Source: an uncultured Muribaculaceae bacterium (GTDB taxonomy: Bacteria; Bacillota_I; Bacilli_A; RF39; UBA660). Taken from it: a DNA stretch of 64,000 nucleotides. Positions 1 through 64,000 of this stretch are shown here, one piece after another (positions within the stretch are counted from its first letter, which is position 1; each line of letters opens with the position of its first letter). The translations under genes and the position numbers were made by a program. The notes below the pieces were generated by a model, which did not search any database, was not told the DNA's origin, and saw nothing but the letters and a program-made list of their open reading frames with translations. Where the stretch lies: positions 8,242 through 72,241 of the forward strand of contig CAYJFJ010000002.1 in assembly GCA_964369845.1 (NCBI GenBank), given 5' to 3'.

Positions 1-1396
1 GCAAAATCATCGGAACTTCTAAAGAGTCACTATAGAAGAAAAGTGCAAATGAAAGTATAACAAATATAAATGAGTTATAAATATTTTTACTTCTTTTTTC
101 ATATAACTCTTCTTTTTTTACTTGTTCATAAACTTCTGTTTTCCAAGATTCATAGTACGCCATAAAGGTTTTACATGTAATTGGATTTTTAATATAAATA
201 TCTATTTGCTTAGTTGTTACTACATTATTTTTACCAATTTCATCAAATAATAAATTAACTAGTATTTCCTCACTTCTACTTAAATTTTCATTATTAATTA
301 GCGAGAACTGACAATCATGGTTTTTATCACTTAACATTTTAGCTTCTATTTTCTTTTTATATATTAAGTTTATAATTGATGCACTTAAACCTTTTTCAGT
401 TGATTTTCCATTTATTAAATAATCAACTACTTCAATATCATAGTTACCTGTAAAATCCCTATAATATTTAATTTTTTTAAACACAGTTATCTCTTTATCA
501 TATTTTAAATATGTATTTATAAGCGATAAAACTAAGCCTACTAAAAATAAAATATTAATAAAAATTATCATTTGATACGTTCTTTCATTTTCTTCTCTAA
601 ATAATTTTAATTCCTCATTTAATTTACTTTCTTCAAACTGTATTTGTTGAAACATATTATCACTTGTTTTTAACAAATATGTTTTATCTTCAATTAAACT
701 GTAATCAAATGTTGTTCTTAAAGTTAAAGGAATAAACATATCGCTGTTATTTATTTTTACTTCAAATGATGAATTATCTTGATTACTTGCTACTACACTT
801 TCGTACTTAGATCCTCCCGTTGCATTATAATAAAACTTTCCAGAGTTATCTTCATTTGGTAATATAACTTTTATTAATCCTTCTTTAATATCGTGATAAA
901 ATTGATGCGTTATAACTGATACTCTAAACTCTGCTATATCTTTGTGAATCAAAACTACATCCTGGAGTTTATACTCTATTAAGTAAGCAATTTTACCGGT
1001 TGTATTATAAGTTACATCTAGTCTAAGTGAAGATGAATAATTTATTATGTTAAATGTTTTATCGTAACCTTTATTATCTTTTTGATAACTTAAAGGCGTA
1101 AAATCACTTCTCTGCATTGTGTCATATGTAACTTCATCCGCGTTCAAAACTGATATACCCTTTATTTCTAATCTGCTTACTGTCTGATAATAATCTTCAT
1201 AATCCGAAAGATTTTCAGCATAAAAATCGCGATCAAAACCATCAGTTTCATAATCTAAAAAAAATAATTCTTTAACATCTGCTGAACCATCTGCATTTAT
1301 TTTAATTTCTGAATAAAAATTTTCTATCTCATATTCTTTTGCTTCAACACTTAGTGGAAATAACATCATCATTAAAACAATTATCAACTTACTCAT
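1..1396 (-). CDS. DUF2207-like membrane protein; the C-terminus runs off the left window edge (absent from the supplied ORF track)
   Basis: Minus-strand ATG at 1396-1394 (MSKLIIVLMMMLFPLSVEAKEYEIENFYSEIKINADGSADV...). I checked every in-frame triplet down to position 2 and found no stop; an in-frame TAG lies upstream at 1405-1403. Architecture: signal peptide, ~240-aa outside domain, TM helix (MIIFINILFLVGLVLSLI), then KYYRDF..VVDYLINGK..ASIINLIYKKKIE, which is typical of DUF2207. Confidence 0.7.
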   Translation of the reverse strand, partial: MSKLIIVLMMMLFPLSVEAKEYEIENFYSEIKINADGSADVKELFFLDYETDGFDRDFYAENLSDYEDYYQTVSRLEIKGISVLNADEVTYDTMQRSDFTPLSYQKDNKGYDKTFNIINYSSSLRLDVTYNTTGKIAYLIEYKLQDVVLIHKDIAEFRVSVITHQFYHDIKEGLIKVILPNEDNSGKFYYNATGGSKYESVVASNQDNSSFEVKINNSDMFIPLTLRTTFDYSLIEDKTYLLKTSDNMFQQIQFEESKLNEELKLFREENERTYQMIIFINILFLVGLVLSLINTYLKYDKEITVFKKIKYYRDFTGNYDIEVVDYLINGKSTEKGLSASIINLIYKKKIEAKMLSDKNHDCQFSLINNENLSRSEEILVNLLFDEIGKNNVVTTKQIDIYIKNPITCKTFMAYYESWKTEVYEQVKKEELYEKRSKNIYNSFIFVILSFALFFYSDSLEVPMIL

Positions 1397-1468
1397 ATCA
1401 ACCTACTCTTTTAGTTATTATATCATAAATTTTTGCAAAAAAAAAAAGATTTATAGCTATTATTACCA

Positions 1469-2947
1469 TTATGGACAATAACTTATCTTCTCTTCTTCTG
1501 TTAATGCGTTATATACGTCTTTATCAACTAAACACATATCACCCATATGATTTTTGTATAAACTTTTTGACTCTTCATTCACTACAATTAAGTTATTTTC
1601 TAGAGAATCAACTTGAAAAAACATATAGCTTGTATTAACATCACTCTTTAAATTAAATGCACTCAAATCCAAACTTTTTAATGCTGTATTGTACAGAAAC
1701 ATTCCATTCATATCTGTGACATTTGAAGTATCAAATGAACTTAAATCAATGTATTCTAACGATTCACACCCAGAAAACATTCCAGCCATATTTGTGACAT
1801 TTGAAGTATTAAAAGAACTTAAATCAATATTCTTCACCCAATAAAACGAATCAAACATATATGACATATTAGTCATATTTGAAGTATCATATGAGTTATT
1901 AAAACTTATAGTTTCTGTATGAGGAAATTCAAAAGTTGTTAATGGTAAACTTTCAGTTGGCGTTACCCATTCATCTTCATGAGCTATTATTTTACCATTA
2001 GATTCGATATATAACGAGTAAATTCCTTTTTCTTGCATTTCTTCTCTATCTTCTACTGCATAAGCTACTACTGAGTTATCCTGATTTTCGGATATATCCC
2101 ACTTTAGCGTAGCCGCGTTATATCTACTTTCGTTTATTGAATCATTAAACTCAATATTATATACTAAATAACGCATCGATGTTAGATCCCTAAGTTCTTC
2201 TTCTATTTCATCGATACTAGAACCTTCAGGCATATTATTTATAATCCTATGAAACTCTGTTGCATTTACCATTTTTGATCCATTCAACATTTTTTCTTGA
2301 GTCAAAATAAAGTCTGCTTCTAGATTTTTACCTTCATTTAATACTTGATCAGTGTCTAAGTTTATAAATGTTATTTTTGCATTCCAATTTTGTGTTGTAC
2401 CTGTCGTGCTCGAAGTTGTTGTAATAACTTGACCTTCTTTAACTTTAATCAAACCATTATATTCTGTTATATCAAATCCACTAATAGTTTCTCCAGTTGA
2501 TGCATCAATTACATTTTTATAAGTTAATCCTTCAATGTTAGTCAATACATTACCTTCTGGATCTGTTATTGTCAACAATAACTCTGCAATATCACTATTT
2601 TGCGAGTATACAAAGTCATTTGCTGTTATATCAAAATATACATTATAACTTTGCGATGCACTTCCACTTGAACTGTTTGCAACTAATGTTGCTGATGATG
2701 TAGTTGCAGTTGACAAACTTCCATCTCCTTCACCAAAGTTATCTTGACTTGCATTTAATGTCATTTCTAATCCTGGTGTGAAAATTAATTTTTCACCGAC
2801 TTCTGTTCCAACGTTTGCATTAGTGTTTGCTGGTGATGAGGACTGTGCTACAAAGTATGCAAATGACAAAGCTATAGTCGTTATACTTACTAATAAAATT
2901 ATTAATAATGTTATATTTTTTTTATTTTTTTTAAAATTCAGGTTCAT
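1469..2947 (-). CDS. Secreted modular protein: SipW-type signal peptide + TasA/camelysin-like N-domain + C-terminal DUF285/BspA-type leucine-rich repeats
   Basis: N-terminus KKNKKN-ITLLIILLVSITTIALSFAYFVAQ carries the AYF motif of SipW-cognate signal peptides. The N-domain ends in NEGKNLEADFILTQ, like the last strand of TasA-family proteins. The C-terminus has 4 repeats of F(N/D)TSN(V/M)TNMxxMF. Confidence 0.6.
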   Translation of the reverse strand: MNLNFKKNKKNITLLIILLVSITTIALSFAYFVAQSSSPANTNANVGTEVGEKLIFTPGLEMTLNASQDNFGEGDGSLSTATTSSATLVANSSSGSASQSYNVYFDITANDFVYSQNSDIAELLLTITDPEGNVLTNIEGLTYKNVIDASTGETISGFDITEYNGLIKVKEGQVITTTSSTTGTTQNWNAKITFINLDTDQVLNEGKNLEADFILTQEKMLNGSKMVNATEFHRIINNMPEGSSIDEIEEELRDLTSMRYLVYNIEFNDSINESRYNAATLKWDISENQDNSVVAYAVEDREEMQEKGIYSLYIESNGKIIAHEDEWVTPTESLPLTTFEFPHTETISFNNSYDTSNMTNMSYMFDSFYWVKNIDLSSFNTSNVTNMAGMFSGCESLEYIDLSSFDTSNVTDMNGMFLYNTALKSLDLSAFNLKSDVNTSYMFFQVDSLENNLIVVNEESKSLYKNHMGDMCLVDKDVYNALTEEEKISYCP

Positions 2948-2999
2948 TTTTATCTCCTATCATATAGTGATTATAACAAAATATAGTTAGTTAGTAAAG

Positions 3000-3026
3000 A
3001 AAAAATGTTTAACTATTGCTAAACAT
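3000..3026 (-). terminator. Rho-independent terminator after valS
   Basis: Minus-sense hairpin ATGTTTA-(8 nt)-TAAACAT (3026-3005) is followed by UUUUUUCUUU, immediately after the valS stop at 3029-3027. Confidence 0.6.
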
Positions 3027-5549
3027 TTATTTTGATAATTTATCCAATTCTATTTCTTCTTTTTCTAAAGCTTCTTTTTCTTTTTCAACTAGTGATGCTG
3101 GAGCTTTTGATATGTATCCTTCATTAGAAAGTAGTTTTTTTCTTCTTTCAATTGATGACTTCAGTACATCTATTTGTTTTGCTTTTAACGCTTTATCTTC
3201 ATCGGTTTCTTCTTTTTCAAAGTAAATTGTTACTGAGTAATTTTTAGTAAATACTTCAAATGATTTAATATTTAAATCTTCAGTTATAACAGAATCATTT
3301 AATTTTAAAATATTTTTAATCAAAGTATAATCTAAATCATTATTAATTTTAACTTTTAAGTCTTTTGTCATTTTATTTTCTAGTTTTATATTTCTAAAAG
3401 ATTTTATAAATTCAATTTGTTCACTTATTTCTTTTTCAAAACTATCAAATATTAAATTATCACTTACTACTGGATATTCACTTATCATAATAGATTCATG
3501 AGTTTTAACTGGTAACATCGAATATATTTCCTCAGTTATAAATGGAGCAAGTGGATGTAATAATTTAAGTATTTTATCTAGTACATAAATAAGTGTTGAT
3601 TTTGTACTTTCTTTTTCTAAGTCAAATTTACTCATTTCTATATAATTATCACAAAATGATTCCCAAACAAAATTATAAAGTGTTGTTCCTACTATATTAA
3701 AGTCGTATGTTTCCATGTTTTTAGTAACTTCTAAAATTACTTTCTGTAACTTAGATAAAATCCATTTATCTTTTGCATCAATGTTTTCCAAACTTATTTC
3801 TTTTAAATCTTCAGTGTTCATTAAAACATATCTTGATGCATTCCAAAGTTTATTAAAAAAGTTCCAGCTTGAAGACACTTTTTCTTCATCGTATCTTAAG
3901 TCCATACCAGAAGCTGATGATGTTGCTAAGAAATATCTAAGTGCATCAGTACCATAACTTTCGATAGCGTCCATCGGATCTACTCCATTACCTAAGCTTT
4001 TAGACATTTTTCTTCCATCTTTTGCTCTAATAAGACCATGAATTAAACAATCTTTAAACGGTCTTTCATTAGTAAAGTGTAATCCTTGAAATGTCATTCT
4101 ATTTACCCAAAATGGTATAATATCATATCCTGTTACTAAAACATTATTTGGATAATATCTTTTTAAATCTTCTGTTTCATTTGGCCAACCTAATGTTGAA
4201 AAAGGCCATAGTGCACTAGAAAACCACGTATCTAAAACATCATTATCTTGAGTCCATCCTTCTCCCGGGCAGTCACTTCCTACGTAAACTTCTTCACCTT
4301 TATACCAAGCAGGTATTCTGTGTCCCCACCATAATTGTCTTGATATGCACCAGTCATATGTAATTTCCATCCAGTGATTCATAATTTTTTCGAATCTTTC
4401 AGGTACAAAATTTACTTTTGTATCTTTATTTTTTTGATTTTCTAAAACTCTGTCGGCAAGCGGTCTCATTTTAACAAACCACTGTTTTGATAAGTAAGGT
4501 TCTACTACTGCATCAGTTCTTTCAGAGTGTCCTACACTATGTGTCATTTCTTCTATTTTTATTAGTAGATTTTCTTCTTTTAATTTTTCAATTAATTTTT
4601 TTCTAGCAACAAATCTATCAAGACCAGCAAACTCAAGAGCAAATTCATTCATTGTTCCATCTGCATTAATACATACTACTCTTTCTAAATTGTGTCTTGA
4701 TGCCACTTCAAAATCATTAGGATCATGTGCTGGAGTTATTTTTACTGCTCCTGTACCAAACTCAGGATCTGCATAACTATCTCCTACTACAATAATTTCT
4801 TTATTTACTAGAGGAAGAATTACTGTTTTACCTATCAAATCTTTATAACGTTCATCGTTTGGATTTACTGCTACTGCTGTATCCCCAAATAAAGTTTCAG
4901 GTCTTGTTGTTGCAATTTCTAAATGTTTATCAGTACCTGGAATCATATATTTAATATGATAAAATGCACCATTTACATCTTTATGAATTACCTCTTCATT
5001 TGAAAGAGCCGTCATTGCTTCAGGGTCCCAGTTAATTATTCTTTCTCCCCTGTAAATTAGACCTTCATTATACATGTCTATGAATACTTTTTGAACTGCT
5101 TTAGAAAGATTTTCATCTAATGTAAATCTTTCTTTTGAATAACATAAAGATAAACCCATTTTTGACCACTGAGTTCTTATATTCTTAGAATATTCATTTT
5201 TCCATTCCCAAGCATATTCTAGCCATTTTTCCCTCGTTAAACTTCTTGGATTAATTCCTTCTGCTTTTAATTTACCATCAACTTTAGCTTGTGTTGCAAT
5301 TCCAGCATGATCCATTCCTGGAAGCCACATTGCATCAAATCCTTGCATTCTTTTAAAACGAATTAAGATATCTTGAAGTGTTGTATCCCATGCATGACCT
5401 AGATGTAGTTTACCTGTTACATTTGGTGGTGGTATTACTACTGCGTAAGGCTCCTTATCTTTTTTATCTGCTTCAAAATAATTATTTTCAAGCCAAGTTT
5501 CATATTTTCCTTCTTCAACCAATTTATGGTTATATTTTGCTTCTAACAT
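3027..5549 (-). CDS. valS: Valyl-tRNA synthetase
   Basis: 840 aa. Class I motifs [14 protein letters not shown] and KMSKSLGN are present, with ValRS-typical editing and anticodon-binding regions and a C-terminal coiled coil. Confidence 0.95.
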
Positions 5550-6252
5550 TTTGTTTCCTTTCTATATTTTCTTTTAATTCTTTGACAACATTATCAAATT
5601 TGCAATTTAATTTATCTAATACTGAATATATTATATCTTTAATTTCTACTTCAAATTCATTAAAATTCACATCATATATAAATGCAAACATTCTGCAGTA
5701 TGAATCATTAATGTTTTTTACATTTTCACTTGATACTGTTTTTCCATTTTGAATTTCTCTTTCTACGTTTGGAGAAATTTTGTCAGTAGTGATATTTTTA
5801 AAACAATCACTACTGTAAGTTCTTATGATATCAAGTTTATCAGCATCTCTTATAAATTTAGCAAAAAATAAATGCCTTTCATTAAGTGATGGTTCTATAT
5901 TCTTTTTATTATGATTTTTAATTGCAAACTTTATTAGTTCATAATCATTTTCATTCTTCCAAAAATTTTTTATATACATTTTTTCTCCGAATAATACTTC
6001 TACCGAGTAATCTGCATGGTCTATCGATAAGTGATCTTCGTAAGTATTGTAAACTTCTAATTGTTTAAACCTTCCAAAGTCATGTAATAAACCAATTAAT
6101 TCACATAACTCTATATCTTCATCGCTTAAATTCATTAACTTAGCATATTTTCGGCATATTTCAAATACTCTTAATGAATGATTATATTTATCAAAAATAT
6201 CTTTGTTATCCAAATCATAATTATTAACATATTTTTTAAATTCTTCTATCAT
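5530..6252 (-). CDS. HD-domain phosphohydrolase
   Basis: Contains H..LLHDFGRF and a later DADKLD motif (HD superfamily). Its stop overlaps the valS start by 20 nt, so the two are co-transcribed. Confidence 0.7.
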
Positions 6253-6271
6253 AACGCTTCCTTTCTTTCAT

Positions 6272-6462
6272 AAAAAAAGATGATACCTAAAGGGCGAATA
6301 AATCCGCGGTACCACCTTACTTGTTTCTTAAATGATTATAACGTATCTTAAACGATTTAAACTCTATTTGCAACACTTCAAATATTCATATTATTAGTTC
6401 TCATCAACCACTAACTTTCTTGAAATACAATATATTTTACTCCTCAAATTTCTTTGCCTAAC
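6272..6462 (-). promoter_or_regulatory. T-box riboswitch leader (probably Val-specific) with terminator/antiterminator
   Basis: Minus-sense RNA contains the invariant T-box core GGUGGUACCGCG (6316-6305). AAGGUGGUACC (6318-6308) can alternatively pair with GGUAUCAUCUU (6287-6277), which is followed by U7 (6278-6272). Candidate specifier GUU followed by A occurs in AAGAAAGUUAG (codon at 6415-6413). Confidence 0.8.
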
Positions 6463-6468
6463 AAATAT

Positions 6469-6497
6469 ATTTTATCAAATAACTATTTAAATTTCAA
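6469..6497 (-). promoter_or_regulatory. Sigma-A type promoter for the T-box/HD/valS operon
   Basis: Minus-sense TTGAAA (6497-6492), 17-nt spacer, TAAAAT (6474-6469). Confidence 0.6.
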
Positions 6498-6525
6498 GAC
6501 TTAAAACAACTTGACCAATAGCTTT

Positions 6526-8487
6526 TTATCTAATCATATTTAAACTATATGCTAATGATTTTTGATTATCAAAATCAAAGTTAGTTTTTTTGTTAAGATT
6601 ATTGATTTCTTGTAGGATATTTCTTACGAATTCTTCATCATATAATTCGCCAATTTGTTTATCATATATATATGCTTCCACATATTTCATGTAATCTTTG
6701 CTAATGAAAATATATTCAGATTGATTATTGTAATAACTTATAAAATCTTTTTGCAAATTATTTTTAGCAATTAAATTTGTAGTATATAAATCCAAACTTA
6801 ATTTAAACTTAGCGGCATCAAGGTTATTGTTACTACAATATAGAATTATAGTTTCATCTAAAGATTTTTCTTCACTAGCCAACAAATCTAGTAAAGTATT
6901 ATAATTTAAATTTAATGCATATTCTTTATTTGAGTTATAATCCATAAAGTCCTTAAATTCAATTTCATTACTTTTTATAAACTCTAATTTATCGGCAAAT
7001 GCGTTGTCATTTTTAATTAAATCGTATGAACTATAATTATTTTTTAAAGTTAACAGATTTAATGAAACATAATTTTCACCATTGTATGTAAAAGTCTCTG
7101 GTTCTAAATTTCCTTCATTTAAGTAAGTGTTATTTTTTAAATTTCTTAAAGTATCCTGTGAAGATGTAATTATAATATTATTATCTTCATAAAATTTAGG
7201 AATATTTCCATAATAAACTCTTACATCTTCTATAACTTCATTTTTAAAATTTACAAAGTATGTACTCTGTTCATTAGCGGTAATTCCTTCTATTCCATTT
7301 TCAATTGTGTACTCTCCAAAAAAATCGGTATTATCCTCATAATATCCAAAAGAAGAGTTAACATCATTTTGCTGTGATATTTGTTCTTGTAAAGTTTTTG
7401 ATGCTTCATCAAAAGGAATGTCTTCACTTGAAAATGTTGCATTATTTGAGCAAACAGTTAAATTTTTACCAACTTGAACAGTACTTGTAATGCTATCTGC
7501 ACTTTCAATAACTAAGTTGTAGTTATTTAATAAACTACCATTTAAGCCAACTTTATAATTAGTTGAATCAGCATAAAAACCTAAACTTTTTAAAGCAGAT
7601 TCAGGAATATATATGTCGTTATCAATTAAAATTGGATAAACTTTTTTTCCAGTCTCTGTTACTCCATAAACCTCTTTATCATTATCATAAAGTTTAATGT
7701 TTTCATTAATGCTAACATTTATATTTTTTGTATTATGAAGAATTTCATTATCTAATATATTCTGTTCATAATTTTCTATTTCCTCAAATTTGTCATATAT
7801 TTGTTCTGTACTTAAAAATTCATTTGAACTATCAAATTCAAAAAAGTTTAACGTACTATCTACGTCTTTACCATAAAGAGATTTTACAAAGCTTATTTTA
7901 GTTAAAAAAGCGTTTAAATCATTACTACTAACTGTTGAGTTAATAATACTTTCGATTACTTCATAACTATCCAGGTCACTTATTGATTTTTCAGAATCAT
8001 AACTATAAAAATCCTCAGTAACAAAAGTGTATTTATAAATTTTTTCTTCTAATTTAGCTACGGCATTTGCTATTTCAATATTGTAATCATAAAGATATTG
8101 TGATTTTATCAAAAATGGATAAGTTGAGTCTTTAATGAACTTAACTACTTCACTGTGTTCAAAAACTTTTTTTTCTAAATCGTTTAATTCTTTACTACTT
8201 TGTGTAAATATTCTTTCTAAGTCCTTTAAATTATTTAAATAATATAGTAGTATTTTTTGTTCATTTAAACTTAAAGTATTATAAGTTTCTGATGCTAATA
8301 CTGCTAATTTTAAACCATTTGTTGATTCTTTGTTTATATTTTCTGTGTTTTTATTTTGTTCTATTGTTTTTACGATTTGAGATGTTTCGGCATCATCACT
8401 ATTGATTTTCATACTATTCATTGTTGTTGATGCTATCACTCCAGACAGCAAATAAGACATTAATTTTTTATTCAATTTTTTATTCAT
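6526..8487 (-). CDS. Secreted Asn/Glu-rich protein of unknown function
   Basis: 653-aa ORF with an N-terminal signal-like segment (LMSYLLSGVIASTTM). Two segments (KVYPILIDNDIYIPESALKSLGF; YNGENYVSLNLLTL) faintly resemble copper-amine-oxidase N-terminal 'stalk' domains. RBS GGAGG lies upstream. Confidence 0.5.
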   Translation of the reverse strand: MNKKLNKKLMSYLLSGVIASTTMNSMKINSDDAETSQIVKTIEQNKNTENINKESTNGLKLAVLASETYNTLSLNEQKILLYYLNNLKDLERIFTQSSKELNDLEKKVFEHSEVVKFIKDSTYPFLIKSQYLYDYNIEIANAVAKLEEKIYKYTFVTEDFYSYDSEKSISDLDSYEVIESIINSTVSSNDLNAFLTKISFVKSLYGKDVDSTLNFFEFDSSNEFLSTEQIYDKFEEIENYEQNILDNEILHNTKNINVSINENIKLYDNDKEVYGVTETGKKVYPILIDNDIYIPESALKSLGFYADSTNYKVGLNGSLLNNYNLVIESADSITSTVQVGKNLTVCSNNATFSSEDIPFDEASKTLQEQISQQNDVNSSFGYYEDNTDFFGEYTIENGIEGITANEQSTYFVNFKNEVIEDVRVYYGNIPKFYEDNNIIITSSQDTLRNLKNNTYLNEGNLEPETFTYNGENYVSLNLLTLKNNYSSYDLIKNDNAFADKLEFIKSNEIEFKDFMDYNSNKEYALNLNYNTLLDLLASEEKSLDETIILYCSNNNLDAAKFKLSLDLYTTNLIAKNNLQKDFISYYNNQSEYIFISKDYMKYVEAYIYDKQIGELYDEEFVRNILQEINNLNKKTNFDFDNQKSLAYSLNMIR

Positions 8488-8508
8488 AAATCCTCCAATT
8501 AAGTAATT

Positions 8509-8536
8509 ATTTTAGCATGACTTTTGTAAATGTCAA
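8509..8536 (-). promoter_or_regulatory. Promoter of the 6526..8487 gene
   Basis: Minus-sense TTGACA (8536-8531), 16-nt spacer ending in TGC, TAAAAT (8514-8509); this is an extended -10. Confidence 0.6.
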
Positions 8537-8890
8537 GTTTTAAATTTGTTTCCTAATTTTTTTTAGTTTAGCCGCTTATGAAGTTACTTTTTTTGCTGAA
8601 TAAAAGATCGTAAATTTATTTTATCGTGTTACTTATTGCTCTTAACAAAAAACTTAAATAAAGAAAATTATAATATTAGAAAATTAATACCTAAAGGTAT
8701 GTCTAGAGTTCTTTCGCTCAATATGAAATTTAATCATTACAAGTTCATATTAACTATATTCCTAGATTTTTTTTAAGGGGATAAAACACTACATGAAAAG
8801 ATTAAAGAATTATTTCAAAAATTAATATAGTTATTAGATTGCAAATACATCGAACCGAATAAAGTTAATAGATCTCATTTATTTATTTAA

Positions 8891-8918
8891 AACAATAAAA
8901 AGAGGAATGAATTCCTCT
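8891..8918 (-). terminator. Rho-independent terminator after the 8973..9791 gene
   Basis: Minus-sense AGAGGAAT-TC-ATTCCTCT hairpin (8918-8901) followed by UUUUUAUUGUU. Confidence 0.7.
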
Positions 8919-8972
8919 CTTTCATTGGCAAATAGGCCAGCAATCAAGAACATTATAATGTAGGAACTTAGT

Positions 8973-9791
8973 TTAGAATTCTACACTTAAAACAACTTGA
9001 TCATCTATTATAACTTTTAATGTTTCTTCTATCTCAAAATTTATTTCAGTAAATGTTGATACTGGAACGTATGCTATAAAATTTTCTTCTAAATTATTAT
9101 AAATATATAAGTAATTATTATATACTACTCCATAATAATTTTCAGCGTTTACTATATAACTAATTGTAAAGTTTGGTAAAACTCTAGTTTTATCTAATTT
9201 ATATATTTCATAATATTCATTTTTATAAACAATATAATCATTAAAGTACTGACTATACATTCCATCTTCTTTAAATAAAGTACTTTCGTATAATTCATCA
9301 AACGCATATAAATTATTATCTTTTATTCCTAGTAAAGTATAATCTTCACTAAAAAACAATTCTGTATATAGGTAAGGAACTATCACTGATAAGTTTTTTA
9401 AACTAAGTGCTCCCCATAATGAGTTTTTCAAAACTAATACTATATTTTTCTCTTCGCTTATCTTTATGTCTTCAAATACACTTATATTATTTTCAAGTTT
9501 ATAATCATATAATATAATTTCATTTCCATCTTGAATAAATACATAACTACTAGTTTTAAGTACATTCTCTTCTTTAGCTGATGCATATGTACAATTTTCT
9601 GTTTTACAAGTATATGTTCCTTCTAAAGCATCACCCTTATAAAAATGAAGTTTGCCTTCATAGTAGAATTCCTTACTTTCGTTATATAAATCTTTATCAC
9701 TTAATTTTAAATAAGTTCCATATATTGACAAAGGAATAAAAAGAGTAAGAGAAATTAATATAATTATAAATATATGTTTATCTTTTTTCAT
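8973..9791 (-). CDS. Membrane-anchored extracytoplasmic protein, paralogous module family with the next gene (WG-repeat-like)
   Basis: N-terminal TM (IFIIILISLTLFIPLSIY). Cys-pair module GTYTCKTENCTYAS..SSYVFIQDGNEIILYDY, plus LWGALSLKN. Lies 2 nt downstream of 9794..11848. Confidence 0.5.
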   Translation of the reverse strand: MKKDKHIFIIILISLTLFIPLSIYGTYLKLSDKDLYNESKEFYYEGKLHFYKGDALEGTYTCKTENCTYASAKEENVLKTSSYVFIQDGNEIILYDYKLENNISVFEDIKISEEKNIVLVLKNSLWGALSLKNLSVIVPYLYTELFFSEDYTLLGIKDNNLYAFDELYESTLFKEDGMYSQYFNDYIVYKNEYYEIYKLDKTRVLPNFTISYIVNAENYYGVVYNNYLYIYNNLEENFIAYVPVSTFTEINFEIEETLKVIIDDQVVLSVEF

Positions 9792-9793
9792 AC

Positions 9794-11848
9794 TTACTCT
9801 TTAAGTGAACCATCAGATGCAAATGAATATGTTTGAATTAACTTTTTATCACTATCATAAAATTTAATTTCAAAACCATTTGTTTCGTTATCAACAAATT
9901 CATAATTTGATGAAGCCATCTGTATTTGTGCTACTAATATACTTTCTTTTCCAGCAGTATATTTAAATACATCTAATTTATTATCTGCAGTTTCAGCTAA
10001 AAATTTATCTTTTCCTAAAATTATATCTTCAAAAGGATTAGATATAATACTTCCACTTGCATCATATATTAAGTATTTTTCTTCTGAATTTTTTACCTTA
10101 ATATAACTTCCTTCATAATCTAATATTTCACTAGTTATACTTACATTTTCATTTGTAATTCTTTCTCCAAATTCATCAAATAAATGATAATCACCACTTG
10201 ATGTTTTTGCTACAAAGCCATCCTCTATTATTTCTATTTCACTAAATTCAAATGGTATCATTCCACTAAGTCCAGTTGTACCAAGTTTTACTATTCCAAA
10301 CTTACCGTTAGTATTAGATGCCATTATCATTAAATTTGCAGCGTCTGCGGCTACAACATTTCCAGTTGCATTATAATAACCTACATCTACACTTTTATAT
10401 GTAACTATTTTTTTATTTGTTTCTAAATCATACAGTTTAATGCTTGAGTCTTCAACACTTTCTCTATCCATTATAAACACATATCTAGAGTTATAAATTG
10501 GAATAAACCCTAGTGTATCTTTTGAGTTAACTCTATTTAAATCTTTAGATTCTGTTGCTATAAAACAGTTATCATATGTGCTTTCACTTGATGTTACAAC
10601 ATTTTTGTAAGTACACTCTATTTTAATATCTAAAACTGTTTTTTCTGCATCTTCATAAAAATATAAATATCCATCAAAATATGATACAAATGCATATTTA
10701 TTATTAATTATTCCTTCATAAATATTTATTTCATATATTTTTTCATCTACTGTTAATTCTAATACTTCATCTTTTAAAGCTACTTCTAGAGGTAATAATT
10801 CACTTTGTTTAGCATAGTTATTATCAAAAACTGACACTTCTGTTAAATCACTAGTAAATACTATTCCATCTTCATTTAATTTATTTCCATCTTTATCAAA
10901 AATATACAATTCATCAGATTCTACTAAAAATGCATAATTATTTAATATAGTTCCATCATCATAAGTTTTATCTAATAAACTTTCTGCTTTATAATTATAT
11001 AAACTAAATTCATCATCTGTTTTAGTAATAATTATAGTATCATTATATGAATAAACATCTGATGGTAATTTCGAAACTATTTTAGCTCCTGTTTCATCTA
11101 GTAAACCATTATCACTATCTATTTTATAAGCAATATTTTTATATAAGTCATTTACTCCTAAAAAGTCATATGTGAAATCTACTAAATTTGATGATTCTTC
11201 ACCCTCAAAAGATAAAATACCATATTTACCTTCTAAATTTTTAGCAATAACTTTATTGTCTTGATACCTTTTTATTTCAGAGAATTTCCCTACTTCAGAC
11301 TCATTTACTAAATCATATACTATTAACTCTTCTTCTTCACTATCTTTGATAACAACGTATCTTTCGTTAAAAATTGGAATATCAAAACTTAAAACTTCAT
11401 TTTCTTCATTCATGTAATTATTTACATCTAAACTTAAGTCCTGTGTATATGAACCTGTCATACATATATCTGTATCTTTATTGATGCATTCATACTTTCC
11501 TATTTCTAAATCGTTTTTATCTAAAAATATTAATACTCCATTTTCATATCTGTAATTGTTTTTTTCAAGTATAACATCAGGCTCTTTAGTTTCTTCTTCT
11601 TTTTCTTCCTCTTTATTAAATACGAATAAAAATAAAACTACTGCCACAATAGCAAGAAATATTACTCCTGCTACAGCACATAAAATAATTTTACCTTTTT
11701 TACTTAATTTTTTTAAACTAAATTTTTTCTTTTTTTTAGGTAAAACTTTTTCCATTACTTCTTCATCAATTACATCATCTGTTTCACTAGAAAATTCAAT
11801 TACTTCTTCAGTTTCTAATTCATTTTCTTCTTTTATATCATCTAACAT
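9794..11848 (-). CDS. Membrane-anchored repeat protein (acidic cytoplasmic tail, TM, WG-repeat-like beta-rich ectodomain)
   Basis: Acidic N-terminus, Lys run, TM (IILCAVAGVIFLAIVAVVLFLFVF). Two copies of the Cys-pair/..RYV(V/F)I.D....I.(V/L)YDL module, and GKYGILSF / GKFGIVKLG motifs typical of WG-containing repeats. Confidence 0.5.
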   Translation of the reverse strand: MLDDIKEENELETEEVIEFSSETDDVIDEEVMEKVLPKKKKKFSLKKLSKKGKIILCAVAGVIFLAIVAVVLFLFVFNKEEEKEEETKEPDVILEKNNYRYENGVLIFLDKNDLEIGKYECINKDTDICMTGSYTQDLSLDVNNYMNEENEVLSFDIPIFNERYVVIKDSEEEELIVYDLVNESEVGKFSEIKRYQDNKVIAKNLEGKYGILSFEGEESSNLVDFTYDFLGVNDLYKNIAYKIDSDNGLLDETGAKIVSKLPSDVYSYNDTIIITKTDDEFSLYNYKAESLLDKTYDDGTILNNYAFLVESDELYIFDKDGNKLNEDGIVFTSDLTEVSVFDNNYAKQSELLPLEVALKDEVLELTVDEKIYEINIYEGIINNKYAFVSYFDGYLYFYEDAEKTVLDIKIECTYKNVVTSSESTYDNCFIATESKDLNRVNSKDTLGFIPIYNSRYVFIMDRESVEDSSIKLYDLETNKKIVTYKSVDVGYYNATGNVVAADAANLMIMASNTNGKFGIVKLGTTGLSGMIPFEFSEIEIIEDGFVAKTSSGDYHLFDEFGERITNENVSITSEILDYEGSYIKVKNSEEKYLIYDASGSIISNPFEDIILGKDKFLAETADNKLDVFKYTAGKESILVAQIQMASSNYEFVDNETNGFEIKFYDSDKKLIQTYSFASDGSLKE

Positions 11849-11984
11849 ACTTTAACCTCTCTATCATATTAATAATATCATAAAAAAAATAAATTTAAAA
11901 TACAATTATTAGTTAATTGACATAATTATAAGTCAAATATTTATTTTTTCAAAAGAAAAAACTAACTAAACGTTAGCCTTATTA

Positions 11985-13394
11985 TTACATTACTTCAATT
12001 TTCATGAAATCAGTATTAATTGTTTCATCTTTATTATCTACACTACCTGTAATGATAATTGTATTTTTTTCTTCAAGATTAACAAATTTTTTTGCTTTTT
12101 TCTTACTATCTGCAATTAATTCATCTACACTTTTGTAGTCTTCTGCAACAACTGGATAAATACCATAGTTTAGAGCAAGTTTACTTTTCGCTTCTTCACT
12201 ATCAACAATTGTTAATACTGGACACACTGGTTTTAAGTTACTAATCATTTTAGCAAATGTTCCAGCTTTTGAAGATGAAACTATAACTTTTGAATCTAAT
12301 ATGTTAGCAGACTCTACAATACTTGTCGCAAGAGCTGATGTAAGTACATTTTTAGTTAAATCTTTTTCTCTTACAGAATAATCGTATTTTCCTTCAGCAT
12401 GAGCACATACGTTAGCCATGTGAGTTACAGTTTCTACTGGATATTTACCAGTAGTAGTTTCTCCTGATAACATTACTGCATCAGTTCCATCAAGTACAGC
12501 TTGAGTAATATCTGCAATTTCTGCTCTTGTTGGTCTAATATTTTTCTTCATTGATTCTAACATTTCAGTAGCAACAATAGCAATTTTACCTTGTTCTCTA
12601 CATTTTTGAATCATTGTTTTTTGAGCAAATGGAAGTTCATACATAGGTATTTCAACACCTAAATCTCCACGAGCAACCATAAATCCGTCACACTCTTCTA
12701 AGATTTCATCTAAGTTATCCATACCAGTTTGACTTTCAATTTTAGCAATTAATTTTATTCCTTCACAATTATTTTCTTTAAATAATGCTTTAACATCTAA
12801 CACATCTTGTCTAGTAGATACAAACGATAACGCTAAATAATCTCCTTCATGCGTAGCTGCAAATAATAAGTCTTCTCTATCTACTTCTGAGATAAATGGA
12901 ATATCAAGTTTTACTCCTGGAACACTCATAGATTTTTTATTACCTAAAACTCCACCACTTATAATTATGCATGTCACTCCATCTTCTTCGGTAGATTCTA
13001 CTTCAAGAGTCATAAGTCCATTTTCTAAAAGTACAATTGTTCCAACTTTTAGTGAATCAAGTGCTTTTGGATGATTAACAGAAAAAGCTTCTTCTGTTCC
13101 TAAAATATTTTCTTTAACAAGTCTTACTTTGTTTCCAGCAACTAAAGTAATTTCTCCTTTTTCAAGCATACCACTTCTAAATTCAGGCCCTTTAGTGTCA
13201 TATAAAACACCAACATTTTTCTTAGTTATTTTTCTAACTTCTTTAACAGAATCTAATACTGTTTTTCTTTCTTCCATAGTCGCGTGAGAGAAGTTAATTC
13301 TAGCTACATTCATCCCCGCTTCAACCATTTTACTCATCACTTCAACTGATGAACTAGCTGGTCCAATACTACATATAATTTTTGTTTTCTTCAT
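11985..13394 (-). CDS. pyk: Pyruvate kinase
   Basis: MKKTKIICSIGPAS.., GMNVARINFSH and MVARGDLGVEIP motifs. I prefer the ATG at 13394 (RBS GAAAGGA 7 nt upstream) over the track start at 13427. Confidence 0.93.
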   Translation of the reverse strand: MKKTKIICSIGPASSSVEVMSKMVEAGMNVARINFSHATMEERKTVLDSVKEVRKITKKNVGVLYDTKGPEFRSGMLEKGEITLVAGNKVRLVKENILGTEEAFSVNHPKALDSLKVGTIVLLENGLMTLEVESTEEDGVTCIIISGGVLGNKKSMSVPGVKLDIPFISEVDREDLLFAATHEGDYLALSFVSTRQDVLDVKALFKENNCEGIKLIAKIESQTGMDNLDEILEECDGFMVARGDLGVEIPMYELPFAQKTMIQKCREQGKIAIVATEMLESMKKNIRPTRAEIADITQAVLDGTDAVMLSGETTTGKYPVETVTHMANVCAHAEGKYDYSVREKDLTKNVLTSALATSIVESANILDSKVIVSSSKAGTFAKMISNLKPVCPVLTIVDSEEAKSKLALNYGIYPVVAEDYKSVDELIADSKKKAKKFVNLEEKNTIIITGSVDNKDETINTDFMKIEVM

Positions 13395-13488
13395 ATTTAT
13401 CCTTTCAACATAATTTAATTTTAACATACATAATTTTCAAATACAAGAAATCACTAGTATTTATCACAAAAAATTCATAAACTTTAAT

Positions 13489-13839
13489 ATGGAAAACGAA
13501 GAATTTAAAAATTTTATTAATCAAGACTATAAATCTATTGCCAGTTGGCTTTTTTCACTTAGTCCATACGAATTTACTTTACTTTCAACTGCTACTGGTT
13601 ATTTACTTACACCAAACCTATCTATTAACGAACTAAATTCTTTAGGTAATTTTTTGATTTTAATTGGTCAAATTATGCTTACTGTTAATGCTCAGGCTAT
13701 TACAAAACTCCAAAACCCTAAAAAGTTTTCAGATTTCAAACCTTATATGCAAAAAGATAATATAATAGATGAAGTAACTTATTTAAAAGAAGAAGTATAC
13801 AAAATTATTAAAGAAAACTATGGAAATGATAAAGCATAA
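13489..13839 (+). CDS. Small hypothetical membrane protein
   Basis: 116-aa ORF with two hydrophobic segments (WLFSLSPYEFTLLSTATGYLL; LGNFLILIGQIMLTV). One of only four plus-strand genes. Confidence 0.4.
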   Translation: MENEEFKNFINQDYKSIASWLFSLSPYEFTLLSTATGYLLTPNLSINELNSLGNFLILIGQIMLTVNAQAITKLQNPKKFSDFKPYMQKDNIIDEVTYLKEEVYKIIKENYGNDKA

Positions 13840-13842
13840 AAA

Positions 13843-13863
13843 AAATGCAACTAATTTGCATTT
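13843..13863. terminator. Possible bidirectional terminator between convergent genes
   Basis: AAATGCA-(7 nt)-TGCATTT hairpin flanked by an A-run and a T-run. The stem is weak and AT-rich. Confidence 0.35.
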
Positions 13864-14251
13864 ATTTATTTGGTTTCATCATGTGTTTGTAAACATTTTT
13901 TAAATTCACTTTTTTAGAGTCATTCATTTTAATAAAATTAATTTGAAGTGGATATCCACTATCAAGTGACATTAATACTTCTACTTTATTAAAACCATAA
14001 CCTATTGCACTTGTTGATATAGATTTATATGGAATAATATGTATTTTTTTAAGTGTAGATAATGGATTTTTATCAAATAAAATCATTCTGTTATCAGTAA
14101 ATACTGCATAATCCATACTATTTTTATAAGCCATCAATACTTCTTCAGATTCATCAACATAATCTACTACATACTTAGGTAAATCTTCTACCGGTATCTC
14201 CCTTTCAAAATTAAAATATTTTGTTAACTCTTTATATTTAATATATGCCAT
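13862..14251 (-). CDS. Bacterial PH-domain (YokE-like) protein
   Basis: MAYIKYKELTKYF...EEVLMAYKNSMDYAVFTDNRMILFDK...IPYKSI pattern. Start moved to the ATG at 14251 (RBS AGGAGA 8 nt upstream); the track start at 14308 adds a hydrophobic junk extension. Confidence 0.55.
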   Translation of the reverse strand: MAYIKYKELTKYFNFEREIPVEDLPKYVVDYVDESEEVLMAYKNSMDYAVFTDNRMILFDKNPLSTLKKIHIIPYKSISTSAIGYGFNKVEVLMSLDSGYPLQINFIKMNDSKKVNLKNVYKHMMKPNK

Positions 14252-14323
14252 AAATAATTCTCCTAAAAAAATTATAACAAAAAAAATACAAACATTCAAG
14301 GTTTGCATTTTTATATTGTTTTT

Positions 14324-15847
14324 TTACATTGATAAAGTATATGGATCAGACTCTGTTCCTGTTCCACCAGTTATTTTAATTTCTTCTTTCAAGTACAAAC
14401 TTGGTTTTATAGAAAAAGTTATACCAGCATCTATTCCAAATGCAGAACCGTCATTATATATACTGTATACGAAAGCATCAGACTGCGTCCTTGAATTAAT
14501 AGAAGGTTGTGGATTTTCTAATTCTTTACTATTCATCCAGCTAATTTGTCCATAATGAAACATCGTATAATTCCAGTAAGTTTGTGGTGCAGAATATCCA
14601 TAATCACTAATATAAATTAATCCAACACTGGCAACATAAGTTAGGTTAGCACCTGGCGATGCAGAAGCTGTACTTCCTCTTTCACTAGCATATGCCTCTG
14701 GAGCATTATCCTCATCTACTGCACCAAGATACCAAGTAACCTCTTGGATCATATTACTAGACTCAAAATTTAAACCAGTTGCTGTAAAATCACAACTTGA
14801 TGCTTGATATCCATAGTAATCTACATTACCACAATGTGCTAAATTATTAGGAGCTTCAGTACTATTATAATAATAACCGTTTAACAGTTGATTGAGTTCG
14901 GCACCTCCTTCGCTGTCTGACCATGAATTATAACCATAAGTTCCGTTAACCTCATCAGTATCGAACATATAGTCCCCTATTGGTTCTTCTTTAATTATTT
15001 TTATTAAATTTGTATCTGTTATTCCATGGGAAGCATCATCAAATACCCCGATTATCCTCCACATTTCTTCATTAAATATTACATAGTTATCTGGGGTCAA
15101 ACCTGTATATCTATATTCTGCATTGTTTGTATAATATAAATCATTAGTTCCGTCTACACCTCCATGTAAATCTATTACTGTGTCCGCGCCTGATTTCCTT
15201 TTTTCTTCTTGCAATATGAAATTCGAAACTAGTGTTTTTCCTTCATTTAATGCTTGACTAGTTACTAAATTAACAAATGTTACTTTTATAGTCCAGTTTT
15301 CTGTTGTTCCAGTTGTAGAGTTCGTTGTTGATATTGCTTCATCTTCTTTGATTTTTATTAATCCTTTAAAAGTTGTTATATCAAAACCTACTATAGACTC
15401 ACCAGTTGATGCATCTATTACTGTTTTATAACTAAGTCCATCAATAGACGTTACATTATTTCCATTTGGATCTGTTACCGTTAAAATAAGCTCTGGAGTA
15501 CTTTCATTTACTGTATAAATAAAGTCATTTGCAGTTATATCAAGATATACTTGATAAACTCCAGATGCACTTCCTTTAGATGAATTTGCTATAAGTGTTG
15601 CACTTGATGTTGACTCACTACTTACCGAGCCATCGCCATCACCAAAATTTTCTTGATTTGCATTTATACTAAGTGGATCACCTGGCGTGAAAATTAATTT
15701 TTCTGAGACTTCAGTTCCTACATTTACACTTGTATTAGCTGGTGATGATGACTGCGCTGCAAAGTATGCAAATGATACTGCTATTACAGTTATACTTACT
15801 GTTACTAAAATAAGTAAGTACATATTTTTTTTGTTTGTTTTTGTCAT
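14324..15847 (-). CDS. Secreted modular protein: SipW-type signal peptide + TasA/camelysin-like N-domain (paralog of 1469..2947) + different Cys/Trp/Tyr-rich C-terminal domain
   Basis: The first ~217 aa are ~70% identical by eye to 1469..2947 (VSFAYFAAQSSSPANTSVNVGTEV...NEGKTLVSNFILQ). The C-terminus contains PDNYVIFNEEMWRIIGVFDD and several Cys. Confidence 0.6.
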   Translation of the reverse strand: MTKTNKKNMYLLILVTVSITVIAVSFAYFAAQSSSPANTSVNVGTEVSEKLIFTPGDPLSINANQENFGDGDGSVSSESTSSATLIANSSKGSASGVYQVYLDITANDFIYTVNESTPELILTVTDPNGNNVTSIDGLSYKTVIDASTGESIVGFDITTFKGLIKIKEDEAISTTNSTTGTTENWTIKVTFVNLVTSQALNEGKTLVSNFILQEEKRKSGADTVIDLHGGVDGTNDLYYTNNAEYRYTGLTPDNYVIFNEEMWRIIGVFDDASHGITDTNLIKIIKEEPIGDYMFDTDEVNGTYGYNSWSDSEGGAELNQLLNGYYYNSTEAPNNLAHCGNVDYYGYQASSCDFTATGLNFESSNMIQEVTWYLGAVDEDNAPEAYASERGSTASASPGANLTYVASVGLIYISDYGYSAPQTYWNYTMFHYGQISWMNSKELENPQPSINSRTQSDAFVYSIYNDGSAFGIDAGITFSIKPSLYLKEEIKITGGTGTESDPYTLSM

Positions 15848-15916
15848 AAATACCCTACTTTCATCTAGAGTATATCAATTTTAAAAATTCGTTTCAATAA
15901 AAAAGCAAAATAATTT

Positions 15917-16585
15917 TTACTTTACTTTTTCCTTTACAATATTCATTATTTTTTCTATAACTTCTTCGACTGAAATATCACTTGAATCTATGTATTCAGC
16001 ATCATCAGTTATTACAAGTGGTGAGTGCTCTCTATTTAAATCAAGTAAACTTCTTTCTACAATATTTTCATAAATTTCTTCATAAGTACAAGTTATACCC
16101 ATTTCAACATTTTGTTCATATCTTCTTCTAGCTCTTACTTCTAGTGAAGCATCTAAAAATATTTTTACATTAGCATTAGGAAATACTTTTGTACATATAT
16201 CTCTTCCTTCAATAACTATGTCTGTATTTTCAGTTATTTTACGTTCTATAATTAAAACTTCTTCTCTTAAAAATTGCAGTGATGCAAATAGTGGTACTGC
16301 CTCATCTACTTTTGAAGTTCTAATTTCTTTTGATACATTTTCATCATCTAAATATGCATCAAAAATACTTTCATTACATATAAGATTAATTTTAATACTT
16401 TTTAAAACTTCTTTAATTTTACTTTCTTCTTCTGGACTTATTTTCTCTCTTAATAATTTAAGAGTTATTACTCTATAAATAGCCCCTGTATCAATATAAG
16501 TATATCCTAATTTTTCAGCTATAATCTTAGCTACTGTTCCTTTTCCCGCTCCTGCTGGGCCATCAATTGCAATAATATTCGTCAT
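15917..16585 (-). CDS. cmk: Cytidylate kinase
   Basis: IAIDGPAGAGKGTVAK P-loop with typical Cmk length and layout. Confidence 0.9.
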   Translation of the reverse strand: MTNIIAIDGPAGAGKGTVAKIIAEKLGYTYIDTGAIYRVITLKLLREKISPEEESKIKEVLKSIKINLICNESIFDAYLDDENVSKEIRTSKVDEAVPLFASLQFLREEVLIIERKITENTDIVIEGRDICTKVFPNANVKIFLDASLEVRARRRYEQNVEMGITCTYEEIYENIVERSLLDLNREHSPLVITDDAEYIDSSDISVEEVIEKIMNIVKEKVK

Positions 16586-16656
16586 TCTTCCTCCATTATA
16601 ATTATCTATGAAAATTAATTCTTAGTCAATAAAAAAGACAAAACTTTACGTTTTAT

Positions 16657-18141
16657 CTATTTTTCAATTGAATTTGTTGGTTTCATTAACGGAAACATAA
16701 CACATTCTCTAATTGGTCTATCCATAAGCATTGAGAAGAATCTTTCAGAAAATCCAAATCCAAATGCTGGTGGCATTCCATATTCTAAAGCTTCAATAAA
16801 TTCAGCATCATGTGCATGAGCTTCTTCGTCTCCTGCTTCTGCCATAACTCTTTGTTCTTGGAATCTTGCTTCTAAATCATCAGCATCATTAAGTTCATTA
16901 TAACCGTTACCCATTTCAGATCCTGCTAGTATGATTTGGAACTGAGCAACTTTTCTTGGGTCTTCTTTTAATCTTTTTGGAAGTGGATTAAGTTCTACTG
17001 GTTGCCCTACTAAGAATCCAGGTCCACCTAAAGTTTTTCTTACTACTTTCCATAAAACATCAACTAATCTCCAGTATGGTGCATTTTTATCATATTCAAC
17101 TTCAGCTTTATCTAAAGCAGTCGTAATATCTTCTTTAGTAGAGTTATATATATCTACTCCTGTTCCTTTTTTTACAACAGTTTCAAAATCATATATTTCC
17201 CACTCTTGATCTACATCAATAGTGAAACCTTTTGAAGTAAATATAGACGTTCCTAAAACATTTTTAATTACTCTTCTGTACATTTCTTTAACAAAATCCA
17301 TTCCCATTTTGTAATCCGCATATGCCCAGTAAAATTCCATTTGTGTATAATCTTGTAAATGTTCAGGACTCATTCCTTCATTTCTAAATTGTCTGCCTAT
17401 TTCAAATGTTTTTTCATAACCAGCTACTAGTAATTTTTTTTGCCATAACTCTCCCATAGAAATTCTTAAAAACACATCTAAGTCAAGTGCATTGTGGTGA
17501 GTTGAAAATGGTGTAGCAGCAGCTCCTCCTGCACTATTTTCTAGTATTGGAGTTTCTACTTCTAAAAAGTCATTTTCTAGTAAATAATTTCTAATTGTAG
17601 ACCAAAAGATTTGTTTTTTTCTAAATAAATCCATTACTTCTGGGTCTGTAATCATATCTAAATATCTTTTTCTAAGTTTAATTTCTGAATCTGCAAGTCC
17701 ATGATATTTATCAGGCAGTGGTTTTAATGCTTTTACTAAATGAGTAAATTTAACTGTTTTAATAGTTAATTCTCCCATCATAGTTTTCATAATTATTCCT
17801 TCTATACCAACAATATCACCTAAGTCAGCTTGCTCAAAAAGTTCAAAATCTTCCTCACTTACTAAATCAGATTTAATATATATTTGTATTTGTCCAAATT
17901 TATCTTGAAGATGGAAAAAACCAGCTTTTCCTTTTCCTCTTTTAGTCATAATACGACCAGCAACTTTAACAGTTACTACATTTTCGTGTAACTCTTCCTT
18001 TGTCTTTAGTTCATAATTGTCCTTTATTTCTTTGGAATTAGTAGTCGTTTCATATTTTGAACCAAACGGGTCAATACCTTTATCTACTAATTTTGTTAGC
18101 TTTTCTCTTCTAACTAATTCTTGTTCGTTAAATTCTCTCAT
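16657..18141 (-). CDS. lysS: Lysyl-tRNA synthetase, class II
   Basis: 494 aa with an OB-fold N-domain (VAGRIMTKRGKGKAGFFHLQD) and class II motifs (FRNEGMS, GGLGIGIDR-like GFGFSERF). Confidence 0.93.
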   Translation of the reverse strand: MREFNEQELVRREKLTKLVDKGIDPFGSKYETTTNSKEIKDNYELKTKEELHENVVTVKVAGRIMTKRGKGKAGFFHLQDKFGQIQIYIKSDLVSEEDFELFEQADLGDIVGIEGIIMKTMMGELTIKTVKFTHLVKALKPLPDKYHGLADSEIKLRKRYLDMITDPEVMDLFRKKQIFWSTIRNYLLENDFLEVETPILENSAGGAAATPFSTHHNALDLDVFLRISMGELWQKKLLVAGYEKTFEIGRQFRNEGMSPEHLQDYTQMEFYWAYADYKMGMDFVKEMYRRVIKNVLGTSIFTSKGFTIDVDQEWEIYDFETVVKKGTGVDIYNSTKEDITTALDKAEVEYDKNAPYWRLVDVLWKVVRKTLGGPGFLVGQPVELNPLPKRLKEDPRKVAQFQIILAGSEMGNGYNELNDADDLEARFQEQRVMAEAGDEEAHAHDAEFIEALEYGMPPAFGFGFSERFFSMLMDRPIRECVMFPLMKPTNSIEK

Positions 18142-18207
18142 TTGTTTTTCCTTTCTTTAAATAAACAATAAATAAACTAATTTAATTTATTTCTTATATA
18201 TTTTATC

Positions 18208-18245
18208 AAAAAAAAGCAAATATTACTAGTAATTTTGCTTTTTTT
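18208..18245 (-). terminator. Strong hairpin terminator after the ArsR-family gene
   Basis: AAAAAAAAGCAAATATTACT/AGTAATTTTGCTTTTTTT: a long near-perfect hairpin flanked by A8 and T7. It overlaps the stop codon at 18244-18246. Confidence 0.75.
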
Positions 18246-18555
18246 AGAAGAATGAATCAAATTCATCTTCTGATACATGTTCTTCTATGTCAAAGTGCAC
18301 TAGAAATAACTTTATCTTCTTTAGTAATTCATAATTTATTTGATAATAATTATAAAGACCTTCTTTTCTTACACTTATAAGATTCACTTCACACAATAAT
18401 TTCATGTGATACGCAAGTGTTGGTTGCGAAATTTTAAAATGTTTCAAAATATCATTTGCACAAATTTCATTTTCACTTGTGATTATAGCTAATATTTTTA
18501 ATCTATTTGAATCAGATAATACCTTAAATATTTCTGAATAACTATCAAAATTCAT
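18244..18555 (-). CDS. ArsR/SmtB-family transcriptional regulator
   Basis: FKVLSDSNRLKILAII...ICANDILKHFKISQPTLAYHMKLL winged HTH. Start placed at the ATG at 18555, directly after RBS AGGAGG. Confidence 0.8.
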   Translation of the reverse strand: MNFDSYSEIFKVLSDSNRLKILAIITSENEICANDILKHFKISQPTLAYHMKLLCEVNLISVRKEGLYNYYQINYELLKKIKLFLVHFDIEEHVSEDEFDSFF

Positions 18556-18576
18556 TAATCCTCCTGCTAACAAAAT

Positions 18577-18619
18577 TAGCTAGCTAGAACATTATATTTT
18601 ATTTTCAAGTTCAAGTCAA
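18577..18619 (-). promoter_or_regulatory. Consensus sigma-A promoter plus 10-bp palindrome (candidate ArsR operator)
   Basis: Minus-sense TTGACT (18619-18614), 17 nt, TATAAT (18596-18591), then palindrome TAGCTAGCTA (18586-18577) between the -10 and the RBS. Confidence 0.65.
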
Positions 18620-18628
18620 GAATATTTA

Positions 18629-21184
18629 CTATACTTTTTTTACGATTTTTTCTACTGATGAAATATCTAAATTATATTTCCCTGATATTTCATCAGCGTT
18701 CAAGTAAAATATTTCATTTAATTGATTATCTTTAAAAACTTCTATATCATTTCTTATTAAATAAGTTATTTTAGCTTTTAATATTTCTAATGAAACATTT
18801 TTTAAATCTTCATAAAGTTTCATATAACTAAGACCTACCATACTAAATAAATATTCTTTTTGCTCTGTTATTTCATGTAGTTTTTTTAATGTTGGAATAT
18901 TTAATAAAATTTCTGATTTTTCTTGATTTCTAATTTTTTTATAAATATCATATTTTGTATTTTTCAAAAAGTGTTTCACAACAGTTCCTGAAGACAATTT
19001 TGTATCCTCATCAAAGTTATTTTCTTTTAACATTTCAATCAATTCATCTATGTATTTATCTAAAGAATATTTTTCTTGATTTAAATATTTGTCATCAATT
19101 AAAATTTGATACTTTTCTTTGTTTTCTTCATCGTTTATAAACTTTAATATATTTTCTTTACTATATTTCACAAAATTATAAACATCTGTTCCACTAGAGA
19201 AGAATACTTTACCTTTTTTTTCAGGAGTGTATCCTATATTTAATAGTTCTTCCATTTTTTCTATAAATGTTAATTCCTTTTTAAAACAAACTGATTTTAA
19301 TATTTGCTCTTTATACTTAAAACCTTCTTCAGTTTCTAAGAAATTATCAAGTTTTTTTTCAAACCTTCTTATAAAACTATGCATTTGAGTTCCATCACTA
19401 AATAAATCTTTACCATTTTCATTTGGTTTTTTACTAAGACTTAATATTATTTCTAACTTTTCAAGTTCAGATAATTTATTTTTAAAGTAAGCTATCGTTT
19501 TAAAAACTTCACTATATTTGCTTCCTTTACCTTTAATGTAACTTTTTATTCTTTCTTTATTCACATTTATAAAACTTTTAACTACTACACCATCTGAGAA
19601 AGTAAGTCTTTTATCATAAGCATATTTTATATATAATTGATTTTCAAAATATTCTTCCATTTTATCTTCAAATGATAGATTTGCTTTAAATTTATATAAT
19701 GGTAACCTCATAATTTGTGCATAAAATAAATATCCATCTTCTGTATTTATAAATTTTAATATTTCGTTTTTAGATCCTTCTATAAATATTCTCATGCTAG
19801 AATTATTTGAAAATTTATCACTTCGTTTAATTACTGGAAAACTCTTTAAAGAAACAATTTGTTTAAGTTTTTCTTCGATACTTAAATTATTTATTTCATT
19901 TAAATATTTGTATAATTCTACTATTTCACTATTTAAAACATCTACTTCAATTCCAATGCTTTTTTCTTCTATATTAGCTGCAATATTCTTTTTTGACTTC
20001 TTACATTTGAATTTTAATTCATCGTGTAGCTCAAGCATAATTTTTGAGTTGTTTACTAAATCTAGTATAAGTGGTTTTTCCACCTTATTTCCTATGCTAA
20101 GAGCTCTTCCAATTTGTTGTTTAAATACTATATCGGAACTTGTACTTCTTCCAAGTATTACTCCGGCAATGTTTTCAAAATGAACTCCTTCGTTACACTG
20201 ATTAATCGCAAATAATATTCGAAGTTTATTTTTTACGTCGTTTCCATTTGAATCTAGATCTTTACTAAATAAGTCTCTTGCTTTTTTTCCACTATCTTTA
20301 TCTAAACTTGATGTAGTATATATTTCAACTTCAGTTTCGTTTATAGTATCTTTTAAAATATTTATTACTTCATCTTTTATTTGTTTAAAATCTTTACTAT
20401 TAGAATTTATATTCGGAGGACAAAAAAATATATATTTTTTTCCTAGTTCTAAATTTTCTTTAAGTAAGTCTTTAATACTTTTTTGTGAAAGTAACTTTTT
20501 CTTTACCTCGCTTAAAAGATCCATATATTGTGGTTTATTTTCTATGTTTTTAGCTTTAATAATTCTTTGTTCTAAATCTTCAATTACATTAAAATTAGTA
20601 TACTCAACTGTTTTATAAACTGGTTCTTTTAATACACCTTGAATTATGGCATCACTTAAAGTAAATTTGCTTACAACTTTATCAGAAAATATTTCATCTC
20701 CATATTCTAAAGTCATATCCCTTTCTTTTGCTGTTTTTCTATTTCTAACAGTTGTAGCACTCATACCAAAAATTTTCATCTTTGGTTTTATACTTATAAG
20801 ATGATTTATCGCATTTTCCCACTTATCAGCTCCTATGTGATGAAACTCATCTAATATTATATAATCAACATCTAGTTTATCTAGTAAGTTATTTTTATAG
20901 TCGTTATATAATGCACTATAAGTTTTAATTTCAAGATTAGGTAAATCTTCAGTTAATGAATAATTATTTGTTTTAAGCACTTGCTCTAAATGTTCTTTTA
21001 TTGCAAGTGATGGTGTTATGTAAATAAATTTTTTGTTTTTATTATCCATAACTAATGATAATGCTATATATGATTTACCTGTTCCTGTTGCATGAACTAC
21101 TGCAGCTATTTTTTCTGTTTCATAAGTTTTTTTAACTTTATCATATGCTTTTTTATTATGTGGACGCAGTTTTAAACTTTTCAT
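18629..21184 (-). CDS. SF2 helicase (ResIII/DEAD-like core) with a C-terminal array of ~65-aa helicase-associated-type repeats
   Basis: Walker A VHATGTGKSY, DEFHH motif, QQIGRALS motif VI. The C-terminal half has at least 5 repeats centred on FS(D/S/N)G(T/V)xxxxF(I/V/L). Confidence 0.7.
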   Translation of the reverse strand: MKSLKLRPHNKKAYDKVKKTYETEKIAAVVHATGTGKSYIALSLVMDNKNKKFIYITPSLAIKEHLEQVLKTNNYSLTEDLPNLEIKTYSALYNDYKNNLLDKLDVDYIILDEFHHIGADKWENAINHLISIKPKMKIFGMSATTVRNRKTAKERDMTLEYGDEIFSDKVVSKFTLSDAIIQGVLKEPVYKTVEYTNFNVIEDLEQRIIKAKNIENKPQYMDLLSEVKKKLLSQKSIKDLLKENLELGKKYIFFCPPNINSNSKDFKQIKDEVINILKDTINETEVEIYTTSSLDKDSGKKARDLFSKDLDSNGNDVKNKLRILFAINQCNEGVHFENIAGVILGRSTSSDIVFKQQIGRALSIGNKVEKPLILDLVNNSKIMLELHDELKFKCKKSKKNIAANIEEKSIGIEVDVLNSEIVELYKYLNEINNLSIEEKLKQIVSLKSFPVIKRSDKFSNNSSMRIFIEGSKNEILKFINTEDGYLFYAQIMRLPLYKFKANLSFEDKMEEYFENQLYIKYAYDKRLTFSDGVVVKSFINVNKERIKSYIKGKGSKYSEVFKTIAYFKNKLSELEKLEIILSLSKKPNENGKDLFSDGTQMHSFIRRFEKKLDNFLETEEGFKYKEQILKSVCFKKELTFIEKMEELLNIGYTPEKKGKVFFSSGTDVYNFVKYSKENILKFINDEENKEKYQILIDDKYLNQEKYSLDKYIDELIEMLKENNFDEDTKLSSGTVVKHFLKNTKYDIYKKIRNQEKSEILLNIPTLKKLHEITEQKEYLFSMVGLSYMKLYEDLKNVSLEILKAKITYLIRNDIEVFKDNQLNEIFYLNADEISGKYNLDISSVEKIVKKV

Positions 21185-22356
21185 TTAAGTTCCTCACTTA
21201 TATAGTATGCTGCACTATAAGCTGTTGAAAATGCAATTGTCAAATTATATCCACCTACTGGTCCATGTAAATCTAGTGCTTCTCCAATAAAATATAAATT
21301 TTCTACAGTTTTAGATTCAAAAGTTTTAGTGTTAACATCTTTTAAATCGATTCCCCCACCTGTAACGTATGCTTTAGATATATCTTCGACACCTTTTATT
21401 TGTAATGGTGATGCTTTAAGTGATATTATTACTTTTTCCATTTCTTTTTCATTTAACACTTTTATAACTTTTGAATGATCTATTTTATTAATATCTAAAA
21501 TGTATGATGCAAACTTTTTTGAAACTAAGGTTTTCAAGACTGAAATAAGCGTTTGTTCTTGATTTTCATTTAATATGTTTTCAATATTAATATTTGGTAA
21601 ATAATCTATTTTAATTTCTTTTATGTTTTCTAAATAAATATGTTCACTAGCTTTCATTACTGATAAACCACTTATACCCTTATGGGTATAAATTAAATTT
21701 CCTTCAAAAGTTTTTTTCTTGAAACTTAAGACTACTTTTTCAAAAGAAGTTCCTGCTAAGTTATTACTTTTTTCTAAATGAACTGATGTTTCTGCTGGAA
21801 ATATTTTAGTTACTTTTTGATTTAACATCTTAGCAAACTTTAAATTATCTCCACTACTACCTAGCGCTGGAAAACTTGAACCGCCAGTAGCTATTACTAA
21901 TTTTTTACATGTATATGTCTTTTCTTTTGTTTTTACTTCGAAAAAGTTATTTTCTTTTGAAATGCTTAATACTTCTGAATTGTACTTTATTTCGCAGTTT
22001 TTATTTTTTAATAAAAATTCTAAAATTTCATAACTACTATTAGATACTGGAAATATTTGATTTTCTTTTTCTTCTTTTAAAGGTACTTTAAAAAATTTCA
22101 TTACTTCTTTAGGTCCAAATTTAAAAATTGCGCTATATAAATATTTTTTATTATATTTTATTTCTTCTAAAAACAGATTATTTTCTTTATTATTGGTTAA
22201 ATTACATCTTCCACCACCAGTTATTAATAATTTTTTCCCTGCTTCTTTATTTTTTTCTAAAACTAATACATTTAAATTTTTATCTATTACATTTGAAAAT
22301 AATAAACCTGCTGCTCCTGCCCCTATAACTATTACGTCTAACATTTTATACCTCAC
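21181..22356 (-). CDS. HI0933/YhiN-like FAD-dependent oxidoreductase
   Basis: VIVIGAGAAGLL dinucleotide fold and the GGGRCNLTN signature. Its stop overlaps the helicase start (ATGA). Confidence 0.8.
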   Translation of the reverse strand: MRYKMLDVIVIGAGAAGLLFSNVIDKNLNVLVLEKNKEAGKKLLITGGGRCNLTNNKENNLFLEEIKYNKKYLYSAIFKFGPKEVMKFFKVPLKEEKENQIFPVSNSSYEILEFLLKNKNCEIKYNSEVLSISKENNFFEVKTKEKTYTCKKLVIATGGSSFPALGSSGDNLKFAKMLNQKVTKIFPAETSVHLEKSNNLAGTSFEKVVLSFKKKTFEGNLIYTHKGISGLSVMKASEHIYLENIKEIKIDYLPNINIENILNENQEQTLISVLKTLVSKKFASYILDINKIDHSKVIKVLNEKEMEKVIISLKASPLQIKGVEDISKAYVTGGGIDLKDVNTKTFESKTVENLYFIGEALDLHGPVGGYNLTIAFSTAYSAAYYISEELK

Positions 22357-22612
22357 ATAAATAGTATAACATTAAATACATATGAATAAATAGAAAAAGA
22401 AAATATAAAATGTAAAATTTCTTTTTCTTAGTTTTATGTCTAAATAATTTCATTGCAAAAAGACCTCCTAAAGATCCTCCTAAAAATGAAAATATAAAAA
22501 GTGTTGACTCTTTTATTCTCCATGTATTTTTCTTTGCTTTTTCTTTATCTATAAACATTGCAATAAATAATAATACATTTATTACTATGTAATACGTCAT
22601 TATATATTTCAC
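22346..22612 (-). CDS. DUF1294 membrane protein
   Basis: 88 aa; DKxKAKKNxWRIxE...GGSLGGLFAMKLFRHKTKK is typical of DUF1294. Confidence 0.7.
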   Translation of the reverse strand: MKYIMTYYIVINVLLFIAMFIDKEKAKKNTWRIKESTLFIFSFLGGSLGGLFAMKLFRHKTKKKKFYILYFLFLFIHMYLMLYYLCEV

Positions 22613-22780
22613 TACTTATTACTCTTTCTAGTAAATTAACTATAACAAATAAGCATAAAAAAAACAATCCCTATACCAGCAGATTGCTTACTACATCAGA
22701 CTTAAACGCTTCTGACACATTAATAATATCATATATATTTTGTTATTTCTACACTTTTCGACAAAGTTTGCAAAGTGGAC

Positions 22781-23086
22781 TCATTTTATATTTAGTATAT
22801 TATCAAAATATATTACTTCATCAGTAGTGATTAAAGCTTTATTTATTTCATCTACTTTATTTACTTCTACTATTTTTCTTATATAATTGTTTTCTTTATA
22901 ATATATTAATTCTACTGTATCTTTTTTATTTATTGTTTTTAATTTTTCATTTACTTCACTTATTAAGTTTTCAGATAACACTACTTTATCTGCTACTTCT
23001 TTTTCTGCTTCTTTTATCATTTTCCTTAGTCCTTCAAGAGCGTCAAATGGCATGAACTGTTTTGCCCTAAAATCATTATTCTGCAT
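22781..23086 (-). CDS. YolD-like protein (Y-family polymerase accessory)
   Basis: ~100 aa with FMPFDALEG near the N-terminus. Overlaps the upstream Y-family polymerase gene by 11 nt, the same arrangement as uvrX-yolD. Confidence 0.6.
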   Translation of the reverse strand: MQNNDFRAKQFMPFDALEGLRKMIKEAEKEVADKVVLSENLISEVNEKLKTINKKDTVELIYYKENNYIRKIVEVNKVDEINKALITTDEVIYFDNILNIK

Positions 23087-24329
23087 TATGACCTCCTATA
23101 AGTTTATTTCTAGCTTTTTGATTTGCTTTTTCTTCGTAACTAATTGCCCTTAATACTGAGCTCTTTCCATATTTTTTCTTTAAGGTATTTACTGAAGTTA
23201 ATAAAGCATTTTCTTCTTGACCAAATGAAAAGTCTTCAAAAAGCGATAACTGCTCTTCTTTGTATAAAGTTAAATGAAAAAATGTAATTCCAAGTTTTCT
23301 TATATAATAATCTTTATTAATTATTTTCTCATACATCTTTTCTACATAATTAATTAATATATAATATTTATTTGTAGTGTTTTCTAATCTTTTTGACATT
23401 TTTGAAGATAACACTTCATAATCACTATAACCTATATAAATAGCAATACCTCCTACTGCCTTTTTTTCATCTACAATTTTTTGAACTAATCCATCACACA
23501 TTTCTTTTAAAACAATTAAAGCATTTTCACTATTATAATCTTCAAAAAGTATCTGACTACTACTTAAAGATGATGAAGATGGTTTGTATTTTTTTATATC
23601 ACTAATAGTGCAGCTTTCTTTTCCTAAACTATGATCTTTAAGTAAAATATAATCTACTCCAAATAATTTTTTTAATAAACCATCTGATGCTTTTGATATG
23701 TCTTTCATTGTATATATTTTATTCATAGCAAGTTTTTTTTCTGTTGCTTTACCTATTTTCCAAAAATCAGTTAGTGGCAAATGATGCCATAGCTCTTCTT
23801 TGAACTTTTCTTCATCTAAATAAGCTATATTAGTTTTATTTTTTTTGGCAGTTATGTCTAAAGCTACTTTAGCTAAAAATAAATTAGTTCCGACACCTGC
23901 ACTTGATGGTATTTTAGTTTTTTTATATACTTCTTCCATTACTATCTTAGCTAGCTCTATTTCATTTTTTTTATATAATTTTAAATAATTAGTTACATCT
24001 ATAAATGCTTCATCTACTGAATATACATGTATATCTTCTTTTGAAAAAAATGTTAAATATATTTTATAAATTTCTACTGAATACTCCATATATAGTTTCA
24101 TTCTTGGCTTTGCTATTATATATTTAATATTTTGTGGTATTTCAAATAATCTACTCCTGTTTTTTACTCCAAGACTTTTCATCTTTGGCGTTATAGCTAA
24201 CGTTATAGCTCCCGCTCCTCTTACTGGATCTGCTACAACTAAATTAACTTTAAACGGGTCTATGTTTCTAAGCGCGCATTCTACTGATGCATAAAATCCT
24301 TTTAAATCAATACATAAATATTTTTTCAT
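23076..24329 (-). CDS. Y-family (UmuC/UvrX-type) translesion DNA polymerase
   Basis: IDLKGFYASVEC, SVDEAFIDVT and the little-finger region are present. 417 aa. Confidence 0.85.
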   Translation of the reverse strand: MKKYLCIDLKGFYASVECALRNIDPFKVNLVVADPVRGAGAITLAITPKMKSLGVKNRSRLFEIPQNIKYIIAKPRMKLYMEYSVEIYKIYLTFFSKEDIHVYSVDEAFIDVTNYLKLYKKNEIELAKIVMEEVYKKTKIPSSAGVGTNLFLAKVALDITAKKNKTNIAYLDEEKFKEELWHHLPLTDFWKIGKATEKKLAMNKIYTMKDISKASDGLLKKLFGVDYILLKDHSLGKESCTISDIKKYKPSSSSLSSSQILFEDYNSENALIVLKEMCDGLVQKIVDEKKAVGGIAIYIGYSDYEVLSSKMSKRLENTTNKYYILINYVEKMYEKIINKDYYIRKLGITFFHLTLYKEEQLSLFEDFSFGQEENALLTSVNTLKKKYGKSSVLRAISYEEKANQKARNKLIGGHNAE

Positions 24330-24369
24330 AATAAAACACCCATATATAAAATGGATGTTTTTTTATTTT

Positions 24370-25059
24370 TTATTCGCCTCTTCTTACTTTTTGAAGTTCT
24401 TTTTCTGCTTTTAAATACATAAATTCAGCTTTGTCATAATAACCAAACTCATTTAAATGTTCATCACATAAATTCATCACTTCTTCATATTTTTTTTGCA
24501 CTAAAAGAGCTTCGATTTTTTGTAGTTTTAATAATTTGTTATTTGGAGCTAAGTCTGCAACTTCAATAACCTTATCAAATCGTTCTAATCTTTTATAAAA
24601 ATAACATAATTTAGATTTAATTTTATCATGTTCTAAATTTTCATGTAAATAATCGTATATTATATAATGCTTTTCTTTTTTTGATAAATATTTTTCAAAT
24701 AATATTGTTACTTTTTGAAGCATTATAACTTTATCATAATCATGTTTATTAGCTATTTCTAATGCCTCATCTAGTAAGTTTAATTTAATTAATGTATCAA
24801 TGTAATGAGATATTATAACCTTGTTACAGTTCTCAAAACTAATTCCTTCTTTTTCTTTTCTTTTGAAAAATTCTTCAATTATCTCTTTGCAGTAACCAAA
24901 TAACTCGTGTTCTTTCACAAGTTTTAAATATAAAGAAAAAATAGCAATGTCATCTTTGTTTTTATTGTATATTATTGTTCCTGCTTCAAAATTTTTAGAT
25001 TTTAGCGCATCTTTCATTTTAGCATATTCTAAATCCATTTTTACACCTCTTTCTTCCAT
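24370..25059 (-). CDS. TPR-like helical repeat protein (paralog of 29355..30026)
   Basis: All-helical repeat composition. The C-terminus KVIEVADLAPNNKLLKLQKIEALLVQKKYEEVMNLCDEHLNEFG aligns with the 29355..30026 product. Confidence 0.45.
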   Translation of the reverse strand: MEERGVKMDLEYAKMKDALKSKNFEAGTIIYNKNKDDIAIFSLYLKLVKEHELFGYCKEIIEEFFKRKEKEGISFENCNKVIISHYIDTLIKLNLLDEALEIANKHDYDKVIMLQKVTILFEKYLSKKEKHYIIYDYLHENLEHDKIKSKLCYFYKRLERFDKVIEVADLAPNNKLLKLQKIEALLVQKKYEEVMNLCDEHLNEFGYYDKAEFMYLKAEKELQKVRRGE

Positions 25060-25075
25060 AATACATTACTTAGAT

Positions 25076-25996
25076 TTATTCTGCAATACCAAAATTATTA
25101 TTTATATCATTTTCTATCATTTTTTTAAATTTTTTTGCACTAAATGTTAATTCGTTTGTACGAAGAGTTACCATTCCTATTTGTCTTGATGGTAACTCTT
25201 CTTCAGTATTTATTATAAATAATTTTCCTTCATTTATATCTTTTAGTATATACTCTTTTGTTGCAACTGCTACTCCTAAACCTTTTTTTACTGCTTCGTT
25301 CACTAGTGTATAATTTACAAATTCGAACTTAGGTTTAATAATTAAATTTGTTTTCTTAAAATATTCATCTAGTAATCTTCTTTGACTTGATCCTTCTTTT
25401 TGAAAAATAAAATTGTATTTTTTTAAATCACTTACTTTAACTTTTTTATTTTTAAGTTCACTATATTCTTCATTTGCTACAAATACATTCGTAATTTTGG
25501 AGCAGTACTCTACATTGTACTCAATTTCATATTTATTATCATCTATATTTATAAAAACTAAATCTATAAATCCTTCTTTTAAACTTTGTAATAGATTTTT
25601 CGATGAATTAGTGTTTACTTCAATATTTACTTTGGGATAAAGCTGACTAAATTTTTGAATATAATCCATTAAAAATTCTTTGCAAATTGTTGAGGTAGTT
25701 CCAATTTTTAATATTCCTGCATCTAAATTAATTAAATCAGTAAATTTATTTTCTGCATTTGAAAAATATTCTAAACCTTTTGTAATATATTTATAAAATT
25801 CCTTGCCCTCTGATGTTAAAGTCATACCTTTTCTAGTTCTTACAAACAACTCTCCCCCTAGTGATGCTTCTAAATTTTTAATGATTTTTGTAACCGCTGG
25901 CTGTGATATTAATAATTCTTCTGCTGCCTTTGTTATATTACCTTTCTTTACTACTGCTTCAAATGTTTTATAATATTCTAAGTTAATATTCATCAT
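25076..25996 (-). CDS. LysR-family transcriptional regulator
   Basis: N-terminal HTH YYKTFEAVVKKGNITKAAEELLISQPAVTKIIKNLE plus a ~200-aa substrate-binding domain. Divergent from 26084..27454. Confidence 0.85.
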   Translation of the reverse strand: MMNINLEYYKTFEAVVKKGNITKAAEELLISQPAVTKIIKNLEASLGGELFVRTRKGMTLTSEGKEFYKYITKGLEYFSNAENKFTDLINLDAGILKIGTTSTICKEFLMDYIQKFSQLYPKVNIEVNTNSSKNLLQSLKEGFIDLVFINIDDNKYEIEYNVEYCSKITNVFVANEEYSELKNKKVKVSDLKKYNFIFQKEGSSQRRLLDEYFKKTNLIIKPKFEFVNYTLVNEAVKKGLGVAVATKEYILKDINEGKLFIINTEEELPSRQIGMVTLRTNELTFSAKKFKKMIENDINNNFGIAE

Positions 25997-26007
25997 AACC
26001 TCCTGTT

Positions 26008-26027
26008 ATATTTGTAATAACAAATAT
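26008..26027. promoter_or_regulatory. Inverted repeat in the divergent LysR intergenic region (candidate LTTR box)
   Basis: ATATTTGT-AATA-ACAAATAT: perfect 8-bp arms. Confidence 0.45.
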
Positions 26028-26051
26028 GTATTTTTATTATATTCCACCTTT

Positions 26052-26060
26052 TGCTATAAT
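26052..26060 (+). promoter_or_regulatory. Extended -10 promoter element for the Nudix-PHP gene
   Basis: TGCTATAAT at 26052-26060, followed by RBS AAGAGGAG and the ATG at 26084. Confidence 0.5.
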
Positions 26061-26083
26061 TCAAGGTGTAAGAGGAGTAATAT

Positions 26084-27454
26084 ATGAACATTGTAATTAA
26101 TAAAGAAAATTTACTAGAAAAGGAAATTAATTTTATTCAAAAGAAAGCTAGAGCTTTTATAATAGATGATTTTAGTAACATTATAATATGTAGTTATGCA
26201 GATCTTTTAATGTTTCCTGGGGGTAAGGTTGATATTAATGAAAGTTATGAAGAATCTATTATAAGAGAAATTCATGAAGAAACAGGTATGATGCTTGATA
26301 AAACTTCCATCAAAGAAGAATTCGAAGCAACTACTTATCTTAAAAATTTTTCAAGCAAACATTCTCAAAAATTAGTAAATAAGAAAATAATTACAAAATA
26401 TTTTTTAGTTCGTGTTAATGAAATAGATTTAACTAATGGTAAAAAATTAAGTGAAAATGAAAAAAATGAGAATTTTAATCTTAAGAAAATTCATTTAAGT
26501 GAAGTTTTAGATTTTTTTCAAAATCACAAATCTACTAACAAAAGATATGAACTATTTTTCAAAGAAGAAAATATAGAAGCTATTAATAAATTGTTTCATA
26601 AGTATAAATTAATTGATTTGCATACTCACTCAACTTTTTCGGATGGAAAATTAAACCCCGATGATCTATTTAAATTAGCTAAAAATAGTGACATTGGAAC
26701 ACTCAGTATTACTGACCATAATTCAGTTAATGCTATATTTTATTCTCTAGAAAATAAACTTGAAAATAAATATAATATAAAATTAATACATGGATGTGAA
26801 CTTAGTGCCAAATATAAAAATAAAGAATTACATATTTTAGGATATAATATTGACATTAACAATCTAGAACTTAAAGCTGCAATAGATAAAATAAGAATTA
26901 GTTCTATTTATTATTTATCTTTAATGTTTAATTACCTTAACACTATATATAACATAAATTTTTCTTATGATGAAGTAATAGATACTATTAGAAAAGATAA
27001 ATCTCTTAATAGAGTTGATATAGCTAAACTGTTAATTAAATATAACTATGCAACTTCTATTTCAGATGCATGCGTTAAATATTTAAATCATATAAAAACA
27101 TTAATTGGCGATCATACTAAAGGTCTTGATTATAAAGAAATTATAAGAATTATAAAAAAAGCTAATGGAACTGCAGTTCTTGCTCATCCTGGCTCTTATA
27201 ATTTAAATCATGAAGAATTTAAAACTTTACTGAGTGAAATGAAAACTCTTGGTCTTGATGGTCTTGAAGTATTTAGTTTTAAGCATACTAGTGAAGATAT
27301 AAAATATTATTATGACATAGCCAAAGACTTTGATTTAATTATCACTGCTGGCTCAGATTATCATGGCAATGAACATAATAATTCATCTGAACTTGGATTT
27401 GGAACTAACAATAATGCTTATAACCGTTTTTTAGCCAAAGATATTACCAATTAA
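26084..27454 (+). CDS. Nudix hydrolase - PHP (TrpH/YciV-like) phosphoesterase fusion protein
   Basis: Nudix box GGKVDINESYEESIIREIHEETGM in the N-terminal half. PHP motifs IDLHTHSTFSDG, ITDHNS, AHPGSY and GSDYHG in the C-terminal half. Confidence 0.8.
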   Translation: MNIVINKENLLEKEINFIQKKARAFIIDDFSNIIICSYADLLMFPGGKVDINESYEESIIREIHEETGMMLDKTSIKEEFEATTYLKNFSSKHSQKLVNKKIITKYFLVRVNEIDLTNGKKLSENEKNENFNLKKIHLSEVLDFFQNHKSTNKRYELFFKEENIEAINKLFHKYKLIDLHTHSTFSDGKLNPDDLFKLAKNSDIGTLSITDHNSVNAIFYSLENKLENKYNIKLIHGCELSAKYKNKELHILGYNIDINNLELKAAIDKIRISSIYYLSLMFNYLNTIYNINFSYDEVIDTIRKDKSLNRVDIAKLLIKYNYATSISDACVKYLNHIKTLIGDHTKGLDYKEIIRIIKKANGTAVLAHPGSYNLNHEEFKTLLSEMKTLGLDGLEVFSFKHTSEDIKYYYDIAKDFDLIITAGSDYHGNEHNNSSELGFGTNNNAYNRFLAKDITN

Positions 27455-27483
27455 AAAAATCTACACAAATCGTGTAGATTTTT
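27455..27483. terminator. Bidirectional rho-independent terminator
   Basis: AAAAATCTACAC-AAATC-GTGTAGATTTTT lies between the convergent genes 26084..27454 (+) and 27486..27857 (-). Confidence 0.8.
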
Positions 27484-27485
27484 TG

Positions 27486-27857
27486 TTATTCACAACTTAT
27501 AATTGTTTCTATTTTGTAATCCTTTTTCCCATATGGTGATGATGGATAAAATGTTGTAATTGTATTTTCTTTATCACAACTATCTAATAAATTTAGCACT
27601 ACTTCATCTTTACCAACATATTCCATTTCAAATAGTGTTTCTAAACTTAGCTTAATTCCTGTATCTTCATAGTTTTCTAAAAATGACTCATTACCTGATA
27701 TTGACTCGTAATAATAATTTTCATAAAATGATTCACTCACCTCTATAAGTGTTTGTTCATAATTTATTTTTTCTTCTTTTGAAACTAAAAACCATAGTGT
27801 TAAAATAGTAGAAACTATAACTAAAGTAATTATAAGCAATAAAATTTTTTTCTTCAT
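27486..27857 (-). CDS. Small membrane-anchored protein of unknown function
   Basis: 123 aa with an N-terminal TM (ILLLIITLVIVSTILTLWFLV). Lies 2 nt downstream of the hydrogenase gene. Confidence 0.45.
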   Translation of the reverse strand: MKKKILLLIITLVIVSTILTLWFLVSKEEKINYEQTLIEVSESFYENYYYESISGNESFLENYEDTGIKLSLETLFEMEYVGKDEVVLNLLDSCDKENTITTFYPSSPYGKKDYKIETIISCE

Positions 27858-27859
27858 AT

Positions 27860-29305
27860 TTATACTCTTTCTGTGTAACTAGTGTGCAATAATTCTTTTG
27901 CTATGTCACTTCCAGGTTTTTCTAAATAATTATCATAAATTTTTATAATATCTTCATTTAAATGTGAACATCTTATGCATGATGACTCATCTTTTTTATA
28001 TAAAGAATTGATTCTTTTTTCTTTAACTTCTTTTTCATCACCTTGCACTTTAGGTTGTCCACCACCACCAATACATCCACCAAAACAGTTCATTATTTCT
28101 ATAAAATGATATTTTGAAGTGTTATTTTTCACATCTTCTAAAATAGGAAGTGCACTAGACATTTGATTTATTACAGCTATATTAAGAATTAAATCATCTA
28201 TTTTAACACTTGCTTCTTTGACATTATCAAGACCTCTTACACTAGTAAATTCTAAATTTTCAAGTTCTTTATTTGTAAGCATATTATACGCAGTTCTTAT
28301 AGCAGCTTCAGTTACTCCTCCACTTGCTCCAAATATCATCCCTGCTCCTGAACCTTCTTTAAATAAACTATCATAATCCATATCTTCTAGATTTAAAAAG
28401 TCAATGTCAGAGTTTTTTATAATACTAATTAATTCTCTTGTAGTTAAAACTAAATCTGTACCCTTAATTTCTTCTCTTTTAATTTCATACTTTTTAGCTG
28501 TACATGGAGTTATTGCTACTGCATAAATATCATTTTCAGTTAGTGATACATTTGGTGCAAAATACTTTTTAATCATTAACCCTTGCATTCCTATCGGACT
28601 TTTACATGTTGAAATATTTTTTAATACTTCAGGATAATTATCTTCTGCATATTTAACCCATGCTGGGCAACAACTGGTAAACATTGGCAAAGTCTTTTTC
28701 TCAGTTATTCTACTTATAAGTTCAGTAGCTTCTTCCATTATAGTTAAATCTGCTCCAAATGTTGTATCAAGTACATAATCAAAACCGATTTTTCTTAAAG
28801 CTGCTACTAATTTTCCTTGGGCAAATGAACCTTTTTCTAAACCTAATTCATCTCCTATAGCTACTCTTACTGCTGGTGATGTAAAAGCTACTAACTTTTT
28901 ACCACTTTTTTTCATTTCATTAAATTTTTCAATATCATTTTTAGGAGTTATTGCCCCTACTGGACATACCCCAATACACTGACCACAATTAACGCAAGCT
29001 AATCCTTTTTTTATATCTTTAAGACCTTCTCGAGATTCACAAATATTTTTACACTGTCCACAGTCTACACATAATTCATCATCTTTTTCAATTGCAATAT
29101 TATCTTTACTTATTTCAATTGCGTTTTTAAATTTTGATTTTTCTTCAGTTTTCACTTTTTCTTTTTCTTCTTCAATTAGTTCGAAGCAATCACTTTTTTT
29201 TACCATACACCAAGGACAAACATAATCATCTGTTAAATCCTTATACAGTACACTTTCTTTTTCTTCATCATATATATATCCACATATATTACATTTATAT
29301 TTCAT
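27860..29305 (-). CDS. [FeFe]-hydrogenase with N-terminal rubredoxin domain and two ferredoxin-type [4Fe-4S] motifs
   Basis: Rubredoxin CNICGY...CPWC. Ferredoxin motifs CVDCGQCKNIC and CVNCGQCIGVCP. H-cluster motifs FTSCCPAW, TPCTAKKYE and MNCFGGCIGGGGQP. Confidence 0.85.
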   Translation of the reverse strand: MKYKCNICGYIYDEEKESVLYKDLTDDYVCPWCMVKKSDCFELIEEEKEKVKTEEKSKFKNAIEISKDNIAIEKDDELCVDCGQCKNICESREGLKDIKKGLACVNCGQCIGVCPVGAITPKNDIEKFNEMKKSGKKLVAFTSPAVRVAIGDELGLEKGSFAQGKLVAALRKIGFDYVLDTTFGADLTIMEEATELISRITEKKTLPMFTSCCPAWVKYAEDNYPEVLKNISTCKSPIGMQGLMIKKYFAPNVSLTENDIYAVAITPCTAKKYEIKREEIKGTDLVLTTRELISIIKNSDIDFLNLEDMDYDSLFKEGSGAGMIFGASGGVTEAAIRTAYNMLTNKELENLEFTSVRGLDNVKEASVKIDDLILNIAVINQMSSALPILEDVKNNTSKYHFIEIMNCFGGCIGGGGQPKVQGDEKEVKEKRINSLYKKDESSCIRCSHLNEDIIKIYDNYLEKPGSDIAKELLHTSYTERV

Positions 29306-29354
29306 TACTATCTTCTCTTTCTTTTTCTATTATAACATAAAAAAAAATAATACT

Positions 29355-30026
29355 TTATATTCTAGTATTACTTTTGTTACTTGCTTCAATAAATAATTTA
29401 GCCGCTAAATCATTTTCTCCAAATTTATTTAAAGTATAATCGCAAATATCCATTACTTCTTCATAAAATCCTAATATAAGTAAACACTCTGCTTTTTGTA
29501 AAAGCAATATATAATCATCAGGATACTTATCACATATTTCAATTACTTTATTGTATTCTTTTATCTTTTTATAATAGTTACACATAACGTTGTTTATTTT
29601 TAAATTAAATTTATTTTTATTATAAAAACTCACCAAGACTTCTTCACTTAACTTATTTTCTAGTGTTAACATAGCATATATCTTAGTTAACTGAACTGCT
29701 ATGCTTTCGCTATACCCTACTGTACTTTCTGCAACTTCCTTTGCTTCAATTAAGTTATTTAATTTTATTGATGCACCTATATACTGTGATCTTATAATTA
29801 AATCATTATCAATATACTTTTTTGATAACTTACATATTTCTTCATAACATCCTTTTGAAAATAAAAATCTATATAATCTAGATTGAATTTTATGATTTTC
29901 AGGATATGCATCACATACTTTTTTAGCGTTTAAATAATCATTTTTAAGAAGAATTTCCCTTACACCAGCATCTAAATTGATAAATGCAAATATTTTCTTA
30001 TCTTCAATATTTTCGTTTTTTTTCAT
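29355..30026 (-). CDS. TPR-like helical repeat protein (paralog of 24370..25059)
   Basis: C-terminus KVIEICDKYPDDYILLLQKAECLLILGFYEEVMDICDYTLNKFG aligns with the 24370..25059 product (~40% identity in this part, by eye). Confidence 0.45.
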   Translation of the reverse strand: MKKNENIEDKKIFAFINLDAGVREILLKNDYLNAKKVCDAYPENHKIQSRLYRFLFSKGCYEEICKLSKKYIDNDLIIRSQYIGASIKLNNLIEAKEVAESTVGYSESIAVQLTKIYAMLTLENKLSEEVLVSFYNKNKFNLKINNVMCNYYKKIKEYNKVIEICDKYPDDYILLLQKAECLLILGFYEEVMDICDYTLNKFGENDLAAKLFIEASNKSNTRI

Positions 30027-30096
30027 AATTTTACCCCACTTGCTAAATTATTATATGGGTTTATTCAAAGTTTTTCAAGATTTATTTGTTATTTTA

Positions 30097-31035
30097 CTAA
30101 AATAAGGACATTTGCTTAATTATTACACTTTTAGTATCACGGTTCGTAATAATTGCGTTTTTACTCACTTCACCAATTAATGTAGGGGATAATGGATTAT
30201 GTTTTTTAACATTCTCTCTTGAACTTTCTTCACTTTGAAGTGCATAACAATAAGTACATCCATTATCACAACAGTTGTAGGTTCCTATTTCTATACTTTC
30301 TACGCATCTACATTCTTCACGCTGATTTTTATCTATTTTAACATCTATTTTACTTTTTAATATTTTTTCAATTAACTCTTTATCTATACATGCACTTTTT
30401 TTTATGTCATATTTTGATAAATCTACTGCCTCACTACAAGTAAATAATTCTATATTGTTTTCCTTTGCTATTTCAGAAAAAGATTTTGCAAGTTTTTCTA
30501 TGTTGTTATAAGTTAATAAACTAGTAGGATTTTTACCCATTCGATAAGTTACATTTTTATAATCATCTACAAAACTAATTATACACCTATTAGTATAATC
30601 CTTAAGTTTATTTGCCATAAATTTGAACATTTTTGTGTGATACTCAACTGTAAATTTATCACTAATTATTATAGGGTCATACCTCCAAATAACTTTATCT
30701 ACACCTAGTCTTTTGCTTAAATATATAAAAGAATTAAGTATATCTTTTTTACTTGGTAAGTTTTTTTCAATACTATTATCATATGGAGTTATAGTAAATT
30801 GAAAATAATAAATATATCCCATTTTATCTATTTCATCTAAATATTTTAAAAATGGTATTGGATTTTTAGTCCAAAAGACTATTATGTCAACAGACTCTTT
30901 TGTTAAAAGTGCCTTTGAATATCTGTTTTCATTATATGGATTTTGTATTAAAACATACCCTTCTTTTAATCTATTTATAAACCACTTTCCATAGTATGAT
31001 GGAATATCTGTTCTGCGAGTTGCACTTATTATCAT
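30097..31035 (-). CDS. DUF1848 protein (Cys-rich, putative Fe-S DNA-repair-associated enzyme)
   Basis: MIISATRRTDIPSYYGKWFINRLKEGY N-terminus is characteristic of DUF1848. C-terminal cysteine cluster CRCVESIEIGTYNCCDNGCTYCYA. Its start overlaps the ogt stop (ATGA). Confidence 0.7.
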   Translation of the reverse strand: MIISATRRTDIPSYYGKWFINRLKEGYVLIQNPYNENRYSKALLTKESVDIIVFWTKNPIPFLKYLDEIDKMGYIYYFQFTITPYDNSIEKNLPSKKDILNSFIYLSKRLGVDKVIWRYDPIIISDKFTVEYHTKMFKFMANKLKDYTNRCIISFVDDYKNVTYRMGKNPTSLLTYNNIEKLAKSFSEIAKENNIELFTCSEAVDLSKYDIKKSACIDKELIEKILKSKIDVKIDKNQREECRCVESIEIGTYNCCDNGCTYCYALQSEESSRENVKKHNPLSPTLIGEVSKNAIITNRDTKSVIIKQMSLF

Positions 31036-31487
31036 TTATTGTTTTTTTCCATATCAAGTAAATATTTTTTCATTTCAAGTCCACCTGCATAACCTACTAA
31101 CTTATTATTCGAACCTATTACTCTATGACAAGGAATGGTTATCATAATTGGATTTTTATTATTTGCCATACCTACTGCTCTACTTGCTTTTTCATTTCCT
31201 ATTTGAGTTGCTACCTCTTTATAAGTTCTAGTTTCACCATACGGTATTTCACATAAGGCTTTCCAAACCTTTTTTTGAAACGAAGTTCCTCTTAATTCGT
31301 ACTTAAAACTAAAAATTTTTCTTTTACCATTTAAATATTCATTTATTTCTTTAAAAACTTCATCAGTAAATTTGTTTTTATTATTTTCATTTGTTAATTC
31401 ATTTACTTTTTCTATACTTATTACTACCACATCTTCATATGTGATTTTAATAAAACCTAAATTAGAATTATAAACTGCATATTTCAC
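31032..31487 (-). CDS. ogt: Methylated-DNA--protein-cysteine methyltransferase
   Basis: Active site PCHRVIG and FQKKVWKALCEIPYGETRTY. I place the start at GTG 31487 (RBS AAGGAGA 7 nt upstream); the upstream part of the track ORF overlaps ada out of frame. Confidence 0.85.
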   Translation of the reverse strand: MKYAVYNSNLGFIKITYEDVVVISIEKVNELTNENNKNKFTDEVFKEINEYLNGKRKIFSFKYELRGTSFQKKVWKALCEIPYGETRTYKEVATQIGNEKASRAVGMANNKNPIMITIPCHRVIGSNNKLVGYAGGLEMKKYLLDMEKNNK

Positions 31488-32040
31488 TTTTTTTCTCCTT
31501 ATTTTCTTTACGATAATTTGCTGGTGAAGTTTTAACTTCCCTTTTAAAAGTATTATAAAAAACTGATATACTTCCAAACCCTGATTCATATGCAACTTCC
31601 GTAATACTACTAGTAGTTTCTTTTAATAGCTTTTTTGCTTTTTTTAACTTCAAAATATTTATATACTGATTTAAAGTTATTTTATATTCTTCTTTAAACA
31701 ACTGAGAAATTCTCTTTTGAGAAAGTCCTATTTTTTTTATTTCTTCCTTTAATTTCTCATTATCAACATAATAATTATCTAGTTTACTTTTAAGTTTTAC
31801 ACAAATTTCTTTTGAAGGTGTATACTTTTCCAAATCACTTCTACATCTTTTGCATGGTCTATACCCTTTTTCCATAGCTTCTGTTATATTATCACAAAAC
31901 TCCACATTTTCTTTTTTTGGTAACTTCGATTTACACGAGGGTCTGCAAAAGATTTTAGTTGATTTAACAGCATAATATAAAACTAAATCATAGCGTTCAT
32001 CATTATTTTTGATAATCTCATATTTTCTCTCAAAATTCAT
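31468..32040 (-). CDS. ada: Ada-type regulator: N-terminal Zn methylphosphotriester-acceptor domain + AraC HTH
   Basis: YYAVKSTKIFCRPSCKSK...GYRPCKRCRSD (Ada Zn-binding Cys4) followed by an AraC-type HTH (ITEVAYESGFGSISVFYNTFKR). Confidence 0.8.
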   Translation of the reverse strand: MNFERKYEIIKNNDERYDLVLYYAVKSTKIFCRPSCKSKLPKKENVEFCDNITEAMEKGYRPCKRCRSDLEKYTPSKEICVKLKSKLDNYYVDNEKLKEEIKKIGLSQKRISQLFKEEYKITLNQYINILKLKKAKKLLKETTSSITEVAYESGFGSISVFYNTFKREVKTSPANYRKENKEKKSEICSL

Positions 32041-32740
32041 TTTTCTTTTTCTTTCTTTTTAGTTTATTAAGTTTTTCTTTTGCTTCTTTATCGACTCTAA
32101 AAGATTCTCTTATTTTTTGTATAGTTTTATTAAATGTTTCATCATCTAAATTATTTTCTAATAAATACTCATGAGTTTTTTCTGGAAACTTAACATAACA
32201 TATAGATAAACACCAAGCTACTGCCATTTTTACGTAATATTCTTCATTAGTAATGATATCACATACAGCTAATATATTATCAATATATTCTTCTTCAATA
32301 AAATGAAATAACATTAATACTACTGCAAATCTAATCTCGTATACTTCTTCTGACGAATAGTATTTTTCTAAGAAACTCCATACCTTTTCTTTATTTTTTC
32401 TTACAATTTTAAGTTCAGAACAAAAACTATCACATATTGACCAGTTATTAATCTTAGGAATAAATAACTCTACTTCTTTTAAAACATCTTCTATCTCACC
32501 TTTTATATTTCCTATCATTAGACCTTTTAACATAGTTTCTTCAAAGTAAATATCTTCTGCTTTTTCTAAATATTCAACTTCTTTGTTTTTGATTAATCTT
32601 TGTGCTATTTTTCTTATTATCGGAACTCTTACACCAAGTAAATTGTTTACTCCAGGTATTAAAGATGATGAAAACTTTTGATATTTTTCTTCTTTAAGCA
32701 AAATTAATTCATTTCTTATTTCTTCTTCTTTTTGGTACAT
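32030..32740 (-). CDS. DNA alkylation repair protein (AlkD/HEAT-repeat family)
   Basis: ~235 aa helical repeat with KYQKFSSSLIPG..LLGVRVPIIRKIA and WSICDSFC motifs of the PF08713-type family. Overlaps the ada start by 11 nt. Confidence 0.7.
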   Translation of the reverse strand: MYQKEEEIRNELILLKEEKYQKFSSSLIPGVNNLLGVRVPIIRKIAQRLIKNKEVEYLEKAEDIYFEETMLKGLMIGNIKGEIEDVLKEVELFIPKINNWSICDSFCSELKIVRKNKEKVWSFLEKYYSSEEVYEIRFAVVLMLFHFIEEEYIDNILAVCDIITNEEYYVKMAVAWCLSICYVKFPEKTHEYLLENNLDDETFNKTIQKIRESFRVDKEAKEKLNKLKRKKKKNEF

Positions 32741-32810
32741 ACTTCCACCTAAATTATATTATACAATATTATTTAGTAATTTTCTTCCTAAATTTTCTCA
32801 TTTAATTTAT

Positions 32811-32843
32811 ATAAAAAGAATTATTAATTCCTTAATAATTCTT
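32811..32843 (-). terminator. Rho-independent terminator after the EEP-family gene
   Basis: Perfect 12-bp stem AAGAATTATTAA-TTCC-TTAATAATTCTT (32816-32843), followed in minus sense by UUUUUAUAU. Confidence 0.75.
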
Positions 32844-33726
32844 AGTCAATTAATACAAAATCTACTATCACTGGAAAATGATCGCTTACTGGTTTATTTA
32901 AATACATATAACTAGGGTCCACTCTGTAGTTATATACTTTGAAATCATTTTTACTAACAAAAATATAATCTATAGTTATAAAATGTAACAGTTTATTATT
33001 TGAATTATAATTTATAGTTCCATATTTCATACTGCTGTGTGCTATCTTTTTAGTATCACTCATATGCTTTGTGAATTTACTATAGTCTAAAAAGAAACTT
33101 GGAACATTCATGTCTCCTGTTAATATATATGGATTTTCTAGCTTTGACAAGCTTTCATTTATTAATTTAATTGATTCATCTACTGCTATACTTCCTTCGT
33201 GATCTAAATGTGTATTATTTACGGTAAATATTTCGCCTGTCTCTTTATTTTTCAAAGTAGCACTTGTCATAATTCTATAAGTTGAAGCATCCCATCCTAT
33301 CGATACTTTTCCTGGCGTTTCTGAAAGCCAAATTGTATCAGTATCAATCACTTCGAACTTGTCAGTTAAATAAAATATAGGTGCGTATTCACCTTCAGTA
33401 ATTCCATCTTCTCTTCCTACTCCTACAAAACTATAATCCTCAAGTAAAACTGGTAAACCATCATAGTTATTCATCCAACCATAATTAGCTTCTTGAATAG
33501 TTATTATATCAGCTTCATAACTTAGTAATTGTTCCGTGATTAATTCTTTTCTTCCAGCAAATTCATCCATCCAATCTTCAGCATATTTTATGTTATAGTT
33601 AACTATTCTATAAACATCATCTTCTTTTTTAGGAATACTTTTTATATTCCAAGAAAAGAAATAGATCATAAGCAAAATTATTATTGATAGTAAAATTATT
33701 AAAGTTATTAAAATCTTTTTTTTCAT
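32842..33726 (-). CDS. Endonuclease/exonuclease/phosphatase (EEP) family protein, membrane-anchored or secreted
   Basis: YRIVNYNIKY, ITIQEANYGW, NNTHLDHE and SDHFPVIVDF motifs. The start at 33726 (MKKKILITLIILL) avoids overlap with the upstream Nudix gene. Confidence 0.75.
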   Translation of the reverse strand: MKKKILITLIILLSIIILLMIYFFSWNIKSIPKKEDDVYRIVNYNIKYAEDWMDEFAGRKELITEQLLSYEADIITIQEANYGWMNNYDGLPVLLEDYSFVGVGREDGITEGEYAPIFYLTDKFEVIDTDTIWLSETPGKVSIGWDASTYRIMTSATLKNKETGEIFTVNNTHLDHEGSIAVDESIKLINESLSKLENPYILTGDMNVPSFFLDYSKFTKHMSDTKKIAHSSMKYGTINYNSNNKLLHFITIDYIFVSKNDFKVYNYRVDPSYMYLNKPVSDHFPVIVDFVLID

Positions 33727-33739
33727 ATCATGCCTTTCA

Positions 33740-34174
33740 TTATTTACTTTTTTTATCTGTTTCATTAATATTTTTAACTTCACTAACTTTTTCTATGAAT
33801 TTTTTGTGAGTATCATAATAAGTCATATTAAGAGGTAATTCATCAAATAGCTCTACTTTGTCCATTTCATGAACCAGTTTTTTTGTCCCAAGTTCTAAAA
33901 CATCTACATAGCAGATCAATCCATAAGTTGATATTTTATAATAACAAATTTTTTCGATGTTAGCTTTTGTTATACCCGTTTCTTCTAAAAGTTCTCTTTT
34001 AGCAGCTGCTAAATAATCTTCACCTTCTTCAATATGTCCTCCCGGAATTTCCCAAGTTCCTTTTTCACCATGTCTGCATAAAACCCATTTGTTTTTATAT
34101 CTACATACTAAAATAACTCTTGTAAGGTCACAATCAAGTTTGTGGCTTAGTTCATATAAATTTACTGGCAACAT
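33740..34174 (-). CDS. Nudix hydrolase
   Basis: Nudix box GGHIEEGEDYLAAAKRELLEETG. Confidence 0.8.
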   Translation of the reverse strand: MLPVNLYELSHKLDCDLTRVILVCRYKNKWVLCRHGEKGTWEIPGGHIEEGEDYLAAAKRELLEETGITKANIEKICYYKISTYGLICYVDVLELGTKKLVHEMDKVELFDELPLNMTYYDTHKKFIEKVSEVKNINETDKKSK

Positions 34175-35181
34175 TTTAACTCCTTTACATATAAGTTTCT
34201 TTTTCCCCTTTTAAATTCAACTTGCTTTATGAATTTGTATTCATTTTTAAGAAAATTCTTAATACTGTATTCATTTTCAGGGTACACTGTAGTAAGTAAA
34301 TATTTTTTACCTAAACTATTGCAGTACTTTTCCAATTTCAGTAACATTTTATTTTGATATCCACTTCCTATATATTTCGGACTAACCATTATAGGACCAC
34401 AACCAGCAACTAAAGTATAATCATAATTTAACTTGAATTTATCAACTGTTTTTTGGCTAGACTCCATATACATTACTGAGCAAACTAATTCATTTTCATT
34501 GAAGTAATTAAATAACTTACCTCCACTTTTTAAGACTTCTTCTAACTTTTCAACATCAAAGTCCCCTAGCCACTGCGAATTTTTCATATTTTGTTTTATA
34601 TTATTATAATAATCAATATAGTCTTCATTAGTTATTTCTTTTAATTCAAATTTTTCAAAAGCATCATTTTCTTTTAAAGCTTTTGTTATATTTTCTTTTA
34701 TGAAATCATTTTTTGATTTTGTATACATAACTCTATCATTTGAATATTTTTCTGCTAATTTTTCTTTCAACGTTTGATATTCTTCTAATGCATTTTTATT
34801 AGATTTTAAATAATCTCTAAACAAAATACTTTCTTGATATCTACTACCATTTAACTCCATTAAATGGATCAATACTGATGTGTAATTTTCATTACCTTTT
34901 ACAATTAATATTTCATCCATCTCTAAACTATTTCTAACTTCATATTCTTTTTTATCAAACAATTTTTTATAGTATTCAAAATCTTTAAATTTACTTACTC
35001 CAATAGCAATATCTATAATAGGTTTTGCTTTTAAACCTTTCACTGATGTAGAACCAATGTGTTCTACTATGATATTATTACCTTTGAAAATTTTTAATAA
35101 TTTTTCTTTTTCATCTTCATATTCTTTAACAAATTTTTCATAATTATTTTCTAATTTTACTGTACCTTTAATTAATCCCAT
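34162..35181 (-). CDS. GrpB (nucleotidyltransferase-fold) - GNAT acetyltransferase fusion
   Basis: N-terminal VEHIGSTSVKGLKAKPIIDIAIGV (GrpB/UPF0157). The C-terminal half has the GNAT core VSPKYIGSGYQNKMLLKLEKY. Confidence 0.65.
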   Translation of the reverse strand: MGLIKGTVKLENNYEKFVKEYEDEKEKLLKIFKGNNIIVEHIGSTSVKGLKAKPIIDIAIGVSKFKDFEYYKKLFDKKEYEVRNSLEMDEILIVKGNENYTSVLIHLMELNGSRYQESILFRDYLKSNKNALEEYQTLKEKLAEKYSNDRVMYTKSKNDFIKENITKALKENDAFEKFELKEITNEDYIDYYNNIKQNMKNSQWLGDFDVEKLEEVLKSGGKLFNYFNENELVCSVMYMESSQKTVDKFKLNYDYTLVAGCGPIMVSPKYIGSGYQNKMLLKLEKYCNSLGKKYLLTTVYPENEYSIKNFLKNEYKFIKQVEFKRGKRNLYVKELKCCQ

Positions 35182-35217
35182 ATTACACCTCTTTAAATAT
35201 TTTTACAAATTAGTTAT

Positions 35218-36336
35218 TTAACAATCTTTTTTTCTTTCTCGAAAAAATTCACTATCTTCTACCAGTCTACATGATGCTAGCAAATCTGCAATGCTCATTA
35301 TTTGCATATCATCTCCTAAACATTCATCTTCTTCATATCTATTTGGTTTTTCTGAATTCTTATGAACATAAATACCACCCATTATCTCGCCAGTAAATTC
35401 TTTAACAGTCTCAGCAAAACTTCCTGATGCTTGAAAATATTTTGAAGATGACGATTTTATTTTTTCATCTTTTGAAAGACTGCCTTTCATATACTCTTTA
35501 TTTTGAGGTAATTTATATAAATCTTTATGCATTAAATTAGAATTATCTAAATCTATTATTGAATTATATAAATACATACCACTAGAGCATATACTATTAA
35601 ATTCTATAACATCTACTATTTGTACACCATTTTTTTCGTAAACCATTAAATCCACAACATAAGAACTAGGAAAGTCAGTTTCTTCAAGTCTTTTTACTAC
35701 TTCCTCTAGTTTACCTTTTATTCTTTCATCAATCTTATGAACAATATCATCTGTTATTCTAGATATGTTTCTAGCTTGATTATCTATAACTACACATCTA
35801 TACTCTAACTTTCCTAATTCATCTTCCATAATATTTACTTTTTCAGACAAAATAAATTCCTCACTTGAATGTCTTTCTAAAGCTTTAACTAATATCGACT
35901 TTTTATTTTTAAAATAATCTACTTTGCAGAATGCATTGTAATTTTTCTCTTTTGTTTTAATGAAAAACTCTTCGCCGAATAACTCTTTTATTTTTGCATT
36001 TCCTTCTTCACTAAGAATATCTGACCCTACAAACTCTTTTGTATTTCTTAATGTTTTAAACCACTTAGTCCATGAGTGGATTTTTTCATCATCTTCAGTA
36101 GTAACAAAACTTCTTATTCCTAATTTATTTGCTACTTCTCTTATTTTTTTTACTTGCATCATTCCACTTATAGGGCAAATTACTTTACCAGTTAAATCCA
36201 TAGGATTACCTGATAAATCACAAAATATTTCTTTGTCACTATTAAATACACAAATTTTATTATTATCAATAGCTTTAATATATTCTTCATTAAAAACTCT
36301 TTTTTTTAACAAATCATCGTATAAACATATAAACAT
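35218..36336 (-). CDS. ATP-grasp-like enzyme (R2K clade / DUF4343-like), function unknown
   Basis: EEFFIKTKEKNY..F, LEYRCVVIDNQ and VVDLMVYEKNGVQIVDVIEFNSICSSGMY resemble the ATP-grasp core strands. The assignment is by eye only. Confidence 0.45.
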   Translation of the reverse strand: MFICLYDDLLKKRVFNEEYIKAIDNNKICVFNSDKEIFCDLSGNPMDLTGKVICPISGMMQVKKIREVANKLGIRSFVTTEDDEKIHSWTKWFKTLRNTKEFVGSDILSEEGNAKIKELFGEEFFIKTKEKNYNAFCKVDYFKNKKSILVKALERHSSEEFILSEKVNIMEDELGKLEYRCVVIDNQARNISRITDDIVHKIDERIKGKLEEVVKRLEETDFPSSYVVDLMVYEKNGVQIVDVIEFNSICSSGMYLYNSIIDLDNSNLMHKDLYKLPQNKEYMKGSLSKDEKIKSSSSKYFQASGSFAETVKEFTGEIMGGIYVHKNSEKPNRYEEDECLGDDMQIMSIADLLASCRLVEDSEFFRERKKDC

Positions 36337-36369
36337 ATATAACTCTCTTTCTTATAACGCATTTCAAAT

Positions 36370-36939
36370 TTATCTATTTAAAATACTAACAGCTTTTTTA
36401 GCATCCTCTTCTTTGAGAAGCGAATCTTCATCAAATGCACTTGTCATAATGTGATTATTTTCATTATAAAAGTCTGATGTATCATCTATAACTATATAAT
36501 TACACTCGGCTAAATTATCTTTGTGATAATACTTTAAATATTCATCTATTTTATATTGTCTTGAACCATAATATTTTAATTTAATAGATTTTAAATCATT
36601 TATATATAATCCATTTAAATTGATTATATCTTTATTAAGTTCATGCAAATTGAAATATTTATCAATGAAATCAACTTTTGCAAAATCATAATTTAAACCT
36701 AGCTTTTCACACGACTTTATAAGTTTTGTTTCAAACTCTATTCTTCTTTTTACAAAATTCTCATCACAATAATAATCTTCACGAATCCAATTAGCACTTT
36801 GTGATGAAATTATAACTAATTTTGCATTTGTTTTAACTATTATATATGCTAAGTGATCCATTGCTTGTTCATTTATGAACTCTTTAGTATAAACATTATT
36901 AAAAACTCCATCTATATCTAAAAATATATACTTTTTCAT
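36370..36939 (-). CDS. HAD-superfamily protein of the 'Swiss-army-knife RNA repair' HAD type
   Basis: KKYIFLDIDGVFNN...KLVIISSQ...NYIVIDD pattern. Overlaps the GDPD stop (ATGA). Confidence 0.55.
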   Translation of the reverse strand: MKKYIFLDIDGVFNNVYTKEFINEQAMDHLAYIIVKTNAKLVIISSQSANWIREDYYCDENFVKRRIEFETKLIKSCEKLGLNYDFAKVDFIDKYFNLHELNKDIINLNGLYINDLKSIKLKYYGSRQYKIDEYLKYYHKDNLAECNYIVIDDTSDFYNENNHIMTSAFDEDSLLKEEDAKKAVSILNR

Positions 36940-37868
36940 TTCTCAAATTCCTTTTTTTTAACAAATATTTTCTTTAACTTTTGTGGATTATCTGTAGTAA
37001 TACTTATTTGTTCTATATTGGAATTTAATATTTCAATATCTATTTTTTTATACAGCATTTCTATATCTTTAACTTCATTGATCACATAAATTCCTAACTG
37101 TGAAAAATTATCAAGAGCATATTTAATAGTTTTATTTGTTAAAGCATTGCTTAAAGAAATTGTTAAATAATTCCATAGTAGTTTTAAATAGATTCTTATA
37201 TTTTCAACACTTTCCCAGTCAACATCGTAAGATGTTTTAATCCTAATGGACACACTATCTATATGTTTATATAGTTTACTTAAGTATAGTGCAAATTTAT
37301 AATCACAAAGTAAATCTGTTTTAATCTTTGTTAAACCTTTTTTTATCTGATACTTTCTTAAAATATCTAAATTATTTGGTATGAATGATAAATGAATAAT
37401 GTTATTACTTAGTTCAGGAAAATCACTTAATATGTTAGCTAAACTTGAAATATTTTTATTTTGAAATAAAAGTATGTCTTTTGTTTCTACTTTAATTACT
37501 TTACTACCTAATTTATCTGCGTTTTCCTTAAAATATTTCAAAACTTCTTCAAGCGTTACTATTTTAAAAGTATGATCACAAATACCATTACTGCTTTTTC
37601 TTGAACAGAAGTCATATCCTTTTAAATTTTCAAGGCTACTTTTTTTTACTTTGCCAACTCCATTTGAAACGTCATCAATAAATTCATCATGTATAATCAC
37701 TGGAATGTTGTCTTTTGTAAATACTATATCAAACTCAAATCCATCACATGAATCTAATAACTTTTCATTCTCAAAAATGTATTTCAAACTCTCAAAGGAA
37801 TTTTCTGGGTAATTTGTTTCTAAAAATCCTAAACGATGAGCAATTAATTTTACTTCTTTATTTATCAT
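36936..37868 (-). CDS. Glycerophosphodiester phosphodiesterase family protein (intact copy)
   Basis: IAHRLGF..YPENSFESL...FEFDIVFTKDNIPVIIHDE (GDPD catalytic His/Glu/Asp pattern). RBS GGAGG, and an extended -10 TGATATAAT upstream. Confidence 0.75.
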   Translation of the reverse strand: MINKEVKLIAHRLGFLETNYPENSFESLKYIFENEKLLDSCDGFEFDIVFTKDNIPVIIHDEFIDDVSNGVGKVKKSSLENLKGYDFCSRKSSNGICDHTFKIVTLEEVLKYFKENADKLGSKVIKVETKDILLFQNKNISSLANILSDFPELSNNIIHLSFIPNNLDILRKYQIKKGLTKIKTDLLCDYKFALYLSKLYKHIDSVSIRIKTSYDVDWESVENIRIYLKLLWNYLTISLSNALTNKTIKYALDNFSQLGIYVINEVKDIEMLYKKIDIEILNSNIEQISITTDNPQKLKKIFVKKKEFEK

Positions 37869-38030
37869 AGATTGCCTCCAATAAACTAATTATATCATGG
37901 AAAACTTATTTTCAAATATTTCCTATTTACATTTTAGTATAACGTTCACCTTTATTTAATATTAAAATTATTGCATTTTTTATAATTCTAAGTTATTATT
38001 GACTAATAAATGTGTAATTTAATATCTATA

Positions 38031-38407
38031 TCAATTCTTACTTATATTTAAAACTATTCCTATACTTGCAAGCGATATTAATAAACTTGAGCCACCATAA
38101 CTAAGAAAAGGTAATGTTACCCCTGTTACAGGTATTAAACCTACTACCACGCCTAAATTAAGAAGTGCCTGAACTAATATCCCTATTCCTATTCCAAATG
38201 ATAAATATTTTGGAAATAAATCTGTTTGCCTTAGAGAAATTTTTATAATTCTATAAAATATAAATAAGAAGAAAGTTGTTACAATTATAACTCCTAAAAA
38301 ACCAAATTCTTCACTTATAATTGAAAATATAAAATCTGTTTGGGGTTCTGGCAAGTAAAAGTGTTTTTGTCTTGAGGATATAAATCCTTGTCCTAAAAGA
38401 CCACCTG
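38031..38407 (-). pseudogene. 5'-truncated copy (copy A) of the ftsW/rodA-family gene 3' end
   Basis: The 377 nt align without indels to 39927..40303 (offset 1896). The frame is closed upstream by TAG at 38438-38436. The only start available is the TTG used by the ORF track (38354). It encodes just the last ~125 residues of the 359-aa protein. Confidence 0.8.
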
Positions 38408-38431
38408 AGTTATTTATAAAGTGATAAATTT

Positions 38432-38460
38432 TGAACTATTCGGAAATTCCGAATAGTTCA
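38432..38460. repeat. Perfect 29-nt palindrome (14-bp arms) at the cassette / ftsW-fragment junction
   Basis: TGAACTATTCGGAA-A-TTCCGAATAGTTCA. It lies 3 nt after the fic stop and 24 nt from the homology breakpoint at 38407. No U-tract follows in the minus (transcribed) sense. Confidence 0.85.
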
Positions 38461-38463
38461 CTT

Positions 38464-39204
38464 TTAATTAGTTTCTAATATACTAATATATTTTTCAAGT
38501 TCTAAGATTAAATAATCTGCTATCAAATTAGTCATGGCACTTAAATCTTCAGCGTCATCATAAACTTTAAATGCATCATAGTAATCTTTTTTATTTGTAT
38601 TTTTAATATTAATTGGAAGTAATCCATTTTTCATCAACTCAAAATTCATAATTAATCTACCACATCTACCATTTCCATCAATAAATGGATGTATTCTTTC
38701 AAATTTGATATGAAATAAGGCTATTTTTTCAACAATGTGCATAGATGTATCTTCATTATACCAATTGAGTAAATTATCAAGTCCTGGTTTAATCATAAAT
38801 GGCTGGGCTAATTCTACATTACTACCTACAATCTGTACAGGTATTTTTCTAAACTTTCCTCTATCGTCAGGTCTACTCATTAAAACCAAATTGTGAATAT
38901 TAAGAATTTCACTTTCACTTAAATTTTTTTTATTTTTTACTAAATCAAGTATATAGTAAAATGCATCTTTATGCCCTATTGCATCAAAATGATCATTAAC
39001 AGGTTTACCACTAATTGTAATTTTTTCTTTTATTACTAAAGCAGTTTCATCTAAAGTTAAAGTATTTCCCTCTATTGCGTTACTATCATAAGTATATTCA
39101 AGCATAAAGTTTTCATTTAATTTTTCTACTTCTCCTTGAGATAATGGTCTAAGACTACTTATCTTTTCCTTTAATTCATTTATTCTCAATAATTTACCAT
39201 CCAT
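38464..39204 (-). CDS. fic: Fic-family adenylyltransferase (AMPylator), class II-type with N-terminal inhibitory motif
   Basis: Fic core HPFIDGNGRCGRL (HxFx[D/E]GNGRxxR). Inhibitory-helix motif S41-NAIE-G46 (S/TxxxE[G/N]) lies upstream of the core. Confidence 0.88.
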   Translation of the reverse strand: MDGKLLRINELKEKISSLRPLSQGEVEKLNENFMLEYTYDSNAIEGNTLTLDETALVIKEKITISGKPVNDHFDAIGHKDAFYYILDLVKNKKNLSESEILNIHNLVLMSRPDDRGKFRKIPVQIVGSNVELAQPFMIKPGLDNLLNWYNEDTSMHIVEKIALFHIKFERIHPFIDGNGRCGRLIMNFELMKNGLLPINIKNTNKKDYYDAFKVYDDAEDLSAMTNLIADYLILELEKYISILETN

Positions 39205-39266
39205 CTTAATTCCTCTTTCTTACTTCTATTTTAACATATTAATATAAATATTCATCAAATTATTTA
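39205..39266 (-). repeat. Leader repeat copy 1 (upstream of fic): extended -10 + RBS
   Basis: Minus-sense AAATAATTTGATGAATATTTATATTAATATGTTAAAATAGAAGTAAGAAAGAGG. About 85% identical to 39690..39750 over ~55 nt by hand alignment. Contains TGTTAAAAT and AAGAGG. Confidence 0.7.
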
Positions 39267-39689
39267 TATATTTTTATTCAATTCAATTAAAATTTTGTTT
39301 TGCACTTCCTTATTAAACTCTTTATCAGTTTCATCAAATATCCATGAAAAACCATCATTTACATATCTTGGAAATATATGCAAATGATAATGACCTATAT
39401 CGTTAAATTTTCCACCATTTTGCATAATTGAATATCCGTCTAATTTATATATATTTTTCAATGTTTTAACTATTTTTTTTGTTAGGACATTAATTTCATT
39501 TAATATAGCAATATCAATTTCATCAACATCTAAAAAATGCTTTTTTGTTATTATAAGAACATGACCTTCATTAATAGGATCAGAATCTAAAAATGCAAAA
39601 ATTTTATCAGACTCATATATTTTTAAACATTCCTCATTATGATTTACCAACTCACAAAAAACACATGTTTCATTTCTTTTACTATCCAT
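39264..39689 (-). CDS. HIT-family (Hint-like) nucleotide hydrolase/phosphoramidase
   Basis: Histidine triad GHYHLHIFPR, N-terminal CVFC, and DPINEGHVLIITKKH. Confidence 0.88.
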   Translation of the reverse strand: MDSKRNETCVFCELVNHNEECLKIYESDKIFAFLDSDPINEGHVLIITKKHFLDVDEIDIAILNEINVLTKKIVKTLKNIYKLDGYSIMQNGGKFNDIGHYHLHIFPRYVNDGFSWIFDETDKEFNKEVQNKILIELNKNI

Positions 39690-39750
39690 ATTAACCTCTT
39701 TCTTACTATTATTTTAACATACTAATATGAATAATTATCGAATTATTTGA
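39690..39750 (-). repeat. Leader repeat copy 2 (upstream of the HIT gene)
   Basis: Minus-sense CAAATAATTCGATAATTATTCATATTAGTATGTTAAAATAATAGTAAGAAAGAGG. Its distal part forms the 3' end of the truncated GDPD fragment. Confidence 0.7.
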
Positions 39751-39899
39751 TTTTCTTTATCAAATTCAAATCCTTCACAAGAATCAAGAGCTTCTTTATT
39801 ATTAAAAATACAATTAAAACTTTCTAGTGATTTTTCAAGATATTTAGTTTCTAAAAATCCTAATCTATATGCTATTAATCTAATTTTATCGTTTATCAC
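39735..39899 (-). pseudogene. Truncated 5' fragment of a diverged glycerophosphodiester phosphodiesterase gene
   Basis: A GTG at 39899 behind RBS GAGGTG gives VINDKIRLIAYRLGFLETKYLEKSLESFNCIFNNKEALDSCEGFEFD-KENQIIR*. It is ~60% identical to residues 1-47 of the intact GDPD (36936..37868) and breaks after GFEFD. Confidence 0.75.
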
Positions 39900-39926
39900 T
39901 ATATTCACCTCAACAAGCTAATTATA

Positions 39927-40303
39927 TCACTTTTTACTTATATTTAAAACTATTCCAATGCTTGCAAGTGATATGAGTAAACTAGATCCGCCGTATGATA
40001 AGAAAGGAAGTGTAACTCCTGTTACAGGTATTAAACCCACTACCACGCCTAAATTAAGAAGTGCCTGAACTAATATCCCTATTCCTATTCCAAATGATAA
40101 ATATTTTGGAAATAAATCTGTTTGCCTTAGAGAAATTTTTATAATTCTATAAAATATAAATAAGAAGAAAGTTGTTACAATTATAACTCCTAAAAAACCA
40201 AATTCTTCACTTATAATTGAAAATATAAAATCTGTTTGGGGTTCTGGCAAGTAAAAGTGTTTTTGTCTTGAGGACATAAATCCTTGTCCTAAAAGACCAC
40301 CTG
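39927..40303 (-). repeat. Direct repeat copy B (3' end of the intact ftsW/rodA-family gene)
   Basis: Same 377 nt as 38031..38407. There are 22 mismatches in the 112 nt nearest the stop codon and 1 mismatch in the other 265 nt (hand alignment). Confidence 0.85.
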
Positions 40304-41006
40304 GCCCTATTGCGTATAAACTTTGTATTATTTGAAAACCACTACCTAAAGGGTCACTCCATGGATTTAAAAATGATACTATTCTTGCCACTCTATATGG
40401 AGCTACTATGACAAGTCCTACAACTCCTAATAGACCTGCTACTCCAAGTTTTATAAAAAAACTAAGTTTTACTCCTGATATGAATATGATTGCTATATTA
40501 GTCAAAACAAGAACTACTCCTGTTCCAAAATCTGGTTCCAACATTATAAGTGCAAATGAAAACATAATTACTCCTAAAAGAGGAATTATGTTTTTAATTT
40601 CATTATGTTCATTTATCTTATTTTTTGATAAATATTTAGCGGTAAAAATCATTAGTCCTAACTTAGAAAATTCCGACGGCTGCACACCAAAAGAACCTAT
40701 TCCAAACCAAGATCTAGATCCATTTCTTACAATACCTATTCCTGGAATTAGTACTAAAATTAAAAAAATTATACATCCAAAAAGTATTAAGTTACTTCTT
40801 TTTTCATATAATTTATAATTTATCTTTGATAAAACTAACGTACCTAGTATTCCCACTACTAAAAATACACTTTGATTCATTACAAATTTATATGGATTGC
40901 TAAATTTATACTCAGCCCATACATAACTTGATGAATATATCATAATGCATCCGAATACAGATAATAAAATAACACTTATTAAAAGTGGATAATCAACTTT
41001 TTTCAT
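39927..41006 (-). CDS. ftsW: FtsW/RodA/SpoVE-family (SEDS) peptidoglycan glycosyltransferase
   Basis: 359 aa, ~10 TM segments, with SEDS motifs GSRSWF.., QPSEFSKL, PEPQTDFIFS and LPFLSYGGSS. Confidence 0.88.
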   Translation of the reverse strand: MKKVDYPLLISVILLSVFGCIMIYSSSYVWAEYKFSNPYKFVMNQSVFLVVGILGTLVLSKINYKLYEKRSNLILFGCIIFLILVLIPGIGIVRNGSRSWFGIGSFGVQPSEFSKLGLMIFTAKYLSKNKINEHNEIKNIIPLLGVIMFSFALIMLEPDFGTGVVLVLTNIAIIFISGVKLSFFIKLGVAGLLGVVGLVIVAPYRVARIVSFLNPWSDPLGSGFQIIQSLYAIGPGGLLGQGFMSSRQKHFYLPEPQTDFIFSIISEEFGFLGVIIVTTFFLFIFYRIIKISLRQTDLFPKYLSFGIGIGILVQALLNLGVVVGLIPVTGVTLPFLSYGGSSLLISLASIGIVLNISKK

Positions 41007-41045
41007 ATAATAAATTATATTTTAATTTATTATGTTTATTCTATA

Positions 41046-41073
41046 AATTAAAAAACAGAATTATTTTCTGTTT
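41046..41073 (-). terminator. Terminator after the 41061..42671 gene
   Basis: Minus-sense AAACAGAA-AATAA-TTCTGTTT hairpin followed by UUUAAUUU. Confidence 0.55.
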
Positions 41074-42671
41074 AATTTTTTATACTCTTCTTCTTTAGCT
41101 ATCCATTTTCTATAGTTTGCTCTATTGATTTCTAGATTTTCTTCAATTTCTTGATTTACACTTATTATCAATGATTTATCTATAACTGATGCGAAATTAT
41201 ATTCTTTTAAGACACTTTGTAATAGTTCAAATTTTTGTTCTTCAATTAATCCGTAATTGTAAATTAAGTTTACTTGATTTAATGCGTTTCTGATAATATT
41301 AATTTGATTAATAGGCATTCTTTTATCTTTAGTGTAACCTTGATGTGATTCATTCATTAAATCAATAACTTTTGTGTAACCATAACTTTTTAAATATTTT
41401 ATAAAATACACATTCATTTCTAACATTTCAATACCACTATTTAAAACTTCTTCTTTTGTCAAATATGTAGCATCTAGTAAACTTAAGTTTTTTTCTGATA
41501 CAAAATTTACTACTGTATCAGCTGGCTTAATACCTAAATTTTTTGTATTATATAAATAATATTTTGTAAGTTTTAATATATCACTTAATTTTGTAACTCC
41601 TTCTTCTTTTAGTATATTAACCGTTTTATAATGAAAATTCATTTGTTCTAAACTAACATCTTCATAAACATCTAGACCTTGTTCATCTAATTTTTTATAA
41701 CTTAATCCATATTTGTTTAGTTTGTCTTTAGCTTCAGAGAATGCTTCTTGATTGTTAACTATATATTCTACTATTTTTTCATCGGTATTTACAAGATCAC
41801 ACGTATTTATAATTCCTTCTTTATTAAGTATAGAAACTATTTCAGAATCAAAGTAAAAACTTATACATCTACTAAGCAAATCGTTTCTATCTGCATTTTT
41901 TGAATCGCTTATAAATTTTAATTCTACCTTTTCTAAAAAGTTTTTAACAATTATTAAATCTTCATTATTTAGTGAAGTAAATGTTGTTAAAAAATCTTCT
42001 TCATAAATATTTAGAATGTTTCTTACATATATCATCTTTTTAGATTTAAAAGCATCAAGTATTTTTTCAGAAAAATCAAAATCGCTTAGTAATTTATCTA
42101 AAAATATATATTTTTTAGTTCCATAATAATCTTTATTTTCTCTGCTTTTTATACGTTCTTTTTTTACTGGCATCACTTCTTTTTTTTCTACTGAAATTTC
42201 TAGTACCTTAAGTTCTTCTTCCAAATTTGGAAATTCATTAACTAATGCTTTAATTACTTTTGCTTTTAATATTTCACTTAAATATTTTATATCTGTTCTT
42301 GCTTTACTTATAGAATTTTGTGATTTTACCTGATTTATTAATGACTTTATACTTTTGAGTTCTTTATTTTCTAGTTTTTTTCTCACTGCTGGACTTAAAT
42401 TCAATAAATATATTGAGCATTCTATTTTTTCTTCAAAAGTTAATGTTTTAAATACTTCATCATATAACTTTAAATTGTATTTATTTAATATGTCAGATAT
42501 TTTTTCTACTACTTTATTTGTTATGTATGGTAGTGATAGTAATTCACTTTTGCTTTTTTTTATTAAATCAGAAAGTAAATAAATACGATTTGTATTTAAA
42601 ATTCCTCTAATATTTTGATTTATTTCTTCTAAAATTTCTTCGTCAGTTTTTAATATTAATTTTCTTTCCAT
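41061..42671 (-). CDS. Protein made of ~6 tandem RNA polymerase alpha-subunit CTD-like (helix-hairpin-helix) domains
   Basis: Repeating ~60-aa units, e.g. FHYKTVNILKEEGVTKLSDILKLTKYYLYNTKNLGIKPADTVVNFVSEKNLSL and FDSEIVSILNKEGIINTCDLVNTDEKIVEYI...AKDKLNKYGLSY. These follow the alpha-CTD pattern L(S)xRxxNxLKRxGIxTVxDLxxxxxxELxxIxNxGxKSxxEIxxxLxxxGLxL. Confidence 0.55.
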   Translation of the reverse strand: MERKLILKTDEEILEEINQNIRGILNTNRIYLLSDLIKKSKSELLSLPYITNKVVEKISDILNKYNLKLYDEVFKTLTFEEKIECSIYLLNLSPAVRKKLENKELKSIKSLINQVKSQNSISKARTDIKYLSEILKAKVIKALVNEFPNLEEELKVLEISVEKKEVMPVKKERIKSRENKDYYGTKKYIFLDKLLSDFDFSEKILDAFKSKKMIYVRNILNIYEEDFLTTFTSLNNEDLIIVKNFLEKVELKFISDSKNADRNDLLSRCISFYFDSEIVSILNKEGIINTCDLVNTDEKIVEYIVNNQEAFSEAKDKLNKYGLSYKKLDEQGLDVYEDVSLEQMNFHYKTVNILKEEGVTKLSDILKLTKYYLYNTKNLGIKPADTVVNFVSEKNLSLLDATYLTKEEVLNSGIEMLEMNVYFIKYLKSYGYTKVIDLMNESHQGYTKDKRMPINQINIIRNALNQVNLIYNYGLIEEQKFELLQSVLKEYNFASVIDKSLIISVNQEIEENLEINRANYRKWIAKEEEYKKLNRK

Positions 42672-42691
42672 TTTTCCCCTTTTATACTTTT

Positions 42692-43420
42692 TTACTTTGT
42701 TTTTGCTTCTTTATTTTCTAAATTTTCATAAGCAACATAGTTATTTATATATAAAGCTTCACATAACAGTTGATATTTTTTAATTTCAAATAACATTTTT
42801 ATTTCTGCTACTTTACTTTGAAGCTCTTCTTCTCTAGTTTTCCCTACTGCTCTTAATCTTTTGATTTTTTCTTCTTTAAATTCTAGTAAATCATCTACTG
42901 TGAAAACATCAGTTCTAGACAATGCATTTTCTACAGCCGGTGATAATCCTATATTTTGAATTTCTGTAGCTAATGTTATTTCTTGTGATGAATCTACGTA
43001 AAGAGCTAGTGATACTTCTTCTAATGCTTGTTTTAATTTTTTCATACTTGAACTTGGTATAATACCTTTTTTTACTAATAAATTTTCACTTATTGAAACT
43101 AAACTACCTATTTTATTTATTTTTTTATTTTCTAAATTAGCTACTATATCATGACTTATATTTAACTTAGATACTTCTGATTCGTATAATTCTTCTTTTG
43201 ATAATTCTTTTAAATCCACAAGTCTCAAACCAAATCCAGCTAAAAATTCTTTGATTGCTATTATTTTAGTAGCACCTATACTTCTAATTCTTGCAAGCTC
43301 ACTTTCTGATTTATTTGATAACTGACCTATAGTTGATATTCTTCTTCTCATTAAACATAAAACAATACCTCTATCTAAATTTGTTTCTGTTAATATTACT
43401 TCCATTATATTATTATTCAT
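42692..43420 (-). CDS. Protein made of 3 tandem RNA polymerase alpha-CTD-like domains
   Basis: First unit NLDRGIVLCLMRRRISTIGQLSNKSESELARIRSIGATKIIAIKEFLAGFGLRL is a close match to the alpha-CTD consensus. Two further units: ISHDIVANLENKKINKIGSL... and LSPAVENALSRTDVFTVDDLLEFKEEKIKRLRAVGKTREEEL. Confidence 0.6.
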   Translation of the reverse strand: MNNNIMEVILTETNLDRGIVLCLMRRRISTIGQLSNKSESELARIRSIGATKIIAIKEFLAGFGLRLVDLKELSKEELYESEVSKLNISHDIVANLENKKINKIGSLVSISENLLVKKGIIPSSSMKKLKQALEEVSLALYVDSSQEITLATEIQNIGLSPAVENALSRTDVFTVDDLLEFKEEKIKRLRAVGKTREEELQSKVAEIKMLFEIKKYQLLCEALYINNYVAYENLENKEAKTK

Positions 43421-43441
43421 TTTTCCCCCATTAATACTAAT

Positions 43442-43470
43442 ATTATATCATATTTGTTACATTTTGTCAA
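43442..43470 (-). promoter_or_regulatory. Perfect-consensus sigma-A promoter for the alpha-CTD-repeat operon
   Basis: Minus-sense TTGACA (43470-43465), 17-nt spacer, TATAAT (43447-43442). RBS GGGGGAA precedes the ATG at 43420. Confidence 0.7.
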
Positions 43471-43497
43471 AAAAATAAAAAGACATGATTAGTCTTT
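43471..43497 (-). terminator. Terminator after the rel homologue
   Basis: Minus-sense AAAGAC-TAATCAT-GTCTTT followed by UUUAUUUUUUU. Overlaps the stop at 43489-43491. Confidence 0.55.
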
Positions 43498-44952
43498 AAA
43501 TATTTCATTTATTTTATTTTGTGTATAATTTGTAAATGCATTATCTTGCCAAATTTTTTTCATTTCTTCATTTAATATTTCACTACTTTTTTCTTCAACA
43601 GTTTCAATACTCACTAAATCATTATTTTTAAGTGTGTAATTAAGCGGAACTGGTTTAGCATTTACAAAAGCTTCTATCATCGAGTCTCCTACGTTTGTAT
43701 TTATTTTATATGCATAATCAATGGGAGTTGATCCTTTTGGAAGCTCTATAATATCTCCTTTTGGAGAGTATACATATACCTTACTTGAAAAAAGTTCGTT
43801 TTTAACTTGTTCTACAAAGTCCGCATCATGCTCTAACATATCATTCATTTCTGCAAGTGAGCTGAAAAATTGATATTTATTTCTTAAATCATTTTGCATA
43901 AATTTTCTTGCTTCTAGTTTATTGATATCCCAGTAAGAACATAAACCAAAATCTGCAATACTGTCCATTTCATAAGTTCTAATTTGTATTTGTATTAACT
44001 TATCATACGATATAAATACACTTGTATGAATTGATTGATACATATTTGTTTTAGGATTACTTATATAATCTTTAAACTTATGATTTATCGCCTTGAACTC
44101 TTCATGGATTAGACCTAATATTTTATAGCAATCATTTTTTTCATTTACTAATATTTTAATTGCAAATAATTCATTAGCTTTAGATATTTTATCTCCTTCT
44201 TGACTACGCTTAAACATTTCATAGACACTTTTTTCTTCAAGAGAAACTTTAAATTCTACATTGCTAGTTATTAATTTATTATTTATTTTATTAATAGTAT
44301 CACTTATTAATGTCTTGTTTCTATCTTCTATTATCTTTGACATTTTTTTATATTTATCATAAATTTCCTCTTCTAAATACATAAAAGATAAATTTTCTAG
44401 TTCTGTTTTCAATTTGTAAGCTCCAATATAAAAAGCAAGTGGTACAAATATTTCCATTGTTTCTAAAGATTTTTCTATTTGTTTTTCTCTACTTTTAAAC
44501 TGAAGAGTTCTTTGATTATGTACTCTATCTGCTAGCTTTATTATTATAATTCTTACATCATCTATTAAGCTTATTAATATTTTTCTTGTGTTAGCTAAAT
44601 CATTTTCTTCTTTAGTAGGAAGTTTTAATTTAGAAATTTTTGTAACGCCTTCAACTAAGTTAGCTATATCTTCATTAAAATCCTCTATAATTTCTTCTTT
44701 AGTTACGTCACAGTCTTCAAGTGTATCATGTAAAAGTGCTGCACATATTGTATCAGTATCTGCGTGCATTTGAGCTAGTATAAAAGCAACTTCAAGTGGA
44801 TGAGTAATATATGCATCTCCACTTTGTCTTACTTGTCCTTTATGTAAGTTTTCTGCAAAGTTATACGCTTTTTCTATTATAATTTTATCTTCTTTATTAT
44901 AATTACCTACTATTTTTATCAAGTTACTTAAATTTTTTTCCATAGTTATCAA
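43489..44952 (-). CDS. rel: Short RelA/SpoT-homologue: HD hydrolase + degenerate synthetase-like domain + TGS, lacking the C-terminal regulatory domains
   Basis: Hydrolase motifs RQSGDAYITHPLEVA and LLHDTLEDC. RelA_SpoT region YQSIHTSV. TGS domain VYVYSPKGDIIELPKGSTPIDYAY. Only 487 aa. Confidence 0.8.
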   Translation of the reverse strand: MITMEKNLSNLIKIVGNYNKEDKIIIEKAYNFAENLHKGQVRQSGDAYITHPLEVAFILAQMHADTDTICAALLHDTLEDCDVTKEEIIEDFNEDIANLVEGVTKISKLKLPTKEENDLANTRKILISLIDDVRIIIIKLADRVHNQRTLQFKSREKQIEKSLETMEIFVPLAFYIGAYKLKTELENLSFMYLEEEIYDKYKKMSKIIEDRNKTLISDTINKINNKLITSNVEFKVSLEEKSVYEMFKRSQEGDKISKANELFAIKILVNEKNDCYKILGLIHEEFKAINHKFKDYISNPKTNMYQSIHTSVFISYDKLIQIQIRTYEMDSIADFGLCSYWDINKLEARKFMQNDLRNKYQFFSSLAEMNDMLEHDADFVEQVKNELFSSKVYVYSPKGDIIELPKGSTPIDYAYKINTNVGDSMIEAFVNAKPVPLNYTLKNNDLVSIETVEEKSSEILNEEMKKIWQDNAFTNYTQNKINEIFKD

Positions 44953-45048
44953 CTTCCTTAAATTTAATTAAATATAACACTAATGTACATTAATTGTCAA
45001 TTTTTAAAATAAATTTTATTTATGATTTTTTTTTGGTATAATAACTAT

Positions 45049-46233
45049 ATGAAGAAATTGTTTATTTTATTATTAACCATAGTGTTAATATCCATACCAC
45101 TTACTACAATTGTGTATTTGAATTTTGAAAAAGAAACTCCAGTCAGTAATGATTATTTTACTCAAGAAGATAATTTAATATTTACTTATTATCAAGAAAT
45201 TTATTTAAAAGATTATATTTCTTTGAATGACTCTTATTTAATTGATGAAAAAATATTAATTGATACTTCCAAACTTGGTGAAAGTATATTTGAATTTAAT
45301 TATATTTACGAGGACAAAGAATATATCGGTCAGTTTAAATACTTTGTTATTGATGATACTGCTCCGCTTGTAATAAACTCTACTAATTATACTATTGAGA
45401 AAGGTAGTGAATTTTCTTATCAAAATATATTTTGCGCAGATAACTATGATAAAAGACCAATATGTGAAGTAACTGGTACATATGATATTAATACTCCTGG
45501 AGTTTATAATTTAACATTTGTAGCTACTGATTCAAGTAATAATGTTACTGAAAAAAATATTACTTTAACTGTTAAAGAAGAAATCATACCTAGCACTTCT
45601 ACTTATGAACCTACTCCTATTTATATCGAAGATATTATTGAAAAACATAAAACTGAGTCAACAAAGATCGGTGTTGATGTTTCTAAATGGCAAGAAGAAA
45701 TTGACTGGGAAATGCTAAAGGATTCTGGTGTTGAATTTGCTATCATCCGAATTGGGTATGGCTGGGAAGAAAATAAATTAGATGAGTATTTTTGGACTCA
45801 CTTTAACGGAGCAAAAAATGCTGGTCTTGATGTTGGAGTTTACTTTTATAGTTATGCTGATAGTGTTGATGAAGCCATTATGCAAGCAAACTGGGTTGTT
45901 GATACTTTAGATGGAGCTAAACTTGATTTACCAATTTCTTATGACTGGGAAGAATGGAGTAAATTTAATACTTATAATATAAGCTTAACTGAACTTAATT
46001 TAATGGCTGCATCTTTCATCGATACCGTTGAAAAGCATGGTTATATTGGTATGAATTATGGTAGCGCATCATATCTTAAAAATATTTGGACTCTTAATGA
46101 TAATCTTACTTGGCTTGCTCATTATACTAGCCAAACAAATTATGAAAATGACTATTATATTTGGCAATTAACCCACTATGGAAAAGTTCCAGGATATGAT
46201 GGCTTCATTGATTTAAATGTACTTTATGAATAA
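45049..46233 (+). CDS. Membrane-anchored GH25 muramidase (lysozyme) with an Ig-like (DUF5011-type) domain
   Basis: GH25 signature IGVDVSKWQEEIDWEMLKDSGVEFAIIRIGYG. Ig-like segment DDTAPLV...YNLTFVATDSSNNVTEKNITLTV. TM LFILLLTIVLISIPLTTIV. I prefer the ATG at 45049; 45022 is the alternative. Confidence 0.75.
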   Translation: MKKLFILLLTIVLISIPLTTIVYLNFEKETPVSNDYFTQEDNLIFTYYQEIYLKDYISLNDSYLIDEKILIDTSKLGESIFEFNYIYEDKEYIGQFKYFVIDDTAPLVINSTNYTIEKGSEFSYQNIFCADNYDKRPICEVTGTYDINTPGVYNLTFVATDSSNNVTEKNITLTVKEEIIPSTSTYEPTPIYIEDIIEKHKTESTKIGVDVSKWQEEIDWEMLKDSGVEFAIIRIGYGWEENKLDEYFWTHFNGAKNAGLDVGVYFYSYADSVDEAIMQANWVVDTLDGAKLDLPISYDWEEWSKFNTYNISLTELNLMAASFIDTVEKHGYIGMNYGSASYLKNIWTLNDNLTWLAHYTSQTNYENDYYIWQLTHYGKVPGYDGFIDLNVLYE

Positions 46234-46241
46234 AGTACTTT

Positions 46242-46652
46242 TTATTTGATTATATATTTATTTTCTAATAAATATTTTTTTATTTTGGGATACAATGGTT
46301 TAAAAGAATCAAAGTTGTAATACTTTATTAATTCATCTAGTGTTACATATTTATATTCTAGTATTTCTGATGGCTGCACTATTATATCTGTCGTAAGTTG
46401 TTTAAATATATAATATATTACTTCTTTATCTATTTTTTTATCTATTATATAGTTTTCTTTAAATACTTTTTCATCTAATAAGCTTACTTCTAAATTAGTT
46501 TCCTCCTTTATTTCTCTATAAGCAGTTTCTAAATCTGTTTCCCCTTTTTCTTTATGACCTTTTGGAAAGCTATAACACTCATTTCTTTGTTTTACTATTA
46601 ATATTTTATTATCGTGGATTATAATTCCTCCACAAGATACTTCTTTTTTCAT
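46242..46652 (-). CDS. Nudix hydrolase
   Basis: Nudix box PKGHKEKGETDLETAYREIKEETN. Overlaps the upstream gene by 4 nt. Confidence 0.8.
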   Translation of the reverse strand: MKKEVSCGGIIIHDNKILIVKQRNECYSFPKGHKEKGETDLETAYREIKEETNLEVSLLDEKVFKENYIIDKKIDKEVIYYIFKQLTTDIIVQPSEILEYKYVTLDELIKYYNFDSFKPLYPKIKKYLLENKYIIK

Positions 46653-47134
46653 TTATTTAACCTTTCTAAAATTTTATATTTTATTTCTTTATTATTTACA
46701 AAATAACTACCTTCATAACCTATTTTTTTGTGATATATATTTTTTCCGAGCTCACTATTTAAAGTTATTTCTTCTTCTGTTTCACTAATATATTTACCTG
46801 TAAGTTTTATAACAATTGTCTCTTGATCATTTTCACTAAAAATAAGTAATATTTTTATAAAATCATTTATGTTAACAACACTTTTTTTATACTCATCAGT
46901 TATTAAAACTATATCTTTTTTTAAATTATTTATTTTTTTTAATTCATCTAAATATATTCTTTCTTGCCTCGCTGCATCTTCTGCTGCAAAATTATCATGC
47001 CATCCATCTCCAGGTGCATCTTGCATTGCATCAGCTTTAATTTTATTATTCAAATTTATTTTTTCATAAATTTTTAATTTAATATCTTCAAACTGTTTTA
47101 TTCCATAGCTATCTAGCAGTATTTTTTCAGTCAT
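46649..47134 (-). CDS. GreA/GreB-like factor with atypical coiled-coil tip
   Basis: DAPGDGWHDNFAAEDAARQERIYLDEL parallels the GreA tip region GDLSENAEYxAAKxxQ. C-terminal ITLNSELGKNIYHKKIGYEGSYFV..IKYKILE parallels the GreA C-domain. Overlaps the helD stop by 8 nt. Confidence 0.5.
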   Translation of the reverse strand: MTEKILLDSYGIKQFEDIKLKIYEKINLNNKIKADAMQDAPGDGWHDNFAAEDAARQERIYLDELKKINNLKKDIVLITDEYKKSVVNINDFIKILLIFSENDQETIVIKLTGKYISETEEEITLNSELGKNIYHKKIGYEGSYFVNNKEIKYKILERLNK

Positions 47135-49214
47135 TTTTAACCTCTAAAAAGGATGCTACATTATCTTTATATAATATATCTAAATTATGATGTGCTCTTG
47201 TCATAGCTACATATAAAAGTAATAAATCTATTTTACTTTCTTCTTTGTACTTTGATAAATCAGAAATTATTACGCTGTCAAATTCTAACCCTTTTGATAA
47301 ATAACTTGGTATTATCAAAATATTTTCATTGTATTCATTTTGTAAATCTGTTACCACTTTTGCATCTACTTCACTTTCTTTTAGTAACTCATAAATGCTT
47401 ATACTTTCCTTTTCGTCTTTAGTTATTATGGCTATTGTTTTGTGTTTTTTTTCTAAGTTATTTTTTACTAAAGTTATAAGATTTTCTTTCAAGTTATTTA
47501 TTTTTATATACTTAACTTCATCTCCATGCCTTATTACTGGCTGTGCTTCATATAACTTTAAATATCTTGTTATTTTATTTGCTTCTAACATGATTTCTTT
47601 TGTTGTACGATAACTTTTCTGTAATTTTTTTAAATCACAGTTTTCAAACACGTTATTTAAAATATATTCCCAGTTTTCAATAGATTTATAACTATATATG
47701 CCTTGTGATAAATCCCCAAAAATACTAAACGTACTTTTTGACAATGTCTTTTTAAGTGCATAAAAACTAAAGTCACCATAATCTTGTGCCTCATCGACAA
47801 CAGTATGTTTATATTTTTCATAATTTCCTGAACCAAAAAGTTTATAATTAAAATATAAAAGCGCTGGTAAATCTTCTGCTTCTACTTCTTTTTTCTTCAA
47901 ATGTTTAATTATACTTTTCACTTCTTCTGTTTCATATGTCTTTTCTAAAAAATCAATATATAACTTCAAAATCTTTTGATTTGCACCTTTGTAATACTTC
48001 TTTATATGCATCACTACTTTTGTTTTCAATTCTTTTTCTACTAGAAGTAACTCTTGCTTAGTTTTCTCATTTTCTTCTTTTAAATAAAAATTATTTCTTA
48101 TCTCCATTAATATTCTTATTTGATTATCATTAATATACTTTATAGTTCTTGCTATAACTTTTTCTATTTTTTTACTATAAATGTCTTGATCATTTACTTC
48201 ATTATAAATATTTATCATTTTTTGTTTTGAAATTATTTGATAACCTTTAATTTCTAAATTTCCTTTTGGAAGTAAATCTTCTTTAAATTTATCAATATAT
48301 TTATCTATATCTATTTTATATTTCATTGAATTTCGATAAAAATTAAAGTTGTTAATATTAAATTCACTAATATATTTACTTAAGTTTTTTTCATCACTTA
48401 ATAAAATCAATTTTTCATCTAGCAAATCTTTAACTAAATCAAAGTATGTTAATTGTTTTACTTCAGGAGAATCTAAATCAGGTAAAATATTTGATATGTA
48501 GTTAACAAAAAAATTATTTGGACCAATAACTAAGTATTCATCTGGTTTTATTTTTTCAATATTATTATAAATTAAATATGCTACCCTATGAAGTGCTACA
48601 GTTGTTTTTCCTGATCCTGCTACTCCTTGCACAACTATATTTTTATTGATGCTTTGCCTTATAATTTCATTTTGCTCTGCTTGTATTGTAGAAACTATAT
48701 TTTTAAGTCTGTTATCAGCATTTGTATTTAGATACGGCTTTAACATTTCATCATTTGCAACTGTATCTATATCTTGATAATTTTTTAAATTTCCTTCTTC
48801 AATTTCAAATTGTCTTTTTAATTTTAAGTTACCCTTTATAACTCCTGATGGTGCTTCGTATGATGAATCTCCTACATTTGAATCATAATAAACTGCTGCA
48901 ATTGGAGCTCTCCAATCTACTGTAATTATTTTGTTTTCATCATTTGATACTCCGACTTTTCCTATATAACATATTTCTTTTTTTCCATCTTCGGCTACGA
49001 AATCTATTCTTGCAAAATATGGTTTTTCTAAATTATTAGTCATTAGTTTCAGTTTATGATTAGCTCTATATAATAAATCTGCTAACTGAAAAGGATTGTC
49101 TTTAATCATACTTGGTAAATTATCAATTCTTTTTTTTGTATGATTTAGCATCTGTCTAAATTCTGTTTTCGTATTATTTAAATGTAATACTTCTTCTTCA
49201 AAGTTTTTTTTCAC
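47127..49214 (-). CDS. helD: HelD-type (helicase IV-like, UvrD superfamily) RNA polymerase-recycling ATPase
   Basis: VVQGVAGSGKTTVALHRVAYLIY Walker A, DEAQDY, YRTTKEI and GLEFDSVII motifs. The N-terminal ~150 aa is typical of HelD. Confidence 0.8.
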   Translation of the reverse strand: MKKNFEEEVLHLNNTKTEFRQMLNHTKKRIDNLPSMIKDNPFQLADLLYRANHKLKLMTNNLEKPYFARIDFVAEDGKKEICYIGKVGVSNDENKIITVDWRAPIAAVYYDSNVGDSSYEAPSGVIKGNLKLKRQFEIEEGNLKNYQDIDTVANDEMLKPYLNTNADNRLKNIVSTIQAEQNEIIRQSINKNIVVQGVAGSGKTTVALHRVAYLIYNNIEKIKPDEYLVIGPNNFFVNYISNILPDLDSPEVKQLTYFDLVKDLLDEKLILLSDEKNLSKYISEFNINNFNFYRNSMKYKIDIDKYIDKFKEDLLPKGNLEIKGYQIISKQKMINIYNEVNDQDIYSKKIEKVIARTIKYINDNQIRILMEIRNNFYLKEENEKTKQELLLVEKELKTKVVMHIKKYYKGANQKILKLYIDFLEKTYETEEVKSIIKHLKKKEVEAEDLPALLYFNYKLFGSGNYEKYKHTVVDEAQDYGDFSFYALKKTLSKSTFSIFGDLSQGIYSYKSIENWEYILNNVFENCDLKKLQKSYRTTKEIMLEANKITRYLKLYEAQPVIRHGDEVKYIKINNLKENLITLVKNNLEKKHKTIAIITKDEKESISIYELLKESEVDAKVVTDLQNEYNENILIIPSYLSKGLEFDSVIISDLSKYKEESKIDLLLLYVAMTRAHHNLDILYKDNVASFLEVKND

Positions 49215-49334
49215 TATAAAACACCTCCAATAAAAACTTTATAGAGATCTTTTTAGCCTAAGTAAAAAATCAGCTAGTTAAATAATATCATAGCTTTTTA
49301 TGAATAACAATACTTTTACAAAAAAAAATTAAAG

Positions 49335-49634
49335 CTAATCTACTTTAATTTTCACTCCATTTACTTCTTTGTAAGTTCTGTTTTCATTTATTTTCAACTT
49401 TTCATTTATTGCTTTTTCTAAATCAATATTTAAATATTCACATATACCTAACATATATAGTGCAACATCTGCAAATTCTGATGGCAAATCTTCCTTATTT
49501 TTTCTGTAAGCGTCGTACGCTTCACCAACTTCACCATATAACAAACAAAATTCTTTTTCTATATTTCCTAAACTAAAACCTTTGTTTTTTTTGTTTTCTA
49601 TAACTTTTTTTCCTACTAAATTTAAATCTATCAT
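49335..49634 (-). CDS. MazG-like nucleotide pyrophosphohydrolase domain protein
   Basis: 99 aa four-helix pattern LLYGEVGEAYDAYRK...EFADVALYMLGI. Overlaps the trpS stop by 4 nt. Confidence 0.6.
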   Translation of the reverse strand: MIDLNLVGKKVIENKKNKGFSLGNIEKEFCLLYGEVGEAYDAYRKNKEDLPSEFADVALYMLGICEYLNIDLEKAINEKLKINENRTYKEVNGVKIKVD

Positions 49635-50611
49635 CTACTAAGCCCCATTCTTTCTTTCATTAATTCATATTTAGCTTTTGCAATTTTTCTAGTTTCTTCT
49701 TTTCCTTTATCAAGTATTTTATTTAAAGCATCACTTTCTATGTAGTGTTTATATTTTTCTTGAATTTCTGATAATTCATTTACAACAATATCAGCGACAT
49801 ATTTTTTAAAGTCTCCATAACCTTTTCCTGCAAATTCGTTTTCTACTTCTTCTATCTTTTTATCAGTTAAAGATACCACTATATTTATTAGGTTTGATAT
49901 ACCAGGCTTATTTTCCATATCAAATTTAACTATAGATTCACTATCAGTAGTTGCACTCATTATTTTCTTTCTAGCAACTAATACATCATCTAGTATACTT
50001 ATATAAGTTTTAGGATTATCACTTGATTTACTCATTTTTTTTGTAGGGTCTACTAAATCCATAATCTTAGTTCCACTTTTTGAAATTAAAACATCTGGCA
50101 CTTTAAATGTATCTCCATATTTTTTATTAAATTTTTCTGCTGTGTTTCTTGCAAGTTCAACATGCTGTTTTTGATCGATTCCAACTGGAACATAATCTAC
50201 ATCATATATTAAAATATCAGCTGCCATTAATACAGGATAAGTAAAAAGTCCTGCTGTAAATGATACATTTTTAGCTGATTTATCTTTGAACTGTGTCATT
50301 CTTGATAATTCTCCGTATGGAGTACTGCACTCTAATAACCATGATACGTTAGTATGATATTCATTATCTGATTGCATAAATATAACATTTCTATCTGGAT
50401 TTATCCCGCATGCTAAGTATAGTGCTGCTAACTCTTTAATTTTTTTTGTTAAACTTTCACTATCTTGCGGAACTGTTATTGCATGTAAATCTGCTATGAA
50501 AATTTTTGAATCATAATTTTCTTGAAGTTTAATCATTTGTTTAATTGATCCAATATAATTACCTAGCGTTATAGTTCCTGATGGCTGAATTCCTGTTATA
50601 ATTTTTTTCAT
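49631..50611 (-). CDS. trpS: Tryptophanyl-tRNA synthetase
   Basis: GIQPSGTITLGNYIG, KMSKS (KKMSKSS), 326 aa. Confidence 0.93.
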   Translation of the reverse strand: MKKIITGIQPSGTITLGNYIGSIKQMIKLQENYDSKIFIADLHAITVPQDSESLTKKIKELAALYLACGINPDRNVIFMQSDNEYHTNVSWLLECSTPYGELSRMTQFKDKSAKNVSFTAGLFTYPVLMAADILIYDVDYVPVGIDQKQHVELARNTAEKFNKKYGDTFKVPDVLISKSGTKIMDLVDPTKKMSKSSDNPKTYISILDDVLVARKKIMSATTDSESIVKFDMENKPGISNLINIVVSLTDKKIEEVENEFAGKGYGDFKKYVADIVVNELSEIQEKYKHYIESDALNKILDKGKEETRKIAKAKYELMKERMGLSR

Positions 50612-50684
50612 AGTATATCTCCCTTACATTTAATAAAAGTTTATCATAGTACTTACTTACTGTCAAATAATCTTATATTATTCA

Positions 50685-50710
50685 ATAAAAAAAGACGCTA
50701 ATGCATCTTT
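50685..50710 (-). terminator. Terminator after mraY
   Basis: Minus-sense AAAGAUGC-AUUA-GCGUCUUU (one G-U pair) followed by UUUUUAUUG. Confidence 0.6.
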
Positions 50711-51701
50711 ATAACCATACTCCATAAGTAATTGCTATCATAGCAAGTATTAAACCTACTACTAAAAACAATTTAATTATATCAGCTTCTTCCCACCCTA
50801 TTTCTTCAAAGTGATGATGAAGTGGTGCTTTTTTAAATATCTTTTTATTGAATTTTCTTATTGCTATTATTTGAATTAAACTCGATGCTGTTACTATTAC
50901 AAATACTCCACCAATTAATAATAAAGAAAATTCGTGTTTAGTAATTATCGCTATAGTTGCAAGAGCTCCACCAAGTGCAAGAGAACCTAAATCTCCCATA
51001 AATACTTTTGCTGGATGTGAGTTAAATACTAAGAAGCCCATTAATGAACCTACTAGTACGAAACAAAATATTGCTATCTCTTCATAACCTTCTAGCCATC
51101 CACAGTTCCATGCGATTATTCCGTAAGCTAAGAATGATATTAAAGATAATCCTCCAGCTAATCCATCTAGTCCATCTGTAATGTTTACTGCATTAGATGT
51201 GGCTAGCAACATTAATAAAATAAAAATACCAAATAACCAGTATAGTGGTAATGTTACATTTATAAATGATATTGTAAGTACTGCTTCTCCTCCACCTTTT
51301 AAATATAAATAGAAGAAAACTAATGCTATTGCCATTTGAAATAAAAATTTAGTTACTAGAGGTAATCCATCATTATTTTTCTTATACACTTTTAAATAAT
51401 CGTCTACAAAGCCTAAGGTTGCGTATGCTAAAAATACAAATATTAATATTCCTAAATTATAACTAAAATCCATACTTCCTCTAAAATAAAGTATTGCTAG
51501 TGAAACTATAACAGGAATTATAAATATTAATCCTCCCATTGTAGGAGTTCCTTTTTTACTTTGATGTCTTACATGTATTAAATCACTTACGAACTGACCA
51601 ATATTCTTTTTTCTAAGTAATGGTATTAAAATTATACCGCATATGATTGATAATATAAAACCGAGCATCATAGCCATAGCTGCTTTTGCAAGTATTAACA
51701 T
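50709..51701 (-). CDS. mraY: Phospho-N-acetylmuramoyl-pentapeptide transferase
   Basis: 330 aa polytopic protein with KKGTPTMGG, NAVNITDGLDGLA and FMGDLGSLALGG motifs. Confidence 0.93.
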   Translation of the reverse strand: MLILAKAAMAMMLGFILSIICGIILIPLLRKKNIGQFVSDLIHVRHQSKKGTPTMGGLIFIIPVIVSLAILYFRGSMDFSYNLGILIFVFLAYATLGFVDDYLKVYKKNNDGLPLVTKFLFQMAIALVFFYLYLKGGGEAVLTISFINVTLPLYWLFGIFILLMLLATSNAVNITDGLDGLAGGLSLISFLAYGIIAWNCGWLEGYEEIAIFCFVLVGSLMGFLVFNSHPAKVFMGDLGSLALGGALATIAIITKHEFSLLLIGGVFVIVTASSLIQIIAIRKFNKKIFKKAPLHHHFEEIGWEEADIIKLFLVVGLILAMIAITYGVWL

Positions 51702-51781
51702 ACGCCACCTCTTTCAATAAATATTATACTATAAATTTAGTTAAAAAAGCATCTTATTTTATATATTTTACTAAATTTACA

Positions 51782-53686
51782 TTAATTTAACTGTAATAAA
51801 ACTGTACCTTTTTCCTTCACATAAGTTCCACACTCTGGACTTTGATAAAATACTTCATTACCTTCACCAGAAAATTCTACCGTAAAATTTTTTAAGTTAT
51901 TTACCGCATCTTCATATGATAATCCTTCAACACATGGAGTTGATAAGTATTTTGTATCAAGCCATGTATATTCTCTTGGAATTACATCTGTGCTTGCTTC
52001 ATAACCATATAAATCTATTGCTGTTGAAAAGATATTTTTAGCTACTGGAGCTGCGACTGTTCCTCCATACTGCACTACATTTTTAGGACTATCTACTGCA
52101 ACATATACTACTATTTCCGGATTATCTGCTGGCATAAAACCAATAAATGATAATATGTACTCTGTAGCTGAATATGCGCCGTCCACTACTTTTTGTGCTG
52201 TTCCAGTTTTCCCTCCTATTTTGTAGTTTTCTATATAAGCATTTTTTCCTGTACCATTTGCTACTACACTTTCTAAAGCAAATCTTACTAGTTCGCTTGT
52301 TTCTTCACTTACTACACTGTGCTGCATAACAGGCTCCATTAATTGAATTAAAGCATTTGTTTCACTTTCAAGAAGTGATCCTACTATGTAAGGTGTGTAT
52401 AAATAACCACCGTTTATTGCTGCACTTACTGCATTTACTTGCTGCACTGCCGTTACTGATACACCTTGTCCAAATGCTGTTGTTGCTGTTTCTACTGGTC
52501 CCATTTTTTCTATATCAAATAATATACCTGAAGATTCTCCGTTTAAATCTATACCTGTTTTTTCACCAAAACCAAATAATTCAATATATTCCATTAACGT
52601 CTCTGTACCAAGTCTGTTTCCCATCTCTACAAATCCAGGATTGCATGAATTTTCTACTACTTCTAGAAATGATTGATCGCCATGACCTCCACTTTTCCAG
52701 CAGTGAAGTGTAGATCCTTCTACATTAATACTTCCTGAATCAAAATATCTATCTTCAAATAAATTTATTACTTCTTCTTCAAGCGCTGAGGCAAGCGTCG
52801 AGATTTTGAAGGTAGAACCAGGTTCGAATGTAGCCCAAATTGGCAAATTACGATTAATAACTTCCAGTGAATACTCATTATAATTATTAGAATCAAATGT
52901 AGGTCTTGAACTCATAGCTAGCACTTCTCCAGTATTTGGATTCATTGCCATAATCATTGCTGATGCTGGATCATACATTTCTACTATTTTATCTAACTCA
53001 TTTTCAACAGCTAACTGTAAATCTAAATCTATAGTTAACTGCACCGTAATTCCATTTACAGGCTCTTCATATATTTCTGCAAGTTCTAATTTATTTCCTT
53101 TACCATCCGAAAAATACTTTATTGATCCTGATTTTCCTGTTAAATACTCATCATAATATAACTCTATACCTGATAATCCTTGATTATCTATACCAACATA
53201 CCCTAAAACATGTGATAATAAATCTTCATATGGATAATATCTTTTAGATTCTTTTAATAAATAAACTCCATCAATATTTAAATTATTTATTTCTTCTGCA
53301 AGTTCATAACTTAAATTTCTTCCTTCTGGATGTACTCTTTCTATCGATACGTTTTTATTAAAGTGCTCTAATAAGTTTTCATAATCCACATTTATTATTT
53401 CTGATATTTTTTTAGCCGCATCTTCTTTATTTTCTACTTGATTTGGTACTATAACTAAGGATGTAGTTGTAATATTATCAGCTAAAACTTCACCATCTCT
53501 ATCTAAAATCAAACCTCTATCAGCTGAAACTGGTAAATTTCTACTCCATAAATTTTCTGCTAAAGTATTTAATTTATCATATGAGAAAACTTGTATATAA
53601 AATACTCTGGCTATAATAATAATTAGCGAAATTACTATTACTATAAATACAAAACGAATTCTAACATGCACATTATTTAAAAACAT
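51782..53686 (-). CDS. Class B penicillin-binding protein (PBP2B/FtsI/SpoVD-type) with one C-terminal PASTA domain
   Basis: N-terminal TM, then motifs STFK, SCN and KTGT. A PASTA-like segment lies at the C-terminus. Confidence 0.88.
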   Translation of the reverse strand: MFLNNVHVRIRFVFIVIVISLIIIIARVFYIQVFSYDKLNTLAENLWSRNLPVSADRGLILDRDGEVLADNITTTSLVIVPNQVENKEDAAKKISEIINVDYENLLEHFNKNVSIERVHPEGRNLSYELAEEINNLNIDGVYLLKESKRYYPYEDLLSHVLGYVGIDNQGLSGIELYYDEYLTGKSGSIKYFSDGKGNKLELAEIYEEPVNGITVQLTIDLDLQLAVENELDKIVEMYDPASAMIMAMNPNTGEVLAMSSRPTFDSNNYNEYSLEVINRNLPIWATFEPGSTFKISTLASALEEEVINLFEDRYFDSGSINVEGSTLHCWKSGGHGDQSFLEVVENSCNPGFVEMGNRLGTETLMEYIELFGFGEKTGIDLNGESSGILFDIEKMGPVETATTAFGQGVSVTAVQQVNAVSAAINGGYLYTPYIVGSLLESETNALIQLMEPVMQHSVVSEETSELVRFALESVVANGTGKNAYIENYKIGGKTGTAQKVVDGAYSATEYILSFIGFMPADNPEIVVYVAVDSPKNVVQYGGTVAAPVAKNIFSTAIDLYGYEASTDVIPREYTWLDTKYLSTPCVEGLSYEDAVNNLKNFTVEFSGEGNEVFYQSPECGTYVKEKGTVLLQLN

Positions 53687-53781
53687 TTCTTATCACCATT
53701 ATAATTATATTAACTTGCTAGTTAATTATTATATTTTTTGTTCTATGCATAAAAAAAATTGAAAGTTTTAACAATCAATTT

Positions 53782-56700
53782 TTATTTTTCTAAACCTGTA
53801 TACTTTCCAGTTCCGTTGCTTCCATAAAATTTATTTTCTACTAAATCATATAGACCCATTTCACCAGTTGAATTCAATTTAACTGGTATGTAATCTCTTA
53901 TTACTTCACCGTTAGTAGCATCTGTTATTTTAAATGATTTTATTTTTCCGACTAAGTTTCTATTATCAACTGCTCCACTTTGTAGTACGTTTGTTCCGCC
54001 TATTCTAATGTCAGTTTCATATTCAAGCGGAATTAATTTTTGCCCTACAACAGGGTAAGTTATGTCATTTATTTTTAAACTAAATCTAGTAAAATACATT
54101 TTATACCAAACATTGTTTGATAAAATTGGAGAAAAACGTCTTGTAGGTCCACCATAAGCGTTATATACTCCTGATGGCATTACGTGTATTCCTATTGAAT
54201 AGTTATAATCTAACCTTCCTCCAACTATCCATGAACCATTATTTTTTGAAGAATTAGTTACTAAAAATTCTGATTCAAATATATAATCTCCAGTATTAGG
54301 TACTCCTGTTTCGATAAACTGAGTTCCATCACCTTCAACATACTCAAGTAATGTATAAGTATCCAATACTACAATTGTAGTGTTTATAACGTTTGTAAGT
54401 CCTGCAACTGATGTAGCAGTACATGTAAGATCATGAGTTCCTACAGAAAGTGATGTTGTATCAATTATGTTACAAATGAAAGTTCCTGTTGATGGACCAA
54501 ATGATGTTTCAAAATAACTATAAACATCTACTTCTTGTTCATTTTCAATTTCTATTGGTTTTTTCTGACTAATTGATGGAATTGTTTGATCTATTTTTAT
54601 TGTTTCGCTAAACGTTACTTCATTACCAGCGTTATCTTTTATTAAAATATTTACTGTTGTTCCAATAGTATTACCATTAATTTCTGCAATATCTATAGTT
54701 GCATAATCTACTCCTGATACACTATCTATTCCAGATGGGTTTTGAATAGTTACATCTGAAGTATACCATCCATTTGATCCAAGTGTTCCTATTATAACTA
54801 AATCTCCTAGCAATGGAAATTCTTTATCGATTTTAACTTCTTGACTTTCATTAGTTATGTGCCCTGCATTATCTTCTGTATTAAGTTCTACTGTAGTATT
54901 TGTAGTACTTCCAGTAATAATAGTAATATTAAGTTCAGATTCCTTAACTCCTGATATATCGTCTGTTCCACTTGTGTTTTCCACTGTAACATCTGATGTA
55001 TACCATCCATTTTCACCTTCAGTTCCATTTAAAACTATTTCTCCTGAATCCGGGTTTTTTAAATCTACTTTTATGTCAAATACTGCTGTTGCAACGTGAC
55101 CTGCCATATCTAGTACTTGAAATTCTATTTGAGTTCCTGTTGTTTCATAGTCAATTACTACATCTAAAGCATTTAACGCTGAAGTATTGACTCCTGAAAT
55201 TGCATCTGTTGCTATAATATTTTCAACTTCTACAATTGATGTATACCATCCGTTTGCTAAATTTCCTGTTAAATCATAACTATGAATAATTGGCGCCGTT
55301 TTATCTATTTTTAAATTTACTATTTCTGTTTTTATATTTCCTGCTTTATCTACTGCTGTTATTATTAAATCTGTTCCACTAGTTTCTTCTGTAAAAGAAG
55401 TTTTATTTGCAGAAACCGATACAACACCCGATAAATTATCTGTTGCTGTTGGTGTACTTACATCTACATTAGATACATAATAATTATTTGATCCCTTTGT
55501 TCCAGAAATACTATAATTTACTACCGGAGCTGTTTTGTCTATTTTCACTAATACTTTTTCTTCTGCATAGTTTCCTGCATTATCAGTTACTTTTATAGTA
55601 ATATATTCACCTGTTGTTTCATTACTTAATGTTTCATTAATAATTTCTACATCTTTTATTCCTGAAATGCTATCTACTACATCATAAGATGTTAATTCAA
55701 CATCTGTATTATACCACTCTTTTGGTACTGAGTTATTTATTAAAATATTAGATATTTCTGGTTTACTTTTATCTATATTATATACTTCACTACAAATTGT
55801 TTCAGTTAATTTACCATCATTATATGCATTTACACATATCTTCTTTGATCCTTCATCACTTAAAGATATTTTCTCATCGTAAAGGGTAGCTGGATTACAA
55901 GTTTCATTTGAAGTTATGCAGTATTTAATATTATCTACATCTTCTAAAATATCTAAAGTGATATTTAAATTCTCATCATACCAAGCATTAGTTGCCTCTG
56001 AATCATTTTCAAAATCTACTGTAAATGCAACCTTAGTTATTGAGATATTTCTATTTATTAAAGTTTCATTTCCTGCTTTATCTACCGCTTTATAAGTCAC
56101 AGTATACTCGCCTACTTTTGATGTATCTATATTACTATTTACAATCTCATAATCACCAGATAAACCTGATATAGAATCACTTACCAGTACACCATCATTC
56201 AAATTGATTTTTTCATTAACCTTTATATTTATATCAGTAATTCCTGTAAATATAGGTCCTTCTTTATCTATTTTAACATTTTTAGAAGTTTCACTACTAT
56301 TACCTGCTTTATCATATGTTATAAGTGATATATCATATGATTTTATACTTCCATTTACATTTTTAGTACTTAAAATTGATTTATCTATACCTGATGTTTC
56401 ATCCGTTCCTTCTTTATAAGAAATATTTAAATCACTTGTGTACCATCCATTTAAACCTATAGTCCCATCAATTATAATTTCTCCTACTATAGGATTTTCT
56501 TTATCTACTTTTATAGTAAATTCTTTTGCACTTACATTGCCTGCATTATCTATTGAAGTAATTATTATTTTTTCTCCAGTTGTATCATAATTTATTTCAT
56601 CAATATTTATAGTAGTTTCTTTTACTCCTGATAATTCATCTGTTGCATTAATATTTTCAATTACAACATCACTTATATACCAACCATTTTCTCCAAGAGT

Positions 56701-57336
56701 TCCTTTTATCACACTTGTAGCAATTATAGGTGCTTCTTTATCTATTAAATAATTATCACTACAAATTATTTCACTATAACTTCCATCACTATAAACTGCT
56801 TTTACACAAACTTTATTTGTATAACTACTTTGATTTAAGTTTATGTCTTCTTTATATTCATCTGATGGAACACATTTTTCTTCAGTAGTTGTGCAGTATA
56901 ATAATTTAGTTATATCTTCTTCATCATAACTAAGTGATACTGATACATCTTCATTAGTTAATTCATTATCATTATCACTATTAAAGCTAACATCAAATGT
57001 CTTATCTCCTACATTACAATCAAAGTTTTTACCATCATATATACAGTATTTTTCTACTTTGTCTTCTTCTACTTCACAACCATAAAATTCAAGTATTCCT
57101 GCTGTATAAACCACTTTATCACAAGAATATTTTGAATCAATGTACTTCTCTGGAACTTTTCCTTCTTCTAAATTGTATTCATTTAAATTTGAATATAAAT
57201 CTTTACCAAATTCGTAAAATGTTTCTGTTGGTTTAAAAACACAAGAAACAAGCATTAAAATAATTATTATGATTATAATAATTACAGCTATAATTCTTTT
57301 TATCTTTCTTTTTTTATCTTCACTCATTTTACTCAC
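53782..57336 (-). CDS. Giant membrane-anchored surface protein: ~9 Ig-like repeats (GWY..D..SG motif) + C-terminal lectin-like domain
   Basis: N-terminal TM (IIAVIIIIIIIILMLVSCVF). Repeated units ...GENGWYTSDVTV.N..GTD..SGV......I... recur. One DUF5011-like unit. C-terminal LLEYVEGDGTQFIETG....GLYDLVENKFYGSNGTGKYTG module. Confidence 0.6.
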   Translation of the reverse strand: MSKMSEDKKRKIKRIIAVIIIIIIIILMLVSCVFKPTETFYEFGKDLYSNLNEYNLEEGKVPEKYIDSKYSCDKVVYTAGILEFYGCEVEEDKVEKYCIYDGKNFDCNVGDKTFDVSFNSDNDNELTNEDVSVSLSYDEEDITKLLYCTTTEEKCVPSDEYKEDINLNQSSYTNKVCVKAVYSDGSYSEIICSDNYLIDKEAPIIATSVIKGTLGENGWYISDVVIENINATDELSGVKETTINIDEINYDTTGEKIIITSIDNAGNVSAKEFTIKVDKENPIVGEIIIDGTIGLNGWYTSDLNISYKEGTDETSGIDKSILSTKNVNGSIKSYDISLITYDKAGNSSETSKNVKIDKEGPIFTGITDINIKVNEKINLNDGVLVSDSISGLSGDYEIVNSNIDTSKVGEYTVTYKAVDKAGNETLINRNISITKVAFTVDFENDSEATNAWYDENLNITLDILEDVDNIKYCITSNETCNPATLYDEKISLSDEGSKKICVNAYNDGKLTETICSEVYNIDKSKPEISNILINNSVPKEWYNTDVELTSYDVVDSISGIKDVEIINETLSNETTGEYITIKVTDNAGNYAEEKVLVKIDKTAPVVNYSISGTKGSNNYYVSNVDVSTPTATDNLSGVVSVSANKTSFTEETSGTDLIITAVDKAGNIKTEIVNLKIDKTAPIIHSYDLTGNLANGWYTSIVEVENIIATDAISGVNTSALNALDVVIDYETTGTQIEFQVLDMAGHVATAVFDIKVDLKNPDSGEIVLNGTEGENGWYTSDVTVENTSGTDDISGVKESELNITIITGSTTNTTVELNTEDNAGHITNESQEVKIDKEFPLLGDLVIIGTLGSNGWYTSDVTIQNPSGIDSVSGVDYATIDIAEINGNTIGTTVNILIKDNAGNEVTFSETIKIDQTIPSISQKKPIEIENEQEVDVYSYFETSFGPSTGTFICNIIDTTSLSVGTHDLTCTATSVAGLTNVINTTIVVLDTYTLLEYVEGDGTQFIETGVPNTGDYIFESEFLVTNSSKNNGSWIVGGRLDYNYSIGIHVMPSGVYNAYGGPTRRFSPILSNNVWYKMYFTRFSLKINDITYPVVGQKLIPLEYETDIRIGGTNVLQSGAVDNRNLVGKIKSFKITDATNGEVIRDYIPVKLNSTGEMGLYDLVENKFYGSNGTGKYTGLEK

Positions 57337-57430
57337 CTATATTATCATAAATAATTATAACATTTCATAATATGTTTTGTATACTATTTTATAGTTATTA
57401 TTATGAATAATTTTTAAAAAAACATGATAA

Positions 57431-58465
57431 TTATTCATTACCATGTTCTTCGTGAATGTCTCCTACTATTTGAGCAAGTATATCATCCATTGTTACTATT
57501 CCTACTGATGCATTTTTATAGTCTGTTATAACTGCTATTTGTAAATTGTTTTTTTGCATTCTTTTAAATACTTCATTTATATATTTACTTTTTTTAATAT
57601 ATATTGGAGTTACCATAATTTTTTTAATATCATTTTTTTTATTATGTAAATTTTTCAATATATCTTTAACATACAAAATACCTACTATATCTTTGTCTTC
57701 TTCGTCAAAAACTGGAATTCTACTATATTTATATCCTTCCTCTGATAATATTTTCACTAAACTTTCAAATGAAATATTTACATTTATGCCAAAAATGTCT
57801 TCTTTTTTTATTATTACTTCTTCAATACCTTTATCATTAAATTCTAAGACATTATTTATAAATTCTTTTTCATACTCTAAAATAGCGCCTTTTTCTTCTC
57901 CATGATCTACTACCATTCTTATTTCTTCTTCTGTAACTATTACTTCATCATGTTCGCCAACACCAAATAATTTTGATACAACATTAGTTACTTTCATTAA
58001 AAGATAAACAAATGGATATGTTATTACACTAACTATATTTAGAAAATTAATAGTTTTAAAAGAAATTTTTTCACTATGTTTCATCGCTATTCTTTTTGGC
58101 ACTAATTCTCCAAATATAAGCATTAGACATGATAGTAAAATTGTTATCAATATTATTGCCACTGCATTTAACATATCATAACTTAAAAATGGAAATAACT
58201 TATGAAAAAGGGGAGCTAATTTATCTGCAAATGTATCAGATGCAAAGGCACTTGATAAAAATCCTGCAAATGTAATACCTATTTGTATAGTCGCTAAAAA
58301 TCTACTTGGTGATTTTAACATTTTTTCTATTTCTATTGCTTTTTTATTTCCCTCTTTAGACATATTAGCAATTTTTACATCATTTAGTGATACAAAAGCC
58401 ATTTCTATTGATGCAAATAATGCATTTAAACCTATTAATATTATTAAAATTACTATCTCAAACAT
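57431..58465 (-). CDS. CNNM/DUF21 + CBS-pair membrane protein (hemolysin-C/CorC-like transporter family)
   Basis: DUF21 TM region (LNALFASIEMAFVSLN), followed by tandem CBS domains. Confidence 0.75.
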   Translation of the reverse strand: MFEIVILIILIGLNALFASIEMAFVSLNDVKIANMSKEGNKKAIEIEKMLKSPSRFLATIQIGITFAGFLSSAFASDTFADKLAPLFHKLFPFLSYDMLNAVAIILITILLSCLMLIFGELVPKRIAMKHSEKISFKTINFLNIVSVITYPFVYLLMKVTNVVSKLFGVGEHDEVIVTEEEIRMVVDHGEEKGAILEYEKEFINNVLEFNDKGIEEVIIKKEDIFGINVNISFESLVKILSEEGYKYSRIPVFDEEDKDIVGILYVKDILKNLHNKKNDIKKIMVTPIYIKKSKYINEVFKRMQKNNLQIAVITDYKNASVGIVTMDDILAQIVGDIHEEHGNE

Positions 58466-58489
58466 AACTTCTCCTTATAAACTCTACTT

Positions 58490-59131
58490 CTAGCTTCTCT
58501 TTCTAGAACTTCTGTTTTTTCTTTTCATTTCGTACAGTTTTTTATCTGCCTCTTTATAACTATCTTCATAGTCATCTAACTTTGCTACTCCATAACTAAT
58601 TGATAATCCTGCAGGATTATCAAGCTGTAAATCTATATACTCTATTTTGTGTTTTATTAATTCCATTCTACTTTTTATTAATTCTTCTGCGATTCCACTT
58701 AGAATAACTACAAATTCATCTCCACCAGTTCTTGCAACTATATCCCCTGCTCTTATACCAGACTTAATAAATGTTACTACTTTTTTTAAAGTTTCATCTC
58801 CTTGGTGATGCCCATTATAATCATTTACATACTTAAAATTATCTAAATCCAAACAGACAATGTATGCCTGCTCTTTATTTATATTCATCAAGCTCTTTTT
58901 TAATCCACTTAAATTCAAAGCATTTGTAAGTGGATCTGTTATATTACATTCTTCAAGTACCACATTATGTGTTAATAGCTTTTCGTTTTCTTTTTTTAAT
59001 AATCTATTTTCTTCTTGTAAAGATTTATTTGTTTCTATAATTTTATTTACTTCTGATATAACATAACGCATACCATAAACATTATTTTTATTTGCATTTA
59101 CTAATATTTTGAAAATCCCATCGTAATTCAT
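58490..59131 (-). CDS. GGDEF-domain diguanylate cyclase with N-terminal coiled coil
   Basis: RTGGDEFVVIL active site, with an RxxD-like site upstream. Start moved to ATG 59131 (RBS GAGGT); the track start at 59218 adds an implausible Phe/Tyr/Leu-rich extension. Confidence 0.75.
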   Translation of the reverse strand: MNYDGIFKILVNANKNNVYGMRYVISEVNKIIETNKSLQEENRLLKKENEKLLTHNVVLEECNITDPLTNALNLSGLKKSLMNINKEQAYIVCLDLDNFKYVNDYNGHHQGDETLKKVVTFIKSGIRAGDIVARTGGDEFVVILSGIAEELIKSRMELIKHKIEYIDLQLDNPAGLSISYGVAKLDDYEDSYKEADKKLYEMKRKNRSSRKRS

Positions 59132-59210
59132 CTTGACCTCATACTGTGCTTTTACAATATTATAACATGCGTTAACTAGATAATAAAGTTTTAAATAAAA
59201 AAAACATAAA

Positions 59211-59930
59211 TTATACATTTATGCTTTCAAAATATTTTAAAAGTTCTTCACAAACTTTTTTATCCATGTTAGGTGTTCCTTTTAATTTGTATTCTAAATT
59301 AAATTTTTCATATTTTGCTTCTCCATAATTATGATATGGTAAAAATTCTATTTTAGTAACATTTTTAATATCTTTTATATATTCTTTTAAACCTTTTATA
59401 TATTCAAAATTATCATTTATTCCTGGTATTATTACTTGTCTTATCCAAATATTATTTTTATAGTTAGCAAGCTGATCTAAAAATAATGTGAAGTTATCAA
59501 TTTCAAAACCTGTAATAAATTTATAACCATCTCTAGTAATATGCTTAATGTCTAATAAAAACAAATCTACATATTCAAATAATTTAGTAAAATCTGAATT
59601 AACAGCTCCAGATGTATCAACTGCAATATGTATATTTTCTTCTTTAAGCATTTTACATATTTCAAGTAGAAAATCTAAATGAAGAAGAGGTTCTCCCCCT
59701 GAGAATGTTACTCCTCCTCCATTTTTAAAATAACTTTTATTACGAACTATTTTATCAAATACTTCTTTAGTTGTCATCTGTGTTCCTGGTGTTGCCCAAG
59801 TTTCTGGATTATGACAATAAATACATCTAATCGGACATCCACTTAAAAATATTACTGTTCTAATTCCTGGACCATCAACCATTCCAGCTGATTCAATCGA
59901 ACTTACATATGTTTTTTTATAATTTGTCAT
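59211..59930 (-). CDS. pflA: Pyruvate formate-lyase activating enzyme (radical SAM)
   Basis: [12 protein letters not shown] (CxxxCxxC), [10 protein letters not shown]. Overlaps the pflB stop. Confidence 0.92.
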
Positions 59931-62145
59931 GGAAAGTTCTTTCGATTACTTCTGTTTGTTGTTCTTTCGTTAATCGATTAAATCTCACGGCATATCCTGA
60001 TACACGTATTGTAAGTAGTGGATATTTTTCTGGATTATTCATAGCGTCTATTAAAGTTTCCTTAGATAACACATTTACATTTAAATGATGTGCATCCTGT
60101 GCAAAATATCCATCTAGTAAACTTACTAAATTATTAATTTGAACTTCTCTATTTTCTCCTAAAGATGCTGGTGTTATACTAAATGTATTTGACACTCCAT
60201 CTTTACAACAATCTTTATAATCAATTTTAGCTACTGAATTAAGTGATGCTATTGCTCCTGTTTCATCTCTATTATGCATTGGATTAGCTCCTGGTGCAAA
60301 TGCAACTCCTTTTTTTCTCCCATCAGGTGTAGCACCTGTTTTTTTACCGTAAACAACATTCGATGTAATTGTTAATACTGATAAAGTCGGTTCTGCATTT
60401 TTATAACATTTATGAGATTTTAATTCACTAGAGAATTTTTCTAAAACTTCAATAGCTATACTATCTACTGAATCGTTATCATTACCATATTTTGGGAAAT
60501 CTCCTTCGATTTCAAAATCTATAGCTATTCCTTCTTCATTTCTAATTGGTTTAACTTTTGCATATTTAATTGCTGATAGTGAATCTGCTACTACAGAAAT
60601 TCCAGCTACTCCATATGCCATATACTGATGAACTTTAGAGTCATGAAGTGCCATTTGTGCTGCTTCATAAGCATACTTATCATGCATATAATGTATTATA
60701 TTCATGGCTTTAGCATAAGTTGTACAAACTGTATTTATAACTTTAAAGAAGTTTTCTTTAACTGTTTCATAATCAAGTACTTCTGATGTATCTTTATCTA
60801 TGTCATCAATTACTTTAATACCTTTAACTTCATCTACTCCACCATTAATTGCATATAAAAGTGCTTTTGCTGCATTACATCTAGCTCCAAAAAACTGCAT
60901 ATCTTTTCCAAGTCTCATTCCAGATACACAACAAGCTATTGCATAATCTTGTCCATATATAGGTCTCATCAAGTCATCATTTTCATATTGAATTGAATCT
61001 GTTAAAATTGAGATTTCTGCACAGTAATCTTTGAAATTTTTAGGAAGATTTTCACTCCATAAAATTGTCATGTTAGGTTCAGGTGATGGTTTTAAGTTTA
61101 TAAGCGTATGTAAAAGTCTATATGCTGTTTTAGTAACCATACTTTTTCCAGTAGTTGTTGCTCCTGCAATAGATGCAGTAACCCAAGTTGGATCTCCTGA
61201 GAATAATTCATCATACTCTGGAGTTCTTAAATGTCTTACTAATCTAAGTTTAATAACTAACTGGTCTATAAGTTCTTGAACTTCTGATTCAGTTATTTCA
61301 CCATTTTCAAGGTCACGCTCAAAATAAATATCTAAGAATGCATCAATTCTACCGAAACTCATTGCTGCTCCGTTATTTTCTTTTATTGCAGCTAAATAAC
61401 CAAAATATGTCCACTGAACTGCTTCTTTAGAATTATTTGCAGGCTTACTAATATCATATCCATATTTTAAAGCCATTTCTTTAATTTCATTTAAACTTCT
61501 AATTTGAGTTGCTATTTCTTCTCTTAATTGAATTAAATCACTACTCATTTCACTTGAAGTTGTATTTTTATAATCTTTTTTCTTATCTTCAATTAATCTA
61601 TCAATACCGTATAATGCTACTCTTCTGTAATCTCCAATTATTCTTCCTCTACCATAAGCATCTGGAAGTCCAGTTAATAAACCTACTTTTCTAGCTTTTA
61701 AAATATCTTCATCATATGCATCAAAAACTCCATCGTTATGTGTTTTTCTATACGAAGGAAAGTGTTTTTTTATTTCTCCGTTTAGTTCATATCCATAAGC
61801 ATCTAAACTAGATAAAGCCATACGCATACCACCATACGGATTAACTATTCTTTTAAGTGGTGCATCTGTTTGAAGTCCTACTACTACTTCATTATCTTTA
61901 TCAATATAACCAGCTTCAAAATTATTAACTCCACTTATAGCGTTTACTTCAATATCTAAAACACCTTTTTTAAGTTCTTCACTAATAAGGTTTTCATATT
62001 TTTCAACTACTACATTTGTTTTAGCTGTAGTTTCTTCTAAAAAACTTTTATCCCCTTCATAATTTTTATAATTTTCGTTAATAAAATTTTCTACATTTAT
62101 TTCATTTTTCCAAATTTCACCAACAAAATTTTTCCATTCATTCAT
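59917..62145 (-). CDS. pflB: Formate C-acetyltransferase (pyruvate formate-lyase)
   Basis: Glycyl-radical motif RVSGYAVRF and catalytic IACCVSGM. Start at ATG 62145 behind RBS GAGGAGG. Confidence 0.95.
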
Positions 62146-62237
62146 TGTTATTCCTCCTCGAACATTTATAATTTTAACATATTTCGATTTGAAAAAAAAC
62201 ATTTTTTTAGAAAAATTTTGCCCTATTTTACTAATAT

Positions 62238-62777
62238 TTATTTTTTATTTACTAATTCAGGTATTTCTAGTAGAAAATTGAGGGAATTTACACTTTTAAA
62301 ACTAGTGTTTAATTCATTCCACTCATCTATTTGATTATTATTTGTATCAAAAAATATAGCTTTTCCTTTATAGTTTTCCCAATCTTTACAATTTCTAATA
62401 GTATCATCTATTAAAATATTTCCAACAGGATTTACTGCACTACTTTTAGATTCTTCAAACGCTACTGATATAACTTCTAAATCTACTTCATTATCTTTTA
62501 GAATTTTCCTTTTTGCTTCACACTCTACTTCATAATAACCACACTTGGTTAATATAAATACTTTATCTTTCCTAAGTTTTTTCAGGACACTAAAAGCACC
62601 ATTTATTTCAGGACATTTTTTAAGTGTTTCATACCAATTTATTTTACTAAAATAATTTATAAATTCTTTTCTACTCCAGTTTTCATTACCAGGTATTTTT
62701 AATTTTTCCTCAAATACTACTGGATAAGTATCTAGTATTACTCCATCAAAATCTATATAATATATAATTTTTTTCAT
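62238..62777 (-). CDS. HAD-superfamily hydrolase, 5'(3')-deoxyribonucleotidase-like
   Basis: [14 protein letters not shown] (DxD nucleophile motif) and LIDD near the C-terminal third. Confidence 0.5.
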
Positions 62778-62859
62778 AATAAATTATATGCAATGAAATA
62801 AGATAATTGACTATATTTATTTTTAATGTATAATACTAGTAAATTAATCAGGAGGAATT

Positions 62860-63345
62860 ATGGAAACATGCAACTTAATAACAGAAATTGAATTTAACAT
62901 TAAAAATAAATATGACTTTGAAAATTTATCTTTAACCGAACAAAAAAATATAGTTTTTTACGAACTTAGAATTTATTTAGAAAATATTATTTTTAAGTAT
63001 ACAGGCGCCGTGCAAATTATAAATTATTCAACTACTGAATACGAAAATTTACTTAGCACTATTAGAACGTTTTTCTTATGTTATTACAGTCATAATATAG
63101 ACAAAGAAGTAGATATCGGTAACATATTACTTTATTTTCTTTATATGGCTTCATCAATTCAAAATAAAAATGTAGCCTTAGATGTATATGAAGCAGGACA
63201 CTTAAAATTTTATGAAAATGTTTTTGATGAAAATAATAATTGGTTAAGTTTTTCAAAAAATAATGACCAAGACATAAATGAATCAATTTTATACATAGCT
63301 GATTTTTTCGAAAATGAATTTAATCCTAATACTTATACAATTTAA
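62860..63345 (+). CDS. Hypothetical acidic cytoplasmic protein
   Basis: 161-aa ORF behind RBS AGGAGGA. I recognise no motif. Confidence 0.4.
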   Translation: METCNLITEIEFNIKNKYDFENLSLTEQKNIVFYELRIYLENIIFKYTGAVQIINYSTTEYENLLSTIRTFFLCYYSHNIDKEVDIGNILLYFLYMASSIQNKNVALDVYEAGHLKFYENVFDENNNWLSFSKNNDQDINESILYIADFFENEFNPNTYTI

Positions 63346-63369
63346 AAAGAAGATCACTCTTCTTTTTTT
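63344..63369. terminator. Bidirectional terminator between convergent genes
   Basis: AAAAAGAAGA-TCAC-TCTTCTTTTT hairpin. Confidence 0.75.
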
Positions 63370-63371
63370 GT

Positions 63372-64000
63372 TTATTCAGTTGCTATAAATGTAAATGTAG
63401 TTGGTTTACCACTTGTTGCATTTAATATATCTGCATCTGCCTGTGTTTTTGCATAAGCCTCGGTTATGTTAGTTGAGTCTTGAAACATACTCTGACTATC
63501 TGTAACGCTAGACATATCAAAACTACTCAAATCCAAGCTCGTCAACGACATATCACGAAACATATTTGTTATATTTGTTACATTACTTGTATTAAAGTTT
63601 GTCACATGCAAACTAACTAAAGAGCTTGTTCCATGAAACATTCCTTGCATACTTTTCACTTTACTTGTATCAAAGTTTGTCACATCTAAATTTATTAATG
63701 AACTCATTCCCAGAAACATATAAGACATGTTCGTTACATTACTTGTGTTGAATTTTGTCAAATTCAAATTTGCTAATGAACTTGTATTTAAAAACATATT
63801 AGCCATATTCGTCACTTTACTGGTATCAAAACTTGTTAAATCCAGATTATTTAAATTCATCATATATTGAAACATATAAGACATATTCGTTACTTCACTT
63901 GTATCAAAATTTGTTAATTCTAAACTAGTTAATGAACTTACACCGGCAAACATTCCACTCATATTTATTACATTACTTGTATCGAATTTTGTCATTGCTA
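63372..64000 (-). CDS. DUF285/BspA-type leucine-rich repeat surface protein; the N-terminus lies beyond the right window edge
   Basis: At least 7 tandem ~26-aa repeats L(T/D)xFDTS(N/K)VTNMxxMFxxxxSLxxL. The frame stays open upstream of the track Met (63995) to position 64000. Confidence 0.7.
   Translation of the reverse strand, partial: AMTKFDTSNVINMSGMFAGVSSLTSLELTNFDTSEVTNMSYMFQYMMNLNNLDLTSFDTSKVTNMANMFLNTSSLANLNLTKFNTSNVTNMSYMFLGMSSLINLDVTNFDTSKVKSMQGMFHGTSSLVSLHVTNFNTSNVTNITNMFRDMSLTSLDLSSFDMSSVTDSQSMFQDSTNITEAYAKTQADADILNATSGKPTTFTFIATE

Follow-up and report, generated by a model that had tools for sequence, protein, structure and literature searches.

A recombinase-less mosaic islet at a candidate site-specific insertion hotspot in the 3' end of ftsW of an RF39-like genome

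Results

Organization of the locus

The window, i.e., the whole stretch of 64,000 nucleotides analysed here, belongs to an uncultured RF39-like member of the Bacilli, and contains the 3' end of ftsW twice. The interval between both copies contains a 57-aa 5' fragment of a GDPD gene (GDPD'), the HIT and Fic genes, both intact, and a perfect palindrome, as a previous reading based on the sequence only had described. The features of the locus, with their window coordinates and strand, are the following:

36936..37868, minus strand: resident intact GDPD gene, 310 aa, 73% nt identical to the GDPD gene of contig L161
37879..37926, minus strand: possible decayed third ftsW tail end with a TGATATAAT promoter, directly 5' of the resident GDPD
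38026..38407, minus strand: repeat copy A, a displaced, 5'-truncated ftsW fragment with tail A (alignment and match to contig L162)
38122..38132, minus strand: 11-mer in copy A, identical to that of copy B (sequence match)
38143..38378, strandless: exactly identical repeat core of 236 nt, with its partner at 40039-40274 (mismatch list)
38432..38460, strandless: perfect 29-nt palindrome, terminator-like, which also flanks Fic on both sides in L162 and lies 5' of Fic in contig L163
38464..39204, minus strand: Fic gene, 246 aa, with active-site and inhibitory motifs (Pfam Fic, E = 7e-23)
39212..39286, minus strand: 75-nt leader 5' of Fic, the left boundary of the module common to L162 and L163
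39264..39689, minus strand: HIT-family gene, 141 aa, with motif HYHLHIF (Pfam HIT, E = 1e-19)
39695..39769, minus strand: 75-nt leader 5' of HIT (promoter and ribosome-binding region), 81% identical to the Fic leader; repeat family D3
39735..39908, minus strand: GDPD' fragment, 57 codons, 95% nt identical to positions 1-202 of L161
39921..39948, minus strand: promoter-like TTTAAA-16-(TG)ATATAAT, which overlaps the stop codon of ftsW and points towards the gene downstream
39922..40303, minus strand: repeat copy B, the 3' end of the functional ftsW (gap-free alignment at an offset of 1896 bp)
39927..41006, minus strand: intact ftsW, SEDS family, 359 aa (Pfam FTSW_RODA_SPOVE, E = 2e-111; ORF listing)
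40018..40028, minus strand: CCTGTAACAGG (P-V-T-G codons), proposed attachment-site core in copy B, with divergence from copy A beginning at the next base

The 50 leading codons of GDPD' are homologous to GDPD, after which the ORF is truncated, at the start of the HIT leader. At the amino acid level, the fragment is 83% identical to protein P0002 vs 61.7% to the intact resident GDPD, close to the ~60% estimated earlier, and the 10 nt differences that separate it from L161 result in 8 aa differences among 47 aligned residues; the fragment is decaying. The TGATATAAT motif recurs before the intact GDPD (window 37879-37926) and in contig L007. The local alignment of 37879..37926 with the ftsW tail scored 39 vs 28 +/- 3.9 for shuffled sequences, with 10 of 500 shuffles reaching 39, which is suggestive only of a third, decayed tail.

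The Fic protein carries HPFIDGNGRCGR as well as an internal inhibitory SNAIEG motif (residue 41). In class I Fic systems the inhibitory (S/T)xxxE(G/N) motif resides on a separate small partner protein, and a class I module with a separate antitoxin was ruled out, since the inhibitory motif lies inside Fic itself. Fic homologues were found on L162 (98% aa identity) and L163 (89% aa identity); the neighbour of Fic in the window is a HIT hydrolase, and no HIT gene lies beside Fic in L162 or L163. Fic was rejected as a general ftsW neighbour, a 58%-identical Fic (P0102) being placed in a conserved DnaJ/RRF context. Within the window, the palindrome and the 75-nt leader are confined to this locus, and were therefore rejected as genome-wide repeats.

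Two 3' ends of ftsW

Positions 38031-38407 pair with 39927-40303 in a gap-free alignment, offset by 1896 bp, and the identity runs 5 nt beyond the stop codon, to 38026/39922. Both copies differ at 23 positions, 22 of them within the 112 nt by the stop codon (38031-38142) and one in the other 265 nt (38379). According to the codon count, 21 of the 22 tail mismatches are synonymous, corresponding to 16 codon differences that include a TCA/AGT serine switch and three Leu-family switches, and the sole non-synonymous tail change is the terminal K/N, all in agreement with the sequence-only reading. The mismatch at 38379 is non-synonymous (M/I) and proper to copy A, with L162 harboring the copy-B base. 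Copy A is closed by an in-frame TAG at 38438-38436, and the last 91-112 nt of the intact ftsW (tail B) are of foreign type; tails A and B are unique sequence.

The duplication is real and ftsW is intact, its tail differing from the displaced tail almost only synonymously. The junction formed by the palindrome, position -377 of ftsW and tail A was also found in an independent assembly, in which L162 matches 383 of the 384 nt of the fragment, and the junction of tail B, spacer and GDPD was also found in L161; from these matches, the repeat does not appear to be a pure assembly collapse, the path through the 236-nt identical core in the window contig being checkable only with reads. The left junction of copy A (38407/38408) is illegitimate. 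The identical core offers RecA a substrate for deletion or for the formation of a circle; with identical repeats of 236-265 nt, the islet should at present be able to leave through RecA as a 1.9-kb circle, which would give back an ftsW ending in tail A.

A recurrent junction within ftsW

The switch from identity to divergence is located at CCNGTNACNGG, which encodes P-V-T-G. The dense divergence opens at the base after ACAGG, with one extra difference 21 nt upstream (40038), at whose equivalent site L162 agrees with copy A. Among the 130 loci examined, the displaced tail starts inside the same 11-mer, or where it ends, in 7 genomes (L042, L047, L051, L054, L151, L152 and L161). The element-side flanks of these loci, 6 of 7 ending in GG, are mutually different, indicating that the junctions arose independently. 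Further, ftsW is cut directly after the 11-mer (ACNGG) in L007, L052 and L076, and contig L055 ends at the 11-mer. In L007, ftsW is directly followed by GrpB and Nudix homologues; the 'duplication' seen in this contig corresponds to a scaffold gap of 10 N and was left out of the duplicated tails, and the left junction of L007, at the palindrome within ftsW, was retained. Longer fragments start elsewhere, at -269 in L010, -130 in L154 and -377 in the window and L162, and repeat lengths across loci range from 99 to 377 nt. By our own arithmetic, which assumes a uniform distribution over 400 nt, the probability of at least 7 of 9 junctions falling in one 12-nt window is ~1e-9.

Locus L054 parallels the window, with 11 synonymous and 1 non-synonymous codon differences over 31 codons between its tails. 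An empty site is found in L063 relative to L051, and L007, with ftsW followed by GrpB, and L161, with the ftsW tail followed by GDPD, are empty-site analogues. The cargo is unrelated between loci, comprising YibE/F-Fur, sialic-acid/polysaccharide genes, radical SAM/UvrD, Fic+GNAT, ORF6N, GDPD and HIT+Fic. The earlier reading had treated the duplicated tail and the Fic/HIT cargo as one acquisition, and this stands only in part: relatives do have duplicated ftsW tails without Fic/HIT, carrying quite different cargo, so that the duplication belongs to the site and not to the window cargo. Likewise, the switch point that had been assigned to a single event is not arbitrary, this junction being used in at least 10 other genomes. 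Compared with what is expected of the remnant of an integrative element, the insert, in the terminal part of a conserved gene, is flanked by a 377-nt repeat and leaves that gene intact, and the crossover is reused across genomes (7 right and 3 left junctions, plus one contig end); the divergent stretch of 91-112 nt starts at the core, but the repeat runs 265 nt further, to an unrelated junction.

A cognate recombinase was found neither in cis nor in trans. As noted earlier for integrases, motifs of tyrosine and serine recombinases are absent from the window ORFs of at least 150 aa; a motif scan of 160 loci returned only one match, located 8 kb upstream of ftsW, and Pfam searches of the cargo examined returned none. 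ORF-X, which lies directly 5' of Fic in L162, matches the phrog_95 'integrase' profile (positions 455-572 of 651, E = 1e-3) and, as its best Pfam match, DUF4368 (E = 0.016), both below the curated thresholds. DUF4368 is a C-terminal domain of large serine recombinases, and this putative serine-recombinase-like C-terminus is the only, and weak, lead to an enzyme. Searches for ORF-X homologues in the protein database, phages, plasmids, PDB and NCBIfam yielded nothing usable, neither the ftsW tail nor ORF-X was found in the IMG/VR contigs scanned, and literature searches on an ftsW attachment site returned nothing relevant. The ORF6N protein was rejected as a recombinase, displaying only an anti-repressor-like DNA-binding domain and being absent from the window. 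An integron cassette array was also rejected, as the tails lack an attC-like fold (single-stranded DNA of the ftsW tail folds no better than shuffled sequences, z -0.9 to +0.8).

The best-surviving alternative, although one we consider rather unlikely, is homology-driven capture without any site-specific enzyme, in which DNA from relatives would enter, e.g., by transformation, and be joined by RecA on the left, inside conserved ftsW sequence, and by illegitimate or microhomology joining on the right (homology-facilitated illegitimate recombination), or else the displaced tail would serve as a portable right-hand homology arm, the products being filtered by selection for ftsW integrity and for the promoter that its tail contains. 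The variable repeat lengths (99-377 nt), three boundaries away from the palindrome within ftsW, the layered mosaicism of the window locus (typical of homologous exchange), the placement of the GDPD'/HIT-leader junction in the short microhomology TTGAATT(T)GA and the failure to find a recombinase are all consistent with it, and the SNP at 40038 may put the crossover upstream of GG. However, illegitimate joints are expected to scatter, and this explanation accounts neither for 7 independent right junctions with unrelated flanks in one 11-mer, nor for the identical ftsW cut base at three loci that have no replacement tail.

Mosaic origin of the islet

The end of tail B, an 18-nt spacer and GDPD' are together 95% nt identical to the metagenome-assembled contig L161, where GDPD is full length. 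Orthologous genes of the window genome and the L161 genome share 73-80% identity, and because of the difference between 95% and this background, tail B and GDPD' come from another lineage, in line with the foreign origin proposed earlier for the in-gene tail. Conversely, L162 has the block of Fic, the palindrome and the complete 377-nt fragment at 98.4% identity, next to a different upstream gene. Neither HIT nor Fic is present on L161, and HIT and GDPD' are absent upstream of Fic on L162; neither contig has the part that resembles the other. An additional mosaic boundary was located within Fic, near 39031. All relatives used are short-read metagenome-assembled genomes. No strain of the same species was found in genome_contigs or metagenome_contigs (best FtsW match, 78% aa), and exact-protein look-ups of the window FtsW, HIT and GDPD found no record. 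A comparison of tail polarity among the window, L010, L051, L054, L151, L152 and L154 did not discriminate, since the nearest relatives are too distant.

These affinities bear on the proposal of the sequence-only reading, namely a single Campbell-type or homology-facilitated integration by which foreign DNA of 1.9 kb, composed of [ftsW tail - GDPD' - HIT - Fic], entered in one piece, with the 265-nt tract explained by later gene conversion. An insert bracketed by direct repeats, a foreign tail on the intact gene with the native tail on the displaced fragment, and an exact offset without indels agree with this proposal. Nevertheless, the components have different closest relatives and neighbours (L161 vs L162), no contiguous donor was found for the insert, and a single-step Campbell circle is unsupported because the unit is mosaic. 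L162 has the same palindrome-fragment junction without HIT or GDPD' 5' of Fic, and this junction hence occurs independently of the HIT/GDPD' part. In addition, a single crossover with a ~20% diverged donor would leave the 265-nt tracts diverged, whereas these are of the same type in both copies (1-2 differences) and only the tails differ, without the reciprocal mosaic; the extra conversion step would then have to halt exactly at the recurrent junction. We thus regard the single integration as improbable. Least probable is an assembly artefact or strain chimera, in which the true chromosome reads ftsW-tail A-GDPD and a 1,896-bp cycle from another strain or a free circle was threaded via the 236-nt node: although this core exceeds the k-mers commonly used for short reads, a graph in which a cycle and the chromosome have one node in common is ambiguous without read pairs and L007 shows scaffolders stumbling here, the novel junction 38407/38408 must be present in real molecules, it is reproduced with its linkage to tail A in the independent L162 assembly, the analogues in L054, L047, L042 and L154 have non-identical repeats that assemble uniquely, and a 1.9-kb circle without a replication gene could only be the excision product of the integrated form.

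Discussion

Integrating these findings, we favour, with modest confidence, an interpretation of the 1,896-bp unit as a mosaic islet of accessory genes that lacks a recombinase and occupies a hotspot of recurrent, site-specific insertion within the 3' end of ftsW; most likely, the islet is a remnant, without recombinase, at a site-specific attachment site, and homologous recombination reshaped it afterwards. Incoming DNA would join ftsW directly after the GG of CCNGTNACNGG in this low-GC gut Bacilli clade, this GG being the centre of the dyad GTnAC-n-GG-n-GTnAC. Many inserts appear to carry their own ~95-nt ftsW tail ending in an outward-facing promoter, so that ftsW would stay intact and the resident tail would be moved to the far side of the cargo. 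The candidate attB comprises 50 bp around GTAACAGGAGTTAC, and the candidate attP, rebuilt from L161, would read ...ATATACGTAACCGG + AGTTACACTTCC... A site-specific enzyme acting in trans, most likely a large serine recombinase, would make the junction.

For the window locus, at least two successive events can be proposed. In the older one, insertion-duplication would have put the Fic module and the 377-nt ftsW fragment, with its native tail A, downstream of ftsW, giving a state common to the window and L162. Later, a tail-swap at the GG core would have brought tail B and the GDPD gene from an L161-like lineage and, with or after this swap, a microhomology-mediated deletion may have truncated GDPD against the HIT leader, also removing the intervening DNA and possibly a recombinase gene with it.

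Several known systems share features with this arrangement. The SCC elements of staphylococci occupy the 3' end of rlmH (orfX), and ccr-less pseudo-SCC elements and composite arrays exist, many units lacking a recombinase and relying on a large serine recombinase in trans. As in SCC, the islets are inserted at one set position in the 3' part of a conserved gene that remains intact, with repeats bracketing each unit and serial or tandem units; in contrast, ftsW is the target here, the repeats consist of 100-380 nt of coding sequence vs about 15-18 bp, and the islets are mostly 0.7-8 kb, with no ccr-like gene found, in an uncultured low-GC Bacilli host (RF39-like). The CIMEs found beside ICESt1/ICESt3 at the fda 3' end in Streptococcus thermophilus are integrase-less remnants with flanking att sites, thought to arise through decay or accretion of integrative elements. 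Here too, islands without a recombinase lie between attL/attR-like repeats at the 3' terminus of a housekeeping gene; nonetheless, no parental ICE or integrase is known for the window islet, and its att repeat includes a replacement coding tail, the outer 265 nt not being att-derived. Temperate phages and islands may carry an attP with the 3' end of the target gene (tRNA, tmRNA), of up to ~100 bp in some Streptococcus pyogenes prophages, and similarly the incoming DNA supplies here a substitute 3' end while the native one is moved to the far junction; unlike phages, this locus has no phage genes, and its cargo consists of ordinary metabolic or regulatory genes.

Insertion-duplication (Campbell-type) and homology-facilitated illegitimate recombination occur in naturally transformable bacteria, and resemble the present case in the duplication of a homologous segment around foreign DNA, with one homologous and one illegitimate junction. 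The -377 junction of the window repeat is probably their product; however, they do not predict a fixed junction reused across species. Finally, the arrangement recalls integrons, in which small cassettes, of one to two genes and dependent on a promoter that the platform provides, accumulate at a single site; it differs in that the ftsW tail has no attC-like structure, IntI is absent and the cassettes here have their own promoters.

A further, more speculative reading, which we consider possible but doubtful, is that ftsW hosts an integron-like gene-capture platform in reduced-genome gut Bacilli: small cassettes (one to few genes) with a substitute ftsW tail and an outward promoter would be inserted by a recombinase in trans, possibly a DUF4368-type large serine recombinase, at the GG of a P-V-T-G-V-T coding dyad, making an essential and highly conserved gene a portable attachment site across species.

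The boundaries away from GG (-377, -269 and -130) speak against the favoured interpretation, and imply that a second, non-site-specific process must also act. Furthermore, if the base at 40038 came from the donor, the left crossover was homologous and not at GG. In L007, L052 and L076, ftsW seems truncated without a replacement tail, which is hard to fit with an essential gene; this could reflect strain mixtures in the metagenome assemblies.

RF39-like uncultured Bacilli are common in the gut and have small genomes, and to our knowledge almost no mobile elements have been described in them. If the favoured interpretation is true, a conserved attachment site in an essential gene would explain the exchange of accessory genes between species ~20-25% diverged, the exchanged functions in the present data being Fic, HIT, GDPD, surface-polysaccharide genes and metal transport. 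The displaced ftsW tail would then constitute a simple metagenome marker for a variable gene pool, and the junction would lead to a recombinase/att pair that might serve as a tool. Annotators, in turn, would have to take ftsW "pseudogene fragments", and contigs that break off here, as biological.

Organization of the ftsW locus

According to ORF listing and Pfam searches, every gene of the region lies on the minus strand of the window (G+C content, 26%), and the locus is arranged as follows:

41006-39927, minus: ftsW
39908-39735, minus: GDPD', a truncated GDPD 5' fragment of 57 codons
39689-39264, minus: HIT gene
39204-38464, minus: Fic gene
38460-38432: perfect 29-nt palindrome
38407-38031, minus: 5'-truncated ftsW fragment
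37868-36936, minus: intact (resident) GDPD gene
36939-36370, minus: HAD_SAK_2 gene
36336-35218, minus: R2K ATP-grasp gene
35181-34162, minus: GrpB-like ORF
34174-33740, minus: Nudix gene

The sequence-only reading had described a HIT and Fic unit (the islet) bracketed by two ftsW 3' ends, and its description of the locus was accurate in every checkable particular. The displaced fragment (copy A, with tail A) and the 3' end of the gene (copy B, with tail B) align without gaps at a 1896-bp offset, with identity extending 5 nt beyond the stop codon, 22 mismatches within the last 112 nt, one further mismatch at 38379, and an exactly identical core of 236 nt. Counted by codon, the two tails show 16 synonymous differences (21 nt) and a single non-synonymous one (K/N), and the in-frame TAG that precedes the fragment is present. 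HIT and Fic are intact, the HIT triad and the active-site and inhibitory motifs of Fic being all found in a motif check, and each gene has its own 75-nt leader; the two leaders are 81% identical to one another, with no further occurrence within the window. GDPD' breaks off where the HIT leader begins, in the short common string TTGAATT(T)GA. Since Fic carries its own inhibitory motif, the two genes as a toxin-antitoxin pair were excluded.

Just upstream of ftsW, two consecutive minus-strand ORFs of 536 and 242 aa (41061-42671 and 42692-43420) have RNA_pol_A_CTD (RNA polymerase alpha C-terminal domain) as their sole match, and neither is rpoA. In L007, a related locus, GrpB and Nudix homologues directly follow ftsW, and therefore the window segment 35218-39900 is entirely extra relative to it. 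The HAD_SAK_2 and R2K-clade ATP-grasp genes (35218-36939, minus), which come after the resident GDPD, are missing along with GDPD between ftsW and GrpB in L007; the HAD_SAK_2 domain is tied by Pfam to 'Swiss Army Knife' RNA-repair systems.

Displaced ftsW tails in related genomes

The best-matching FtsW proteins, at 63-78% identity, are all encoded by metagenome-assembled genomes from animal and human guts that are labelled uncultured Bacilli, 'Tenericutes' or Erysipelotrichaceae. No same-species strain was found in either of the two large contig collections searched, and comparisons therefore rest on species-level relatives. We examined 160 ftsW loci of relatives; in 130 of them the tail is intact and followed by 500 nt or more of sequence. 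Displaced tails were found repeatedly downstream of ftsW, which makes this site a recurrent hotspot.

Table. Displaced ftsW tails in loci of relatives (repeat length, identity, cargo size where given)
L010: 257 nt, 100%, 7.2 kb
L042: 83 nt, 87%
L047: 106 nt, 78%
L051: 108 nt, 97%
L054: 112 nt, 81%
L151: 99 nt, 98%, 4.1 kb
L152: 106 nt, 96%, 8.2 kb
L154: 136 nt, 94%

Shorter tail remnants occur in L017, L019, L134 and others, and L063 serves as an empty site for L051. The genes carried between ftsW and its displaced tail are unrelated from one locus to another, and include YibE/F with Fur and DUF1980; CMP-sialic acid and polysaccharide genes; radical SAM with UvrD-like, Nudix and ORF6N; Fic with GNAT; an AAA_14/DUF4143 ATPase; ORF6N alone; and GDPD alone.

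Immediately after ftsW, the gene met most often in the relatives (18 loci in all) encodes an ORF6N (KilA-N/anti-repressor-like) protein of ~295 aa whose C-terminal half has no assigned domain. It is absent from the window and occurs, for example, in L010 (9014-9799), L047 (4529-5428), L042 (11355-12038) and L019 (7220-7996), with three in tandem in L017 (3422-6532). In several loci nothing but ORF6N separates ftsW from the displaced tail, so the ~1.1-kb unit of tail and ORF6N may be a selfish cassette.

Precision of the junction

The loci were aligned on the 11-mer CCNGTNACNGG, which codes for P-V-T-G and ends in GG. In seven of them (L042, L047, L051, L054, L151, L152 and L161), the fragment becomes identical to the gene within the 11-mer or from its final GG onward; the cargo-side sequences at these junctions all differ, 6/7 of the flanks end in GG, and most display a loose GT..GG pattern. 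In L007, L052 and L076, ftsW passes into unrelated sequence right after the 11-mer (ACNGG), and contig L055 ends at this same point. The dense divergence between copies A and B in the window likewise starts at the base directly after ACAGG, and the two tails of L054 differ by 11 synonymous and one non-synonymous codon. A site-specific process at the ftsW junction is favoured by these alignments, mainly because the cargo flanks are unrelated, the junctions therefore having been made independently, and because 7/9 long fragments start within 12 nt, where illegitimate joining would be expected to scatter. Given this recurrent and precise junction, the switch from identity to divergence is better read as a tail-swap at this site than as the point where a gene-conversion tract stops.

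As V-T-G-V-T is coded GTN-ACN-GGN-GTN-ACN, the site forms a 14-nt dyad, GTnAC-n-GG-n-GTnAC, centred on an asymmetric GG, which we take to be the layout of a serine-recombinase core.

The regions of departure (L007 10976-11100, L052 10976-11011, L076 9138-9212) hold no replacement tail, and ftsW reads out of the 11-mer as PVTGFALRMWEIEKC, PVTGVALLLHS and PVTG, each followed by a stop codon, an apparent truncation of FtsW; the left ends of L052 and L076 have AAAATTTCTTCTT in common at about equal distance. The cargo-side flank of L152 (14221-14280) contains two direct copies of CAAATCGGAGTTACA, 30 nt from start to start, a possible protein-binding arm site unless the repeat arose by chance.

Origin of tail B and GDPD'

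Among GDPD homologues, the closest (P0002, 66% aa) is found at the extreme start of the related contig L161 (CAYJNH010000037.1). Positions 1-202 of this contig match window 39956-39755 at 95% identity, without a single difference in the first 64 nt. This stretch comprises the last 27 nt of tail B, an 18-nt spacer and GDPD'; in L161 the tail-spacer-GDPD junction is uninterrupted, GDPD runs on to full length, and a ~105-nt ftsW fragment directly follows. Set against the orthologues of window and L161 (GDPD 73%, GrpB 80%, Nudix 79%), the 95% match supports the foreign origin proposed earlier for the in-gene tail B and GDPD', and points to a donor lineage much closer to L161 than is the window's own background. 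GDPD' is 83% identical in amino acids to P0002 and only 61.7% to the resident GDPD; its 10 nt differences from L161 result in 8 aa differences among 47 aligned residues, as expected of a decaying fragment.

L161 harbors two GDPD paralogues 5 kb apart (58-984 and 6086-7009; 66% and 54% aa to the window GDPD), the first of which is flanked by ftsW tails and so behaves as a cassette.

Mosaic structure of the islet

The closest Fic (P0075, 98% aa) lies on the 1,675-nt contig L162 (CAYJPM010000063.1), where positions 423-1675 align gap-free with window 39276-38024 at 98.4%. The shared block extends from the Fic leader through Fic, the palindrome and the illegitimate junction, and takes in the entire 377-nt fragment with tail A. 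A single donor molecule for the whole unit, as formerly proposed, does not hold, since tail B and GDPD' match L161 and the Fic-palindrome-fragment part matches L162, which makes the unit a mosaic. Within the ftsW fragment 383/384 nt are identical; at 38379 L162 has the copy B base, so this mismatch arose privately in the displaced fragment, and at 38142 it has the copy A base. Upstream of the fragment (Fic leader, Fic and palindrome), 16/19 differences fall in the first 245 nt of the block (window 39031-39276, L162 423-668), with 6.5% divergence there and 0.4% across the remaining ~1,007 nt, a step that indicates a further recombination boundary inside Fic near 39031.

HIT is not the constant partner of Fic: in L162 the place of HIT before the Fic leader is taken by the 3' end of an unrelated partial ORF (ORF-X), which a second palindrome copy follows, and a third contig, L163, has palindrome, leader and Fic in common at 89% but runs on into other genes.

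Search for a recombinase

No recombinase was detected in the cargo by Pfam, and a motif scan of every ORF of at least 150 aa in the 160 loci and the window returned one tyrosine-recombinase-like protein only, 8 kb upstream of ftsW in L090. ORF-X (L162 3-383), directly upstream of Fic, corresponds to 126 C-terminal residues ending ...IEIHFNFNL, with a weak match to phrog_95 'integrase' (profile positions 455-572 of 651, E = 1e-3); its best Pfam match is DUF4368 (E = 0.016, below threshold), a domain that forms the C-terminus of one group of large serine recombinases. No ORF-X homologues were found in any search, nor other support for the assignment, and this only candidate recombinase seen anywhere is a lead rather than a finding.

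Homologous recombination and assembly

Homologous recombination clearly also shapes the window locus, and several features are at odds with a site-specific process acting alone. The repeat reaches 265 nt upstream of the 11-mer, to a junction at -377 (counted in the ftsW 3' end), and other fragments start at -269 (L010) and -130 (L154). The -377 junction is common to L162 and therefore exists independently of the HIT/GDPD' part; most simply, it would represent an insertion-duplication or illegitimate event. At 40038, 21 nt before the GG, copy B has a base of its own that the donor may have supplied; in that case the left crossover would lie within the conserved block and not at the GG itself. 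A pure assembly artefact, conceivable in that a short-read assembler could thread the 236-nt identical core in two ways, is very improbable, as the palindrome-fragment-tail A and tail B-spacer-GDPD linkages are reproduced independently in L162 and L161, respectively, and analogous structures with non-identical repeats are present at other loci.

Relation to known elements

Neither insertion at a conserved gene's 3' end with supply of a substitute tail, nor the occurrence of recombinase-less remnants between att repeats, is new in principle; examples are the SCC and pseudo-SCC elements of rlmH, the CIMEs of fda, and prophages in tRNA or tmRNA genes. No description of an ftsW attachment site was found in the literature searched. 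What is new is ftsW as target, the long promoter-bearing coding tails, the small and diverse recombinase-less cassettes, and the host lineage.

Proposed history and consequences

We infer the following order of steps. An insertion-duplication would have set a module ending in Fic-palindrome beside the 377-nt ftsW fragment, both copies being of native type, a state common to the window and L162. Next, a cassette like the intact one of L161, made up of GDPD and its own tail, would have inserted at the GG within the in-gene copy, and a deletion between GDPD and the HIT leader, at a microhomology, would have taken out the remainder of GDPD together with the DNA in between; these last two steps could be one homology-facilitated illegitimate event. 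Before the resident GDPD, window 37879-37926 may be a decayed tail end (10/500 shuffles reach its score against the ftsW tail end) and, if real, would make this gene an older cassette.

An extended -10 promoter motif, TTTAAA-16-TGATATAAT (TG-A-TATAAT), overlaps the ftsW stop codon (window 39921-39948), and the motif recurs before the resident GDPD (37879-37900, within 37879-37926) and in L007. With this motif in the tail, each ftsW tail could drive whatever comes next, and seems to double as promoter for the following gene. The 236-265-nt identical repeats, in turn, should allow the islet to be lost through RecA-mediated recombination, which would leave ftsW with tail A again.

Follow-up and report, generated by a model that had tools for sequence, protein, structure and literature searches.

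Genes A and B, two neighbouring genes of an uncultured gut Bacilli genome, encode paralogous cytoplasmic proteins that are almost wholly composed of tandem double HhH domains of the alpha-CTD type, three in A and six in B. The alpha-CTD is among the best-studied regulatory surfaces of bacterial transcription and is treated as part of RpoA. In A and B, its units are detached from the polymerase-assembly domain. The residues of the units suggest that the fold has been kept and that the canonical reading of DNA has mostly been lost. In this study, the domain identity, contact residues, expression signals, relatives, and genomic setting of A and B were analyzed, and the possible functions of the two proteins were weighed. 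The window referred to below is the whole 64-kb stretch of DNA that was analyzed.

Gene organization and expression signals

The boundaries of A and B (Table 1) were verified by an ORF check. The promoter is situated between Rel and A, and 21 nt separate it from the A start codon. It agrees with the consensus at 12/12 positions and has, in addition, a TG extended -10. No other perfect TTGACA-17-TATAAT is present across the 64-kb window; 0.23 copies per window are expected by chance, and at least one was obtained in 20 of 100 shuffles. The start context GGGGAAAAATG is common to A and B. It has exactly two copies in the window, both at start codons (0.03 expected by chance; two copies in 0/100 shuffles). 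The spacer between the two genes has a fold energy of 0 kcal/mol; therefore, a terminator is absent between A and B.

A terminator-like hairpin follows the Rel stop codon and would insulate the A-B operon from Rel. A second one is located at the end of B, and its loop holds the B stop codon; equal stability was reached in 3 of 200 shuffles. Neither hairpin was called by the pattern scan, because the stem has fewer than three G-C pairs in the former and only two in the latter. The promoter, the shared RBS, the lack of structure in the spacer, and the hairpins and U-runs on either side make it probable that A and B form a bicistronic unit of their own, transcribed from the consensus promoter. 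Apparently, they are strongly expressed. The two-gene operon with 20-nt spacing, the perfect promoter at 43470-43442, and the common initiation context had been claimed in an earlier note on this DNA; the operon is supported, and the spacing, the promoter, and the context were confirmed. Rfam and tRNA scans of the 64-kb window gave no match, and at the DNA level no tandem repeat was found whose period corresponds to that of the units.

Table 1. Features of the A-B locus. PF03118 scores are those of the isolated units.
Feature	Coordinates	Strand	PF03118 (bits)	Custom HMM (bits)	Description
Weak hairpin, then U-run, after Rel stop codon	43479..43497	(-)			Terminator-like; RNA fold -6.4 kcal/mol, z -1.2; UUUUUAUUUUUUU follows
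Promoter, sigma-A/sigma-70-type	43442..43470	(-)			TTGACA 43470-43465, 17-nt spacer, TG extension, TATAAT 43447-43442
Shine-Dalgarno-like GGGGG of gene A	43425..43429	(-)			Part of GGGGAAAAATG
Gene A	42692..43420	(-)			242 aa; three alpha-CTD-like units and 35-aa helical tail
Unit A1 (aa 10-67)	43220..43393	(-)	24.8	52	Gly296 hairpin kept; pI 9.6
Unit A2 (aa 80-140)	43001..43183	(-)	14.3	27.8	Below PF03118 cut-off; degenerate
Unit A3 (aa 150-207)	42800..42973	(-)	34.2	42	Asn268 and Gly296 kept
A-B spacer, 20 nt	42672..42691	(-)			Second GGGG RBS at 42676-42679; unstructured
Gene B	41061..42671	(-)			536 aa; six alpha-CTD-like units, charged linker at aa ~151-190, 62-aa helical tail
Unit B1 (aa 18-69)	42465..42620	(-)	15.8	32.4	
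Unit B2 (aa 84-~150)	42222..42422	(-)		9.9	Custom HMM match over aa 84-114
Unit B3 (aa 191-253)	41913..42101	(-)		11.1	Degenerate; custom HMM match over full profile length
Unit B4 (aa 274-324)	41700..41852	(-)		11.1	Degenerate
Unit B5 (aa 339-398)	41478..41657	(-)	32.1	33	Most canonical unit
Unit B6 (aa 409-469)	41265..41447	(-)		10.7	Degenerate
B C-terminal tail (aa 475-536)	41064..41249	(-)			No Pfam match; helix predicted at low confidence only
Terminator-like hairpin at B end	41045..41073	(-)			8-bp stem AAACAGAA/UUCUGUUU, then UUUAAUUU; RNA fold -8.6 kcal/mol, z -2.84

Assignment of the units to the alpha-CTD family

The Pfam family PF03118 (RNA_pol_A_CTD; cut-off 23.8 bits) matched A with 56.2 bits in three stretches and B with 40.1 bits. 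It was the sole Pfam family above cut-off for A, for B, and for the isolated units A1, A3, and B5. Isolated A2 and B1 scored below the cut-off. PF03118 was the sole family match of A2; B1 matched T4_baseplate (18.7 bits, below that family's own cut-off) better than PF03118 (15.8 bits), which in turn ranked above the generic HhH families. HHH_5, HHH_2, and HHH_8 gave 14-17 bits against A, B, and the units, with cut-offs of 27-30 bits; the sub-threshold matches of HHH_2 and HHH_5 fell on A1 and A3.

A custom HMM, for which 502 units were taken from other array proteins, found three units in A and six in B, in regular register. The four weak units of B had 9.9-11.1 bits, a level that was reached in 1 of 2000 shuffles of B. 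One of them, B2, has a clear first half and an atypical second half without a hairpin, which was aligned in MAFFT. When a profile of all nine units was run against the PDB, every match was an RpoA chain (best E 2.7e-12). With a profile restricted to the four weakest units of B, the B. subtilis alpha-CTD ranked first, over its full length (9.7e-7), and no other HhH family was among the PDB matches listed for the two profiles. By profile, A and B thus share the same ~60-aa domain with the alpha-CTD of RpoA (PDB 1Z3E/3IHQ for B. subtilis and 1LB2 for E. coli), which gave the top PDB matches of every unit profile, B. subtilis first. The hydrophobic core is also common to both: almost every unit has hydrophobic residues at the equivalents of E. 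coli L262, L270, I275, I278, L281, L289, I303, and L307. AF2 single-sequence models of A and B were all-helical but unreliable (pLDDT 36 and 41); in the B model, the C-terminal tail forms a helix at aa 499-534 with a pLDDT around 50. The first part of B (aa 11-113) is 36% identical to aa 7-109 of A, which makes the two proteins paralogs.

RpoA has an alpha-NTD/dimerisation domain and one CTD on a flexible linker, whereas A and B have no such domain and carry three and six tandem copies of the CTD. The RpoA model TIGR02027 (cut-off 227.8 bits) gave 64.2 bits for A and 35.4 bits for B and aligned at profile positions 202-298 only, and the alpha-NTD Pfam family had no match in A or B. Accordingly, A and B were rejected as RpoA proper. 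Identity with the BREX kinase PglW was also rejected, the match being a local one of 67 aa to the alpha-CTD-like segment only (33.4 bits; cut-off 990). That segment was the only PADLOC match (40.8 bits).

The earlier note had described arrays of three and about six alpha-CTD-like domains with no alpha-NTD, and both points held. It had set the profile comparison with PF03118 beforehand as its refuting test. This comparison did not move the repeats to another HhH family, because PF03118 is above cut-off and even the weak-unit profile still ranks the B. subtilis alpha-CTD first.

Residues for DNA contact

The 265 determinant for UP-element DNA, which we take to be R265, N268, G296, K298, and S299 of E. 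coli, was traced through the units. The RpoA contacts R265, N268, K298, and S299 are mostly replaced in A and B. Arg265 is found in 0/9 units (Lys in B3 and B5), Asn268 in 2/9, Lys298 in 2/8, and Ser299 in 1/8. The Gly296 hairpin is kept in three of eight units, namely A1, A3, and B5; A2 has Pro in place of the hairpin Gly. A near-complete set (Lys265, Asn268, Gly296, and Lys298) is present in B5 only. For comparison, 64% of the units of other arrays have Arg265 (P about 1e-4 against 0/9) and 79% have Gly296. The pI values of A and B are near neutral (6.7 and 6.4, respectively), and six of the nine units are acidic.

Multi-alpha-CTD proteins in metagenomes

An exhaustive search returned 220 proteins. 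The best 149 besides the query all carry 2 to 13 units, and 37 of these 149 are pure arrays, that is, at least three tandem PF03118-like units and no other domain; examples were confirmed with Pfam. A and B, with at least three units over most of their length and no other domain, are pure arrays as well. Others are P0012 (four units), P0152 and P0053 (three units in 226 aa), P0010 (five units and a coiled tail), P0092 (degenerate), and P0003 and P0005 (11-12 units). P0152 resembles A in its size and layout; B has similar arrays in P0010 and P0092. None of the pure arrays is an ortholog, because they reach at most 30-36% identity with A, and only in the repeat pattern. P0152 is encoded by one gene in housekeeping surroundings, whereas A and B are a gene pair. 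Most pure-array units keep Arg265 and Gly296, in contrast to the units of A and B. Some pure arrays bear signal peptides.

In other architectures, the units are fused to sigma-70 region 4 (P0024, with arrays), to a ResIII/SNF2 helicase with sigma region 4 (P0007, three units), to Mrr with a helicase and sigma region 4 (P0014), or to TPR (P0016 and P0020, two units each). In these proteins and in PglW, the domain is a portable module outside RpoA, as in A and B, but it is accompanied by catalytic, HTH, or TPR domains, which A and B lack. The alpha-CTD-like domain of PglW lies in the region to which nucleic-acid binding has been ascribed (PMC12839542). Multi-alpha-CTD proteins are common in metagenomes and seemingly uncharacterised. 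No experimental literature on them was found, which agrees with the statement of the earlier note that such arrays are not known as characterised; the arrays are not unique, since 220 proteins were returned.

Genomic setting and origin

In this genome, which has 74% A+T, mraY and ftsW are separated by a hypervariable insertion that contains A and B; the two genes are lineage-specific cargo of this hypervariable spot of the cell-division (dcw) cluster. The equivalent slot upstream of ftsW is occupied by HipA-like, NUDIX, DinB, and EEP genes in the nearest relatives. RNAP-linked genes are frequent around A and B (HelD, 394 bits; a Gre-like ORF; Rel), and Fic and HIT genes are inserted just downstream. 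The relative L089 has kept HelD, the Gre-like ORF, and NUDIX and has neither A nor B.

Homologous-protein searches with A and with B returned the queries alone, and genome contigs scanned with B and with the neighbouring Rel gave no relatives. Related loci (1.6 Mb) were gathered by anchoring on ValS and FtsW; no A/B-like ORF was found in them by tblastn or HMM. A and B therefore appear to be singletons without a detectable ortholog. A recent duplication of the 3' end of the host rpoA was rejected because the units share no more than 31-35% of their residues with the RpoA CTD of a related MAG (35% for A3). No PHROG match was found for A or B, and tblastn with A against 50,697 phage and 72,556 plasmid records gave no match. 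A consensus-like array gave nothing beyond single-unit matches in the phage records, and nothing was found in viral contigs scanned with P0012. A prophage or plasmid origin of A and B is thus unsupported by the PHROG comparison of both proteins and the phage and plasmid search with A.

Discussion

We tentatively favor a role of A and B as modular adaptors that make weak, largely sequence-independent DNA contact. The two proteins would act as beads on a string. A1, A3, and B5, which keep the HhH glycine hairpin, may touch the DNA backbone weakly and largely irrespective of sequence; the six degenerate units, with the fold-determining core only, could serve as spacers or protein-contact surfaces. 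The pair might tether partners to the AT-rich chromosome or bridge them there, and it would not read UP-element-like sequences as RpoA does. The use of the domain as a nucleic-acid module elsewhere (the sigma-70 region 4, ResIII/SNF2, and Mrr fusions, and PglW) speaks for the adaptor reading. The loss of Arg265 from all units, the scarcity of Asn268 and Ser299, the pI values, and the acidity of most units speak against it.

A possible, though less probable, role is that of pure protein-protein scaffolds or decoys, which would have lost DNA binding and would bind RNAP-associated factors or titrate factors that dock on alpha-CTD. E. coli NusA offers a functional analogy for the degenerate units: its acidic repeats AR1-AR2 are tandem, mostly acidic (HhH)2 domains that bind proteins, namely lambda N and alpha-CTD, and not DNA. 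A core conserved while Arg265 is lost from 9/9 units and the hairpin Gly from 5/8, the six acidic units, and the RNAP-linked neighbours HelD, Gre-like ORF, and Rel are consistent with such a role. However, the known docking surfaces of alpha-CTD are not conserved either. The equivalent of B. subtilis Tyr263, the Spx contact, is V, V, E, R, R, L, V, V, and I across the nine units. The low identity of the units to the related RpoA CTD also weighs against scaffolds or decoys, as does L089, in which HelD, the Gre-like ORF, and NUDIX persist without A and B. Finally, no sequence relationship to NusA was detected: HHH_5 is below cut-off, and NusA chains were absent from the PDB profile matches at E up to 10.

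It is rather unlikely that A and B are free-standing alpha-CTD mimics that titrate host regulators or intercept phage factors, with the wider alpha-CTD/sigma-region-4 fusions as 'integrated decoys'. In that case, the promoter-recognition surfaces of RNAP would be guarded by those fusions in which the partner is a nuclease, helicase, or kinase, and the mimics would intercept phage factors that dock on or modify alpha-CTD.

A conflict function of A and B as cargo of a variable island, either as a sensor or decoy that mimics alpha-CTD against phage factors or in another defence or counter-defence role, is unlikely. Such a function would suit the hypervariable slot and its contents in the nearest relatives, the lack of orthologs, and the Fic and HIT insertions; an alpha-CTD-like domain also occurs in PglW and is fused to Mrr or helicases and sigma region 4. 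It is at odds with the absence of an effector domain from A and B, of any PADLOC match beyond the PglW segment, of PHROG relatives, and of a phage or plasmid tblastn match for A. A mimic would be expected to be more similar to the related RpoA CTD than A and B are, and an A-like three-unit array of a Clostridia MAG sits amid housekeeping genes.

The function favored in the earlier note, binding to AT-rich or UP-element-type DNA, was weakened by the contact residues. That A and B are canonical minor-groove binders of this kind, or abundant nucleoid proteins, competing with RpoA for A/T tracts, now seems improbable. The units are alpha-CTD homologs in an A+T-rich genome, the strong promoter and RBS suggest abundance, and in other arrays the majority of units have retained the 265 determinant. 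Yet in A and B Arg265 is present in no unit, the hairpin in three, and a near-complete contact set in B5 only, and neither protein is basic. As for decaying or non-functional repeat ORFs without a selected function, the degeneracy of six of the nine units and the lack of a homolog that could show purifying selection would fit, but this is very improbable in view of 242 and 536 codons intact in 26% G+C DNA, where chance stop codons are frequent, the perfect promoter, the duplicated RBS, and the core residues kept in nearly all units.

Being small and soluble-looking, with clear canonical and degenerate units, A and B are a convenient test case. They are singletons in an uncultured organism; therefore, the general class may be a better experimental target. 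The locus reveals that the alpha-CTD domain also exists as free tandem arrays, here in a promoter-equipped two-gene operon. Such arrays are present in no fewer than 149 unrelated protein clusters from metagenomes, where a TPR, helicase, nuclease, or sigma region 4 module is often adjacent. Should the arrays bind DNA, they would represent a new kind of multivalent architectural protein; should they bind proteins instead, they would be candidate RNAP mimics with a part in regulation or in conflict with phages.

Domain identity and copy number of A and B

Proteins A and B, the products of two adjacent minus-strand genes, carry bona fide PF03118 (RNA_pol_A_CTD) domains, the C-terminal domain of the RNA polymerase alpha subunit RpoA (alpha-CTD). 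In a Pfam scan, PF03118 was the sole family over its curated cut-off (23.8 bits) in both proteins, with 56.2 bits for A and 40.1 bits for B; the generic HhH families HHH_5 and HHH_2 stayed under their own cut-offs. When a profile of the nine A/B units was compared with the PDB, the first 55 matches listed were exclusively RpoA, headed by the B. subtilis alpha-CTD (2.7e-12). The same domain was the top match of a profile of the four weakest B units (9.7e-7, end-to-end alignment). The specific alpha-CTD likeness claimed in an earlier note thus held against assignment to another HhH family, and the domain identification is solid. That A or B is an RNA polymerase alpha subunit was excluded, as their matches to the NCBIfam RpoA models were confined to the last ~100 model positions and scored far under the cut-offs. 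PADLOC matches were confined to one stretch of the BREX kinase PglW, its alpha-CTD-like segment, which has been described as a helical domain that resembles the CTD of the alpha subunit and lies in the portion of PglW that binds nucleic acids (PMC12839542). A and B are neither RpoA nor PglW and belong to no named family.

The units were counted with a custom HMM built from 502 alpha-CTD-like units of 149 other proteins, A and B excluded. It found three units in A (A1-A3; 52, 28, and 42 bits) and six in B (B1-B6; 32.4, 9.9, 11.1, 11.1, 33.0, and 10.7 bits), all in regular register, which bears out the arrays of three and about six domains noted earlier. Any match of at least 9.9 bits was obtained with 1 of 2000 shuffles of B. 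In single-unit Pfam scans, A1, A3, and B5 exceeded the PF03118 cut-off, A2 and B1 matched PF03118 under it, and B2, B3, B4, B6, and the B tail had no significant family match. The units are 13-27% identical to A1 and no DNA-level repeat with the unit period was found; hence, the arrays are old or fast-evolving, not recent amplifications.

Gene pair, promoter, and operon-like layout

The two minus-strand open reading frames, separated by 20 nt, are present as the earlier note had described them, together with the perfect consensus promoter and the initiation context common to both genes (see the table of features). At the 26% G+C of the window, chance would be most unlikely to leave frames of 242 and 536 codons open. 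The promoter is intergenic, 21 nt 5' of the A start codon, and is the sole perfect match in the 64-kb window (chance expectation, 0.23; at least one in 20/100 shuffles). Just two copies of GGGGAAAAATG are present in the window, one at each of the A and B start codons (expected, 0.03; two copies in 0/100 shuffles).

RNA folding showed an unstructured spacer between A and B, an 8-bp hairpin with a U-run over the B stop codon (-8.6 kcal/mol, z -2.8), and a weaker hairpin with a U-run 3' of the Rel gene. Neither hairpin was called by a strict terminator pattern scan because of their A/U-rich stems. With this promoter and the putative terminator, the A/B pair has the appearance of a self-contained bicistronic operon. 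Residues 11-113 of B are 36% identical to residues 7-109 of A; this identity and the common initiation region suggest that A and B are paralogues derived from a tandem gene duplication.

Features of the A/B pair and its surroundings (window positions unless stated as residues)
Feature	Position	Strand	Remarks
Gene A	42692-43420	minus	ORF, 242 aa
Gene B	41061-42671	minus	ORF, 536 aa
TTGACA-17-TATAAT promoter	43470-43442	minus	12/12 consensus positions; TG extended -10
Charged linker of B	aa ~151-190		matches no family (Pfam)
C-terminal tail of B	62 aa		matches no family (Pfam)
Tail of A	35 aa		matches no family (Pfam)
Rel/SpoT homologue	43489-44952		487 aa; directly 5' of A
Gre-like ORF	46649-47134		161 aa; after HelD, before NUDIX gene
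HelD-type RNAP recycling helicase/motor	47127-49214		NF041464, 394 bits, just under cut-off 419
PARCEL-repeat lipoprotein-like surface protein	1469-2947		492 aa
Surface protein with OmpL47-type beta-barrel domain	53782-57336		1184 aa

Loss of DNA-contact residues

Every unit was placed in an alignment with the alpha-CTD of E. coli and that of B. subtilis. The core positions (E. coli L262, L270, I275, I278, L281, L289, I303, and L307) are hydrophobic in nearly all units. By contrast with this core, the UP-element DNA contacts of E. coli alpha-CTD (R265, N268, G296, K298, and S299) are mostly substituted. Arg265 is absent from all nine units, where the position reads G, D, A, N, A, K, E, K, Y. 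Asn268 occurs in 2/9 units, the hairpin Gly296 in 3/8 (A1, A3, and B5), and Ser299 in 1/8. These losses weaken the earlier proposal of an AT-rich or UP-element-type DNA binder. The corresponding columns in the 502 units of other arrays hold 64% Arg, 50% Asn, 79% Gly, and 47% Ser; at 64% frequency, zero Arg in nine units has a P of ~1e-4. B5 is the sole unit with a near-complete set (Lys265, Asn268, Gly296, and Lys298). At the column that corresponds to B. subtilis Tyr263, the Spx contact, the aligned A/B units showed no conservation either. Judging from these alignments, A and B appear to have kept the alpha-CTD fold and none of its known functional surfaces. The pI values of the two proteins are 6.7 and 6.4, six of the nine units are acidic, and no obvious signal peptide was seen by eye at either N-terminus.

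Host lineage and the mraY-ftsW slot

The window ValS is 67-81% identical to ValS of uncultured gut MAGs, mostly labelled Bacilli, Tenericutes, Erysipelotrichaceae, 'Clostridium sp. CAG:628', and 'Firmicutes bacterium CAG:460', which indicates that the host belongs to an uncultured low-G+C gut Bacilli lineage. Several related loci (L003-L007, L017, L056, L074, L075, L083, L089, and L120) are on MAG records titled 'uncultured Muribaculaceae' (Bacteroidota). Their ValS and FtsW are 66-81% identical to those of the low-G+C Bacilli-like window and group with MAGs labelled Bacilli or Tenericutes, so these titles look like mislabels.

The order in the direction of transcription is SpoVD-type PBP, MraY, TrpS, HelD, Gre-like ORF, NUDIX, GH25 lysozyme (on the opposite strand), Rel, A, B, and FtsW/SpoVE. 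The GreA/GreB C-terminal domain scored 17.8 bits in the Gre-like ORF and 22.1 bits in its L089 counterpart, sub-threshold at a cut-off of 26.9. The HelD, Gre-like, and NUDIX trio (46242-49214) is kept in the relative L089. Rel is short, with HD, synthetase, and TGS domains and without the usual C-terminal regulatory domains; no close homologue was found in a scan of the genome collection, and no Rel relative lies within 10 kb of ftsW in the 80 related loci.

These 80 MAG loci (L083-L162) were anchored on FtsW. mraY lies directly 5' of ftsW in 46 of them, within 200 nt in 37 of the 46; the distance in the window is 9.7 kb (41006-50709). In the two closest relatives (77-78% FtsW identity), the slot content is quite unlike that of the window. 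The L089 slot holds DinB, an EEP nuclease, four NUDIX genes, and a HipA-like gene; that of L083 holds hydrogenase subunits, NUDIX, a HipA-like gene in split form, and an ORF of 363 aa. The slot just 5' of ftsW is a hypervariable hotspot inside the normally conserved dcw cluster. tblastn and HMM searches of 1.6 Mb of related loci gave no A/B-like ORF, the sole match being a normal rpoA, and A and B are singletons in a collection of 5.8 billion proteins. Given the divergent slot content, the lack of A/B-like ORFs in relatives, and this singleton status, A and B are lineage-specific cargo of the variable spot. When 1.84 billion representatives were searched exhaustively with HMMER, the protein closest to A had 30% identity (1e-26). 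Recent copying from the host rpoA was rejected, since A3 shares just 35% identity with the RpoA CTD of L102, a related MAG.

The window carries two copies of the ftsW 3' end (38027-38326 and 39923-40222; 93% DNA identity over 300 nt, 1896 nt apart), and the similarity extends weakly into the GDPD gene at its 5' end (37801-37867 and 39832-39898). A 107-aa ORF (38031-38354) holds the duplicated segment, its protein being 98% identical to FtsW residues 253-359. Two genes lie between the copies, HIT (39264-39689) and Fic (38464-39204), each immediately preceded by one copy of a 75-nt repeat (39212-39286 and 39695-39769; 81% identical). The arrangement of positions 37801-40250 suggests that the ftsW-GDPD junction has undergone an insertion or a duplication.

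Phage and plasmid searches

A and B had no PHROG match, and tblastn with A as query gave no phage or plasmid relative. With a consensus-like array as query, the phage matches were limited to lone units in a small number of records. These short 'phage' records (H1-H13), which come from human faecal samples or from phages of Listeria, Staphylococcus, and Enterococcus, hold a single alpha-CTD-like stretch of ~65 aa, probably host rpoA sequence and not a phage gene.

The class of multi-alpha-CTD proteins

An exhaustive search with A yielded 220 proteins at E <=1e-3. All 149 best matches of the 220, query excluded, contain 2-13 units, and 37 of the 149 are pure arrays (at least three units over at least 60% of the protein). 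A and B belong to this large, unnamed set, within which they are unusual in being a paralogous pair with its own consensus promoter, in having lost Arg265 throughout, and in having no orthologue. In agreement with the earlier note, which knew of no characterised arrays, no literature on tandem alpha-CTD proteins was found. Exact-sequence look-up placed ten class representatives in nameless, tiny clusters.

Pfam-confirmed architectures comprise TPR with two units (~445 aa), sigma-70 region 4 with arrays, and long arrays; confirmed fusions are ResIII/SNF2 helicase with sigma region 4 and three units, and Mrr with helicase, sigma region 4, and units. The TPR family (P0016, P0020, and ~30 similar matches of ~440-450 aa) has an N-terminal TPR followed by exactly two strong units (130-148 bits for PF03118), and thereby couples a protein-interaction module directly to alpha-CTD-like domains. 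Sigma-70 region 4 recurs with arrays in P0007, P0014, and P0024 (Sigma70_r4 support in Pfam, just under cut-off in P0024), in P0077, P0104, P0011, and P0081 by eye, and in P0073, which has no such Pfam support; part of this set sits on ResIII/SNF2 helicase or Mrr nuclease proteins. These fusions unite the two RNAP modules responsible for reading the -35 and UP regions. P0003, P0005, and P0006 are long arrays (5-12 units) with hydrophobic, signal-peptide-like N-termini and may be exported versions. P0152, an A-like three-unit protein, was found on 25 contigs; its neighbours in a Clostridia MAG are housekeeping genes (RadA, DisA, PPIase, then S20 and RpiB).

Possible roles of A and B

From their sequences, A and B can tentatively be read, in the interpretation that we favour, as a beads-on-a-string adaptor of hairpin-bearing and degenerate units. 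The three hairpin-bearing units would make weak, largely non-specific contact with the DNA backbone, and the six degenerate units would function as spacers or make protein contacts. The chief alternative, a scaffold or decoy that acts purely on proteins, would have its analogy in NusA, which carries acidic (HhH)2 repeats. Both the loss of Arg265 and the HelD/Gre-like/Rel neighbourhood agree with this alternative; however, L089 keeps HelD, the Gre-like ORF, and NUDIX without A and B, and the known docking surfaces are all lost, and we consider it rather unlikely. A conflict-related decoy or sensor is improbable: the variable island location and the PglW, nuclease, and helicase fusions in the class favour it, but A and B lack an effector domain, and their likeness to the RpoA CTD of a related MAG is weak. 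About as improbable is the canonical UP-element or nucleoid binder, an idea weakened by the residue data. Decaying genes are very improbable, since the ORFs are intact, the core is conserved, and expression signals are present. The A/B pair itself is a singleton in an uncultured organism; it is the multi-alpha-CTD class that deserves study.
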